DNA from: Geosiphon pyriformis uo1
Lineage: Eukaryota > Fungi > Glomeromycota
DNA: 64,000 nt
Direction of reading: 5' to 3'
NCBI GenBank assembly: GCA_016748015.1
Contig: JAAOMT010000627.1
Coordinates: 310,001 to 374,000, forward strand
Shown here: positions 1 through 64,000 of the stretch, piece by piece
Numbering within the stretch: the stretch's first letter is position 1
Layout: every line of letters starts with the position of its first letter
Notes under the pieces: generated by a model
Seen by the model: the letters and a program-made list of their open reading frames with translations, nothing else
The model's database searches: none
Told to the model about the DNA's origin: nothing
Made by a program: the position numbers and the translations under genes

Positions 1-1
1 A

Positions 2-814
2 TGCCTAATTGAACTCTTATCTGATCAAGGAACACATTTTGTGAACAACTTGATACAAGAAATTTGTGAATGGTTCAATGTTAAAAGATTTTTATCATCA
101 CCTTATCACTCTCAAACAAATAGACTTGTAGAATGTTTTAACAGAATATTGTGTGAATCTTTAGCCAAAGTCTCAACAGAATTTGAGCAGGAATGGGATA
201 TCTTTATTCCATTAGTGTTACTAGCATACAGAACACTAAAACAAGATACTATGAAACACACACCATTTGATCTTACTTATAGAAGAACAGCAATATTACC
301 AATTAATTTTACAGTGGAAACATACCCAATGCAACCAATCAATGAAGAAAACTTTTAAGAGACACTTCAAAAAAGAGCCTACACTCTTTTTAGTACACTG
401 GAAGAAAAAAGAAGAATAGCAGCAACTCATATTGAATATTCTCAAGCTCAACAAAAAGAAAGACATGACAACAAATTACCACCTATTACCAACGAATTTA
501 AAGTTGGAAATAAAGTTTTCTTACACAGAATTAAGGCTGAAAAACAATGGAGTGGGAAATTTGAAAACAAATGGGATGGACCATTTTATATTCACGAAAT
601 TCTAGGCAATGGATCATATAAGTTAAGACTTAATGACAAAATATTAGCAAAAGTTGTACATAGAGACAGATTGAAACACTATCATTCCAGAAACAATCCT
701 GAACCATTAATTCCACAAATTGGTACACATTTCCCTTTAATTAATTCTGAAGATATTCTCTGAAATTTAGAACCAATAATTATAATAAAACAACAACCAA
801 ACTTGAATCCTTAA
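2..814 (+). pseudogene. Gypsy pol C-terminus: integrase core end plus GPY/F SH3-like tail, with in-frame stops
   Basis: ORF 41-358 continues in frame past TAA 356 (likely from CAA) and TGA 761 (likely from CGA) to TAA 812-814; no chromodomain seen. Confidence 0.9.
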
Positions 815-956
815 ATTTTACAATAATTCTCTAATAAAAACACAAAGACAAAAATAGTAAATAATTACAAAACACCCAGACCCAAAAACAAATAAAAACC
901 CCATATCCAAAAATAATTTTCTTTATTCTTTCTTTTCATAATTAGTCAATTTTATC

Positions 957-1664
957 ATGATTATTCTCCGAAATATTCAACAAATATCCCAAAAATTAAT
1001 GTTAGCCTTAAAAACACTCCCTGACTTATCTATAACGATTAATAAAAGTCAAATTAATTACATTCAGAAAGAAACCACAGCCCCAGTAGCAAATCATTTA
1101 CAGAACTATCACCCCTATAAAAGAAAAACAAAAAGTCACTCGGAGAATAGATTACCAAGCCTTTTGAAGCAGGCACTAGAAGAAAATCTTTTAATTGCCC
1201 CTATTGACATTCCACCAAATACTACAATGCAACAAAAACTTCTACTACTTCTCAATGAACAGAACAATGAACACACCCCGATCTATAAATACTTTTACAT
1301 TGGAAAGACACTTTATGAACGAAAACTGGAACTTGAAACAACAAATCTCACTCCTAAAGCTATACAAAAACAAATTCACAATGAATTCAAAACAGCAGCT
1401 GAACCAACAAACACTCGCTACAAACTTAGAGCAGCTTTTAGACTCTATGATTTGTTTAATACTTGTGAAAATGTTCTACAAAATTCAATACTGCAACCAA
1501 TGAAAATCCAATACATTGGCAAACTCACAGAACTGAAATTTCAACAATTTTCAGACCAGATTACTTCAATTATTTTGAATCACTATCTCAATATTACAGA
1601 TAGTGCTTGGACTTTGACGGAGCTCAGTCTTGAAGAGGAGATTATGTTACCAGTAGAATTTTAG
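957..1664 (+). CDS. Retrotransposon accessory ORF3 (235 aa, unknown function, no signal peptide or TM segment); stop codon lies inside the 3' LTR
   Basis: Uninterrupted ATG-started ORF between pol and PPT; by-eye homology to the same-position ORFs in E3 (clear) and E2 (distant). Confidence 0.75.
   Translation: MIILRNIQQISQKLMLALKTLPDLSITINKSQINYIQKETTAPVANHLQNYHPYKRKTKSHSENRLPSLLKQALEENLLIAPIDIPPNTTMQQKLLLLLNEQNNEHTPIYKYFYIGKTLYERKLELETTNLTPKAIQKQIHNEFKTAAEPTNTRYKLRAAFRLYDLFNTCENVLQNSILQPMKIQYIGKLTELKFQQFSDQITSIILNHYLNITDSAWTLTELSLEEEIMLPVEF
1610..1644 (+). promoter_or_regulatory. Conserved pre-PPT motif plus polypurine tract of E1
   Basis: GACTTTGACGGAGCTCAGTCTTGAAGAGGAGATTA directly before the LTR; similar motifs at 17719-17754 and 54384-54419(-). 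Confidence 0.75.
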
Positions 1665-2594
1665 CTATTAATTAGCATGAAATTACCCTTATAATTCCTA
1701 TAATTAATTAGTATATTAATATCATTTCAAATTATTATTTATTATTTAATCAATTATCACATATCACGAGTCAATCAAAATAATCTAATTAGTATAACAA
1801 AAAGTAGGATGATTAAATTACACAATATTTTGAACTTTGTAATATTCAAAAATTCGCCGAAATTATGAATAGTTCACTCAAATTAATCAATAGTTCAGTG
1901 AAATAACTTGTAGTTCATCAAAATGTATCTTTAATTCGCCGAAATTTGAGCAAAGAGAAAAAGTGCAAGTTCATAGACTAGTACTACAACAAGTTGTATA
2001 AAAGAAGAGCTTTTCTCTTCAAGAAAATATATCTTACTTTAGATTTATCACTTAGAACTATTCCTATATACACAAAAAGAAATAAATATCAAATAATTTG
2101 AAAAACCAAGTTCTTTAATTATTGCACTTGAAAAATCCCCAAAACCCAACTAACATTTCGAAATTGATTAGCTACCAATTTTAGTAAACTGTTAGCAACT
2201 CCAGGCCTGGATAGAAAACGTTTCTCTTGATAAAATTCTATTTCTTTTATATTTCTTTATTTTTTTTTTCTTTTCTTATTACAATCATTAAAGTAGTCTA
2301 CAGACGAGATTCCTGTAGAAGAGTTGATTTTCACAGCAAAGTGACTACACATTTTTAGTAAGCTTTCAGACAAGCAATTCCTGGAAAAGAGTTGATGTTT
2401 ACTACAACATAACTACATAAAACAACTGGCAAGAAATTGGCCATTCTACTTATAAGCCCAACAGTTCAAATTATAGAAGATAATTTGAAGATAAATTCAG
2501 TTATTGGAGATTCAACTACATCCAGAAAACGTGAATTCACAACAAACAGGCATCAACAACATTTAAGAAAAGAGACCAAAAACCTCTGGTAACA
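1645..2594 (+). repeat. 3' LTR of E1 (950 bp)
   Basis: 9-bp inverted termini TGTTACCAG/CTGGTAACA; homologous to the reverse-oriented LTR at 46831-47670. Confidence 0.92.
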
Positions 2595-3309
2595 ACATAT
2601 ATAATAAAAATAATTTTAATATTTTATATATTAAATTTAATAAAATAAAATTGATTACTTGTAAAAATATGTTAAATAATTATTTTTTGTTTTAAAATTT
2701 CATAATTTTTGTGAATTTAAATATTTTTTAATGGTTTAATCTTTAATAATATATATTAATAATAATAATAACAACAGAATACAAAAATTTTATATTAAAT
2801 AATTAAATAATAAAATTTTTGTTTATTATTAATTTTGTTTATAAATTAATAATTAATTATAATAAGTATATTTAATTATTTAATATTAAATTTAAGACTA
2901 TATTAAAAAAATAACATATTATAAACTAATAATTTAAAATTTATTAGTTTTTTATAGTATAATACAAATATTTAGTATTATAAAAAACCAAACTATTAGT
3001 TTTAATTTAAAAATACTTAATTTGTTTTTTTTGAATTAAATAAATATTATTATTTGTAAAATAAAAGCAAAAAAATAAGAAACAAAATATAATATAAATA
3101 ATTAATAAATATAATATAAATTATTAAACATATAATATTAAATATATAATTTTATGTTAAATAATATTTTAAAACTTCTTTCTCTCCTTCATCCAAAATT
3201 CCCAAAAAAGAGTCAAAAGTTTTTTTGAAAGAAGTTTTTTACCATTCAGTATAATAAATCAAAACCATTTTTCAATTACGAGGCCACTGTTGGTCTTGTT
3301 ATTGCTGTT

Positions 3310-5107
3310 ATGAAGAAGACTCTTAAAGTTTCTGGTTCTAATGGTGGTTTTAAAGCTGTTGCATCAAGGAAGAAAAAGAAGAGAGATGTATTAGAAAAGA
3401 GTGTTGATAATAGTGGGGTTGCTGCTAAAGCTCTTGGTGCTCGTTCATGGGGTTCTGAGACTGGTGACACTACTGAGTCTAAAAGTATTGACATGAAGGA
3501 AAAATGCTTGGTTGAAAAAACCAGTGTTGACTATGGTGAGAGTGGTACTTTCACAGAAGGAGATCCTAATCAAATGTCAAAGAGTTTGCATGTAAAGACC
3601 AAAAAAGTGTTGAGGAAGCCATTGGGTGTAATTGATTACAATACTGTCAATGCAGGTAATGATGTCTTGGATGATTTCTTCTCTTTTCCACCCCTTCTTT
3701 CTATCAAACCATCTGTTTAAGTGTCTGTTTACAAGTCTTTTGCTTTAAATATTGATCTTGTGGCCATCATTAAGAAGTTTTCTCAGGAAAAATTAAGTTT
3801 TATCAGAAAAATTTTTTCAGGTGTGAATGGTTTTGGGGGGGCTTCTACTTTTTCAAAATTTGATGGAATTATTTATGCGACTTTCACTTCAGAAGAAATG
3901 ATGATGGCTGCAGCTAAATTAGCAAATGATTGTGGTGTTATGGTAAATACTGATCTCAAATGCCCTAGCAACAATTATACAAATCGGGCTATTGTGCTGA
4001 AAAAAATTCCAGTGGAAACATTTGTGGAGGCTGTGTGTGTGGCTGTGTCCAAATTTGGGGTAATTAAGATGATCAAAATGCAACTGGTAGGTTTGTGGCA
4101 AAAAGCGATCGTCAAATTGGAAGATTAGAATCAGGCTAATCTATTAGCTGCCAAATGGTCCATTCTAATTGGGAAAGATGCAGTACAAGTGGCCAGGGCT
4201 GACATCGACAAACATTCATGAGATGCCCAAAATAGTTTTAGAGCTTTGCTGTATACTCTCTCCATGGGAACTACTGTTCATGATTTATGGAATTTTATTA
4301 GTTCTGTTGGTGGGAAGACCTGCTTCATTGATTATAATTCTGTCAGTTATTTTCGTGCTCGCTGTGCCACTGTGTGCTTCGACTCTGAGTTGGATTTGAT
4401 TGGTGCTATGACAGTGACTCCAGTTATAAAAAATGTTGGTTTCTGCTGGTCTTGTCTCTCTTAGGCTTTATGTACAGTTTGTGAACATTTTGGTTATGTC
4501 TCTTAGTCATCAGTCAGTTAAGGATACTGTAGCTCTGGACGGCAGAAAAACTTATCTTTTGGCTTAAGACCAGTTCAGGTTGGCTAGGATTTATGCAAAA
4601 AAGTCTGCGCTTATTTCTTGTTCTTTGGCTTTCGGTGGTAAAACTTGGACATCAGTAGTTGATGCTTCTTCTGTGTGCACTTTTTATGGTGCTGGTATGT
4701 CTCTTGGTTTCAATAAAATTGGTGAACTCCTTCCTCTGGTTGTGAACAACCTGGAATCATATTTGGTTAGTATTGAAAGCAGTCTTGTTAGCCTTGCAGA
4801 ACAGATTAGTGAGTTGGCTAAGAGGTTGGAATCACTCATGCTGGCAGTTTCTCAGCCTAGCCCTGAATGTTAGCTGCCAGTGGCCCCCCTATTACAGAAT
4901 CAAGGAGAGAATATAGTGATAGGAGTGGGTTTGGGTGAAGCCACTAGTGACAGAATTGATCCAATTGTAGACTCAACAGCATCCCTTCATGTTGTCAAAC
5001 TGGAAAAAATACTGGATGGCCTCTTCAGGTCTGTGTTAAGCTTGTCTGCTTACTTTGATAGTTTGGCTTTGGCTGGTGGTGCCACTTTTCTAACTTCTTT
5101 TCAATGA
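3310..5107 (+). pseudogene. LINE-A ORF1 (nucleic-acid-binding protein with RRM-like region and a degenerate Cys knuckle), disrupted
   Basis: Collinear fragments 3310-3720, 3721-4128, 4246-4464, 4580-4873, 4880-5107, homologous to ORF1 of LINE-B and LINE-C. Confidence 0.85.
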
Positions 5108-8100
5108 GTGATCTCATATAAAGGGTTGCTATGTGCAATGTTAGAGGTATGAATGTTCCTGCAAAACAAGATGATATTGTTTGTTGGCATAAAGATATAA
5201 ACAATTTGGTTTCAATTTTCATGGAAACAAAGTTAAGAAATAAGACTTGTCTTTGGTTGGTTGACAAATTTGATGATGTTTATATGTTTTTTTCTGGTTT
5301 GGACTCTGGCTATGTGGGTGCTGGTGTCATGATTGTTATGAACAGATTCTTGGCTAGGCATATGTATAAGGTTTCTGAGGTCCCAGATTGTCTTTTCTGC
5401 ATTAGATTACTTTTCAAAAATAAACTTTCAGTTTTGATTCTGGGGCTGTATGCTGGTGCCTCTTTGGCTACTTAATTTTCCCAGGCTAATGAGATCAATT
5501 CCCTGATTGCAAGAGCTATAAATGAATCTTTTTTTGTCATTCTTGGTGGTAACTTTAACAAAGATAGTTCTCATAAGTGTGCTAGTTTTAAAAAGTGCCA
5601 TGATTTGGGTTTGATTAATTCTTTGGATGGGAGTTTCTTTGCTAAGGCACCAACTTGGAGCAATTCTCAGGGTGTTGCCAAGACAATTGATTATGTGTTT
5701 GTTTCCTCAAATCTGGTGAATGTGATAATACAGCATAATGTTTTTGTTGTTAGTGAACATTTTGATATGGATTACAAAACTGTTTTTGTGTCTTTGGGTT
5801 TGGGTGGCCTTTTAGATGCAAAATTAAACTCTCTTTGCAAACAAGTGAATAAGAATCAATGAAAGTTCAATTTCAAAGATACTGATGAGATTAAATGGAA
5901 TAATTTTAAAAGTTCTACACTAGCCAATGCTATATTGTTCTTGGGTGAATTTGCTGCATCTGTGAGGTTCTCGGATTTGAACACTATGTGGTGTGTTGTG
6001 TGCAATGTTATAACTCTTTTGGCTAATAAAATTTTCAAAAAAAGACGGTTCAAAGGATTTGATAAAGTTTTCACCAAAAATTCTTCAAAATTTCATAAAT
6101 TGGAGCTTTTGGTTTCTAGAATTGTCAAGGCTTTACATGGGGAAGATGCTGGGAACTTTGTTTATCTTATGGAATGCTGAAGTTCTGTGAACAATGTCAA
6201 GTCTTCTGTTGTTCAAAATCTGGTGGATCCTGGTGCTGGTTCTGATCATATTTATTCTGATCTTTTTAGTGCTAGGAAGTCTTATTGTGCTTCCAAACTC
6301 ACTGAATCTCTGAAAGCTAAGAAAACAAACATCAGATCTGCCATTAATAAAAGAATGGAGAGCTTTGAGGTCAACAAGGGTCATATAATCAGGAGTGTGC
6401 TGAAGCGTTCATTTCATAAAGTGGTGCTAAACCATTTGGTGGTTAATAATGATCTGATTTTGAAACCTGATTTGGTTAAATCTGAGGTAGATGTGATAAT
6501 GAAGGGATAGACCAAGAAGCATCATGTGGCTGATGATATTTCATTTGATTGGTGCCATTAATATCAACCTTTGGAATACATTTTTGATGAGGTCTTTTCT
6601 GATGTAATGTGCCTGATTGGTTTTGATGAATTCTTTGGGGTGGTTTCTGATTTGCCTAATGGCAAAGCTGCTGGTTTGTCTGGTATCTCAAATAAACTCT
6701 GGAAACATTGTGATAAGTCTGTTTAGGATATGCTCTTGTTGATTTTAAATCTTTGTCTGTCTGGTGAATTGGTGTCTGGCCCTTAAAAAAAGATCTGGGT
6801 CTTGATGATTCTCAAACCATATGAATGAGAAGGTGTTTTGACCAATACTTATTCTATTGCTTTGATTGAAATGGCTCATAAGATTCTTTTTAAGATTCTT
6901 TCTGATAGGATCTTCTCAGCATGTAGTGCTTTTGATGTCCTTCATGGGGCCAATTTCTCGGTTTTAAAGGGTACAACAACTCAGTCTCCTATTTTTGCAA
7001 TTGGTTCAGTGGTAGAAGATGCTTTGAAAAAAAACCAAGAGCTTTGGCTGGTTCTACAGGACATGTGAAAAACATATGATTCGGTTGGCTGGGAACATCT
7101 CAAAAATAGTTTGATCAGAATTAAGATGTGTAGCAAGTTCATTTGTTTTTTTGGCAACATTTACAATAATTGTACCAACCAGATTATGACAGATTTTGGT
7201 TTGATGGATGGTTATCATGTACATAATAGTCTGAATCAAGGAAAAGTTTTCTCTCCTCTTTTGTGGTGGATATTTTATGATCCTTTGTTGTGTGAAGTCA
7301 GGCATCAGAAGAGTGTATGTAAATATAGACTGAATTCTCATTTTATTTCCAAGAATGATTGTGCTGAATCTTGGGCTGGGTGTTTTTCTTTTTTTGCTGC
7401 TGGTGCTTTCACTAATGATATAATTTGGGTTGGTAGCAGTCATAGCACTACTCAACATATTTTTAATATTGCCAGTGAATTTTTTCAGATCAATGATATC
7501 TCAATTAATAATAACAAAACAGTGGCAATTCCTATTAACAGCAGAGTCAGCAATTCTTCTCTTTCTATCAGTGATCTGCCTATTTCAGTCACCAAAAAGA
7601 AAGAGTTTTATCGATACTTGGGTATTTTTCTTTCAACTGAGGGCTTTTCTAAATCTAGTTTAGTAAGGGTGCATTCAGATGTTTGTTTTTTTACTAATTT
7701 GGTTTTGAAGAAAGCTGTCTCGAATAAACAGTTTTTGTATTTGGTTTTGGTGGTTTTTTATCCTATTGTTAGCTTTAGAACACAGTTTAGCTTTATTCCT
7801 GTTGGTGTGTGCAACAAATGGGATGCTTTGATTTGCAAAGGCTTAAAGCTGAAATTTGGTCTTCCATTGGACTTTCTTAGTAATACAATTCACTACTCTT
7901 TCTTTTATGGTTTGAAGTTTTTTTTGCAGTGTTAATCTGAGGGCAAGATTGCTTTACTTATTAGTTTTGCAAACTCTGGCAAAATTTTGGGGCGTCTATT
8001 TGGTCACAGGTCTCATGACTTACAGGTTCTGTGTTGGCAACCTGTTCATCCGTTGGTTTCTTCTGCTCATGTTTGTGTCAATACTTCTAATAACTTCTTA

Positions 8101-9783
8101 ACTGGTATGGTTCACATTCTTTTTGATTGCAAGTTATCTTTGGGCAGCTCTTTGGCCAGCTCTTTTCAGTTTTACAGTGGGGTACTTATGTCAGTTGTTC
8201 TTGGTGAATCTTTGTTTTGCAAGTTTTTATCTTCTCTCCAGCATTATGGTGTTGTCTTCATGGACCAGCTTTGTGATCATAATAGTAGTGTATTTAGCTG
8301 GTGCACTTTTAAGAAATAGAAGAAACTAGATCCTCATGGTCCAGTTCCCGAATGGTTTGAACTTTCTGTTGTATTTCTTGTGGCTTTTTGTTTTTTTCCA
8401 TTGGTGTCAGCTGGTGTTGGCCCTCTAAACATTTGTGGTTCTAATAATTTTGTGTCTATCTATGATCATCTTTCTCAGATTAGCGCTAATAACTTGTTTA
8501 TATACACGGATGGCTTATTAAAAAATTTGGGCACGATTGGTTATAGGGCCGGAGCTGCTGCTTTTTTTGAGGACATTAATTTGAGTTTGGGTGTTAGTGT
8601 TTATGGTTTATTGTCATCCACTTTAATGGAGCTGCAGACTATAGCATTGGCTCTAGAGTGCATGCCTACAGCTCATTTTGTTCATCTGTTTTTGGATAGT
8701 CAGGCAGCATTGGATGTTTGCAAGTTGGAATCTAACCTAGTGTGTCCTGATTTTCACAATTGGTGTTGGGTCAAGTGTTGGCATATTAGGAATGTTATTC
8801 ACAGAAAAAATTTGAGAGTTAATTGGCACAAGGTCAAGAGCCACTTTGGTATCTCAGGGAATAATTATGCCAATAGCATCACTGACACTGCGTTTCTTTC
8901 TGGTTGGTATCTTTCTCCTTGTGTTAGTGAATATTTTTTGTTGGCAGATGGTGGTATTGTTTTTGGTAATTTTAGGCACTTTGTTTATGATGTTTTTTGT
9001 GCTGTTTGTTATGCATGTTGGAAAGTCAGTTCTGGTTCTGGATTTCTAGATAGTGATTTGTGTTCAGATGTCAATTGGCTTTGTTTTTCCAAGGTTTGAC
9101 ACTCTGATTTGCATATGGCCATTGGTTTTACTAGCAGGCTCACTGCTAATACTTAAACTTACCTCATAAAAGCTTTACACTGATGGCTTTCTATGGCTGT
9201 TCGAAAGCGTATTTACAATAAATATTACCTTAGTGTTCTGTGTTTATATTGTGGAGAAGTAAAGATGTCCGATCATGTGTTTTTTTGTGTGGTTGATAAT
9301 TCAGCTCGTCATTAGGTCTTGAAATCTTGCATGTCTTCTTGGAGGGCACTTTCTGGTCTCTCTTTTCCCTCTTCAGGTGTGTTGCAGTTGATGTCAACCT
9401 GTGTCTTAGACTTTCCAGTTTCCTTAGCTCTTTACAAGAGTTTTGTTTTCAATGGATAGCTTCAGGAGGCTATTTCCATCTTCCATAATTCTAAAGTTGC
9501 TGGTGTTAAGATTGCTGATTTTGTGCACTCTATTTGTCTTGTTTTCAGGAATGACATTTGGTTGGTCTATGCTAAGCATCGCATATTTATGGAAAAGAAT
9601 AGCCTAATTCCAATAGATGACTTGATCCCTATTTCGATTTTTGGTTTGGCTTCAGAGTTCTCAGCTGGTGTGATTAAATTGCTTGGTGTTGTTGAAGTTT
9701 TTGGTATCTGTTTTGGCTTTCGCAAATCTTGTGTGTTTTTTTCAGGTATTGGTGACCCAGTTTCTGTTAATATAAGTACATAG
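5104..9783 (+). pseudogene. LINE-A ORF2 (endonuclease, reverse transcriptase, RNase H), many premature stops
   Basis: Same-frame fragments from 5131 to 9783; stops fall at TGG/CAA/CGA-type positions; ATG 5104 overlaps the ORF1 TGA. Confidence 0.92.
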
Positions 9784-9917
9784 TGTCATCCTGACTGGCT
9801 CGAGTAGCTGGTCACGTGTAGAAAATGCATGATTCACACTTAGTTTAGATCATTTCCTTGATGTATGATTTTAAGTAGTGTTTGAATCTCACTTGTTAAA
9901 TGAAATAAAAAAAAAAA

Positions 9918-10773
9918 TATATTAAATATTTTAAAAATTTTAATAAAAATTTTAAAAATTCTAAAAATAACAAAAATTTTAAAAAAACTAACAGAAATGC
10001 CAAAAATTTCAGAAATATTAAAAATTATAAAATTTTTAGAAATCTTGTATTATAAAAATTTATATATATATAATAAAAATATTAAAACAAAAAAGACAAA
10101 CAATTTAAATTAGAAACAAATTTTATTTTATCTTATTAAATAATTTTTATTGTTAATAATTTAATATTTGAAATTTATATTTATTTAAAATAAATTTATT
10201 ATATTATCTAAATTTAATTTTATAAGTTTATACTTATTTTATTAAAATCCAATTATTTTTTTATTAATATTAGTATTAATACAATATTACTAATAATATT
10301 AAAACAATAATTTTTAATTATAACTATTAATAAGATGCCAATTTTTTATTTTTTTATTTGTTTTGTTTGTGTTTATTAAATTAATTTAAAAAAAAGCACT
10401 AAAATTATAATATTAAGAATTGTTTGGTAAAAAACATAAAAAAAAAGCATAGAATATAGTCAAAGAATTAAAATTGCTTATTAAAAAAGTAAAAAACTTC
10501 AGAATAAATTGGTTATTATATTAAAAAAGTTAGATATTAAGTATTACTTACTATTAATAATAAATTTTTGTTTATAAAAAAATTTATTATTAAGACTTTT
10601 AAAAAAAATTTTAAATTAAAAAATTATCAGTTTAAGTATTAAGTTACAAAAATCTAAATAATTTAATAATTCAATTATAATAAAAAATATAAATTATCTA
10701 ATTTAGAACATTTGATTATTGTATTATATTAGATAATAATTAAGTTTTACTTATTAAAAAAAATAATTATAAT
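9918..10773 (+). repeat. AT-eroded ghost LTR of the E4 family; its 5' tip is probably at about 3048-3170, split off by LINE-A
   Basis: Collinear with the LTR at 60491-61364 (AAAATTTCAGAA-type array, TATATA, T-rich tract, terminal TATAATA read as eroded TGTAACA) and with 33600-33880(-). Confidence 0.6.
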
Positions 10774-10789
10774 AAATTTTTATATATAT

Positions 10790-11443
10790 TGTTATGATTG
10801 AAACCCATAATTTTTATGGGTTATCACATGTATTAGTCACTGATGTCATATAATTAGCCACTCTATTTTTAGATAGTGATCATTGACCTGATCAATGACC
10901 TAACTGTTGACTTGCTTATTGACCACTTTCATTAGCTATATAAGTGATGAGTCTCTTAGCTGTAAAAAATTATCTCTTAAACAAGAATCAAATAAATAAA
11001 AATAACAACTTTCATCTCAATCACTTTCTTATCACTAATTTCTCTTTCCCTACCTTCAAGTATCTGAACATCTTAAGATAAAAGATTACTTGTTAACTTT
11101 TTCCTGATGTATATAATTGTAGCATTTGAAGATTATTTGAATAAACATGACTGAAAAACACAAGTTGATACTTGATATTGAATTTTAAGAGCGCTAACGT
11201 GAGGCATAGAATTATACCAGTGATAATCAATTGTTGACAGTATGGACTATCTCTCTATCTTCAGATTCCCCAGTTACTTTTGAAAAAAATAGTGACTGAG
11301 ATATTTTATGAGACTGATCTCACACATTGAATCCATACTCATTTAATTTGCTTATTGAAGTTGAATCCTCTTTGATTATTTCCATTACCCTACAATTCTG
11401 TTCTTCCTTGCTATCCATTAGCTTGTTACTCTAACCCATAACA
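10790..11443 (+). repeat. E2 5' LTR (654 bp)
   Basis: TGTTATG...CATAACA; direct repeat of 17755-18420. Confidence 0.96.
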
Positions 11444-11449
11444 TAAAAG

Positions 11450-11465
11450 TGGTGCTCCCTGTAAG
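11450..11465 (+). promoter_or_regulatory. tRNA primer-binding site of E2 (TGGTGCTCCCTGTAAG)
   Basis: TGG-initiated, 6 nt after the LTR; identical 16-mer follows the E4 LTR. Confidence 0.88.
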
Positions 11466-11495
11466 ATTGTCAAAATTCACTTATTCCTTTATTGT

Positions 11496-13051
11496 ATGGG
11501 TGATTACTCATATCTGCCACAGTAATCAGAAGAACATTTTGCAGCACACAACAGAAACGACCTAGATTTTATTAAACTTAATCCTCTGCCTTTCTGCTTA
11601 ATTTGCTTCCCCCTTGAAGAACAATCCAGTAGACAATTCCAAGACTTTTGGAACTGGTTCCTGAATAAGCATTCAGCTGAAACTTACACAGCTTATACAA
11701 CCTATTACTTTGACCAAGCTTATTTTGAAAATGACTTTGAAGAAAGAAACAACAGTATCAATCAGCTCTTATATTCTGCAACCTTTGAACAACAGCCCCC
11801 TGATTTCGAATATCTGAATCATCAAATCCACATTTGGATTGCTGCCCATCAAGCAACTAAAACTTCCTTTAAAACAGAAAAAGAAAGCTACCAAACTGCC
11901 CCTGTTTTTGACCTTTTATCAAGCGAATTAGACTTGTTTACACAAACAGTTACCCCTGAACCAATGGCTATAACCCCATGCAAGCAAACATTCTGGCCGC
12001 CCTCCAAAGTATACAAACTGTTCTAGGAAGAAGAAACAATACCCCACTACCACTATTTAGAGGTGATGCACAAGATTCAATTGAATGGTTGGATGATTTT
12101 GAGAGAGCTGCCACAGCCAACCAGTATGATGAAGAATACAAGTTCTAAATTATTGGTGGCTACCTCCAAGGCTCTCCTGCTACCTGGTTTTCACAAGAAA
12201 CAGATGCTAATGCTCAATACAGAATAATCAGATGGACACCAATCAATGCTAAAGAAGAAAATACCTCTTTCACTACCCAATTTGAGGCCAAGTTCAGAAC
12301 CCCAATATTAATATTCAAATGGCGCATGGAATTAGAAAAAAGAACCCAAGGCCCTGGAGAAGTAGTGACTGAATATACCAAAGCCATTAGAAAGCTAATC
12401 AAATGTGTAGACTTTGGGAAAAACTGGACAGAAGAACAAAAGATTCATTCCTTCACAAAAGGATTGAAAACCAATTTATCTTATGCTCTTTGGCCTCTCT
12501 TAGCCCTAAAAGACAACCCTACAATGGACATGGCCATTGAACTTGCCCAACGAATTGAAAACAACCAAAGAATACATTTGGGATCTACACTTCCAGTTTT
12601 TGCTTCTGCTCTTGTTATGGCTCCTGCCCCTCAAATGGCTGCTGCTTTTTTTGCTGCCCAAACTCAAGATCCAAATGAACAATTAATTGATAGACTCACA
12701 GCCAATCTTGCCCAGTTATTAGAACCTTTAGCACAAGCAGTCAGAGATAACCAGCAACCACTAAGACCTAGATACGAACCTTGTTTTAACCAGCCCCAGC
12801 AACCTCCCTATCAAAGACAGCAAAATTGTGGCCCACTTGTGTGCTATTGTTGTGGATTAACTGGACATTATTTAAGAGATTGTAACAATTCTCTACTGCC
12901 TCCTCTAGCTCCCAGAAACAATGACAACCAAAACAACAGACCCAACAACAACAACAATGTCTCCAATCAAAGACCTAATTATGCCAACATCAATTTCTTT
13001 GGAGAGGATTCCCTAGTTGAAACCACTGTTTATCAATCTTTAAACTGGTAA
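11496..13051 (+). pseudogene. E2 gag (capsid-like domain plus CCHC zinc knuckle), disrupted
   Basis: ATG at 11496; EWLDDFERAATANQY and QGPGEVVTEY..AIRKL capsid-like motifs; CYCCGLTGHYLRDC knuckle; stop TAA 13049-13051. Confidence 0.88.
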
Positions 13052-13076
13052 GCACACCTCCAAAGAGTGAGAGTGC
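13039..13076 (+). promoter_or_regulatory. Putative programmed -1 ribosomal frameshift site (T TTA AAC plus stem-loop)
   Basis: Gag codons TCT TTA AAC TGG TAA give a correctly phased X XXY YYZ heptamer; the -1 frame is open into the protease ORF; hairpin GCAC..CTC CAAA GAG..GTGC starts 6 nt downstream. Confidence 0.8.
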
Positions 13077-16000
13077 AAGCCAACCAAAAGAAAACCCCTT
13101 TTATGCTTTTAACTTAACTGATAATGACCATAACATGGATGAACTAGCAATTAACCCCTTTGAATTCACAAGAAAAAAGAAGAAAGCCAAAGTTGATTTC
13201 ATTCTGGACCCCAATAAAGCTTCTACATCAACTGCTGACAACAATGAACCTCCAAAAGCCAAAGTTTTCAAGAACTCTTCAAAGTTAGAACCCCCAGAAA
13301 TAGTACAAAAATCCGGCCCCTATTTTGTTGTCAAAGACTTCATGAAAACCCCAGCACATATAACCTTTGGCCAATTAATGACCCATTCACAATTCAGAAA
13401 AGATCTTCACAAATCTCTGATTTCAAAGAAAAAGACACCCAAAACCAACAAACGCTCTCGCCAAGCTGGACTTGCTGACAATAGCAATGTCACTCCTCTA
13501 ATTTGCAAAGCCCAAGTGGCTGGCTACTTCATTGATTTAATTCTAGACAGTGGATTATCTGTTAGTGTTATTGCTAAACACTTTCTTGAAGCAATTGGCA
13601 GAAAAATTGATGAACTATCTACATGACCAATAACCAATGTGCATGGTGATAAGAAGAAAGGGCTTGGCATAGCCAAAGCTATTCCTGTTTGCATCAATGG
13701 CATCAGTATTGAAACTGATATGGAAGTATCTGAAGTGAAAGAATATACTATCATTGTTGGCAATGAATGGCTCAAGAAAGCAAAAGCTTTGCTTGATTAT
13801 GAACTCTGTGAACTAACCATCAGATGTGATGAGAAACCTATTGTGGTTAAATGTCACCATTGGACAACTCCCCCAGTACCCAAACAGAGCCCAGAAAAAA
13901 ATAAATCAGACGAATCAGATGATGAAGAAAGTAAGGAAGAAGAAAAACAAGAAGAACAAGAAGAAACTGTTAAACTCGCCTATACTATCTTCACCAGCAA
14001 TGGCAAACCACTGGATAATGTCAAGGCAGATAAAGAAGGAATCATTGTCAATGACAAGCTGATCTGCTGGCCTTATTATGACATGCTCAGAAGAACCTTT
14101 AACAGAAAGCCAGGCAAGAAAGCCAAATACAATTATTGGTGGCATGGTCCTTGTGCCCAGTGCTGGTGCGACAAACCATTGTATTTTCCTAGCAATGAAT
14201 GCATGTTCTGCCTGATATATTACAAGGATTGGGAACCAATCAGCTTGATACCCCGTAAGGAAATAAAAGAAGTCCAAAAGTCCTTTGAAAATGAACCACC
14301 TGAAATCCAATCACTGGTTGTAAAACAAAGAGAACTCTCTCCAGAAGAAAAAAAGATAGATATTAAAAACCTGCTGACTAGAAACAGCCCAGTTATCTCA
14401 AAAAAAGGTGAACCTTCTGGACATACACATGTGATACAACACACCATCATTACCAGAGAAACTTGCCCCATCTATTTGAAGCCCTATCAATCTAACCAGC
14501 ACAATGATGAGTTTATCAAAAAGAAAATAACCCGAATGAAAAACCTTGGATTCATACAGAAAACCAAGAGTAAATGGGCATTCCCAGTTGTAGTGGTATC
14601 CAAAAAAGGAGGAACCCTATGCTTTTGTGTTGATTATCGCCAATTAAATGCCATTACTGAAAGAGACATGTACCCACTTTCCAAGATTGATGCAATGCTA
14701 GACCAATTTCATGGTGCCACTTTCTTCTCAACTATTAACTTAATTGCTAGATTTTGGCAAGTAGAGATGGATCCAGAAAGCAGAAAAAAAACTGCCTTCA
14801 TCACCAAGTATGGCACCTACAAATTCACAGTCATGCCTTTTGGTCTCACAAATGCTTCTCCCACTTTTCAATGCTTAATAGACAAAGTATTTAAATCAGT
14901 AAAAGAAAACTTTGTTCTAGTCTACTTGGACGACATAATGGTATACTCAAAAACCTGGGATAAACACCTTGAATATTTGCAAAAGGTTTTTGACCTCCTT
15001 AGAAATGCTGGCCTCAAGATCAATCCAATCAAATCATTCTTTGGACATCAATCCACTCAGTTCCTTGGTCATCTTATTACAAAAGATGGAATCTTCCCTG
15101 ATCCAGCCAAAATTGAAAAAGTTCAAAACATTAAACAACCAATGAATGTTCATGAACTATGCTCTTTTCTTGGTTTGGCCTTTTATTATCGCAAGTTTGT
15201 CAAAGATTTCTCCAAAATCGCCACTCCTCTCAATCAGCTACTTAGAAAAAACATCAATCATCACTGGGGCACTCATCAACAAAAAGCATTTGAAATTCTG
15301 AAGAAAAAACTGGTTACAGAACCCATCCTCATGCAACCTAATCTGGATCAACCTTTTATCCTCCATACTAATGCATCTGGCTATGAATTTGGTGCTGTTC
15401 TTTCCCAGAAAGACGAAGATGGCAGGGAACATGCCATAGCATATGCCAGTAGAACTCTCACACCAGCAGAAAGGAACTACTCAGTCACTGAGCAAGAATG
15501 CTTAGCAGTAGTTTGGGCTACCAGCTACTGAGACAAATATCTTAAGGGTGTAAAATTTTTGGTGGTAACAGATCACCAAGCTTTGGTTTGGCTACACAAC
15601 AAAAGAAACCTGGATACTCCACTTGGATGAATTCAACTATGACATTCAATACTGCCAAGGAGCTAATCATCAAAATGCCGACGTTCTCTCCAGACTTACC
15701 ATCCAGTGATAGTAAAACCCTCTCAAACCAAACCAACTTAATTATTTGTAACTCCCCCACAAACAAACATGATAATGGACTTGGACAACTACTCTGCTTT
15801 AATAGAATTTTTGGGTAAAAGACAATACCCACCAGACTATACTCGACAGCAAAGAGAACATTTGCACAAACAATCAAATTTCTATTTGATTCGCCAGAAC
15901 CAGTTATATAAAAGAAATAGAAAAGATCCTGACTGCCCTCAAAGAGTTATTAGATTTGAAGAAAGAGAAATTGTGATCTACAATATGTACACTGATCCAT

Positions 16001-17028
16001 TAACTGGACACTTTGGAAAAACAAAAATGATTCAGAAAACTTTAGCTCACTATTATTGGCCTACCTTAGAAAAAGACATTGCTGAATACATCAAAACCTA
16101 TAATACCTGCCAAAGAAGAAGAAAACCCAATCACAAGAAAGATATCCATCCGATCTCTGTTGGTCAACCATTTGACAGAATTGGTATAGATGTTGTTGGA
16201 CCTTTAACAGTAACTCCTGATGGCAACAGATACATTATCACAGCTACCGACTATCTTACAAAGTGGGTAGAAGCAAGAGCCACCCCAGATCAAACAGCAG
16301 TCTCAATTGCCAATTTCATTTATAAAGATATTATCTGTCATTATGGCTGCCCCAAAGAACTTTTATCTGATAGAGGAAGAGCTTTTCTCAGTACACTGGT
16401 TAAAGAACTTTGCAGAAAAATAGAAATACATTATAAACTCTCTTCCCCTTATCACCCCTAAACAAATGGTCTAGTGGAACATTTCAATAAAACACTATGT
16501 GAAACCCTAGCCAAAACCAGTGAAGAAACCAACCTATGAAACAAAGTATTGCCTTCAGCTTTGTTTGCCTATAGAACTGTGAATCATGACATAACAAATT
16601 ATGAACCTTTTTATCTGCTCTATGGATGAATGGCAACTCTACTAATAGAAACGGATATAGAAACAATACTTTTTGAAGAAATAACAATAGGAGATTACAA
16701 GAACATTTTGCAAAGAAGACTTGGTACTATTCTTGACTCATTGGTAGAAGCATGGATAATTGTCTTTAAAAAGATAAAACAGTTCCAAGAGAAGCTCAAA
16801 AAGAAAAAGACCTATAAAACACTTTCCTTAAGTGTTGGTGACTTAGTTTTGGAATACCATTCAAACAAAGACAATGTCTATGGTGATAAATTCTCCAGCC
16901 ACTGGAAAAGACCTTTTATAGTCAACAAAGTTTTGAACAATGGTTCATATATCCTACAAGATCAATATGGAACAATATTCAGTAATTACCCTATTCATGA
17001 CACACGACTTAAGAAATATCACAAATGA
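13040..17028 (+). pseudogene. E2 pol: aspartic protease, RT, RNase H, integrase, with premature stops
   Basis: LILDSG; CVDYRQLN, MPFGLTNA, YLDD; LHTNAS..GAVL, RNYSVTEQECLAV; GHFG..C, IGIDVVGPL, LLSDRG, SSPYHP. Confidence 0.96.
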
Positions 17029-17075
17029 CCTGATTAGTTACCTGTTGTGGTAATACTGACCCAAATGATCAATAA

Positions 17076-17711
17076 AAATCAGATATAAATAAATGCACCA
17101 TTTCCAAAACAGAGGTATCTTCAATTGACATAAACAATTATTTTCTAGATCAAAACATTCAAAATGCTTTCTACACTCTCCATGAGTACTGGATCAAAAA
17201 TTATCCAAATGCTACTCTGACTATTGGAAAACAAACCACCATAACTGATAACAGTGGAACACATACTGTTATTAGACCAAAGAAAACCACTACCAGAAGA
17301 GAAAAAATTGGTAGCAAAATGGATAAGTATTTGCTGGAAAGCATAACAGCAACAATACTTACATCTTCCATGACAATTGGAAAAATAATTAAGAAAATCT
17401 TGCTCATAGACAAAAACTTGTCATATGGAAGACAACTAGAACTCTATGGTTGTCTTGATGAAATTATAAAAGAAATGAAGCTCATAAAGAAAACAACTTC
17501 AGAGATACAAGTGGAAATTTTGGGCATTATACATTTAGATGTCCCAAGAGTTTTGACCATTGCAAGAAGAGCCAAAACTCTTATACAAAAATTTGGTCTC
17601 TTGGATACAAAGCTTATTTCATCTCAAGTACTATATACACTATTCACAAAAGACTTCAACAAACTAGTTAGTTTTGAGTTAGACAAAAATCTTCAATTAG
17701 ATATCCTATAA
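17076..17711 (+). CDS. E2 accessory ORF3 (frame open for about 211 codons; start possibly ATG mutated to ATA at 17085)
   Basis: The listed ORF 17319-17711 extends without stops upstream to 17076; same genomic slot and similar motif pattern as E1 ORF3. Confidence 0.65.
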   Translation, partial: KSDINKCTISKTEVSSIDINNYFLDQNIQNAFYTLHEYWIKNYPNATLTIGKQTTITDNSGTHTVIRPKKTTTRREKIGSKMDKYLLESITATILTSSMTIGKIIKKILLIDKNLSYGRQLELYGCLDEIIKEMKLIKKTTSEIQVEILGIIHLDVPRVLTIARRAKTLIQKFGLLDTKLISSQVLYTLFTKDFNKLVSFELDKNLQLDIL

Positions 17712-17754
17712 ATAACTTGATTTCGCCAGAGTTCAATCTCTTTGAAGAGGATAA

Positions 17755-18420
17755 TGTTATGGTTGAAACCCATAATTTTTATTAGTTATCACATGTATTA
17801 GTCACTGATGTCATATAATTAGCCACTCTATTTTTAGATAGTGATTATTGATCTGATCAATGACCTGACTGTTAACCTAATCATTGACCTAATCATTGAC
17901 CACTTTTATTAGCTATATAAGTGATGAGTCTCTTAGCTGTAGAAAATCATCTCTCAGACAAGAATCAAATAAATAAAAATAACAACTTTCATCTCAATCA
18001 CTCTCTTATCACTAATTTCCTTTTTCCTACCTTCAAGTATCTGAACATCTTAGGATAAAAGATTACTTGTTGGCCTTTTCCTAACGTATATAATTGTAGC
18101 ATTTGAAGATTATTTGAATAAACATGACTAAAAAGCACAAGTTGATACTTGATATTAAATTTTAAGAGCGCCAACGTAAGGCATAGAATTATACCAGTGG
18201 TGATCAATTGTTGACAGTATGGACTATCTCTCTACCTTTAGATTTCCCAGTTACTTTTGAAAAGAATAGTGACTGAGATATTTTATGAGACTGATCTTGC
18301 ACATTGAATCCATACTCATTTAATTCACTCATTGAAGTTGAATTCCCTTTGATTATTTCCATCACCCTACAATCCTGTTCTCCCTTGCTATCCATTAGCT
18401 TGTTACTCCAACCCGTAACA
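17755..18420 (+). repeat. E2 3' LTR (666 bp), preceded by PPT GAAGAGGA
   Basis: TGTTATGG...CCCGTAACA; 12-bp tandem duplication relative to the 5' LTR. Confidence 0.96.
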
Positions 18421-18966
18421 ATATAATAATATATATTAATTGCATAATAATTTTATAAAAACTGCTTATTTTAAATTTAAATTTAAAAAAATACAAAAAT
18501 TTAAATAAATAAGCTTTTAAATAATGTAATTTTATTGTTTAAATTGTTTAAATAATATAATTTTAACATTAATTTAAATAACCAATTATATGCAAAAAAT
18601 ACATAAACTATTTGTTATTACAATTATATAAATTGTAATTAAATTACATTTATTAACATTTAATAATAATAAATAAAGTTATGAAAATATTTATAAACAT
18701 TAATTTAACAAAACCATTTTAATAATACAAAATTTAAATTTAAGTAAATAAATCATTTTTTTTACTATGGATTCAAATTTATGGCTCCAAACTTAAAATT
18801 TGTGAACAAATCTAAAGCCTATGGCAGGCTTTGAATAGTTTGTTGATTGGCTCAAGACAAATTCAGTACACAATATTCATGCTGTCAATTAAAAAAATGT
18901 GCAATCATTTAAACATTTGCAGCGTAGCAGCCTCATGTATGCTTTAAATTATGTTATTGTTTTTAG

Positions 18967-21900
18967 TCATTCGGAATGAAAAAATGGTGAAATAGGGAAC
19001 CACTCTTTACATTTAGTCCGAAACATTTCAGCTTTTGGAGACTGGAAAGTCGTTACCAAACTCTTATAAACATCGATGCAATTCTTTTGAAAGGGATAGG
19101 ATATAAATCAGTACAGAAATAAAATTCGTTTTAAACATTCATAATGACATTGAAATGGCAAACCGGTAATGTTCTTGTAGCCAGATATGCTTGGTTATCG
19201 ATGATATCTAGTAACATATCTTCAGCTTCTTGTTTATATTTCAAATCTATGAGAGTTAACGTCTCTGCTCCCAACAGTAAATGTGGAATGAAACCTATGT
19301 TTCTGTTCATAAATGCAGTGTTGAAATCCCGAAGTGGGACTCCCTCAGGAAGAATGCTTGCACACTGTTTGGTAATAACTTGGGCTACAATTTTGTGAAT
19401 CTTGGAATCTTGGTCGACTGCAAAAGTCAAACAATAATTTAGGATTATTTTGAGTTGTAATTAAGAAATTTTTTATTTACCGGTTATCTTAAACATAATC
19501 ATATTTTTGTGGAGGATCGGATTGTTTTTCTCAATTTGTTGCGCCCGCAAAAGAGACCTGAGGGCTAAGAGGTATTTTTCTGTAGTTTGAAACAAGATTA
19601 ATCGTGTAATACAAGACAAAGAAAGAAACAAGCTTAGCTTTTAGTATTTTAACTGACTTTTTCTTAAATAAATATCAAAACTCATCAGATGAGTTTCAAT
19701 TTTTTTCGAGGCAAGTTCTTGCAGTGGCCTAAGAAATTTTAGAGCATCAACTAAGGGGTCGAGAGTCTATTTTTTAAAAAAAAAGAATAGTCGATACTCA
19801 TAACTGGACATGTTTATTTATTCGGTAGCGATAAATTTGGATAAAAATTATACATACTTTTACGAATTTTTCACCATCAGGATCTTCATCCGGAGGTTTA
19901 TCTACAATTTTTCTTTTAGCCTGTTCCTCTGAAGGTTAGAATCACAGGAAATCCCCAAGATTAATAAAAACTTTATTGAGGTAAATAGAACATAAATCTG
20001 GAACTCTGCTAACCCTTCTTTGCATCTTCTTGTTGAGCCTTAACAGCAGCTTTCTTAGCCTTACTTTTAGCCTTTTTTATTTCACCTTCAGTCATATTGG
20101 CTATGAACAGAGCTAACGTTGGTAAGTTCCTCTCAAAAAGCTTCCTCAGTTTTCGGACTTACCATAATCTTCCTTTTCTTCTCCGTTGGTAATGGAGGAT
20201 GGATTATCGTATAGATTCAAGTAAATCTATTGATATACATTTAAGTAATTTGAATTTCAGTAATATCTTTCAAAATTTTTCCTACATACTTTGATAGCAT
20301 TCTGCGCTGCGCGAAAATAATAAGGGTGTGATCGCAATTGATCTTCTAAACGCAGCATGCTTCATAAAGTGTAAACGGTAATTAATATGTCTAAGATACT
20401 ATTAAGGAATAAACCTAGTTTTGGATAAAATTACCTCAAGTAAGCGCGGAGTGTAACTTTGCGCAAGCAATAAGAATGAAAATCAAATTGGTCTTCAGTA
20501 ATATCCGCGAAATGCTAGAAATATTGGATTAGTATGTTAAATAATTTGGCTTATAAAATTTTTACAGAAAAAATCTTACTACCTTCTCAATTTGATAAAA
20601 TCGTTTGAGTGCTTTGCCGAACCTTCTATGTCTCATATGACATTCACCTTCCTCTAGAGCAAACCACATACATTGCATATCCACAAGATCTGTTATTGGA
20701 TCCGGAGCATCACCCTAAAAGATGATTTCAAACATTAAAATTTTAGTTTATTATAAATACCTAAAATCAACAGCCAAAAACATACTCTTGTAAAAAGTCC
20801 AACAATCTTTTCGGCTTCTGTCAGTTGACCGTTTCTAAGCATGTATTTGGTGCATTTTGTATTGATAAATCTATCTTGAAAATCTAGTTCCCGTGCTTCG
20901 TTCATTACTTTCATCGCTTCAGCTACGTCTCCACCATGCTATCGTATTGCCAATATGTATCAATTAAGACTAATTTGCGAGCTAGATGCCATCGAATATA
21001 GCTGTCAAAAATCGGACCTTAAGAATACGACCCTTCGTCATGTACAATTCAACCATGGTAGGAGTATGGACAATCGCTTCGTTTATTAGCTCCAGGGCTC
21101 TTGTGGTGTTACCCTTATGGTCATAATGTTGAGCAAGAAAATTAAGTGTCCACAAATACGCTGTTGGAGGTTCCTTGACTTCAGAATCGGTTTTATTGAA
21201 TGTAAATGTACTATTTGTCTTCAAAGACTGAAGGTATCCTTCCAGAAGGCTCTCAATTAATTTTTCTTTCTCAGGATCTTTGTAAAGGTTTTTAATATTC
21301 ACGAACAAAGAAAATACGCCTTTGCGAAGCATTGGCTGCAAATATTCATCCAAGACCTTCCTGAAATTGTCGCCTGATAAAAATAGTAAGTTAATGGATC
21401 AAATAAAAGTTGAATATAATTTTATAGCTTTTTAATGACCAACCAGTCGTAAACTGTAATGGATATCGTTTGATGAAATTTGATCTTGGATATTTTTCTC
21501 CAAATTCTTTGAACTTAGTCATAAGTAATTTTTGCTCCTCTTCGTTTAGTCCTTCTGATCCGAGCATGAGATTTTTTAGACTTAGTGGAATTCGAGACTT
21601 CTTTTACCTTTTTGAACTGAAAAAATAATTCTCACCAGGATTGATTTTTCGAGACTTTAGAAAGCCTTCGAAGTAATGGTTGCAATCTGGATTACAATCA
21701 ATTAATTCTAAATATGTAGCTTCAGCTTCTTCGTATCTATCAAGTTTCAACAGAAACTGGGCTGAATTAAATTTAAAACAAATGAGTTGGAATTTGCCAA
21801 GCGCATTCTTTCATCATCAGTATAGGGCGCAAACCTCTTTTCTCTTTCCAAGATATTCGATCACAGACTCCATGTTTAATATCATCAAGATGTTGTAGAG

Positions 21901-22963
21901 CTGCAAAGATGTTGCCACTTTCTTCGATGATTAGATTATGATACAAAAGCATTTCACTATGTTCGAAATCCATTGGCCCTGGCTTTTCCTTTTTGTGAAG
22001 GATTGAGCAATTCACTTAGAATCTAGTTGTATTCACATAAATTGAACAAATATAATACCTTTAGTGTATCTTGATGTGCCTTCAATACGTTTTCCGCTGT
22101 TTCGTAATTGCCTAATAAGTGATATGATATAGCAAGGCCCAGCCAATACTTTTGATTGGTTGGTTTTTGTTGTAGCAATTGGTTTATTGAGTCCTAAAAT
22201 CGCCAGAAACTTGAGAATTCTGATAATGTTGAAATTTGCATAGACGTTTCAATCATGAGCTTTCTTACATTGAAAGCTTCGTAGTTTCGCATTTGAATCA
22301 CCAGCAAGGAATAGTCTCCAAGTATTTGCATATTGGCCTTTTTAACATTGATTATCAGTAAAGTAAATTATTTTTTATGAATTCATGTTATTGAAAAACC
22401 TTATCAATCTTCAAGGCTTGGGTGTAACATTTTAACGCTTGGGTATAATTCTTGTCAGATCGGTGTAGCAACCCATAAACATGCCAACCTGGTAATTATT
22501 TAATTTTTAATTTAACTTGATGATGATTCAGAGGATAGATGAGATTCATAAACTTACAAATATGACTATACTTTAAGTCGTAACTTAAGCCTTTTTTGAC
22601 AAATTCATAGGCCTCTTCTTTTCTATCCATATGATTGAGAAAGAGCCCTTTCATTGCCAAAGTATCTAAGTGAAATATCAAATTTATTTAATAATCACTC
22701 ATTAATTTGTTTAAATCATGCATCCAGAATTGATACAGGCTTAAGATGAGCCTTTACCTCCATGTTCTGGAAATTTTCTCAATATCTGTTCAGCGGCCTT
22801 CAAGCCTTTTTTGTACTGTTTGTATTCGTAGCATTTCTATAAGGCAAATTCGTTTATTCTACTGAACCAGAGTGCAGATGTACAACAAAGCAACACGACT
22901 CATAAAGCTACTTGCTAAAATATGCTTAAAAAGGCCAGACTCTTTTGATGGTAATTCCCTCAT
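18967..22963 (-). CDS. NAT1: N-terminal acetyltransferase A auxiliary subunit (NAA15/Nat1, TPR protein), multi-exon
   Basis: Spliced translation [42 protein letters not shown]; EHSEMLLY; [17 protein letters not shown]; [19 protein letters not shown]; [12 protein letters not shown]; DEDPDGEK; ends [10 protein letters not shown]. Confidence 0.93.
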
Positions 22964-23188
22964 TTTACTTTAATACACGAATTATGAATGCATAAACGTT
23001 GAAGTTAGCAAAGAAAAGTAGGCATGGAAAAAAAAGATAATGGATTGTGGAACTAGTAGTTGCCAATAATTAAATAACAAAATAATGTGATTTCAGATCT
23101 GTGATTGATTTAATTTTTTTAGCACTGAACTTACCCTGGAACAAACGAAAGCTTCAAAGAAGTAATTGTAGACGCAAGTGTCACCATT

Positions 23189-26043
23189 ATGAATACCCTT
23201 ACTATTAATGAAAGATCTGAGACGAAGCTTACAGAAAGCTTAGTGCTTGAACAAGATAGGCTTGAACATTTTACAAAAAACGCCCTTGATGCTACTTTTA
23301 ATGGGCTCGGTGGCCCGTCTCAGAGCTCTTTCTCAGCCAATAACACAGATTTAATTCCTCTGTATGCTTTAAATCCTGAAGAAACTTCATTTGTACAACG
23401 AGGAGCTTTGAGAGACTTTTCTACCAATACATCAGAGGAGATCACAGAGTGTGAGAAAATTAAAGCCCAAGAACAAAATATAGATATAATATATAGTGAA
23501 TCAACAGAAACACAAAGCAACGAACAACAAACTCTCAACCCTCCTGCTTACGCACTGTTTTCCTATGATTTTTCAAAGCCTTTGACTCCTATTTATTCTA
23601 CTCGCGATATGTTTAATGAAACAGTAAAGGATAGCTTGAAAAATTTATCTCTTCAAATAGGGCTGGGAGAAAATTATGAAAGTAATGCGACTAATGGTTG
23701 GGAGGATAATTTCTTTAAAATCGCTAAATGGTGAGTGACTAAAGCAAGAGGTTCTTGATATTCTTTTAAATTTCTGAAAATCTAATTTAGACCAGTTTTT
23801 TCGAATGTTATTTAACAGGTCACCTGACGGAACTTGTATTTTGACTTCCTCAAATGATAATATGATGAGATTGTTCGAGCTGTAAGCTGGTCATCTGTCG
23901 CGTTAAGATTCATCCAATTACCTTGCACCATTTACTTTTTGGCCCATCCTCCACTATAACACTAGCATTTCGGAACCTCAGGTTCTATGGCACATTGGGC
24001 CTCTTTGTGCTTTTATCTTGTTTTGAATTTGATTAATAAAATAGCTGTTTCTCCTTTTAACAACGCAGGCCATCTGATGTTTTTGAAACAAATGAAGGTT
24101 CTCTTAAAGTTTAATTTAGTTTAAAAATCCAAGAATTTTTTTCCGCTCTAATTTTTTTTCAACTCAGAACTCCTTTTAAAGCCGGTTCTTCTTGCAAGAA
24201 TTGGTGAAACTGTTTACGATTGTTGCTGGTATCCTATGATGTCAAGCCAAGGTAGTGTTAAGTTACCGAAATATTTTTCCAGATTCAACTAAAATTGAAC
24301 AAAAAATAAAAATTTCAGATCCTGGTACGTGTGGTTTTCTCGTGTCAAGCAGAGATCATCCTGTCCATTTATGGGATGCCTTCTCAGCAAAGGTATAGAT
24401 ATATTTCAATTATCTCATTGCTTAATTTATATGATATTACAGTATTAACATCAAGCTGTAGTCGAGATGCTCTTATACAATTATCGATCATCGTGAGCAA
24501 GTTGTCGGTCCAAATTCGCTAGCATTTAATCTGGACGGTTCAAAGTAAGTATATTCTCGCGATCTGTTAAGATTTTATCTTCAATGAAATTACATTTAGC
24601 ATGGTCTAAGATCAGATAGCTCTGTAAATATTTAACAACCTTACCCAAATTTGAAGAGGTATTGGGTCATTAAATCTTTGCTACATTTTCAAGAAATCAT
24701 AATTTCCCGTTTATCATCTTGGTTTCATTTATTTAAGGAATACTGTTTTTAAATGAAGATTCAACACTTGTTATTCATGAAATTGATTTCTAAAAAGAAT
24801 TAACTTTTTTATTTGGTATCTTAAAAAGGATATATTGTGGGTACAAAAATATGATTGAGGTATTTGAAACCAGTCGGCCAGGACGCGAGAGCGAGAAATA
24901 TCCTACTACCCCCAAAAGAAAGAGTAAAGAAGGACAAAAAGGTAAATATCAATTGAGCATAATATATTGAATACAGAATTTAGAAAACATCAATCTTAAT
25001 AAGGTTTTCAGGCGTTATAACTTGCTTCGCATTCAACCCCGATTACTCGGGATTATATGCTGCTGGATCATATTCAAAAACCGTTGGACTTTATGATGAA
25101 AGCAACAACTCATTGTTGTTTCTTTTGCGGGCTCTCGCAGGTGGCGTCACTCAGGTGAATTTAAACTGTGCAATCAAGATATAAATGTGAATAAAGCTTT
25201 ACATATTTTATTCTGGATTAATTTTGTAGGTTAAATTCTCTACAGATGGTCACTATCTTTTCTCAGCATCTCGAAGGGATAATCGAGTTCTATGCTGGGA
25301 TATTCGAAATACTGGAGAAATACTTTACAAACTTGATCGAAAGGGAGATACCAACCAAAGACTATCTTTTGACATCGATCCAACAGGAAAATATTTGACT
25401 ACAGGAAATCAGGTGAGAATTATTTCATTTGTCAAAATCGGAATGCAACAGCGTTATACTTTTTCAGTGTATTCTTATAAATTTTGTAGATGAAATCTTA
25501 TTAACAACATTATTTTGCTCTTGATCCTAATATCCATCTTATTTGTATTAGGTACTACTTTCAGTCTCTTTATTTTCCTTCATTAAAATGTCATCCTTAA
25601 AAGGAAATTTGCGCTGAATGGTAAGAATTTCAAATTGATAATTCTAATATAGGACGGCCAAATATTAGTTTATGATATTAGTACTGGAACTGATAAAGGG
25701 ATTCAGCGAAAAGTCCTCGAGTGTTCTGCACATGGCGGTAAGTTGATGTGAATTTTAGATTCATTATAAACTCTAATAATGACGCTTCATTTCAATGGTA
25801 ACAGATTCTATTTCTGCTGTTGAATTCCATCGTGCGTTGCCACTTCTAGTATCTTGCTCAGGGCAGAGGAAATATCATACTGTTGATGAAAACGATCTCA
25901 AAATGATGGAAAATTCTTGGTCTAGACAAAAAAGCAAAAGTGATAACTCTCTTAAAATTTGGAAAATATATGGTAACTACGAGTGGTACCCTTATAAAGA
26001 TTATGATGTCCAGCAACCCTTAGAAATTGAAATAGATCCATGA
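23189..26043 (+). CDS. WRAP53: Telomerase Cajal body protein 1 (TCAB1/WDR79; Swt21-like) WD40 protein, multi-exon
   Basis: KWSPDGTCILTSSND, GETVYDCCWYPMMSSQDP, SSRDHPVHLWDAF, IYCGY, SRPGR, GQKGVI, GGVTQ, WDIR, TNQRLSFDID, SCSGQR. Confidence 0.9.
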
Positions 26044-27096
26044 ACATTCGTTTATTATCGATTGCCGGGGGCTTTTTGGATTGCTACTGATCTTAGCAAT
26101 TTAGTGAAAGAAAGTTCTATAAAAATGGAATAAATTAGACCTTCTAATTTTAGCCTAAAACTTTTCTTCCCCTTTTGTCCTTGATCCTGAGTTCTTTTTT
26201 GGAAAAGCAGCAATCAGGAACAATACTTATAGAACTGCAGAATCCATTCCTGAGTTGCCTTAATTTATAAAACAGATTCTTTCTGACAAAAATCAAAGTG
26301 GTATCGTAATAAGATGCGACTGCTAAAAAGTAATATATGCGTGAAAAAGGCTATTTCATGCTTTAAAAACTAATTGCCAAAATTATATAATGCACCTACC
26401 ACAAGTTGGTTAAAATGCACTTGCGATTTTGAGATGATATAAATATTTATTTATTTTAGAAATTTATACTTTCGAAATGAAACCAAAATATCAAACTTTT
26501 GAATGACTATTTTTCTCCAAATAGAAAGAAGCATTTAGCTTTATATTTGATTCTAACAAAAATATTATATATTTAAAGCTTCTATAATATTAACTTTAAA
26601 AAATGGCGTTAATTATAAATATATTATAATATAACATTTCAGATAATAATTAAAAGTTAAATCAACCAAATATAATATTAATTTTTTTTATTAAATTATA
26701 AGATATAAAAAATATTGTTATGAACTTAAAACCAAGTTATATAATTAATAATAAAATTTTATTATTATTTATTGGTTTTAATTACAATAATTATAAATAA
26801 TACATAAAATATAATAATAAAATAATTAATAATTATATAATACTACATAATAAATAATGCATAATATATGTTAAAATACAAAAGGTTTTTTTGTTAAAAT
26901 TGTCATTGTAAAGAAACAATATATGCTAGTTTTAAGTTTTGTTTTAGGCCAAATCATAACTAATGACACGACAAAATAAACTTCAATAAAAAGTTCCTTG
27001 CTACAGAATATTGGCCTTTCTTTTTCCCGTTGTTTCCAAATCCCCTTTTATTATAACCATTTGAACCTCAGATTTAACCTTTTTATTTTACGAAGA

Positions 27097-30000
27097 ATGA
27101 GTTTAATAGCAAAACACGAGAAAGCTGTGCTTGACCTCAACTCAACTGATCCAGAGGTGCTTGTGAAAGCTTTGCGATTCATTAAAAATAACATAATTGG
27201 AAATAAAACTAAAAAGGGTTTATATATTAGTCTAAATATAATTCCAAAGTACCAACTCATTAAAGATTTTTTATTCATTCAAAATTTCCTTTTATGGCAA
27301 TTTAATTTAATTCTGAATGAATTAAAACCCTTAGGCTCGTGGACTTTCTCAAGTCAAGGGACATTAGTGAACCGCAGCTGAGAATACAGGCAGCCATTGT
27401 ACTTGGAAGTTTTGCTTATGGTTATATTCTGTACAATTTTTTGTTTTAATGGCTTTTTTTTAAATGTGACTTAACTAAATTGATTTATTTGAAAATAGGG
27501 GGCGAAGATAATGTGGCAGAAATAATCAAATATGGAGCGATTAAGCCATTGTTAATTTGCATATCACCATCTAATGATTCGACTTTAATAGAAGCAGCTG
27601 CGCGCGCTTTGAAAGCTATATATAAAAATCCTACTGCAGACAAAAATGACATATTTCAGGTATTCGGCCATCATATGTCGAGAATTATTTAAACGTGGAT
27701 TTCCTAACATAATCTCCTTAATTGTTTCAGGATGATCACCTAAAAAATCTTATTACATTAATAAATTCTGCTCCTCTAAATCCAAAAAGTGAACGCGAAA
27801 AAATTGCATCAACTCACATTGCTCAATTGGCTGCTACCATCATTGCTCGTTGTTGTGACACCAATGAGCAACAAACTCAAATTGCTAATGCTGGAGCATT
27901 TCCCGCATTGATCGATTTGCTCACAAATGGTTCTGCAAAAGCTCAAGAAGCCGCATTGGATGCTTTGGCCTTTCTTTGTCGAGAAAATTCAGATTTTGGA
28001 CGAATTATTGTGCAGCCAACATGTAAATAGCCATATTTTCATTAGAACAAAATGTAGAAAATTCACGAAATAATAATTGAAAGGGGCTTTACTCCTTACT
28101 AACTCCGAAGTTGAAATTTTGTTTAGGTAGCGTCAGTAGAAATCCAGTAAAAATAATGTTCGAGTTGATACGTGATACTTCTCCTACAATGCGCTTGACA
28201 GCCGCAAGATGGTAACTCTAAATTTTTCCCAAGTTTTTCCTTTCATAGATTGTGAATTTCATTAATCATTATCAAAACATTAGTTTGACGCATCTAAGCC
28301 GTGCAAACGCTATTGACGAATATTCCGATGATGTCAAGTTGATTGTTTTGCCTACTTTGGTTAAATTGCTCGAGGAAAAAGGCTCGGTTCGTGAAGAAGC
28401 ACCACATGTTCTAGGTGGCTACATTTATCTTTCTTGCTAAAAAATTGATGATTTAAAATGTCTGAGGTTTAATAATTATATAATTATTGTTGTTATTATT
28501 ATTATTCAGCATATTTGATACGTGATAATGTAGAATTACAAAGTGCGGCATGTGATGCAGACGCTGTTCATAAGCTCGCTGATATAGTAACCCATGTTGC
28601 CGAAGAAGAAGCTTCCTATTATGAATCAATTGGAGACAATGATAAATTAAAAGAGGTTAGTTTTTACATAGTTGCTATTTTTTCAAATTTCTAAATCATG
28701 ATATTTCAATACAAATTCTTAGAATGCCTTGACCGCAATCGCTGCTATGAGCTCTTTGTTTGACAAAGGGCGAAAATTGGTAATTTTCGAATTTTTTCTT
28801 CTATTGTAGTCCAAATTTTTTTATACTAAACTAATATGTTGCTTTAGGTGGTTGAAGCCAAAATAATACCACATATTGTTACTGCCATGTCTCATAAATC
28901 TTATGGTGTAAGGGCCGCTGCATGTCAATGTACTAAGAGCCTTTCAAGATCTGTCAATATATTGAGGACTAGTCTTGTAGATGCAGGTATCGCCACACCT
29001 TTATTCAAGGTAGTTTCTAAGTTGTTTCGTTTTTCACTGTTTCCTTTTTTTTATCATAAAATCTTTTTGATGTTCTGTAGCTATTATCAGATGAATCATC
29101 AGATGTACAAACCACAGCTTGTGCAACTTTGTGTAATATAGTAATGGAATTTTCACCAATGAAAAAAGTAAGCACCAATGTAATATATATTTAAAAGTTT
29201 ATTCTGGATGCAAAAAACACTTAATTCCCTCATTTGTATAATTGAATAGGCAATATTGGAGCAAGGAGGAATTGAAAAATTGGTTGAATTAGTACAATCC
29301 TCTAATAACAGTCTTAGACTCAATGCAATCTGGGCTTTGAAGAATCTCGTTTGTCACGCTGAATCTGATGTTAAAGACGCAGTTATGAAAGTCTTAACCT
29401 ATCCACTATTAGCGACGTAAGTGCGTTTTTCTTCAAGACTAAATTTCTATGCCTTTTAAGAAAATAATTTAAACATCCGTTGTATTCACATAGGTTAATT
29501 GACGATTCCGAAATAGATGTTCAAGAACAGGCTTTGAATCTTTTGCGCAATCTTGTTCATCCCAAAGAAAGGGTGATGTTATTTTTATATCATGGTGGTC
29601 AAATCGACAATATTCCTCGCTGCATTATATTAAAGTGATGACTTCTTTCATTTCAGAATATTGAGGAGGTGTTCAAGGGATTGGGTGAAGTTACATTAAT
29701 GAACATTTTGGAGAAAAGACTTTGTTGGTTTCACTCGCAAATCATCAAACAGGTAATAAGCAACCATTATTTATTATATAATATTTTTCTCACCTGAAAA
29801 AAACTCCCTTATATTCAAGACCCTATATGTGATCAATAATATTGCTGTTGGAAACGAGCGACATATTCAAGCCATAATGGCACGCTCAACGATATTAAGA
29901 CATCTTTTGAACTATATGAAAAATGACAATTCGGAGATACGCTTGATAGCGGTTTTGTGCCTCAACAATTTAACGTGGATAAAAGATAAACACATATGTA

Positions 30001-30201
30001 ACTTTTGAATATATAATCTTCTTGAGAATTTACTGCTCTTATTCAAGCCAACTGATCTCTTTCTCAGATTCCCAGGAACGAATCCGAAGATTAAGACAAA
30101 TGGGATTCGAAGACCAAGTTAAAAAAATGATTAACGACGAAAATTTGGATGTTCGGGAACGAGTCAAGACAGCCATATCACAATTTGCCGAAGTATCATA
30201 A
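27097..30201 (+). CDS. ARMC8: Armadillo-repeat protein ARMC8/Gid5 (Vid28), GID/CTLH E3 ligase subunit, multi-exon
   Basis: ALRFIKNNIIGNKTKK, AAIVLGSFAYG, VRAAACQCTKSLSRSVNILRTSLVDAG, CNIVMEFSPMK, LRLNAIWALKNL, VQEQALNLLRNL, DVRERVKTA. Confidence 0.88.
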
Positions 30202-30715
30202 TTCGTTTTTGAGAACCTTGTTGGATTTTTTTAAAAGACAGGATAATCATGAGTTTCGAATCTTGCAAATTGCCTTCATAAAATAAATTCTAGAATAAAA
30301 GTTTATCTAGTGGGAATATCGTTCCCTGATTTGCTCAGAAAGGATGTATCGTGCAGTCAGGACATTGACAATCAAGTTGCTGATCCCTAGCTACTTGCAG
30401 GCATTTTAAATATATGTTCAATTTTCGATTATCATCAAATGAGTTTTTTAAATCGTCTGAGATTATCTGTTATCTATAAATTTATTGCCCTGCTGAAGGT
30501 TTCTCTAAATTACCCAAATTAAACTCCTCGATTTTGAGACCTTGGTTTTTGTAAGCCATACCATTGAGCTACTTTTTTGAATTTTTTTGTTTTTTTTCAA
30601 ACAATGCGTGAAATTTTAATTAACCAACCTAAAACTCTTTTCCTCAACGACAACCGGAAATTTGTTGGCATTACTTTCATCCAAACTTTAGGCAGGGAAA
30701 CCTCAAATTTCTACT

Positions 30716-31531
30716 ATGTCCCAAGAAAACTCGGCGAATCTTCCAAGTTATCATGATTATATATGCCGGCATCTCTATAATTGTTTTCGCAGTGGCGAAT
30801 ATTCCAACTTATTGGTTCACGTACCTTTTAAAGAAGAACCTTACACGCTTCATGCTATTGTGGTGATGAAGGCTCCTTACTTTTTAAGCGTATTCACTAA
30901 TCCCGGCCTTCACTTTGTTCTGGATTTCACAAATCCAATGAGCATTACCCTCAATGAAGGGGATATAGCTGATATAAACATCACTGAAGAAGCCTTCAGT
31001 ATTTGTTTAGGTCATCTGTATATTGATCATTCCCACATGGTCACTGGTGAAAACGCCCACCAAGTTTTGGCTGCTGCCCACTTCCTACAAATGAGTGATA
31101 TGTGTCAATTGGCGAGTGATGTGGCTTGCATGAACATTTCTGAAATTAACGTTCTAGAGTATCTTGATTGGGTTGGGCTAGTTGATAACTATGGACATTA
31201 TTCACAACAGATCAGGGACAGGGCTTACACCTTTTTATTACATGATTTACCCGCAGCCGATTCCGTCGAAGATGGAATTATGGGGATAAACTATGAACGA
31301 TTACGCAAAATTTATGTCCGATTACCATTCGATCTGCTCAAGTTTTGCTTGGAATCAGATCGGCTAAATGTGCCTTTCGGTCCAGCACGTATTCAACTTG
31401 CTCAAGACGTTGTGACAATTTGGAATCATATGAATGAAAATGAGCAAGCAATTGTGAGCACCGGCTTTCTTCGCCATTACGCTGTTGTAATCAACAGGAC
31501 AGCTTCGAGGAGACTCAAAAAGAATCGCTAA
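30716..31531 (+). CDS. Intronless BTB/POZ-domain protein (germ cell-less-like BTB, 271 aa)
   Basis: GEYSNLLV..YTLHAIVV..APYF, DINITEEAFSICLGHLY, ENAHQVLAAAHFLQMSDMC. Confidence 0.82.
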   Translation: MSQENSANLPSYHDYICRHLYNCFRSGEYSNLLVHVPFKEEPYTLHAIVVMKAPYFLSVFTNPGLHFVLDFTNPMSITLNEGDIADINITEEAFSICLGHLYIDHSHMVTGENAHQVLAAAHFLQMSDMCQLASDVACMNISEINVLEYLDWVGLVDNYGHYSQQIRDRAYTFLLHDLPAADSVEDGIMGINYERLRKIYVRLPFDLLKFCLESDRLNVPFGPARIQLAQDVVTIWNHMNENEQAIVSTGFLRHYAVVINRTASRRLKKNR

Positions 31532-32399
31532 ATTTGCCACAGCCCTTTGGACTTGAATTTTTAATCATAGTTAGGAATTTGATCATTTACAGCGAGCTAA
31601 AAATACTTGATTGGCGTAATCCCAATTTTGTTTCTTGCCTGAGTGAGCGCTATTTTCAAAAGCTGGTACAATTGCAACCATGATCTCAATCAACCCACGC
31701 TGAAGATAATTTTATTTCTTCCTATTCCCAGTAACTCGAAATCTTACCTTGGGTATCACTCATTAATATCTAAAACTTCACATAAGAAATTCGAGCTTTA
31801 CGTATTTCCAATAAAAAGCCCGCAAGGAATTATTTCGATTTTACTAGATGATAACCAATACAGCGATTTTCATCCTTATAAAATTTGTAATTCATCAGAA
31901 TTCGATAATTTTCCTTTTCCACACAATGTTGACAGTAATATTATCTTCTGGTCCGTTTGTGAAATTAGTTTCGATCAATAATACTAAGAGGTAAGTTGGC
32001 TTTGGATTTGCATCTTGACTTTTTTGAGTCGTGGTTACACTATTTCTTTCTCCATGTTTTTAGCACTACCATGTTCTTTTATCACTCCAGTAGATTGGCT
32101 CTCAAGTTTTGAAATGGACATATTAAATGTTTGCTTTCTCAGTTGGAAAGAAAGCCTAGATTTTTTTCTGATAATTAGATTATATTAGAAACGGAGTTGA
32201 AAAATCTGATTAAACGGGTTATATGTAATTATATTCACTATAAACTTTTAAAATTATTTTTTGAAACCTTAAATAAAAAATGCTAGAGATGAACACATTA
32301 AAGATAAGAACTGCAAAAATAAATACTTCCGATACCATTATTATTGTCATTTCACAATTTTTTGATATAAAAAGGTACTTGTGTTCTTAATACAAAAGC

Positions 32400-33900
32400 A
32401 GCTTTTTTTAATTTTCAATTTACAACATTATTTTTGATTTTTATTATTAAACATAGTATTTTGTTAATTTATAAACATATTATTCAAATTAATTATGATT
32501 ATTAATACAAAACAATTGAATTAAGAATTTTAAAAAAGCTTAACCAAAATTAATTGAAATTTATTAAAATTAAAGTAAAATAATATTATCTAAATTGTAT
32601 AAAACTTTTTTTTTATATTCAATTTTGCAAAAAGAAAAAGTTTTTTGAAAAGAAATTTTTTTTTTACTGCTTTATAATTTTCTAATATTTTATAAAATAC
32701 TAATTTTTTTGTATAAAAATTGATAATTATTACTAATAATAAGATAATCAAAAAAAAATCTGTAAAAAATGCTATATATAATCTTATTATAGTAGGTTTA
32801 CTTAAAATTCCAAAAAAATAAACAATAATATTAAGAACTTTAGAAATAAAACAGTTTTTTTTTAGTTGAAATTTTATTTTTAAATAGCAAAATAAGTTGT
32901 TTTTGGTGTGTTTAATAATATAAAAACCAACTTTAAACAAATATTAAAAAAATTTATAATAATTAATATTAAGTTTAATATTAATAATAAAAATAAATTT
33001 TCTTTAAATTTTAAAATAAATATTTTTAAAATAAAAAAATAAACACTAGAAAATTAAATATATTATTATTAAATACAATTTATTATAATACTAAAAATAA
33101 AAAAATATCTTTTTTGTTTTTTTTTCTTTTTATATTTAAGTTTAATTGGTTTGTTATGATTATTAAAAAAATCAAAAACTGTTATTAAGAAATTTAATAT
33201 TTTAAATATTAATTTATATTAAAGAAAAAACTCAAAAAAATGGTTTTATTAATAAATAGTTTTAAGAAAACTTTTTTTTCAAAATTTCAGAAAATTATTA
33301 AAATTTAGTTTAATTAAAATCATAATATTACTTATAAATAAAAATATTTTTATAAACAATAATTTTAAAAAACCAAATTTATTATCAAATTAAATTATAA
33401 TTTTTAAAAAGATTTTTAAAAAAAATGTTTTTCTAGTTTTGTTTAGATTTAATAAAATTATATTAATTTATTTATAATTAATTAAACAATAATAAAAGAC
33501 TATTATTTTATTAAATTATATTTTATAATTTAATATTGGTAATTTTAATAAATTTTAGTAAATTTAAAATTTTGGTTTTGAGTTTTTTGTATAAAAACAA
33601 AAATTTTAATTTTTAATATTTAATTTTTTATTTTTTGGTATAATAATCAGTTTATTCTGATGTTTTTTATTTTTTTTAATAAGTATTTAACTTCTAATAA
33701 GTTAATTCTATACTTATAATTTGTGTTTTTTATTAAATAACTTTTAATATTATAATTTTAGTATTTATTTTTTAATTAATTAATTTAATAATAAAACATA
33801 ATAACAAAAATAAAAGAAAAAAATAAAGTAAAAAAAAGTTGATATTTTATTAATAATTATAATTAAAAGCATTTAATTTAATTATGTATAATTACATATA
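32400..33900 (-). mobile_element. Ghost remnant of an E4-family Gypsy element (LTR part about 33550-33880; gag-like sequence toward 32400)
   Basis: Reverse complement of 33600-33870 aligns with 10310-10530 and 60920-61200; the remainder is only weakly decodable. Confidence 0.5.
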
Positions 33901-34073
33901 AAAAATATATAAACTATATTTAAATTAAATTATATATTATAAAAAAAACTCTTTCTTTCGTTGATCCCCTGACCATAATGAAAGCATAAAGTAGTCAAAA
34001 AAATATCTTTCTTTTCTCTTATTCCCTTTTGTTTCCTTCAGTTATTTCTTTATATACACCTCTGTTCGTGACA

Positions 34074-36031
34074 ATGAATCCAGTAGGCTCTTCTGCTGGT
34101 GAGTCAGCATCTGGTTCAGCTGGTGTGGGGACCCGTTCTGGCACTAAAAAAAAGGCATGCGTTGAGAGTGTTTATGCTCGTGGTCTATCTTACAAAAAAG
34201 TGAAGAAACCTGATGATTCTGGTGTTGTTGTGGATTCGTCGGCTGGCCCTCTGCCTGTGGACATGCTATATGGTGGCATTGATGACCAGAAGAAATCTTG
34301 GAGTAGCGAAATGGACAGCGAGGAATCAAGTGTTGGCGGGACTTCTGATGTTGAGAACATAAAGAACACAATTGTGGAAGAAACAAGTTACGTCAATTCT
34401 GACACTTCCGGAGATGACGAACTAATGGGTAATGCTATGCCAAAGGGTTTGAAAATGAAAACATATGTATTTGAACACCCGCCTAAGCAGCCTTTTTTTG
34501 TTGATGTGGGCAGTGCTGGCAACGTTTTGGAGCTCCCTCCTTGCACGTTCAATGGATCCAATTAGTTGCTGTCAGTCATGTCACGTGATCGGGAGATTTG
34601 GAGTTTTATTTCGGTGAAATCTTTTGTATTGGATATTGAACTTTCTGCTGTTCCTGAGAAAACTGTTAGTGATAAATTGATTTGTGTGAAAAAAATTTTT
34701 TATCAAGTTGATGGTTTTGGGGGGGCTTCAACTCCCTCAAAATTTTCTGGAATAATAAAGTCATCATTTACATCTGAAAAAAGTTTGATTAAGGCAAGGG
34801 AAATGGTGATCAGTGAAAAAATTTTGGTAAATGATGATCTAAGAAAAGTAAACAGCCATTTGGATTGGGAGGTGATCATCAAGGAAATCCCAGTAAATCT
34901 TCCCAAATTGGCGATTGAGGCAGTGTTCTTCAAGTTTGGCAAGATTATTTCAATCAAAGTGCAGCTTATTGGTCTTTGGCAAAAGGCCTTAGTAGAATAT
35001 GAATCATCTGAGATAGCTGATTTGGTTGTGGTTAGATGGTCTGTGCTCATGGGAAAAGATTCTGTTTGTGTGGCAAAGGCAAATGTTGATAAACAAACGT
35101 GGGTATCTAAGGATCAGCATCAGGCATTGCTTTACACTCTTCCAGTTGGCATCACTGTCCATGATTTGTCTGCATTGGTGGAGGCCTATGGTGGGAAAAC
35201 TTGTTTTATTGGCTGAATTCATCTTTATATATTTGTGATCGGTGTGCTGTGATCTGTTTTGAGAGTGAGGCATCTAAGTTGGCTGCTATTGGTTCGGTTC
35301 TGGTTTTCAAGGGTGTGAGTTTGCATTGGGCTGGTCTATTTTTGGCCTGTTGTGCAGTGTGTAAACAATTCGGTCATGTTTCTGATGTTTGTTCTATGGG
35401 TGGGAATTCTGGTGCTCACAGTAAGTGGGTGGTAACTTCTCAGGATCGGGTTCATCTGGCTAATGTATATAGGAGGAAACAGGCTCTTATCACTCACCCA
35501 GTTTCCTTTGGTGGCAAGACATGGGTCCAAGTTGCTAGTGGCACTTTCTCTCGTGTGGTTTTTTCGGGTCTTTTTTCTGTTGGTGCTAGTTTCAGTGTGG
35601 GTTTTGCCTCAGTAGAATCCTTCCCTTCTGATATCTCTGGTTTGTGCAGTCGGTTGGCAATTTTGGAACACTCTTTGGAGCTTTTGGCAGACCAAGTTTC
35701 TGCCATTGCGAAGAAGCTGAGTTGTGTTGAGGTGGTTTCTTCAGAGTTTTCTTTTCTAGCCTCTCATCCCATTGCATCTGCTTCTCTGGCCTCATGCGTG
35801 GATTTAAATATGGCACTGGACGTTCCATTGGTGGCCTCTTTTTCTCTTTGCCCTACCATTGATGATGCCAATCCTGATTTTGGTTCTAGTAGTTTGAAGG
35901 TTCTAACTGCCAAGGTTGGTGGTTTGGAGTCAAAGTTGATGGCTTTGGATGCATCAGTCGGCTCAGTGTTGGCAAGACTGGATATGTTGTGTTCTGGTTT
36001 GGGTTCTTCGGTTTTCTTGTCTTCTCAATGA
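34074..36031 (+). pseudogene. LINE-B ORF1 with CX2CX4HX4C knuckle, disrupted
   Basis: MNPVGSSAG start; CAVCKQFGHVSDVC; one internal stop and one frameshift. Confidence 0.87.
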
Positions 36032-39000
36032 CCTGTTTTATTTGGAAGATTGCTATGTGTAATGTTCAAGGCATGAACATTCCTGCGAAACAAGAAGATA
36101 TAGTTCGTTGGCACAAGGACATGGGAAATTTGGTTTCTATTTTTACTGAGACAAAGTTGAAGGATAGGGTTCATCCCTAGATTGCCAACAAGTTTGATGG
36201 TGTTCGGGTGTTTTTCTCTGGTTTGGATTATAGTTATCTGGGTGGTGGTATGGCAGTTGTCATGGACTCTTCTTTGGCAAGGCATGTGTGCAGAGTTTCT
36301 GAAGTGCCTGGCCAGCTCTTGTCTGTTAGATTGCTTTTCAAGAATAAGCTCTCGGTGTCAATTCTAGGGCTCTACGCTGGCGCTTCTTCAGTGGTGCGGT
36401 TTTTTCAGGCTGATGAGATTAACTCTCTTATTGCAAAGGCTGTTAATGAATCTTCTTTCGTTATTCTCGGAGGTGATTTTATTAAAGATGGTTCTCATAA
36501 AAGTGCAAGTTTCAAAAGATGCTTTGATTTGGGTCTGGTCAATTCTTTAGTTGGTAGCCTAGCTGCGAAAACGTCCACTTGGGAAAATTCTAGGGGTGTT
36601 ACAAAAGTAATTGATTATGTGTTTGTCTCCTCATGTCTTGTCAATGTGATAGTGCATTGTAAGGTTTTGAATGTCAGTGAGCATTTTAACACAGATCATT
36701 GAGCTGTTTCAGTGAATTTGGGTTTGGGCAGGCTCTTGGATACGTGCTTGATTTCTTTTCGCAAGCAGGCGAATAGAGATTGTTGGAAGTTTAACGTCAA
36801 AGGTGCCAATGATACTAGGTGGTTGGAGTTCAAGGATGCTTCAGCTGTCAATGCTTCTATGTTTTCAGATGCTTTTAAAGTGGCAGTGAGGTTTTCAGAT
36901 GTGGACACTATGTGAGACATTGTTCACAAGATCATGGTTCTTTTAGCAGGTGGTACATTCAAGAAAAAATGGTTCAAAGATTTTGACGGCGTGTTTACCA
37001 GGACTTCTTCTAGGTTTCACAAACTGGAGCTGCTGGTTTCTAAGTTGGTTAAGGCCTCACATTTGGCTTCGAGTGATGGTTTTGCTTCTTTGTTGGAGGT
37101 GTGGTACAGACTTGACTCTCCTGGTGCATCGGAGGTTAAGTCTCTGTTTCTTTCAGGTTCTAATTTTGATATTATTTGTTCTGCGCTAGCCAAAGCAAAA
37201 AAATCATACTGTTCTTTGAAATTTTTGGAATCCAAGCGTGCTGAAGAATCTTTGATCAAGCAGGCTATTGGTAAGAGAATAGAGAGTTTTGAGCTGAACA
37301 AGGGTCACATCATTAGAAGTGTTTTGGAGTGTCCTTTTCGCAAGGTGGTCCTAAATCATCTGGTTGTAGAAGAAGAGTTGATTTTGGAGCCCGATTTGGT
37401 TAAGTCCAAGGTGAATGAAATTATGGAGGGATGGACCAGAAAACGTGAGGTGGTGTTTGACTTCTCTGAGGATTGGGTTCGTCAATTTCGGCCTCTGGAT
37501 TACGTGTTCAATGGTGCTTTCTCTGATGTCATGTGCTCGATCAGTTTTGATGAGTTGTCAACTGTTGTTAAAGATCTTCCTGATGGAAAAGCGGCTGGTC
37601 TTTCTGGTATCTCCAACAAATTGTGGAAACATTGTGACAAATCTATTTTGGATATGCTTTTGGTGCTCTTGAATTTCTGTCTGGTTGGTGAGTTGGTTCT
37701 TGGGCCTTAGAGAGAAGCTTGGGTCTCAATAATTCCTAAACCATATGAATGAGAGGAAGTTCTCACGAACACCCATCCTATAGCTTTAATTGAAACAGCC
37801 TGCAAGATTCTCTCCAAGATCCTTTCAGATAGGATCTCTTTGACTTGCAGCACTTTTAATGTTCTTCATGGAGACAATTTTTCAGTTTTGAAAGATATGA
37901 TGACGCAGTCTCCCATTTTTGCTGTCAGTTCTGTGGTTGAAAATGCCTTGGAGAAGAACCGTGAACTTTGGCTGGTTTTACAGAACATGTACAAGGCTTA
38001 TGACTCGGTTGGTTGAGAACATTTTAAAAAGAGTTTGATCAGGATCAAAATGTGTGACAGATTTATTAGATTTTTTGGCAGTATTCACAATGGTCACGTC
38101 AACAGAGTGATAACTGACTTTGGTTTAACTGATGGGTATTGTGTCCACGATGGGCTGGATCAGGGTGAAGTTTTCTCGCCTCTTCTCTGGTGTATTTTTT
38201 ATGATTCGCTTTTGTGCAAGGTCAAGAGACAGGAGAGTGTGTGGGGCTACAGGTTGAATTCTCATTATGTTTCTAAAACAGGCCGAGTAGATCCTCGTGC
38301 TGGATTGACTTTGTTTCTCACTGCTGGTGCTTTCGTCGATGATACTATTTGGATTGGTAGCAGCCAGACTGCTACACAACATATTCTGAATATTGCTAGT
38401 GAGTTTTTCAGGTTCAATAACATTTTTGTGAATAACAACAAGACAGTAGCCATCCTTATCAACTGTCGGGTGTTGGACTCTTGTTTAACTATCAGTAGTG
38501 CACCTATTTCTATCGCCAGGAAAGGGGAATCTCATCACTATTTGGGTATTTTTTTGTCTTCTGGGGGTCTTTCGAAGCCTAGCTTGGCTAAAGCTCAGGC
38601 TGATGTATGGTTTTTTGTGAATCTTGTTTTGAGGAAGGTGATTTCGGACAAACAGTGTGCATATTTGGTGTCTGCAGTTTTTTTTTCTATCATCAGCTAC
38701 AGGACTCAGTTCAGTTTTGTTTCTTTGGGTGTTTGTAGTAAATGGGACATGTTGGTACACAAGATCTTTAAGTCCAAGTCTGGGTTGCCACGTGATTTCC
38801 CCAGTGATGCTCTTCATCATCTCTCTCTGTACAATCTAAAGACTTTCGAACAAATCCAGGCTGAGAGTAAATCAGCCTCTATTATTGCTTTTGCAAATTC
38901 CACTGGTGTCTTGGGTTGCTTGTTTTCACATAGGTCTCATAACCTCCAGGTTCTCAGCTGGCATCCTCGTCATCCCTTAATGTTTCCGGCTCGTATTGGT

Positions 39001-40723
39001 GTTAGTCTCTCAAATAATTTTTTGGCTGGTGTGGTTCATATTTTTTCCAGGTGTGATTTGTCTTTGGGGGGCCCTTTGGCTTGTGCTTTTCATCATTGGT
39101 GTGGTACTCCTATGTCTTTGGTTCTAGGTGATTCCTGTTTTTTCAAGTGTGTCTCTTCGCTCAAGCATTATGAGATTGCTTTTGTGGAACAGCTTTGTGA
39201 CCATAATAGTGATGTTTTTAGTTGAAGAACCTTCAAGCATTGGAAAAGGCTGGACCCTCGTGGCCTAGTCTCTTTCTGGTTTGATCTTTCCATTTACTTT
39301 CTTGGTGGTGTTGTATCTCTCTCCTCAAGTTCTTCTTTGGCGGATGGTCATGCTGTGTCTGACATTTGTCTTTTTCATGATTTTGGTGTGGTTTGTGACA
39401 CTTTGCCAACCATTGGAGCTGTCTGCCTTTCTGTGTATACAGATGGATCTCTTTCTGGTCTGGGCTCTGTTGACGTAAGGGCAAGTGCTGCTGTTTTTTT
39501 TAAGGACATTAACTTGGGTTTGGGTGTTGGGGTGTTTGGTTTGGTTTCTTTTACTCTGACGGAGCTGCAAGCCATAGCTTTGGTCCTTGAGTGTGTTTTT
39601 TTTTCTCGTTCAGTTGATTTGTTCTCGGATCTCGGATAGCCAAGCTGCTTTAGATGCGTGTAGGTCAGAATTGTCACTGGCTTGTCCGGATTTCAGGAAC
39701 TGCTGTTGGATTGAGCATCGTCACATTACTACTGTCATTTGTCGGAAAAATTTGGATGTGAATTGGGTCAAGGTGAAGGGTCATTCAGGTGTCTCAGGCA
39801 ATGATTGTGCTAATGCACTTGCTAAAGATGCTGCTCTTTCTGCTTGGTGCTTACCTCATTTGGTCAGTGAACGTTTTCTGTGTGCTAGTGGTGTGGCAGT
39901 TTCTGGTAATTCTAGACACTTTGTTCATGATGTTTTCCAGTCAGTCCATCGAGCTCATTGGGAGGTCGGAGTGGGTTCTCGTGTCGTGGATAATAGGTTG
40001 CGCGCTAATATCAATTGGTCTAAGTCTTCTATGGTGTGGCACCCTAATTCTCACTTGGCATTCGGTTTTACCAGCATGCACATGGCTAGTTGTCGTACTT
40101 ACTTTATGAAGGCTCTTTATCATCGGCTTTCTATTGCTGTGCGCAAGCATTTGTATGATAAAAGATACCCCAGTGTAATCTGTCTGTTCTGTGGTAATGT
40201 TGAGACCTCAGATCACGTCTTTTCGTGTCCTCAGGATGCCGTTGGTCGTGCTCGTTTGTTGGACACTCATGCTTCAGCTTGGAAGGCTCTTTTTGGTCTG
40301 TCTCATTCTTCTTTTTGTGTCTTACAGGCTTTGGCTTCTTGTGTTTCTGAGGTTGGAATTGGTGTTGCTCTGTGTAAAGGCTTTGTTTTTGATAAGTGGT
40401 TTCATGAATCTGTCTCGGTTTTTAATGATTCTAATGAGGGTACTAAAAAAATTGTGAGCTTTGTGCATGGGTTCTGTCTTGTATTTCGGGACGACATTTG
40501 GTTGGTCCGCGCCAGACACTGAGCGTTTATGGAAAAGTGCGGTTTGATTCTGCGTAACAGCTCAACTCTTGTTTCAGTTTCTGGTTTGTCTAAGGTGTTT
40601 TCGGCTGGTGTGGTTAGATTGCTGGGAGTGGCTGAGGCTTTTGAAGTTGGTTTCGGGTTTCGTAGGTTTTGTCCATTTTTTTCAGGTATTGGAGATTTGG
40701 TTTCTGTGCATATAGATGTATAG
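36028..40723 (+). pseudogene. LINE-B ORF2 (APE-RT-RNaseH-zinc finger), disrupted
   Basis: CNVQG, ETKL, GGDF, TDH; DQGEVFSPLL, AFVDD; YTDGS, KVKGHSGVSGNDCANALAK; CLFC..ETSDHVFSC; a 7-bp duplication near 39624-39637 shifts the frame. Confidence 0.93.
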
Positions 40724-43700
40724 TGTAGTCCTGACTGGCCTGAGTGGCTGGTCACATGTAGAAAACGCATGATTCGCACCTAGTTTAGATCATTTGTATG
40801 ATGTATAGCACTAAGTCGCGTTTGGACCTCACTCGTTAAATAAATAAAAAAAAAATATATTATATTAGATTATAGTTAAGCTAAATATTAAATTTAATAA
40901 TCCAATATAATTAAATAATTTTTTATGCTTTAATATTTTTGTTCTATAAATAATATGAATAATATAATTAAATTAACATTAACAATTAAGATTTATAAAT
41001 GTTTTTTTATTAATATAATAAATTTTATTTAATAATTAAATTATAAATAGAATTTTAATTATTAAAAACTAAATTTAAAGTTTTATTGTTTATTTTATTA
41101 ATAAATATTATTATTTATAATCTTAAAAATTTATTAGACAAAATAAATAAAAAAACTTGTATTATTAATTACAATTTTGTTGTAAATAATAAAATTAAAT
41201 ATGATATAATTTGTTTTAAATTTAAAAAAATTTAAACATAAATTTATTACATAATTTTAGTTTTTAAAAAAATAAATTTAGTTTAAATTAAATTAAATTT
41301 GGCTTGTTTTAAAAATTGTGGTTTTAATTATATAAAATTAATCTAAAAAAAAAATTGTTAAATATATATTGTGTATAATTAATTAAAATTATTTTGTTGT
41401 TATTTATATTAAAATAATATATTTATTTTTTATCAACAAATTTTAAGCTTAAATAATATTATTAAATTATAAATTTAATTTTATTATAATTTTAGTTGAT
41501 AATTTTACAACTTTTTGGTTAATAGTAATTATAAGACAAATAATAAAAGTAAAACTAATCTAAAACAAAAAAATTTAATAATAATTTAATAATTAACCTT
41601 CTTATTAATATGTATAATAATAATATAAATAATAAAAAAATTATTTTTTCTGTATTTAATTTTATAATTTTAAAAAATAAATAAATTGATTTCAAGATTA
41701 TAAAAATTTTTATAAAAGTATTTGTTAATAAATTCTATATTTTAAATATTAATTTATTTGTAATAGAAAACAAATCAGCAATAATAAAAATGCAGATTAT
41801 TAAAAAAAAATTTAGATAGTATTATTTTTTTAAAATTTAAAAATATTATTATATCTATATTTATATTAAAAAAAGTTTTAATAAGACTGTTTTATTAATT
41901 ACTAAAAAAAAATTTAAGTAAATAACAATCTTAAAAAACAAAAAATTAAATTAAATTAAATTGTAATAATAATGAAAATTTTTATAAATACATTTAAAAA
42001 AATATTTGTTTTAGCTTGGTCAAATAATATTAATTTAATTGCAATTTATTAAATTATAACAAAAAACCATAATAAAATTTGCTAAATTAAATTAAACTGA
42101 TTTTTTAATGTTAAAATAATCTGTTTTTTTTTTTTTTTATTAAGTAATAAGTACAGCCCAACCACTACCTAAGTACATAAGATTAAACAGGATTCTAAAT
42201 TAAGCATGGCTCATGCTTTTTCTATATGTAACCAGTTACTTGGATCAGTCAAAACAACACTATACACCTAAACTACCTACTACAGGGAAGTCATGCAGAA
42301 AACCAAAATACATACTTGCCAACTCAGGATGCAAGCCAAAACACACATGAATACCTAATTTGATGCCAAAATCACAAATCTCCTTATAAAACTACCAAAA
42401 GACCAATTCAAAAATGGCTGATATCACAGATTCATTCCTTGGCAAAAAGTCATGCTTTTCATAATATACTTTCAGCCTGGCATTTAACACCTAAATAATA
42501 GATCTGTGGCTTTCAGCAAAGTCACAGACCATGTTAATGACTAATGACCCTCTATCAAACCCAGAACCCAACATACTCATAGTGTTATTTACCTAATTTT
42601 TTACCACAAAACCCTTGGCTAAAGCTATATATAAGTGATCAGACAATTTAACTATATGCAGGGATTGAACCACAGTGCATCTAGCATAGCCAACACCCAG
42701 CACAATGGCCCAAGCACTAACCATATTAGAAATCAACTTCTTCCTGGCATCAAAGTTTTTTTCACATAAAAATACATGATCAAAATCATCAGTCAAACCA
42801 CAATGGATGCACAAAATGCTAGAATAACTCAACTTGTATAATCTTTTTCTTTTTGCAATAGACAGCCAATAGTGTAGGGTCTTTATAAAATAAGACCTGA
42901 GTGCTGTAGAGCCAGAGCTAAAAAAGCCTAAGTGAATACTACTATTTGGATGCCAAACTTTGAATGTTCAGCACATATTAAAACACACATTAAGACTAAG
43001 ATCCACAGCATATCTTGCACACCTAAATTCCCATCTAACAAAATTAACAGCATTGAAAAGATGCCTTACAAAGTGATGAGCATTACCAGAGACAGGCCTG
43101 TCTTCAACAGCAAGAAAGCAATGCATCATACTAACAAGCAGCACAAACTTTGAACTAATGGCAACATCCACAAAAAAGTTTGCACACTCATTACCAACAA
43201 TCCCAGAGTGACTCTTGACCTTGACTCAAACAACTGACAGATTCTTAGAAGCAACAATAAAACAGATGTGTTCCTTCTCAATCCAGTACTTTTTGTGAAA
43301 GTCAGGGTCAACAAAATGGTCCAAAGAAGAACACATATCCAAAAAAGCCTAGCTATCTGTGTATAAGACCACAAAGCTCAAATCAGGAATGCAGTCCAAA
43401 ATGAGAACAATGGTCTGCAGTTCTGTAAGAGTTGAAAACAGCAGACCACAAACCCTAACACCTACATTTAGGTTGACACATGGAAAGTAAACAGCGGCAC
43501 AATCACAAGCACACATAAACCCCAAACTCTTGACTAAGCCATCAGTATAAATATCTATAATACCAGATCCAAACTGTATGAGACGATCATTAGCAAACTC
43601 AAAATTGTACAAAAACCCACTCAAAGCAGAACAACAATCTACAGCATCACCACCAATCAAACCACTGTCCTCAATAAATTTGACTGTAGAGACAAACCAA

Positions 43701-46700
43701 TCAGGAATGCAGTCTCTGGGATCCAATCTCTTCTATTTGCAAAATGTGCACCACTTGAAGCATACACTATGACAGTTCAGAAGCTGGTTCACAAAGACAA
43801 TGCCAAACTTTTGCAATAACTTAACTACACTCAAGTAGCCTTCAACACCTAATACATCTACAACAGAAACACTGATGCCAGATTGAAAAACATTAGAGAT
43901 GTTATTGATTAAGAAAGATCCACATGACACTAATATGTTGGTCATATCAGCCAAAAAGCAGTTTGTGGAATTAATTGACAATATAACTGGAAAACTAAGG
44001 GGTTGCCAGGCATCCAACTGATGGTCTATAGATCTATAGCCCTGTGTTCAAACAGTCTGCTAAGAACACCCTTTGAGTTGGCAAAATTAACCAAATTAGC
44101 CAGCAAGCATTCTGCCTGCACTTGACCAAATGACTTCAAACTATAGAACTCAGAATAATACAAAGCCTCATTGGGAAAGTCTCTGGATAAGTTAGCTTTG
44201 AGCTTTAAACTTTTCCTTAATAACCTGTCCCATTTTTTGCACACATCTAGCAACACATAAGTGAATTGAATTCTGTAGTAAACTATAGGCTGAAGTATCA
44301 CAGACACTAAATACAAAAATGGTTTGTCTAAAACAGCTTTTCTCAAAACTATATTCATAAAAAACCTAATGTCTAAATGGGTCTTATTCAGACTGGATTT
44401 GAAAAAACCATTCATAGACAAAAAAATTCCCAAATATCTGTGAGATTTATTCTTCTTAGCAATCAAAATATTGGACCCACTAATCTGCAGCTGAGAGCAC
44501 TCCACTTTCTGGTTGATTGGTATGACTACTGTCTTATCTGTGTTGATTGAAATGTCATTGACCTGAAAGAACTCGCTAACTATATCCAGAATATTCTGAG
44601 TAGCAGTTCTGTTATTACCAATTCAAATAGTATTATCTACAAAGACCCCAGCTGCCAGAAATGAAGTCTGCCCACCCTTGGGATCCTGCCTGCCAGATTT
44701 AGTGAAAAACTTTAAGTCCAATCTGTATTCATATAATTTTTCATGTTTTTTGACTTTGCAGAGCAAAGAATCATAAAAAATCTTTCACAATAATGGTAAA
44801 AAGACTTCTTCTTGATCAAGACCATCATGGACAACATAACTTTATGTTAGCCCAAAATCTGTTATTACTTGATTAATATGGCCATTGTATATGCTACCAA
44901 AGAACTTAATAAAACGGAGACACATCTTAATTTTGGTTAAACTGTTCAACATGTAAAGTCATCCAATAGAGTCATACCCTTTTTGCATATCCTGAAAAAC
45001 CAGCCATAACTCCCTATTCTTTTTTAGTGTATCTTTAACAATCAAACCAACAGCAAAAATTGGAGTCTGAGTAGATGTTTCTTTTAAGACTGAGAAGTTA
45101 TCATCATGTAACACATCAAACTTATTGCATGCTGAAGAGATTCTGTTAAATAAAATTTTGGAGAGTATCTTCCAGGCTGTCTTAATTAAAGCAATTGGTC
45201 TGGTATTAGTAAGAGTTCCTTCCCAATCATACAGTTTTAGTATCATGGAAACTTAAGCATGCTTCTATTGTACAGGTACAGTACCAAAGACCAAATAAGC
45301 ATTAATAATATTCAGCAAACCACTCAGAACCAGTTCATTACTATGTTTTTAAAGCTCATTAGGAATGCCAGAGAGATCTGCAGCTTTCTTGTCAAACAAA
45401 CTTTTGATCACTTGAAAAAACTCACCAGAACTGATATTACTTATAACATCACAAAAAGCATTGTTATTAACATAATCCAAAGGAGCATACTGACTAGACT
45501 ATTGAGTAGGTATGAAGTTGGAGATTGCATGTTTTTTCATCCATTCTTCCATAATATTATTAACCATGGACTTAACCTCATTAGGCAATAGTATCAGATT
45601 ATCATTAACAATTAAATATTCAAGCACTATTTTGTAAAATAGACACTCCAAAACACTTCTGATCATCTGCTCTTTATTGGAATAAAAGTTCTCCATGTAT
45701 TTCTCAATTGCCTTTCTAATAAGTATATCTTTTGCAACTTTAGACTCAAAATATTTGGACCTGCAGTACTTTTTTTTGATATTTGACAAATGATGTAAAA
45801 TAGAGTCCAAACTTGCACTATCATTAATCATGTTTCACAAATTAGAAGCCTCTTTCTCATCAACAATAGACCAAGCTCTGATTAAGCAATTAGCCTCAGA
45901 ACTACCAGATAATCTTAAACACTTCATCAGCTTAGCTACCAACAATTCCAGTTTGAAAAATTTTGACAAATGTTTATTTCTCAAGCAATTAAACTTACTA
46001 AACCAGTATCTAGAAAACATTTTATCAGTGGCCCCAACCACCACGTTTTTAAGGATTGCCCACATAGTATCCAAATTCCCATCAACTTTTGCACTATTAA
46101 ACTTGGCAGATTTAACCAAAAATCTGTTCAGTAAGCATTTTCTGAAATATAACCACTTCTCAACACCAACATTTTTGATTTTGAATTTCTACCTATCCCT
46201 ATTAGCTTGCTTACATTCACTATTAAGGCTAGTATCCAGTAGACCACCCAAGCCAATTGAGACCAAAACAACACTGTGATTAGTATTGAAGAAATCAGAA
46301 GCAGGTTCAATCTGATGACCAACCACCATAAAAGACAGACTTTTACTTACAAAAATAAAATCAATAACCCTTTCAACACTCTTTGAGTTGTTCCAGGTAG
46401 AAGCATTGACAAGTAAATACCCAGCAAAAGAATTAACCAAACCAAGATCTGAGCAAAACTTGAAGCTTGCACTTTTCCTAGAGCTATTTTCATTAAAATT
46501 CTCACCAAGCATTACAAATGTGCTAGAATTAACAGCCTTAGCAATAAAAAAATTGATTTCTGAAGCCTAATCAAACCTGTTTGCAGTAGAAGCACCAGCA
46601 TACAAGCCCAAAACTATAACAGAAAACTTGTCTTTAAAGAGAAGCTGTACTGAAATAATCTGACCAGAAATGTCCTCAATCTTAGAAACATGACGAGCCA

Positions 46701-46830
46701 AAGAACTGTTCATGATAATAGCTACCCCAGCACCAAAAAATCTTTTATCCAAACTAAATGAAAAGACACATATTCTCTCAAACTTGTTCATAATCCAAAG
46801 TTTGATGTCAGGTCTTAACTTTGTTTCTGT

Positions 46831-47670
46831 TGTTACCGGAGGTTTTTGGTCTCTTTTCTGTAATGTTGTTGATACTTATTTGCTGTGAATTCACGTTTTC
46901 TGGATGTGGTTGAACCTCCAGTAACTGAATTTATCTTCAAATTATCTCCTATAATTTGAACTTGCTGGGCTTATAAGTGGAATAGCCAATTCCGTGCCAG
47001 TTGCTTTATGTAGTTATGTTGTAGTAAATGTCAACTCTTTCCCAGGAATTGCTTGTCTGGAAGCTCACTAAAAATGTGTAGTTACTTTGCTGTGAAAGTC
47101 AACTCTTCTACANNNNNNNNNNNNNNNNNNNNNNNAGTTGGGTTTTGGGGATTTTCCAAGTACAATAATTAAAGAATTTGGTTTTTCGAATTATTTGATA
47201 TTTATTTCTTTTTGTGTGTATAGGAATGGTTCTAAGTGATAAATCTAAAGTAAGATACATTTTCTCAAAAAGAGAAGCTCTTCTTTTATACAATTTGTCA
47301 TAACACTATTCTATGAACTTGAACTTTGCTATTTTCTAAAATTTTGCTGAACTAAAGATACATTTCGGCAAATTACAAGTTATTTTGGCGAACTATTAGA
47401 TATTTCGGTAAACTATCAATTATTTCGGCAAATTTCTACAAATTTCAGCGAACTTCTGAATGTTACATAGTTCGGGGTATTGCATGATTGATCATTACAA
47501 TTAGGTTACATTTGTGTTGTGTACAATTTGGGTTATTAATTAAATGATAATTTTGGACATTTTTGCTAATGTAATAAGTGATTATTTGAAATAATAATAT
47601 ATGCTAATTAATGATAGAAATTATAAGATAATTTCATGCTAAATAATATCTCTAATTTTGTCTGGTAACA
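46831..47670 (-). repeat. E1-family LTR (solo, or a collapsed element) inserted in the LINE-C endonuclease; 4-bp TSD CTGT/CTAT
   Basis: TGTTACCGG...CTGGTAACA; reverse complement aligns with 1645-2594; removing it and one TSD copy restores the SFITETKLR frame. Confidence 0.9.
47113..47135. other. Assembly gap (23 N) inside the LTR
   Basis: Run of N. Confidence 1.
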
Positions 47671-47787
47671 CTATAATAAAAGAGACCATATTCCTAGATT
47701 CTTTATGCCAATAAACAATGTCCACCTGCTTGGCAGGAATATTAATACCTTGAACATTACATGTGGCAAATCTCTATACTAGCTCTG

Positions 47788-49620
47788 TCATTAAGAGAAA
47801 GAAGTAGCAGGAACCAAACCAGCATTGTCCATTTTGGCCAAAAGGCCCATAACTGTAATTGCAAGATTTTTTAAAGTGTTCTCTATTTTTCCGATAACAG
47901 AAGTATTAAAAACTACTGCCCCTGCAACAGTCTCACTATCAGTAGCCACACTCAAACCCTTACTCATCATTATATCTGTCCCTTGATTCTGTGATAAAGG
48001 GGTTACTAATGGCTGACATCTAGAACTAAGCTGGAAAACCATTAGCATAGGTGTTTTCAATCTCTTAGCCAGCTTATCTACATGCTCTGCAAGGCTGGCA
48101 AGACTGTGCTCAAGAGTGGCAAACCTATTATTGATTTCTGTTACAACTGGTAGGAATGGCTTTATCTCTGAAGAAAAGCCAACATTCACTGAAACAACTT
48201 GGCCAAAGAGAGGGGGATAAGAAGACCTACTAGCAACTTTTGTTCAAGAGAGACCACCAAAAAAAATGGGGTGAGCCACTAAAGCAGATCATTTGGCATA
48301 TATTGCAGCTAGCCTGCTTTTATCTGAATTTGAAAGCACCTTACACAATGGGATACCAGAAGAAATCTTTTTACTCTTAACACAGCTTAATGATATATGA
48401 TCCAACTTCTTACACTTAGCATATCTGGCAGAAACAAAACTAGCCCAATGTAAATTAGTGCCTCTAAGCACAGATGTGGTTCCCATGGCAGCATTCAATG
48501 ACTCAGCAGAATCGAAACAAACAACAGCACATTTGGTCTGAGCATATGTAACTGGATAATGGTTGATGATGCAAGTTTTCCCACCTGTAGATCGAATAAA
48601 ATCTCAGATATCATGAGCATTAGTTCCCATTAGCAGTATATAGAGCAGCACCTTATAATGATCTCTTGCATTTCATGTTTCTTTGTCTAAGTCAGCCCTG
48701 GTAACACACACAGCATCCTTTCCAATTAGGATGGACCACTTAGCTGCGACCAAATCAGCATAATTTGATCACTCAAATTCTACCACTGCTTTCTGCTACA
48801 GCTCTACCAACTGTATTTTGATCAACTTAATTATTCCAAACTCGGATAGTACAGTGTACACAGCCTCAGCCAATATTCCAACAAGAATTTCCTTAATCAC
48901 CACAGCCCAATCTGAATGACTAGTTGATTTCTTGAGATCAGTGTTTACTAAAATATCTGCCATTCTTGCCTTTTCTGTAGTCTGTGCCAAACTAGATTCG
49001 GAAGTAAATAAAGCATGGATAATTCCTGAGAATTTTGAGGGAGTAGAGGCCTTTCCAAAACCATTGATTCTTGAAAATAACTTTCTGACTGCCACAAGCT
49101 TTTCTTGAGCGGATTTTCCAACAACATTATCTAAACTGATATTTAAAGCAAAAGATTTCCTAACAGAAACATTGACCAAGTTTTTTAAAAGGGGAGGAAA
49201 CACCACCAGGCCATCCAAAAGAATGTTACTATCATTATTATTGCCCAAGAAATTGATCTTGCCCAAAGCTTGCTTAGTAACTAATCTAGGACCTTTCAGT
49301 ATTTGGTTATTATTATTACTTTCAGAAAGGTTTTTTTCTTCATAATCCACACTTGTTTCCTTAATTAAAAACTCTTTTTCCATATCTACACTATCAAATT
49401 CAGTAGTATTACTAGCTTCAGACTTCCAAAAACCACTAACAGCTTTTTTAGACAAAACCAGTTTACTAATAGTATTATCTTTCAAAACACCATCTTTTCT
49501 CTTCTTTCTAGAAGCAATATCCTTTTCAATGTCTATCTTAATATTAACAAAACTAGAGCCGTTAACAGACTTCTTTATTACAGCAACACTACAGCCAACA
49601 GTGGCTTCATAATCAAGCAA
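47788..49620 (-). pseudogene. LINE-C ORF1, disrupted
   Basis: Fragments 48796-49620, 48289-48498 and 47791-48189 homologous to LINE-A ORF1. Confidence 0.85.
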
Positions 49621-49827
49621 AAAAGATTTGGATTTATCATACTGAATTGTAAAAAACTTTTTTTAGAAAAAAAACTTTTGACTCTTTTTTGGAAATTTTG
49701 GACAAAGGAGAGAAAGAAGTTTTTTTTCTGTTTTAATTAGTAAAAATTCTGTATAAATAATTAAAACTGTTAAAAATTATAGTATTTAAATATTTAAAAA
49801 TTATTTTAAGATGTTGTTATTTATATA

Positions 49828-49980
49828 TTTTTTTTTATTTTTTATTTTATTTAATGAGTAAGGTCCAAATATTGCCTAGTATTATACATCAAAAATTGAT
49901 TTAAATTAGATATGAATCATGTATTTTCTACACGTGATCAGCCACTCAAACCAATTAGGACAATATTAAGCACCTACATA
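49828..49980 (-). mobile_element. Severely 5'-truncated LINE (3' UTR plus poly(A) only) of the LINE-A/B type
   Basis: Reverse complement matches the 3' UTR at 40723-40850 (GAGTGGCTG.TCAC.TGTAGAAAA..CATGATTC...TTGGACCT.ACTC.TTAAATAAA). Confidence 0.85.
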
Positions 49981-49989
49981 ATATTATTT

Positions 49990-52900
49990 GTAAATATAAT
50001 TGCATATAATTTTAAAAAAATTGGCAAAAAAACTTGTATAATTAATTAATTATTTAAGTTTAATATTAAAATATATTATATTATTATTTGCTTTAAATTA
50101 AAAAAACTATATAATTAGTATATTGTATTATTTTGGTATTTGGTAATATAATTTTTTTTAAATTAAATTAAATTTAATTTACTACAAAAAATATAAACAT
50201 TTTAAATACACAATATTAAAGTATAATTTTTTTAAAAATTTTTTTTTTATAAAAAATCTTTTTTAAATAGTAATTGTTTTTAGTTGGCTTATTTTTTTGC
50301 CAAAAAAAAACATTTCTATTTTGTGTTTAATAGATTTTAGTAAAAAATTTTTAGCTTAAATTGTATTATTAATTTTTATTATAAATAAGTATTAATTTAA
50401 ATCATATTTTAATTTTTTTTTATTTGGTTTGTTTTTGTTTGGTTTAATTGTTGTTTTATCTTATTTTATTTTTTTTAGAATTAATTAATTAACCATTTTT
50501 AAATAGTTATTAGAGTTTTTAATTAACCAAATAATTAAGATTTTAAATTAATTTAAGTTTTTTTGTTATTTTTTTTTAATTTTTTATCACATTTAGTTGT
50601 ATTAATGACTTTAAAATTTAATTTAATTTTAGATATAATTATAGATAATATTAATATATCAAATATTAGTATAATTAATATTGTATATAACTTTATATAT
50701 ATATATTATAATATTTTAAAAAATTTTACAACCAAAATCAACAGCTTAAAATTTAAAATAATTGTTTTTAAGATTTTTGTCAATATAGTTTTGGTAAAAT
50801 TAGATTAATTGTTTATTAGTTTTAACTTTTTATATAGTTTTATTTAAAATATAAATATTTTTGCTAAACAAAATAACATTATTTGTTAACATAAAAAAAT
50901 AAATAATATAGTATTAATTATAATAAAACCAAATTAAAGACCAATATTAAATCATAAATTAAAGACAAATTTAAAAAAATTTGAGTTTTTATATTAAATT
51001 AATTTTTGATTTTTTGAAGTTTAATATAATAAACAATATATTAATTAAATATATACATAAGATATTATAAATTTTTGGCAATTTGGTTGCTTTTTAAAAA
51101 CAATTTGTTAATTTTAATACTTAAATTATATGCTAAAGCTTTTATTAAAATTAGATTAAAATAAGGTTGTAAAATTTATTTTTTAATAATATAAGCAATT
51201 AATAATAGTATTTTTATTATATTAAAAAAATATTTTAATAAAAATAGCAATTATTAAAGTGCAAATTTTAAAAAATATTTTGATTTAAATTTATATAATA
51301 TTTTGGCTAATAGTTTAATAATTAAAATCTCAATATAAAACAATTTAAAAGATATTTACAAAGTTATTAATTATATTTTTGTTAATAATTTTTTGATTTT
51401 TGTAATTATTAATCATAATATTAGTAATGTTTCGAATTTTTTTAATATAAATTACAAAGTGATTTTAATATTAATTGGTTTAAATAAATTGTTAAATACA
51501 AATTTTTTTGGTAATATGCAAATTTGTTAACAAAAACCATTAAAAATTTAAGCTTCTGTTAAATAAAATCAATTCAAGAATTTGTTTTTGGTTTTGGTTT
51601 TAAATAAAGTTGTTTTTTATGTTTAAACAGTAACTTAAATAATATGTAAATTATTATTAAAGATATTTTTTGCTTATTAGTAGATAAGATATTTAATTTA
51701 TTATAGAATATTATTATAAATAATAATAAAAATAAATAATTATCTGAATTTTATAAGTTAAAAATATTAGTATTAAAAATTGTTAATAAATAAAAAAATA
51801 ACATTAATATTGAATTTAATTAATTAATAAAAATATAATAATCTGTTAATAAATCTAAAATAATTATAATAAAAAATATATTAAATTTTAATTCAAATAT
51901 AAAAAATATATATCTTATAAATATTTAGAATTAAAAAAGATTATAAAATCTTAAAATATCATAAATTTTCTGTAAATAAATTATTAAAAATTTAAATAGC
52001 TATTAATATATATAAAATTTTATGCTCAATAAAAGCTTTATAATCAAAAATATTTTATAATATTTATTTAGAAGAATTATTTTAAACCACTTAATTGTTG
52101 GTAATAAACTTATTTATAATTTTAATTTTGTAAAATTTAATATTAATAATATAATAAAAAACTAATTAGAAAAAAGTTAATATTAAAAATAATATTTAAT
52201 GTCTAATTAAATTAATATAAGCTTTTAAATTATATAAATTATAATATTATAAATTATATCTATTAAAAAAAATTAAATAAAATTGGTAAAAAATTTTTTA
52301 ATGATAAAGCAGTAAAATTGTCTGGTATTTTTAATAAACTGTAAAAATATTATGATAATATTGTTTTAAATTATTTTTACATTTTTTAAACATATATTTA
52401 AATATTAAAATAGTGTTTTTTTTTTAACATAAAATTTAAATATTTATAATTTTCAAGTTTTATAATTAGAATAATATTCTTATTAATACTTAATTTATTA
52501 TATTAATTAAAATTAACAAAAATATTTTCTTAAAAATATTGTTAAATCAAATTTTTTTAATATATAAAAAGTTTAAATATTTTTACATAATAATTTTTTG
52601 ATGTTAAAAAGCACCAGTATTTAGTCTCTTATTTTTGTAATTAGTTTGGTAATTAAAAATGTTTTAAAGAAAAAAAAAGCTTTAATTAATTTTATAAAAC
52701 ATGTATAAATAATTTAATAAAATAATTTTATTTAAAATACAGATTAATAAAAATTAAAATATGCAATATTTTTTTAGTAGTATTTATAATAAACAAATCA
52801 AGAAAATTATAATATATTTTGATTTAACAGATATATATATAATTCATAATAACTTAGATTAAAATAAAATTTTTTTACTACTACTATAAAAAATTTATTA

Positions 52901-53450
52901 TGATTTTCTTTTATATAAAATTAAAAAACAAAAACATATGTATAAAAATAAAAATAATTATGATGTGTAATAAATTAAAACAAATTAAGCTTATAATTAG
53001 CTTTATGTTATTTTTTACTATTAGAATATTTGTTAATAATACTATCTAAGTTAATAATTTTTTGATTAAAATATAATATATTTTAAACATTGTTAATAGT
53101 TTTTTTACTATTAATAATATTTTGATTAATAATAAAAAAATAGTAATTATTTCTATTAATTATAAAATTAAAATTTTTTTTTTAAATATTTAACAATTTA
53201 TTTTAAGTATTAAAAAAAATAAAATACACAAATATTTAAGTATTTTTTTATTAATTAAAAGTTTGTTTATATTTAACTTAAAAAAAGTAAATATAGATAT
53301 TAATTATTTTATAAATATTATTACTAATATATATGATTAAAATACAATACTTTTATGCAAAAAAATTACAATATATATTATAAAAATTAATATTAAAATT
53401 ATGTAAAAAAAACTATATTATCAAAATTAATCTAATAAATATTAATCAAT
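49990..53450 (+). mobile_element. Ghost LINE (end of ORF1 plus APE-RT of ORF2), eroded to near-pure AT
   Basis: Collinear relics: near 51090 FKNNL.ILIL.LYA (=LFKNKLSVSILGLYA); near 52300 NDKAVKLSGIFNKL*KYYD (=DGKAAGLSGISNKLWKHCD); near 52600 LKSTSI*SLIFVISLVIKNVLK; near 53030 FVNNTI* (=FVDDTIW). Confidence 0.8.
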
Positions 53451-53514
53451 AAAAAAAATTAATAATTAATTTAATTATAATTAAATTATAATATACTTTA
53501 ATTAAAAATCCAAA

Positions 53515-54383
53515 TTAAATACAAAAAAATCTTGATACAAATAACAAACCCATAACTTGGTGCTCAATAGTTAATGATGTTGATAATTTCTGAAAATTTT
53601 AAAATCTGAAAATTTTGGTTAAGTCTTTTGTATAATGAACAGAAATTCAATTGATAGTTTCTTTTATAAATTTTTTTCTTCAGTATAATGGCCAATTTAT
53701 TCTGGCAGTTGTGCTTTTTAGTAAGCTGTCCTTAAATTTTTACCCTTATTTTTGGGTTTTTTACCAGATTATCTTTAACATTAAATATTCAGTGCTTAAT
53801 TTTTTTAATCAATTAGCAAACAACAAAGAAACAAAAATAAAAAATAAAAAAAATAAGTAGTTAGTATTCTGTTAATAGTCATGATCAAAAGCTATTGATT
53901 TAGTGTAATTAAGTCTTGAATTCTATTAACATAAAGTGTTGATAGTATGAAATTAATTAATATTTTTTTAATCAAATAATAGTAACATAAATTTAGGTAA
54001 TAATTGATATTTTATTAATATATAGTTTGATTCCACTTTAAAATGTAGAAAACTATCTTTTGAAGAGAGAAGTATTGATAATTAATGGGTTGTAACTAAT
54101 TTCTTTGGATCAATTCTGTGTTTTCTGTTTTTAATACTCTCACTATATATACATAATTTTTTTTATACAAGATCTCATATTTTCTTGAACAATGTGCTCT
54201 ATTTTTTTTGACAACGTACTTATTGCTGAGCAATATACCATAATTTACTAACAATATGCCCATTGTTGAGTAATGTGTTATAATTTCTAATATTGTGTTC
54301 ACTTGCTAAGTCCTATTTTTTTATTGGTCTATTTTTTTATCTGTTTTTTTTACTTTCTTTTTTGTACTTTTTTATAAGTAATA
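53515..54383 (-). repeat. E3 3' LTR (about 870 bp, E4-related; left boundary approximate)
   Basis: Starts TATTACTTAT (eroded TGTTACTTAT) after the PPT; shares TTGAGCACCAAGTTATGGGTTT and ACTATCAACACTT blocks with 60491-61364. Confidence 0.75.
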
Positions 54384-54395
54384 TTATCTTTTTCT

Positions 54396-55020
54396 TTAAT
54401 ATTGAGCTCTATTAAAATTTTTATTTTGAATTAAGTTTATTATTTTTTTTTCTAATATTGTTTGTTTAATTCTATTCCTTATTTTTTCACATTAAAAGTT
54501 GTTTATTCTCTTTTACTAGTTAACAATTATTGTTTCTATTTTTTGGTGTAGTAATATTTCTAAATAATTTTGAAATATGATGTGTAATTAGTAAATTGTT
54601 TTAATGTATAGTATAGAATTTGTCTTTTTTTTTATAAAATTTTTAATTTGTTGTATTATTTCTTGATTGAATATTCTTTTGGATTTATTAATATATAATT
54701 CCTGAATATTTAATTTTTATTCCAACTAATAATAATAATATGATACTAAAAGTTGTTCTATTCATAGCTTTCAGTTTTCTTTAATTAGCTCCCCTGTTGA
54801 GATTATTATTGGTATTTTTCGAAAAGTGTTTTTTACTTTTTTTATGACTTTATTTGACAAGTGCTTTGTTTGGTTCTGTGGTCATTAATATAAAGTAATT
54901 CTTGTTTTTTTTTTGGTGTTTTAATAGCAAATTGTTTGGTAATTAATGATAATTTCTATGTTTAATTATTATTAATTCATGATCTAAAATAATTGTTAAG
55001 CTATTATGTAGATATAGTTT
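54396..55020 (-). pseudogene. E3 accessory ORF3 relic
   Basis: Translates SYYYY*LE*KL..KSKRIFNQEIIQQIKNFIKKKTNSILYIKTIY*LHIIFQNYLEILLHQKIETI, which aligns with E1 ORF3 YKYFYIGKTL..TPKAIQKQIHNEFKTAAEPTNTRYKLRAAFRLYDLFNTCENVLQNSILQPM. Confidence 0.7.
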
Positions 55021-58000
55021 GGAATTTTTATTTTTTAATTGTTGTTTTTATCACTTATATTGTGTTTTTATATACTATTTTTTGTAAATTAATTTAACAT
55101 GTTTGTATTAATAATTATAATTGGTTTTAGATCTTGTAAAATCTCATCTGATTGGACTAATATTTGTTGTACTTCTAGTTATGAAATATTATTAGTAAAT
55201 AATAATGTTATATTGTAATATGATTTTAGTCAATTCTCATGTGCTGTTTTAGTTAAAATTTTGTTGTTCCATCTTAATTTATAAGTTCTATTTCCTAGAA
55301 TTTTTTCAATATGAAATAGTTTATTCCATTTGGAATCAAATTTTCTATTCCATTGTTTTTCTGCTTTGGTACAATATAAGAGTACTTTGTTTCCAATTCT
55401 GAATTTAACTGGTTTATTTGGTAATTAGTTATTATATTATTTTTTTGTTTTGCTTGTGACTTTTGTATATTATTAGCTACTGTTTGCTTTTGGTTTTCTA
55501 AAGTTTTTATTAAGTTATATGTTCTTTTTAGTAATGTTTTTTGGAAGTTGACTTCTGTTATTAATTCTGTTAAATATGTATTAATATTTATCTTAACTAG
55601 TAATATTGCTGTTTTATTATAGACAAGTTCAAATAATATTGTTTGTGTAATATCTTGCTTTATTATCTAATAAGCAAATAATACTGATAATATAAACAAA
55701 TCCCATTTATTCTGATTTTTTTGGCTGATCTTGGCTATTGCTTTATACAATATTCTGTTAAACTTTTTGATTAAACTATTTGTTTATAAATAATATAATA
55801 ATAATAATGGTTTCTTAATTCCAAATTTTTGACTTAATTTTGTTAATGTTTTATTCACAAAGTAAGTTCCTTGGTTTGATAATAATTTTTTTGGATATCC
55901 ATATTAATAAATTATATCTTAGTATATAAATTTGACTATAAATTTTACATCTGTTCTTTGAATTGCTTTTGCTTTTGGCCATTTGTAAGATAATTTATGA
56001 CTACTGTTATATATTGATTGTCTCTGCCAGTTATTGTTAATGGTTCTACCAAATTGATTCCAATTCAATTAAATAATTGTTTTACTTTGACTAATCTTAA
56101 TAGTTTACTGAGTCTTATTTTTTCTCTTTTCTAACAAGTATTTTGTGTTTTTCTAATATAAAATATTTTGGTAAGTAATAAAATATTTTGATTGTTGTTT
56201 TATGTTGTTTTGTTCTTTTTAAGATAATTTCTTCTTGAACTATTAAGTATTAATATAATATTGGAGTTGTTAATATTTTTGTGTATTTATCTTTTGTTAT
56301 ATTTTTGGGTTTGAAATATTCTTAGATTTGTTTCATTTGTAATAAACTATCAGTATTTTTGTTTTTTTTTATAATGTACAGTAAAATTAAATGATGATAA
56401 TTTTATTTTCTATCTTGTATAATAATTGTCTCCAAATTTTTGTTTTTGAATTAATGTCAATTTTTTGTGATTAGTATAACATCAAACTTTTAACTTAAAT
56501 ATTTTTTCTATTTAATGACAGCTTAATAGATAGTTAAGTATTTTAATACTAAAGTTTTATAGTTCTTCTTGGCTGAATCTAAACTTTAACTGGCATATAT
56601 TACTGAATGTTTTCATTTATCTGCTTTTTTTTGTAACAATACAACTCCCAATACTTAACCAAATGGATTAATAGTAATAATAAATGATTTGTTATAATTT
56701 GAATAGATTAGTATTGAGATTTAAATAAGCTTTCTTCTCAAAATATTGAAAGCTTTTTGTTGAGTTTTAGTCTATTTATATTTTATATTATTTACTTAAA
56801 ACTGGTAAAGTGGTTGAGCCAGTTTGGAGAAGTTTTGAATAAAGCAATAATAATATCCAGCAAATTCCAAAAATGCTCTTAATTCTATTAAGTTTGTTAG
56901 TACTGGAAAGTTTTTAATTATTTCAATTTTGTCTGGGTTTGTTTTAATGTTATTTTTGCTTATAACATGTCTCAAAAACTTGAGTTTAATTTTGTTAAAA
57001 AAGTATTTAATTGTATTTAATTTTAATTTGGCTCTTTTTAATCTTTTAAATACTTGTTTTAGATAGTAAAAATGGTTATCAAACATTTTAGAGAACACAT
57101 TGGTGTTATCCAAGTAAACTACTACTGATTTCTATAATAATCTGGTGTAGATGAATTTCATAAGTTGTTAAAAGATGGTTGAAGCATTAGTTAAGCCAAA
57201 AAACATAATATCAAATTCAAAATTCTCTTTTTTGGTTGTAAATACTATCTTTTCTTTGTTGGCTAAATTCATAGTTAACCACTATCTAAGTTCAATATTG
57301 AAAACCATTTTTTTTTTCCAAAAACATTAAACAATTCTTATATCTGTAGAGTTGGATAGCTGTTTTCATAAATAATACTGTTGAGCTTTTAGTAATCCAC
57401 ACAAAAGTGAATCTTTCTATTTTTTTTATGGACTAATATTTCTAATAATAACCATAGATTTATTGATAGTTAAATTAACTTATTGTTTAACATTTGGTTG
57501 ATTTTTTGTCAGATAATTTTATAGCTAACTAATAATATTCTGTATGCTTATTGCTTGATTGGCATGGTATTTTCTATCTTGATCTGATATTAAATAATAT
57601 AGTTTTACCAAATTCATTTTCATTAGCAAAGATGTCAGTAAAATTGTTAAGTAGCATTTGTTAAAGTGGATCTAAATTTCTCAAGTTTATTTGTTTTAAT
57701 TGTTTTAGTTATAACAAATAATATTCTTCTTATTCATAAATTGTTTATAATATAATGTCTATATATTTGCATAGTAGTGAAAAATCTGGAATAGTAGTTA
57801 GGATTTGGTTTTTAACTTTAATGTTTAAGTATCTAATAGTAGTTCTACTTAGTATTTCTATAAGATCTTCAATTGTATTGTATATGAGAATCTTGATGTG
57901 TTTGTGGTTTTTGGCTAGTATATAAAGATTGGTAATAGTAATCTCTTCTAATTCACAAATGTTTGTTTTAGCTTTAAAAACCTGGAGTTAATCCTTTATT

Positions 58001-58119
58001 TTCTTCTCTATAACTACTGTATACTGGTCATATAGTAAAATAGAAATTGATTGATGGGTGGAGATAGTTTTTCCCTTATAAATAGTTTCTTTTTCTGTTA
58101 TATTGACTGGTATTTTTAT

Positions 58120-58520
58120 TCTATCTGTAAATTCAAATCTCTTTATCTCTCTTGCTGTAATTCTTAAATCTTTTTCTGTTCTCATTAATATTAACTGAGC
58201 TATTTTAATCAGAGACAAGAATATTGTCTGTGCTATCTTTTTATTTGGTTCAATGATATTTTTTTTCTAAATCATTTTGTAATATTACAATAATATTTTC
58301 TATATATCCTGTATCAATTATTTTTTCTTTGATATTAATTTCTTTTTTTGCTAAACTAAATTTAGAGACTAGTTGAACTATTGTTGTTGCCAGAATTTTC
58401 AGTATTATTTTCAGATCTATACTAGTGTGCATATGAAGTTCCAATCTGATGACAGTTTTTCCTAAATATCTAAAATCAAACTTTGTATTAATATTATATA
58501 TGTGTTTTGGCATAATATCT
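58120..58520 (-). pseudogene. dUTPase domain within E3 pol, between protease and RT
   Basis: Eroded motifs in order: NTKFDF (AGFDL), SKFSLAKK (SRSSLA), KIIDTGYIEN (GIIDAGY.G), IAQ, REIKRFEFT (RG..GFGST). Confidence 0.78.
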
Positions 58521-60490
58521 TTGTTATTATTACTGAACCATTTAAGTTCTTGCTCCTTTATGAAATCTGAAAGCATAATATATTGTTCAAAGTTGTAATT
58601 GGAGTTTGAATTATTATTTTTATTGCCATAGTAAATAAAGTTGGAACTATTGTTGTTGTTATTATTATTATCAAAGGTTGAATTACAATTGATTTTAATT
58701 CCAATTCTAAAACACATTTGCTGATTGGTTTTTCTTTTTTGGAGATTAAATAGATTATGTATAGTAGTAGATTATAGATAAGATTACAATCATTACAGTA
58801 TTCAAAGTTACTAGAAATTAGACAATATTTATAAAGTTTAGTGTTTAATTGTTTTAAATACTGTTTTTGCTCTTTTCTAATGAGTGTTAAATCTTGGTAG
58901 TGTTTATAGAATTGTTTTGAATCATTTAAGATGTCAATAAATGCATCTGAATTAAGAATAAAAATAGTTTTAACAGATTCTAGTGGGTTATTTTTGATCA
59001 CAAATATTTTACTGGGCAAAGTGTCTTTAACTTTGGTATTTGCTATTTACCAGATTTTGTTCTTATTGTGTAGATAACCATTCAAGCATAAAAGTATTCA
59101 GTTCTATGTAATATTAAAAAACATTTCTTGGCTTATTTAATCACTTATTAGAATCATGTATTGACATAATATGTCATATATTCTTTCTTAATTAAGAATA
59201 TTATTCCATATTTTTTTGTCAAATAAGAGTTCTCCACAAGTAAAACATGGTTTATTGTTTTATTTTTTTTGTTATTTAAGATAACCAAAATGTTTTCTGT
59301 AATACAGTTTGCAGTAGTAGTAAATGCATATTCAGTAGTTTTTTTCTGATAAGATCTAAGCTTTTATAGAAAAAAACTTTTTATTATAGTCAATATAGCT
59401 AAGTAGAATATATAATGATTCTTTTCTTGTATTAACAGAATATGATCTATTTTAGCCACTGATTATTTTTTTAGTGGCTATGGTGGCTTTTGGTTTGTCT
59501 TCTTTCTTTTTTTTCTTTTTATTATTCTAAAAAAATATTAACAGTAATTTATTGTGTTTGTCCTCAGTTTACAAAACTTAATAAGCTTTTCAAGTAGGGT
59601 TTTTTTTTTTTCTCTAACTTAATTAATAGTTGCTCTCTTAAAAAAGCTTTGAAGTATTTGCAGATAACTGGTACCTAAGTTTGTTGATCATTTTAACTAA
59701 GCTATAGCTCTTGTATAGTCCAATTAAATATGATATTGGTTTTAAACAGCCAGTTATTACTAATAAAAGCTTAATACTATGTGGCTTTTATTATAAGAAC
59801 TTTGATGAGTGTTATAATACTGTTAACTTTAAATAAAAAGTTATTAATTTTATTAATAGGAGTTTTAATGTTTCCATTAGTAATAATAATTCTGGTACTG
59901 ATAACATAATCAACTCAGTGATTTAATTGGTTCATGAATTGTCATGTGATAATATTGTCTATTGACTTATTATTAAGAATTAATTTGATAGATTGGCCAT
60001 TAACTTTGGCATTAATATATATAATAGTAATTGGTTTAGTATTAAGAGTGGCTCCACTAAATAAAAATAGTATTGTTAATTCTTCTATTTTAAAAAAAAA
60101 TATGACTGCAAGTAATTTATCTTCAGTGACAGTTGTTAGTAAAATATTGCTGATAAATAGTGTTTTTGGGCTTTTCAAGTTATTAGATGAGTTGATTTCT
60201 GGAGTAATCAGAAGACTTAAATATTTCTGGAAATTTAGGTTTTAGGTGTATCTACTTTCTGAACTCTGCTAACATAATTCTAATGATTAATTTAATAAAC
60301 TAAAAATTAGTTAATATATTACTATTGTTAATCTCTAATTTTGTTGTATATAAATAATTTTTGGTCTTTAATTGCTGGTTAACAATTGAACTAAGTTTTA
60401 AGCCAGTGTTTGAATTAGTTGTGATTAATAAATAATTTGTGACTGCAGTTAATAGATAATTGATGTAGAAATTTGATATACTAAAAATGA

Positions 60491-61364
60491 TGTTACTTAT
60501 AGAATATAGAAAATATAATATTATTAGTCAGTAGATATTAGCCAATCAGAAGTAGACATAGTAAATATGGAATTCCAGAATTTCTCTCAGAGGAATTGCA
60601 GGATTCCAGAAATTTCAGAATTTCCTAACAAGAAATTGCAGGATTCCAGAATTCCAGGATTCCTCTTATCAAGAATTGCAGGATTCCAGGAATTCTAGGA
60701 TTTCTGTCACAAAGAATTGAGGAATTGAGAAATCTCAATTATGTATATATAGCAGTAAGATTAGAAGCTGAAAAGACAGACCTTTCAAGTTTAGATTTAA
60801 TCTAAGCAACTCTCCAAATCACAACCATCTAATAAATAACTATTTGTTATCGTAAATCCATTTCCACTATCAACACTTCATGTTGATAGTAATCAATACT
60901 TAACCATACTAAAACAATAGTTCTTGATCACAGCTATTGACGGAATACTAACTTGTAAATTGCCTTGGCTTATTTCTTTTCTTTCTTTATTGTCTTTTTC
61001 TTTTCTTTATTTTCTTGCTTTAAGTTTATTGTTGTTTACTAATTCTATTGAGGATTAACGTATGGAGCATTGATGTCAGAATAAATGTGACTGGTAAAAG
61101 ACCCAGAAATAAAGGTAGAACATTCGATTGAAAATAACTTACCAGAAGAAATACTGGTCATCAAGCTGAGAAAAAAATTGACAAAACTGTAGTTTCAAGA
61201 AGCTATGAATAAAACTATCATCATTGAATCTCTGTCCATTATATAAAGAACTCAACCAAAACCTTCAGATACAAACCTTCAGATCATCATCAACTGCAAC
61301 TTGATTTGAGCACCAAGTTATGGGTTTTTATTTAATCCAACAAAAAAAATATTCACCTGTAACA
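60491..61364 (+). repeat. E4 5' LTR (874 bp)
   Basis: TGTTAC/GTAACA termini followed by PBS. Confidence 0.9.
60569..60740 (+). repeat. Tandem array of GAATTGCAGGATTCCAG(G/A)ATT-type units in the E4 U3 region
   Basis: Three near-identical GAATTGCAGGATTCCAG cores plus related partial units upstream of TATATATA. Confidence 0.85.
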
Positions 61365-61366
61365 TT

Positions 61367-61382
61367 TGGTGCTCCCTGTAAG
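61367..61382 (+). promoter_or_regulatory. tRNA primer-binding site of E4 (TGGTGCTCCCTGTAAG)
   Basis: 2 nt after the LTR; identical to the E2 PBS. Confidence 0.9.
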
Positions 61383-61399
61383 GTATAATTCTACAGAGA

Positions 61400-64000
61400 A
61401 CCAGCACCAACAACTAATCAAAAGTGGCAAAATCAGAAAATATAGGAGCAAACCATTTAGGATTCGCAAAATTCTTGTTTTAACAATACAGCCAACAATT
61501 AGGATTAAACAGTAATCATTACCCAGCCGAATCAGTCTTCAACTTCTACGTCAATAACAAAATCACTGAATGCTTAGAAGGAACAGTTAACATTAAAACA
61601 GCAAGAGAAAACTTTTACACAGAATTATTTCAATACACCAACTTATCAAGAAACTATAGTTTTGCACCAATAATCAGAGAAATCAACCAAATTATTAAAA
61701 GATACACTCAACAACAATTTCCTATTACCTATGCAGATAAAAATAAAGAAAAAATACAAATATCAACAGCAACACCAAAAGGAATACAGTTACCTAGTTG
61801 AAAGAAACACAGAGTGGAATCATTAATCACTCCATCATATTACTACACACCTGGAAGCACCATCAACATTTCATCAGCAGACACATCCACATCAAACACG
61901 ACATCAACATTTGGAAGATTTCAGTTCCAAAGCAAACAACGGAAAGAAAACTTACTAGGACCATATGAAGCGTATTTTGAAGGATTTAAATCACAATCTC
62001 CAATGCCATCAAGAATTCGATCACCAATACCCCAACCAGATTTTGGAGCCACTACTCCATGAAAATTATCAGAGGAAGAAGAGGAAGGAAGTGAAGATCA
62101 AAGATTTACTTACCAAAACCCGATTTCAGAAAACTCAGAATTTGAAACCCCAAATTTTCAAACTTCAATAAACTCAAATTTAGAAAATCCAGAAAATACA
62201 ACTCCAAATATCCAAACACCACAAAATCCTGAACCAATTAATCAGAATAACTTACCTCCAAATATCATCATCAATCAACCATCAATTAATCCAATAGCCG
62301 AACCCATTCAGCAACCATTTCAACTACCACCTCCACAAAATCATCAACCACTTTAACAGCCACCACAACCACCCAACTTAGATCTAATAGCATATGCACC
62401 AATTGTGAAACTGGATAATTTCACTAGCAAAGAGGACAACGCTCAAGTATGGCTGAACAATGTGGAAAAAGCCATCGTAACCAATGGATAGAATAACGCC
62501 TGAGCAATACAAACCATTCCCTATTTTCTCAAAGATACTGCCGATTTATGGTATCAGAGCTTGATCAATAAACCACAAGACTTCAATGCCTTCAAAGTAG
62601 AATTTTTAAGATACTTCAACAACAATAACAGTATCAACTGCCTAGTTAATATATTTACCACCATAAAGCAAGAAGAAACTGAAGCAGTCACCACTTACCT
62701 AGAATGCTTTTATAGAAATCTGCACCAGATCTAGACAATTGACGCCAACTATTTTACAGCACCACAGATCCTCAACCAGTTTATCTGTGGCCTGCACAGC
62801 AGCATCTTACAACATGTATGTCCATTGCATCCAGACACCCTTCAAGAGGCAGTCACCTGCGCCAGAGATTTCGAATCAGCTAAGTTCGAAGCCAATCACG
62901 TCCACACCATGAATCTAGTGATAAATAAATTATCTGAATTGGATTCCAAATTGAAACAATTTAGTGATTCAATTAATCAGAAATTAGAGAAATACTTAAC
63001 TGACAATTGCGCTATTTATCAACCACCACAACAACATAATAATCCAGGAAATACAAATCATTTCCAAAATCAGTCACATCCATCATCATTATCAGCAGTG
63101 CCTAATTAGTCGTGGCAGTCAGAAATGCATGTTTGCCACAATTGTGGTAAACAAGGACACATAAGAGCAGATTGTGGATTTTATAGCAACAATCCACGAT
63201 CGGAAAATCAATATCAAAACCCTGATCACAGATTTCAGACTCAGAATTGCTACCCAAATCAAGACCAATATCAAACCACTTACCTGCCCATGACGCAGCA
63301 GCCAATCTATCAACCATCAGTATATCAACTTCCAATTTATCAGCCACAGCCACCAACAATTTATCAACCGCAACCACCAGTTATTTATCAGCCACAGCCT
63401 CAAGTAATTTATCAACCCCAATCAATTCAGATGCTGCCCCAAAATTCAGTTAATATAACATCAGGCCACCCCAGACCTAGAATCACACAAAACTGGAGAT
63501 CGACAATAGTTGTCCACCAACTGATCCCCAGTTCTTCTAATCTACCATTAGGATTGCGTTCTCGGAATTCGGGTACCAGTGCCACCCAAAACCCAAATTC
63601 CCAAAACTATTTAAGTCTTCTGGTTATCCCAGAAGATACCACTTCTGACAATTCAGAAACCAACCAACAAGTGACACTTACCAACAACATACCTCCAGCC
63701 ACTATTACCAATGATGAATCCTTAGCAGCCATCTTCCCTTTTGAACTTGAGGAACCATTCCCATTACCATTGTTCAGTGGAGCCGCCCTCGAAGAGAAAC
63801 CCATCACAGCAATGTACACTGATGCAAAAGTAGATGGACATCTTATTAAACTCATCCTTGATAGTGGTTCAGCAGGCAGCATTATTACCAAGCAACTCAT
63901 AGACCAATTAGGTTGCCAAGTTGATCAAGCTGTCAGCACCAAAATCATCACAGCCAATGAAGCAACCAAAACACCTATTGGCAAAATCAATGCCTTCCCA
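61400..64000 (+). pseudogene. E4 gag-protease, fused in one frame, with stops in the gag part
   Basis: The frame containing the CCHC knuckle, the IYQPQP repeats and the DSG protease is open from about 63110 to the window end. Confidence 0.88.

Follow-up and report, generated by a model that had tools for sequence, protein, structure and literature searches.

A third gene between integrase and the 3' LTR in a clade of Gypsy retrotransposons of Geosiphon pyriformis

The extra reading frames of LTR retrotransposons are, for the most part, without known function, and the Gypsy elements of Geosiphon pyriformis raise the question in a pointed form: are the frames that lie between their integrase and their 3' LTR a gene, are they the same gene in different families, and what would such a gene do for the element that carries it? 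A sequence-only reading of the 64-kb stretch of DNA analysed here (the window) had proposed a conserved third gene, hereafter ORF3, in three Gypsy families, encoding a fast-evolving, soluble, helical and basic accessory protein that might act as a sequence-specific anti-silencing factor or transactivator.

The window is AT-rich and crowded with decayed retroelements, among them four Gypsy elements (E1 to E4) and one solo LTR of the E1 family. E1 is represented by its 3' end (1-2594, + strand), including the last part of pol (2..763, +), which encodes an integrase core and an SH3-like C-terminus with one in-frame stop (Pfam rve and SH3_Tf2-1, both below the gathering score). E2 (10790-18420, +) is complete, with PBS, PPT, LTRs that are 91% identical (10790..11443 and 17755..18420), ATAT at both flanks, and a gag followed by pol in the order PR-RT-RH-IN; this gag-pol (gag, protease, RT, RNase H and integrase; 11526..17028, +) is interrupted by 6 in-frame stops and by frame breaks. 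E3 is a relic on the minus strand (about 53500-60340), whose gag end and pol (protease, RT, RNase H, integrase) were recovered by tblastn and blastn at 55090..60344, and E4, with an LTR and a gag similar to those of E3, begins at 60491 on the plus strand and has its 3' end beyond the window. Between the protease and RT of E3 lies a decayed frame (58250-58560, -) which, by eye, resembles a dUTPase in its motifs, an identity that Pfam and PDB searches did not confirm. E2 (11526-12026) and E4 (about 61430-62400) carry long and mutually unlike N-terminal extensions before the capsid-like region of Gag, in the scanned parts of which Pfam found nothing. The window also holds three related LINE-like elements (3200-9930, 34000-40865 and 43300-49960; 65-67% alike), with RT matches in all three and RNase H matches in two, the third of them (43300-49960) holding the solo LTR, and a BTB/POZ-domain frame at 30692-31531, which is likely to belong to an expanded host gene family.

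Reading frames before the 3' LTR

In all three Gypsy elements whose 3' end is visible in the window, a reading frame follows integrase, as the sequence-only reading had stated; its further claim that the frame stops before the PPT does not apply to E1 and E2. In E1 the frame is present exactly as described (957..1664, +; 235 codons from the ATG at 957 to the stop at 1662-1664), with a length that is not due to chance in DNA of such composition (5e-8). Past the PPT it enters the 3' LTR (from 1645) and stops after another 20 nt, so that its last six codons lie inside the LTR, and the same LTR-coded final six residues are found in 34 of the 120 E1 relatives listed. These relatives (204 of 445 candidates) are, in all 120 listed cases, annotated as Geosiphon pyriformis 'hypothetical protein', and 8 of 10 long gene models of the E1 family contain integrase sequence.

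The E2 gene had been placed at 17076-17711, which is merely a stop-to-stop frame: the family form (218 aa; 17130..17785, +) begins at 17130, where MNNYFL opens 64 of the 120 relatives listed, and extends into the 3' LTR, ending at about 17785. The copy in the window reads ATA at this start codon (with G in 59% of the read depth) and leaves the family frame by a frameshift near 17700, on account of which it must be considered dead. Thus, of the two frames said to stay open in spite of the stops in pol, only that of E1 does so; and this openness is uninformative, because at the stop density of gag-pol (7 stops in 1897 codons) it would be expected with P=0.42, which bears out the caution with which it had been put forward. 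The E2 relatives (130 of 389 candidates) are again Geosiphon pyriformis 'hypothetical protein' in all 120 cases listed; one gene model (P0124) matches the E2 copy of the window at 99% identity, and integrase sequence occurs in 33 of the 120 matches listed, since gene callers spliced two neighbouring genes together. P0108 and P0123, considered as evidence of recombination, were rejected, as they look like gene models joining neighbouring pieces.

The frame of E3 is a relic (55031-54396, -) with 16 stops in 212 codons. Nevertheless, it stems from a real gene: an intact relative of 211 aa, the family form, is 55% identical to it over the whole length and ends just before the PPT. Its relatives are few (4 of 182 candidates), those listed being Geosiphon pyriformis 'hypothetical protein'.

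The PPT and the DNA upstream of it form an element common to the three (1610..1644, +, in E1; 17720-17754 in E2; 54383-54420 in E3), and conservation at the DNA level takes in about 50 nt on and around the PPT (0/2000 shuffles as good in each case). This DNA is read in one frame by the ORF3s of E1 and E2, and in another by those of the E3 type, which stop before the PPT.

Homology and selection

Are these frames one gene? E1 and E3 had been said to align clearly, which is not the case for the relic itself, whose alignment with E1 is no better than with shuffled sequences even when frameshifts are allowed for, but holds through the intact E3 relative: hhalign gives 82% (E=1e-5) for its comparison with E1, colinear over 176 residues, and the local scores (z=8.7 and 12.4) were equalled by none of 1000 shuffles. 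By these comparisons, the ORF3s of E1 and E3 are homologous. A profile of both, run against 1.84 billion proteins, returned 77 matches, 70 of them new; 41 of these 70 are less than 55% identical to any reference, and 9 contain integrase sequence. Twenty distant matches were looked up, comprising 16 proteins from G. pyriformis, which were grouped by eye into three further lineages, 3 unnamed metagenomic proteins and 1 repetitive insect protein. Two of the metagenomic proteins are full-length (234 and 230 aa; E=5e-21 and 4e-17; 27-30% identical) and have the same PPT/LTR-coded end residues as E1, on the strength of which both probably represent ORF3s from elements of this kind in other organisms. 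No related locus was found in the viral, metagenome or prokaryote contigs searched. Two candidate relatives were set aside: the insect protein, P0303 (leafhopper, repetitive, 10 stretches), as low-complexity sequence, and a multicopy helical domain of Rhizophagus proteins as unsupported, none of the 20 distant matches looked up being from Rhizophagus.

The case of E2 is more delicate. That it shares the pattern of E1 and E3 found no support from hhalign, which was non-significant in all four comparisons with E1, E3 or pooled profiles, and E2 is absent from the matches of the E1+E3 profile search. A home-made global profile test was positive, however, with the PPT-coded tail left out (z=4.5; 0/600 shuffles, 0/600 block shuffles and 0/101 natural decoys as good) and also with a deeper profile (z=5.0; 0/800 shuffles, 1/800 block shuffles). 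Furthermore, E2 agrees with the others in the place and length of the gene, and in the order of predicted helices and hairpin, and it has a PBS in common with E4 and the PPT element in common with E1 and E3. From these comparisons, E2 ORF3 quite probably belongs to the same family.

A gene that is kept by selection should betray it in its differences. E1 was compared with one contig of another copy, which differs from it at 31 places in 1316-1637; in a test resting on this single contig and on the 28 differences listed, 21 are synonymous, against an expected fraction of 0.34 for transitions (p=1.3e-5), and the crude dN/dS is 0.17, not near 1. The four changes private to the E1 copy in the window are all non-synonymous, which is what decay after insertion would give. 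Between a pair of E1 subfamilies with 67% identity, 41 of 75 columns differ in the N-terminal part versus 24 of 125 in the core (p=4e-7). The ORF3 of E1 is under purifying selection. For E2, leaving aside 5 listed places behind the frameshift and with 52 further places outside the listing, 14 of 35 listed differences are synonymous, which is not significant (p=0.25); once CpG and private changes are removed post hoc, the remaining subset gives 9 of 15 (p=0.03).

These results bear on one rival reading, which takes ORF3 for a passenger derived from a piece of a host gene or for a side effect of base composition. The uninformative openness of E1 and the overall non-significant test in E2 are compatible with it, but the dN/dS of E1 largely refutes it for that family, a full-length frame with its motifs is kept at 27-30% identity in other sources, and no named host gene appears among the 20 distant matches looked up, so that this reading is hardly credible. 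In a Gypsy clade of Geosiphon, ORF3 is a genuine third gene with many copies, located between integrase and the 3' LTR.

Protein, promoter arrays and candidate roles

In general terms, the description of the product as a fast-evolving, soluble, mostly helical, non-env accessory protein of several Gypsy families has held up, in view of the copy number of the gene, its linkage to integrase, the selection in E1, the E1-E3 homology, the probable homology of E2 and the lack of a named host progenitor among the matches. No transmembrane segment is present (maximum hydropathy over 19 residues of 0.39-1.29 in nine representatives, and of 0.44-1.26 in five) and the N-terminal hydropathy reaches at most about 1.0; lacking a membrane segment, ORF3 is not env. 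The protein has between 0 and 2 cysteines and is basic in one patch, not as a whole (pI 7.1-9.5). Its predicted layout comprises a variable N-terminal helix and beta-hairpin, a basic linker with a PY motif, a conserved helical core (residues about 105-215), which carries the conserved patterns Y-x-Y/F-x-I/L-G and R-L-Y-x-x-F, and an acidic tail. The tail has a net charge of -3 to -7 in full-length forms; as most of it is dictated by conserved PPT DNA, read in different frames, it says little in favour of an activation domain.

PY signals are common in RNA-binding proteins. In ORF3, a linker motif fitting R/H/K-X2-5-PY is found in seven of nine representatives and is aligned across five lineages that are 25-35% identical; it is absent from one Geosiphon lineage and from E2, which has a longer basic run there. 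Since PY nuclear signals are described as sharing R/H/K-X2-5-PY at their end (PMC2408616), this conserved motif predicts a nuclear location. Beyond it, sequence searches of Pfam, PHROGs and the PDB returned nothing at threshold, matches to FtsQ (E=0.3) and SNaCT12 (E=0.02) being rejected as chance. The AlphaFold models are of low confidence (pLDDT 48 and 44), which means that no fold can be named or excluded; searched with these models, Foldseek gave no match at E<=0.001, and VIA reached at best Z 6.3 (67 aligned at rmsd 3.3) and Z 7.6 (to a designed protein, with 70 aligned at rmsd 2.2). Neither Pfam at its gathering score nor the low-confidence models pointed to a known DNA-binding fold or motif.

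What could a nuclear protein of this kind act upon? One answer is suggested by the LTRs themselves, as each of three types (E1-type, E2 and E4) has its own phased array directly before a TATA-like box. The E1 3' LTR (1645..2594, +) has in U3 an array of the dyad TTCGCCGAAAT (1851..1946, +), with three pattern matches and others decayed, before a TATA-like box at 1997, and the solo LTR (46831..47670, -) preserves six dyad copies at 20-21 nt spacing (47341-47452). The E2 5' LTR has repeats of 12-nt period (10877-10924), a TATA-like box at 10937 and a PBS from 11450, and the E4 5' LTR (60491..61365, +) an array of 40-nt (2 x 20) period at 60569-60737 before a TATA-like box at 60744. With patterns composed after the arrays had been seen, the E4 array holds 5 of 6 pattern matches (0.6 expected), the E1-type LTRs hold 9 of the 17 matches of the TTCGCCGAAAT dyad in the window (6.7 expected), and the E2 pattern is not enriched (22 versus 31 expected). 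The E4 array contains TTC-nn-GAA units, which resemble a heat-shock element, and owing to these units a host factor could use that array. As separate observations, E2 (11450-11465) and E4 (61367-61382) have an identical 16-nt PBS although their LTRs do not align, and the solo LTR contains 23 N at about 47113-47135, an assembly gap where about 170 nt are absent relative to the E1 LTR.

CpG, in turn, is depleted in these elements, with an observed/expected ratio of 0.01-0.51 as compared with 0.81 between 18.5 and 32 kb. Of 479 variant places, 291 are C>T or G>A, which is what methylation decay would give. In Rhizophagus, CpG methylation of transposable elements is reported to go with their silence (bioRxiv 10.1101/2021.03.30.436303).

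It is tentatively proposed, at a little under an even chance, that ORF3 is a family-specific nuclear activator of its own LTR, keeping it on in a methylating host. The protein would be expressed from a subgenomic, probably spliced RNA, would enter the nucleus via the basic PY-type signal and would bind the repeat array in the U3 of its own family, and this binding would keep the LTR promoter active against host methylation. Such a sequence-specific transactivating or anti-silencing role, helped by the family-specific phased repeats and the CpG depletion, is a fair lead, and there are precedents for a scheme of this sort in foamy virus Tas (PMC517496) and in VANC (PMC5735166). Against it, many LTRs have repeats in their U3, which host factors may use, and the TTCGCCGAAAT dyad, with its matches in U3, has none in the spacer upstream of E1 ORF3 (763-957), where a Tas-like internal promoter would sit. 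The fuller version, that a whole fungal Gypsy clade encodes a sequence-specific activator with a new fold, which evolves in concert with the phased, CpG-containing array in the LTR of each family and lets that family turn on its own expression or escape methylation, is rather doubtful. The same anatomy could also repress the LTR, and ORF3 might then be a self-limiting factor, restricting copy number or other families, or else a component of the particle. Self-encoded restriction exists in Ty1 (PMC12530519); nonetheless, these families reached a very high copy number, LTR elements making up 41.2% of the G. pyriformis genome by the account in PMC11952901, where Ambispora has a comparable LTR expansion, and no similarity to Gag was found, which leaves such a role very improbable.

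The nuclear signal and the basic patch fit equally well a Rev- or CERV-like nuclear factor that would bind RNA and export or stabilise the unspliced genomic RNA of its own element. A pyrimidine tract followed by TAG (917..945, +), read from the sequence 11 nt before the ATG of E1 ORF3, is a candidate 3' splice site, and in the contig of another E1 copy the spacer is unlike that of the window and similarity resumes at 946; splicing at this putative acceptor would create the need to export the unspliced RNA. A precedent within a Gypsy element is CERV of Cer1 (PMC10309623), and a 68-nt spaced direct repeat lies 3' of the TATA box in both E1-type LTRs (2309-2417 and 47009-47107), a candidate RNA element. 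Even so, sequence inspection reveals no acceptor-like tract before the ORF3s of E2 or E3, no RNA-binding motif was found, and the phased U3 arrays would be left unexplained, though host factors could account for them; an exporter is unlikely, though it is the main rival of the activator.

Finally, ORF3 could act, whatever the DNA sequence, on chromatin or silencing proteins of the host, or guide integrase to its target in the stead of a chromodomain, which the Pfam scan did not match at the E1 integrase end. A conserved helical core with a variable N-terminus would suit a protein-binding adaptor, and accessory proteins of transposable elements are predicted to have many host contacts (PMC13547354). 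There is, however, no positive evidence for any partner, and a suppressor of general effect would be a common good open to all families, yet every family maintains a diverged copy of its own, for which reasons this role is considered distinctly unlikely, and the family-specific activator remains the preferred reading.

ORF3 among accessory genes of retroelements

Additional ORFs that follow pol and precede the 3' LTR form a known class. Like the sense additional ORFs (aORF-3S, ORF3) of Ty3/Gypsy elements, the Geosiphon gene is an extra sense gene in this position, present in most copies of a family and across diverged families; examples include the env-like ORFs of plant Athila and Bagy2 (PMC7264820), rotifer ORF3s (PMC5408684) and a fungal 'add. 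ORF' of unknown function (PMC2864245). Unlike these, Geosiphon ORF3 constitutes a separate protein family, has neither a membrane segment nor a Pfam model, and overlaps the PPT and U3 in two families. With respect to the enzymatic ORF3s of rotifers (GDSL esterase, DEDDy/DEDD exonuclease), no catalytic-domain match was found in it by Pfam or PDB sequence searches. Boty of Botrytis and Sclerotinia, named in PMC7264820, is likewise a Gypsy element of fungi in which an extra gene precedes the 3' LTR, but its additional ORF is given as antisense, whereas ORF3 is sense and nearly cysteine-free.

The closest functional analogies lie further away. Foamy virus Tas/Bel1 is, by the description in PMC517496, a small nuclear accessory protein encoded beside the 3' LTR and poorly conserved between lineages, a profile that ORF3, whose nuclear location is predicted, would share. 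Tas further has a C-terminal acidic activation domain, and response elements both in the LTR and in an internal promoter. No match between the two was found in sequence (Pfam) or in fold, the fold searches resting on low-confidence models; in addition, no dyad lies upstream of ORF3, its acidic tail is dictated by PPT DNA, the host is a fungus and the element lacks env. VANC of the VANDAL MuDR elements (PMC5735166) is a fast-evolving transposon protein with conserved and variable parts, associated with family-specific tandem motifs in non-coding DNA in a methylating host; it binds such short motifs and brings about a loss of DNA methylation on its own family. It differs in belonging to DNA transposons and in carrying DUF1985 and DUF287, neither of which was matched in the ORF3 proteins scanned, and the arrayed motifs of Geosiphon are confined to U3, where binding by ORF3 is putative. 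CERV of the C. elegans element Cer1 is similar by description, being a nuclear accessory protein, other than env, that an LTR retrotransposon produces from spliced RNA, the nuclear location being predicted and the splicing inferred in Geosiphon; CERV is reported to export genomic RNA (PMC10309623).

No published description of the Geosiphon ORF3 family was found in the literature searched, in which passages of PMC3248453 are likewise silent on such ORFs, and a mention in the G. pyriformis genome papers is possible; nor did that literature report any additional ORF in an LTR retrotransposon of Glomeromycotina. Within it, the family is undescribed, and it is real and selected in at least E1. An immediate consequence concerns annotation, as hundreds of G. 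pyriformis 'hypothetical proteins' are copies of this transposon gene. Moreover, the presence of several natural protein/LTR pairs in one genome makes a promoter switch or anti-silencing factor borne by a retrotransposon testable by cross-family swaps. Should each family prove to have its own activator, this would be a VANC- or Tas-like system in a retrotransposon, and would help to explain how LTR elements came to fill 41% of the genome.

Follow-up and report, generated by a model that had tools for sequence, protein, structure and literature searches.

We found that repeats of Geosiphon pyriformis have been driven from C:G to T:A after their insertion, on both strands and mostly outside CpG, and that this directional process acts on repeats genome-wide, as a preliminary description of the same DNA had proposed. 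The changes recur in two unrelated families, follow an ordered series of context rates, and run repeats down to about 10% GC with sharp borders against genes. That description needed amending in its details: CpG is the fastest class per site, the preference outside CpG is for a 5' T and not for CpA, and the changes show neither strand coordination nor clustering.

The analysed window is a stretch of 64,000 nucleotides, and the element E2 within it is a Ty3/Gypsy LTR retrotransposon, with LTRs ending in TG...CA, a target-site duplication and the order gag, protease, RT, RNase H, integrase (Table 1). The putative primer-binding-site-like motif that follows the 5' LTR recurs after another LTR near 61367, and the open frame upstream of the polypurine tract is without a Pfam match. 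Relatives of the relic LTR into which E2 inserted have 30%, 21% and 9% GC within the window. An old Gypsy copy lies at 54-60 kb, and a search there for a second true LTR pair found none.

Table 1. Features of the window, in window coordinates.
Feature	Position	Strand	Remarks
Relic LTR of a different family, insertion site of E2	10150..10789	+	10% GC
Target-site duplication, ATAT	10786..10789	.	4 bp; right copy 18421-18424
E2 5' LTR	10790..11443	+	654 bp; T/A state at 30/46 transitions
Primer-binding-site-like motif	11450..11465	+	starts TGG; basis: sequence
E2 gag region (Retrotrans_gag)	11466..13051	+	stops 11523, 12024, 12146; frame change near 12030
E2 pol region (protease-like, RT, RNase H, integrase)	13021..17028	+	stops 13624, 15529, others downstream; frame change near 15605
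Additional open frame upstream of polypurine tract	17076..17711	+	211 codons
Polypurine-tract-like stretch adjoining 3' LTR	17744..17754	+	
E2 3' LTR	17755..18420	+	666 bp, 12-bp insertion; T/A state at 16/46 transitions
Single-copy NAA15 gene (control)	18967..22963	-	
Collinear relic, non-LTR RT family	49990..53500	+	10.5% GC

The alignment of the two E2 LTRs holds 48 substitutions in 654 columns, of which 46 are transitions (26 C/T and 20 G/A) and 2 are transversions, against the roughly 49 and 47 estimated by eye, and the transition share exceeds that expected at a ts/tv of 2 (p = 1e-6) or 5 (p = 0.009). The T/A state is split 30 to 16 between the 5' and 3' copies (p = 0.054), and because the LTRs differ in both directions the changes arose after insertion. 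When every transition pair is read as ancestrally C or G, 45 of the 46 have a clear neighbour, and cytosines have changed in 18/92 cases at CA, 12/41 at CC, 6/12 at CG and 9/81 at CT; CpG thus differs from non-CpG (6/12 versus 39/214, p = 0.016), whereas CA does not differ from CC and CT combined (p = 0.72). Exactly six changes fall at CpG, the number first estimated, and two CpGs survive in both copies as had been noted. The premature stops had been described as nearly all arising from W, Q or R codons, which holds in part: of five alignable stops in the E2 frames, relatives have Q at two, R at one and W at one (this last in a single sequence), and one is unassignable; in three non-LTR copies 28/40 stops stand opposite W/Q/R, and in the relic 9/23 do, with references only ~35-65% identical. 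The rarity of indels also holds in part, with 35 indel places against ~3,170 substitution places in the comparison with contigs of sequencing run X1 and two frame changes in E2 itself.

The same C>T excess was observed in other repeats. In 64 further G. pyriformis copies over 777 codons, related and therefore non-independent, with spectra inferred from predicted proteins under identity filters, C>T occurs at 1642/18029 sites (9.1%), T>C at 71/26992 (0.26%) and transversions at 100/85870 (~0.12% each), so that C:G>T:A is about 35 times commoner than the reverse on both strands. The X1 contigs give C>T at 1204/1582 C and G>A at 898/1173 G (76% and 77%), with T>C at 395/2201 T and A>G at 299/2785 A, in a compared stretch holding only 35 CpG; they are read as family copies and not as independent support, since X1 is possibly the assembly's own sample (four runs from at most two samples, with X2-X4 left out at only 47, 17 and 2 contigs). 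A second, non-LTR RT family shows C>T at 7.9-9.3% against T>C at 0.6-1.4%, and one LTR of another LTR family, compared with a solo copy, differs from it by 37 transitions and 5 transversions. An LTR motif had 0 matches in metagenome contigs, and an RT query had no match in prokaryote genomes and five distant loci in metagenome contigs (45-49% identity), which were left out.

Next, we examined the sequence context of the changes. A CpA preference was sought in the 64-copy family and in the LTR pair and none was found; the many CpA changes of the preliminary description are indeed numerous, but they mirror the abundance of CA sites, with C>T in the copies at 9.8% for CA, 9.9% for CC and 8.8% for CT, and only the non-LTR family has a slight CA excess (p = 0.03-0.07). 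Outside CpG the preference is for a 5' T (TC 15%, AC/GC 6%; TpCpH 14.8%, RpCpH 5.9%), its share is homogeneous across 59 copies (chi2 51/58), pyrimidines at +2 and +3 raise the rate ~1.4-1.7-fold, and even ApC and GpC at ~6% exceed T>C more than 20-fold. This bias is absent from the other LTR family (AC 11/56, TC 13/54), which counts against the TC preference being general. CpG is rare and is the fastest class per site, with a hazard of ~0.57 (from 15 columns chosen for holding R) against ~0.1 for non-CpG, or ~6-fold; this value replaces a CpG estimate of 9.9% that is biased low because the majority filter drops the most mutable columns. R is kept in 159/493 cells of the CpG arginine columns. 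The rates thus fall from CpG, far ahead, through TpC, CpC (5' C) and ApC/GpC, and then steeply to T>C and finally transversions, and since CpG is the fastest class, decay of methylated CpG contributes to the pattern.

Canonical RIP leaves changes that are coordinated by strand and clustered inside each copy. Across 58 copies we observe neither strand polarity (chi2 47/58) nor clustering, with 812 same-polarity neighbours against 843 ± 20 simulated and 250 close pairs against 292 ± 13, a signal that many light rounds of RIP would erase. The C>T load per copy spreads from 0.2 to 2.3-fold (chi2 238/57), an over-dispersion, and shows no significant correlation with other changes (rho 0.17, p = 0.21, on few counts), which may point to episodic action or to an influence of the locus.

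The collinear relic and the single-copy gene NAA15 mark the two ends of the contrast. In the relic, 305 of 438 C/G sites common to three younger copies are now T/A, against 35/1059 in reverse, and where the 3' neighbour is shared, no change lies at CpG. NAA15 has 20 introns at 26.7% GC with a CpG o/e of 0.75 and four-fold sites at 34% GC, while relics stand at 9-11% GC and the repeat spectrum predicts ~4% at equilibrium. More broadly, introns and intergenic DNA keep 27-34% GC and a CpG o/e of 0.74-0.85 on both strands, adjoining blocks of 10% GC whose borders span less than ~100 bp, versus a CpG o/e of 0.03-0.5 in most 1-kb bins of transposable elements. Changes in NAA15 run 13 forward and 9 reverse, as in other species, a weak test since any stationary process gives parity. 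Whether single-copy neutral sites share the transition excess was assessed indirectly by base composition, which supports a C>T process that is confined to repeats and spares neighbouring genes. LTR dating had been expected to be inflated, and we estimate this at ~5-fold (an observed divergence of 7.3%, where an intron-like bias would give 1.5%).

The cause may well be all-context cytosine methylation of repeats followed by unrepaired deamination, a reading that we hold at about even confidence from the sequence pattern. Repeats would be methylated at cytosine in every context, heavily at CpG by a putative DNMT1-type enzyme and more lightly elsewhere by a putative DIM-2-type enzyme preferring a 5' T; the methylcytosines would deaminate to T without repair, so that inserted copies would pass from C:G to T:A on either strand, and changes would probably build up gradually over many nuclear generations and not in a few bursts. 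The pattern of methylation-linked deamination, with CpG fastest and other contexts graded below it, is the one we find; the partial retention of R at CpG arginine columns is expected where mutation follows methylation level, and a slow process predicts the lack of polarity and clustering. In mammals an excess of ~10-fold at CpG is usual, and the ~35-fold non-CpG and roughly 200-fold CpG excesses over T>C are hard for passive decay, so that one may have to invoke an active deaminase or the loss of a T:G repair step. Arbuscular mycorrhizal fungi are stated to carry DNMT1, DIM-2, DNMT5 and RID (PMC8298701), DIM-2 methylates all dinucleotide contexts (10.1101/115501), and Phycomyces transposable elements bear CG and CHH methylation (PMC11258239). 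Against this explanation, both documented DIM-2-linked mutation spectra are CpA-specific (PMC8016269; 10.1101/115501), and the Geosiphon spectrum is not. In Zymoseptoria tritici, Dim2 is reported to increase mitotic C>T (PMC8016269), and there, as putatively in Geosiphon, methyltransferase-linked erosion of transposable elements proceeds outside CpG with no cross needed; that system is CpA-specific, whereas here CA, CC and CT change at equal rates, below that of CpG. As in Rhizophagus and Gigaspora, where the studies used CpG-only callers and so left non-CpG methylation untested (PMC8647823; 10.64898/2026.01.14.699541), transposable elements are CpG-depleted, genes are not, and CpG decays fastest, but most Geosiphon changes fall outside CpG.

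We regard as rather unlikely a true RIP aimed at a new target, in which RID or DIM-2 would carry out a premeiotic enzymatic conversion triggered by homology, in many light rounds atop ordinary CpG decay. The mode of action is RIP-like, minus the CpA target: Geosiphon shares with RID- and DIM-2-mediated RIP of Neurospora and other Pezizomycotina a directional C:G>T:A change that affects both strands and is apparently limited to repeats, as well as nonsense codons and AT-rich relics, and the very large excess, the sharply bordered blocks, the over-dispersed loads and the stated retention of RID in arbuscular mycorrhizal fungi (PMC8298701) fit it too. Neurospora RIP prefers CpA (10.1101/115501), whereas Geosiphon shows no such preference, CpG as the fastest class, a bias towards a 5' T whatever the 3' base, neither polarity nor clustering, and composite RIP indices of -0.76 for the E2 interior and -0.56 and -0.47 for its LTRs, reaching only +0.1 in relics, so that E2 lacks the canonical positive index; the family has also attained high copy number. 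Targets do differ among fungi, and the RIP-like C>T changes of Pucciniomycotina, outside Ascomycota, likewise prefer a 5' T, but they are reported to be limited to TpCpG, with sites matching only part of it not raised (PMC3318451), whereas in Geosiphon TpCpH and even RpCpH are strongly raised. Glomeromycotina are described as without RIP signatures, and in a survey 30/30 Mucoromycota scored as having no RIP, seven other Glomeromycetes included, with Geosiphon outside the sample. We found no published report of RIP-like mutation in Geosiphon, including in 12 of the 19 supplementary files of PMC12543289, and the genome paper may mention one.

A genome-wide C>T pressure is improbable, whether from UV at dipyrimidines (the fungus being surface-living), from a cytidine deaminase that favours TpC or from weak repair of uracil; genes would then have to be protected through transcription-coupled repair, through biased gene conversion or through selection. 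UV and APOBEC-type damage rank TpC above CpC above RpC, the order seen here, the +2/+3 pyrimidine effect agrees, and Glomeromycotina have lost Rev1; the high rate at ApC and GpC, the lack of clustering, the composition of introns and intergenic DNA next to 10% GC blocks, the near parity in NAA15 (a weak test) and the retention of Pol zeta in G. pyriformis speak against it. Ordinary CpG decay, editing at reverse transcription and sequencing artefact are very improbable and already largely refuted. CpG is the fastest class, transposable elements are CpG-depleted and some CpA/TpA differences could mask a lost CpG, but 21/45 LTR changes lie at CC or CT, which CpG cannot yield, and the relic has no change at CpG among those whose 3' neighbour is shared. 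APOBEC-type cDNA editing leaves plus-strand G>A only, fixed at insertion, whereas C>T and G>A are equal here and the LTRs differ both ways; the concordance of two unrelated RT families tells against all three, as do the intact adjacent genes.

For the Geosiphon genome, LTR ages and Kimura landscapes would overstate age, by an estimated ~5-fold, and CpA-based RIP indices miss systems such as this one. An early-branching member of Glomeromycotina whose repeats mutate strongly outside CpG offers a direct test of what DIM-2- and RID-type enzymes do beyond Ascomycota. Geosiphon (Archaeosporales) could, though we regard this as doubtful, harbour an active enzyme-driven repeat mutator, TpC-biased, accepting any 3' base and unseen by those indices; if so, RIP would exist outside Dikarya, and repeat-directed mutagenesis would either go back to the ancestor of terrestrial fungi or have arisen independently. 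Were the process premeiotic, it would be relevant to the old question of whether arbuscular mycorrhizal fungi have sex: true RIP would imply a cryptic sexual cycle in Geosiphon, and the mutational record would be the mark that cryptic sex has left in the genome of a mycorrhizal lineage.

We found that the two LTRs of E2, the Ty3/Gypsy element whose LTR pair was the starting observation, differ at 48 of 654 columns (K2P = 0.079), and that the differences are nearly all transitions (46/48) with few at CpG (13%), as the preliminary description had claimed. Changes per cytosine were CA 18/92, CC 12/41, CG 6/12 and CT 9/81 by 3' base, and TC 25/94, CC 10/41, GC 4/26 and AC 6/64 by 5' base; outside CpG, TC exceeded RC (23/92 vs 6/81, p=0.002). 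A comparison of two LTRs carries no direction, and further family copies were therefore sought. Protein matches to the E2 pol frame came from G. pyriformis in 64 of 102 cases, and the other 38 were excluded. Scoring was limited to 777 of 905 well-covered codons, those at which the window residue is the majority, and to changes with a single possible route; C>T occurred at 1642/18029 (9.1%) vs T>C at 71/26992 (0.26%), with transversion classes at 0.11-0.12% each, which bears out the C-to-T direction read earlier from the pair. Of the differences between E2 and the family majority, 63 are C>T, 3 are T>C and 5 are transversions, with another 8 ambiguous or of other kinds. Applied to the LTR pair, the family rates forecast 41 + 2 transitions and 3 transversions (observed, 46 and 2).

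We observe the same direction in X1, a G. pyriformis sequencing run whose contigs may derive from the same sample as the assembly: counting places above threshold (62,076 contigs aligned, 80% likeness, 1% share), E2 shows C>T at 1204, G>A at 898, T>C at 395, A>G at 299 and transversions at 374. The C>T and G>A places take in 76% of the C and 77% of the G in a stretch that holds 35 CpG. For the non-LTR RT family (120 proteins; 115 or 57 left after identity filters), C>T reaches 7.9-9.3% vs 0.6-1.4% for T>C. This second family agrees, and the C>T bias is therefore not peculiar to one reverse transcriptase.

Next, we investigated sequence context. Among Gypsy copies the non-CpG 3' base is without effect (CA 9.8%, CC 9.9%, CT 8.8%; Kruskal p=0.13) and the 5' base matters, with 14.8% after T, 8.7% after C, 6.6% after A and 5.8% after G, on both strands (p about 1e-21). 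The non-LTR family repeats the 5' pattern, at 11-13% for TC vs 6-7% for AC and 8-9% for GC, and CA is slightly in excess there; the 5'-T bias was absent in one other LTR family, for which only two copies were compared. CpG is the fastest class, arginine being kept in 159/493 cells over 15 arginine columns, with a rough hazard near 0.57 per cytosine, from columns picked for holding R, vs about 0.1 elsewhere. We estimate that CpG supplies about a fifth of all changes, a small share because CpG sites are few.

Across the 58 of 64 Gypsy copies that had 100 or more scored sites, the changes showed neither strand polarity (chi2 47/58) nor close clustering (250 vs 292+/-13), and same-polarity neighbours were not over-represented (812 vs 843+/-20). 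The C>T load ranges 0.2-2.3x among these copies (chi2 238/57), the TC share is even, and the other changes are Poisson, at low counts. This fits a single process of small steps, its dose set by locus or age.

The end state is seen in the relic copy of the non-LTR family, which is still collinear (tblastn 4e-21, 2e-19). At sites common to three younger copies, it shows C>T at 100/147 and G>A at 205/291, and T>C at 24/659 and A>G at 11/400; no change with a shared 3' neighbour lies at CpG, and YC exceeds RC (95/107 vs 78/120, p=2e-5). In a third family, four LTRs give a GC series of 30, 21, 10 and 9%, and the repeat spectrum forecasts an equilibrium GC of about 4%. The older Gypsy copy, for which no LTR pair was recovered, is an intermediate erosion stage.

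The window alternates between TEs, where CpG o/e mostly lies at 0.03-0.5, a gene island and AT-rich blocks (9-11% GC); three of five examined composition borders shift within about 100 bp, and two are more gradual. LTR elements make up 41.2% of the genome, according to the part of PMC11952901 available. E2 is inserted into a relic LTR that belongs to a different family, and it carries gag, protease, RT, RNase H and integrase regions in that order after its 5' LTR. The 211-codon frame had no Pfam match, and the retrieved family proteins do not span it. The single-copy control gene NAA15 has 835/836 residues placed in the window, and one exon matches G. pyriformis G9A89_015581 at 98%, with Ambispora second at 71%. 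Its 20 introns hold 26.7% GC (CpG o/e 0.75); GC at four-fold sites is 34% in NAA15 and 44% in the BTB gene. The AT-ward bias implied is 24 in repeats vs 2.7 in introns, an indirect control from base composition in which selection or gene conversion could hold intron GC up.

Features of the window, with positions in window coordinates
Feature	Position	Strand	Remarks
LTR region, first Gypsy family	1645-2597	+	
Non-LTR RT + RNase H copy	3000-9900	+	37% GC
E2, 7.6-kb Ty3/Gypsy	LTRs 10790-11443 and 17755-18420		ATAT on both flanks
211-codon open frame	17076-17711	+	between E2 integrase and 3' LTR
Gene island	19-32 kb		CpG o/e 0.74-0.85
NAA15 exon	20985-21398	-	
Host genes beside NAA15	23100-31530		intron-rich
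Host gene	23129-26040		looks WD40-like by eye
350-bp island	26550-26900		10% GC; sharp borders, between two genes; possibly a small relic repeat
Armadillo-repeat gene	about 27100-30200		
BTB gene	30716-31531		single exon
Non-LTR RT + RNase H copy	33900-40900	+	42% GC
Non-LTR RT + RNase H copy	42200-49800	-	35% GC
Solo LTR, first Gypsy family	46828-47670	-	inside non-LTR copy; 91% identical to LTR 1960-2597; 23-base N gap
Non-LTR RT + RNase H copy (relic)	49990-53500	+	10.5% GC
Older Gypsy copy	54050-60500	-	23% GC; 4 CpG in 7 kb
Tandem-like short array	60540-60740		near-identical units, each about 20-40 bp long; higher GC than its flanks; two Gypsy elements on either side

The C>T changes in repeats are post-insertion, two-stranded and directional, with rates in the order CpG >> TC > CC > RC. 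The leading reading is that this order mirrors methylation level, in which a DNMT1-type enzyme would mark CpG and a DIM-2-type enzyme the other contexts, 5mC then turning to T and being left unrepaired. AMF are stated to carry DNMT1, DNMT2, DNMT5, DIM-2 and RID (available text of PMC8298701, citing an earlier survey), although RID is tabulated for Ascomycota only in the accessible part of a 2026 review (PMC13297926). DIM-2 methylates all contexts, but its RIP (repeat-induced point mutation) favours CpA (10.1101/115501, in part), as does mitotic mutation by Zymoseptoria Dim2 (PMC8016269, in part). Passive decay has most difficulty with the size of the C>T excess, which sustains an enzymatic variant of RIP, a possible if doubtful reading. 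Genome-wide UV or deaminase pressure, with genes shielded, is improbable.

RIP signatures are reported absent from Gigaspora margarita and Mucoromycotina (excerpt of PMC8647823, citing Venice 2020), and a survey of 1,239 genomes classes 30/30 Mucoromycota as no_rip, including 7 Glomeromycetes (PMC12543289); 'Geosiphon' and 'Ambispora' gave 0 matches in 12 of its 19 supplementary files, genome list included. For Rhizophagus and Gigaspora, methylome calls cover CpG alone. Related sources are PMC9453076, 10.1101/2025.09.02.673565, PMC11258239, PMC12344493, PMC7862722 and PMC3318451; our literature search found no published report of such a C>T pattern in Geosiphon. The process had been described as RIP-like and mostly non-CpG, of which the RIP-like effect and the non-CpG changes stand; canonical RIP is not assigned, as the CpA target, the RIP indices and the polarity tests all fail.

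All 120 listed protein matches of the non-LTR RT + RNase H family are from G. pyriformis, and the family looks lineage-specific and large. At least 184 annotated 'hypothetical proteins' of G. pyriformis are decayed retroelement fragments, and such annotation may have inflated its gene count. Overall, the C>T erosion recurs in copies on many scaffolds, and it is real and RIP-like in effect.
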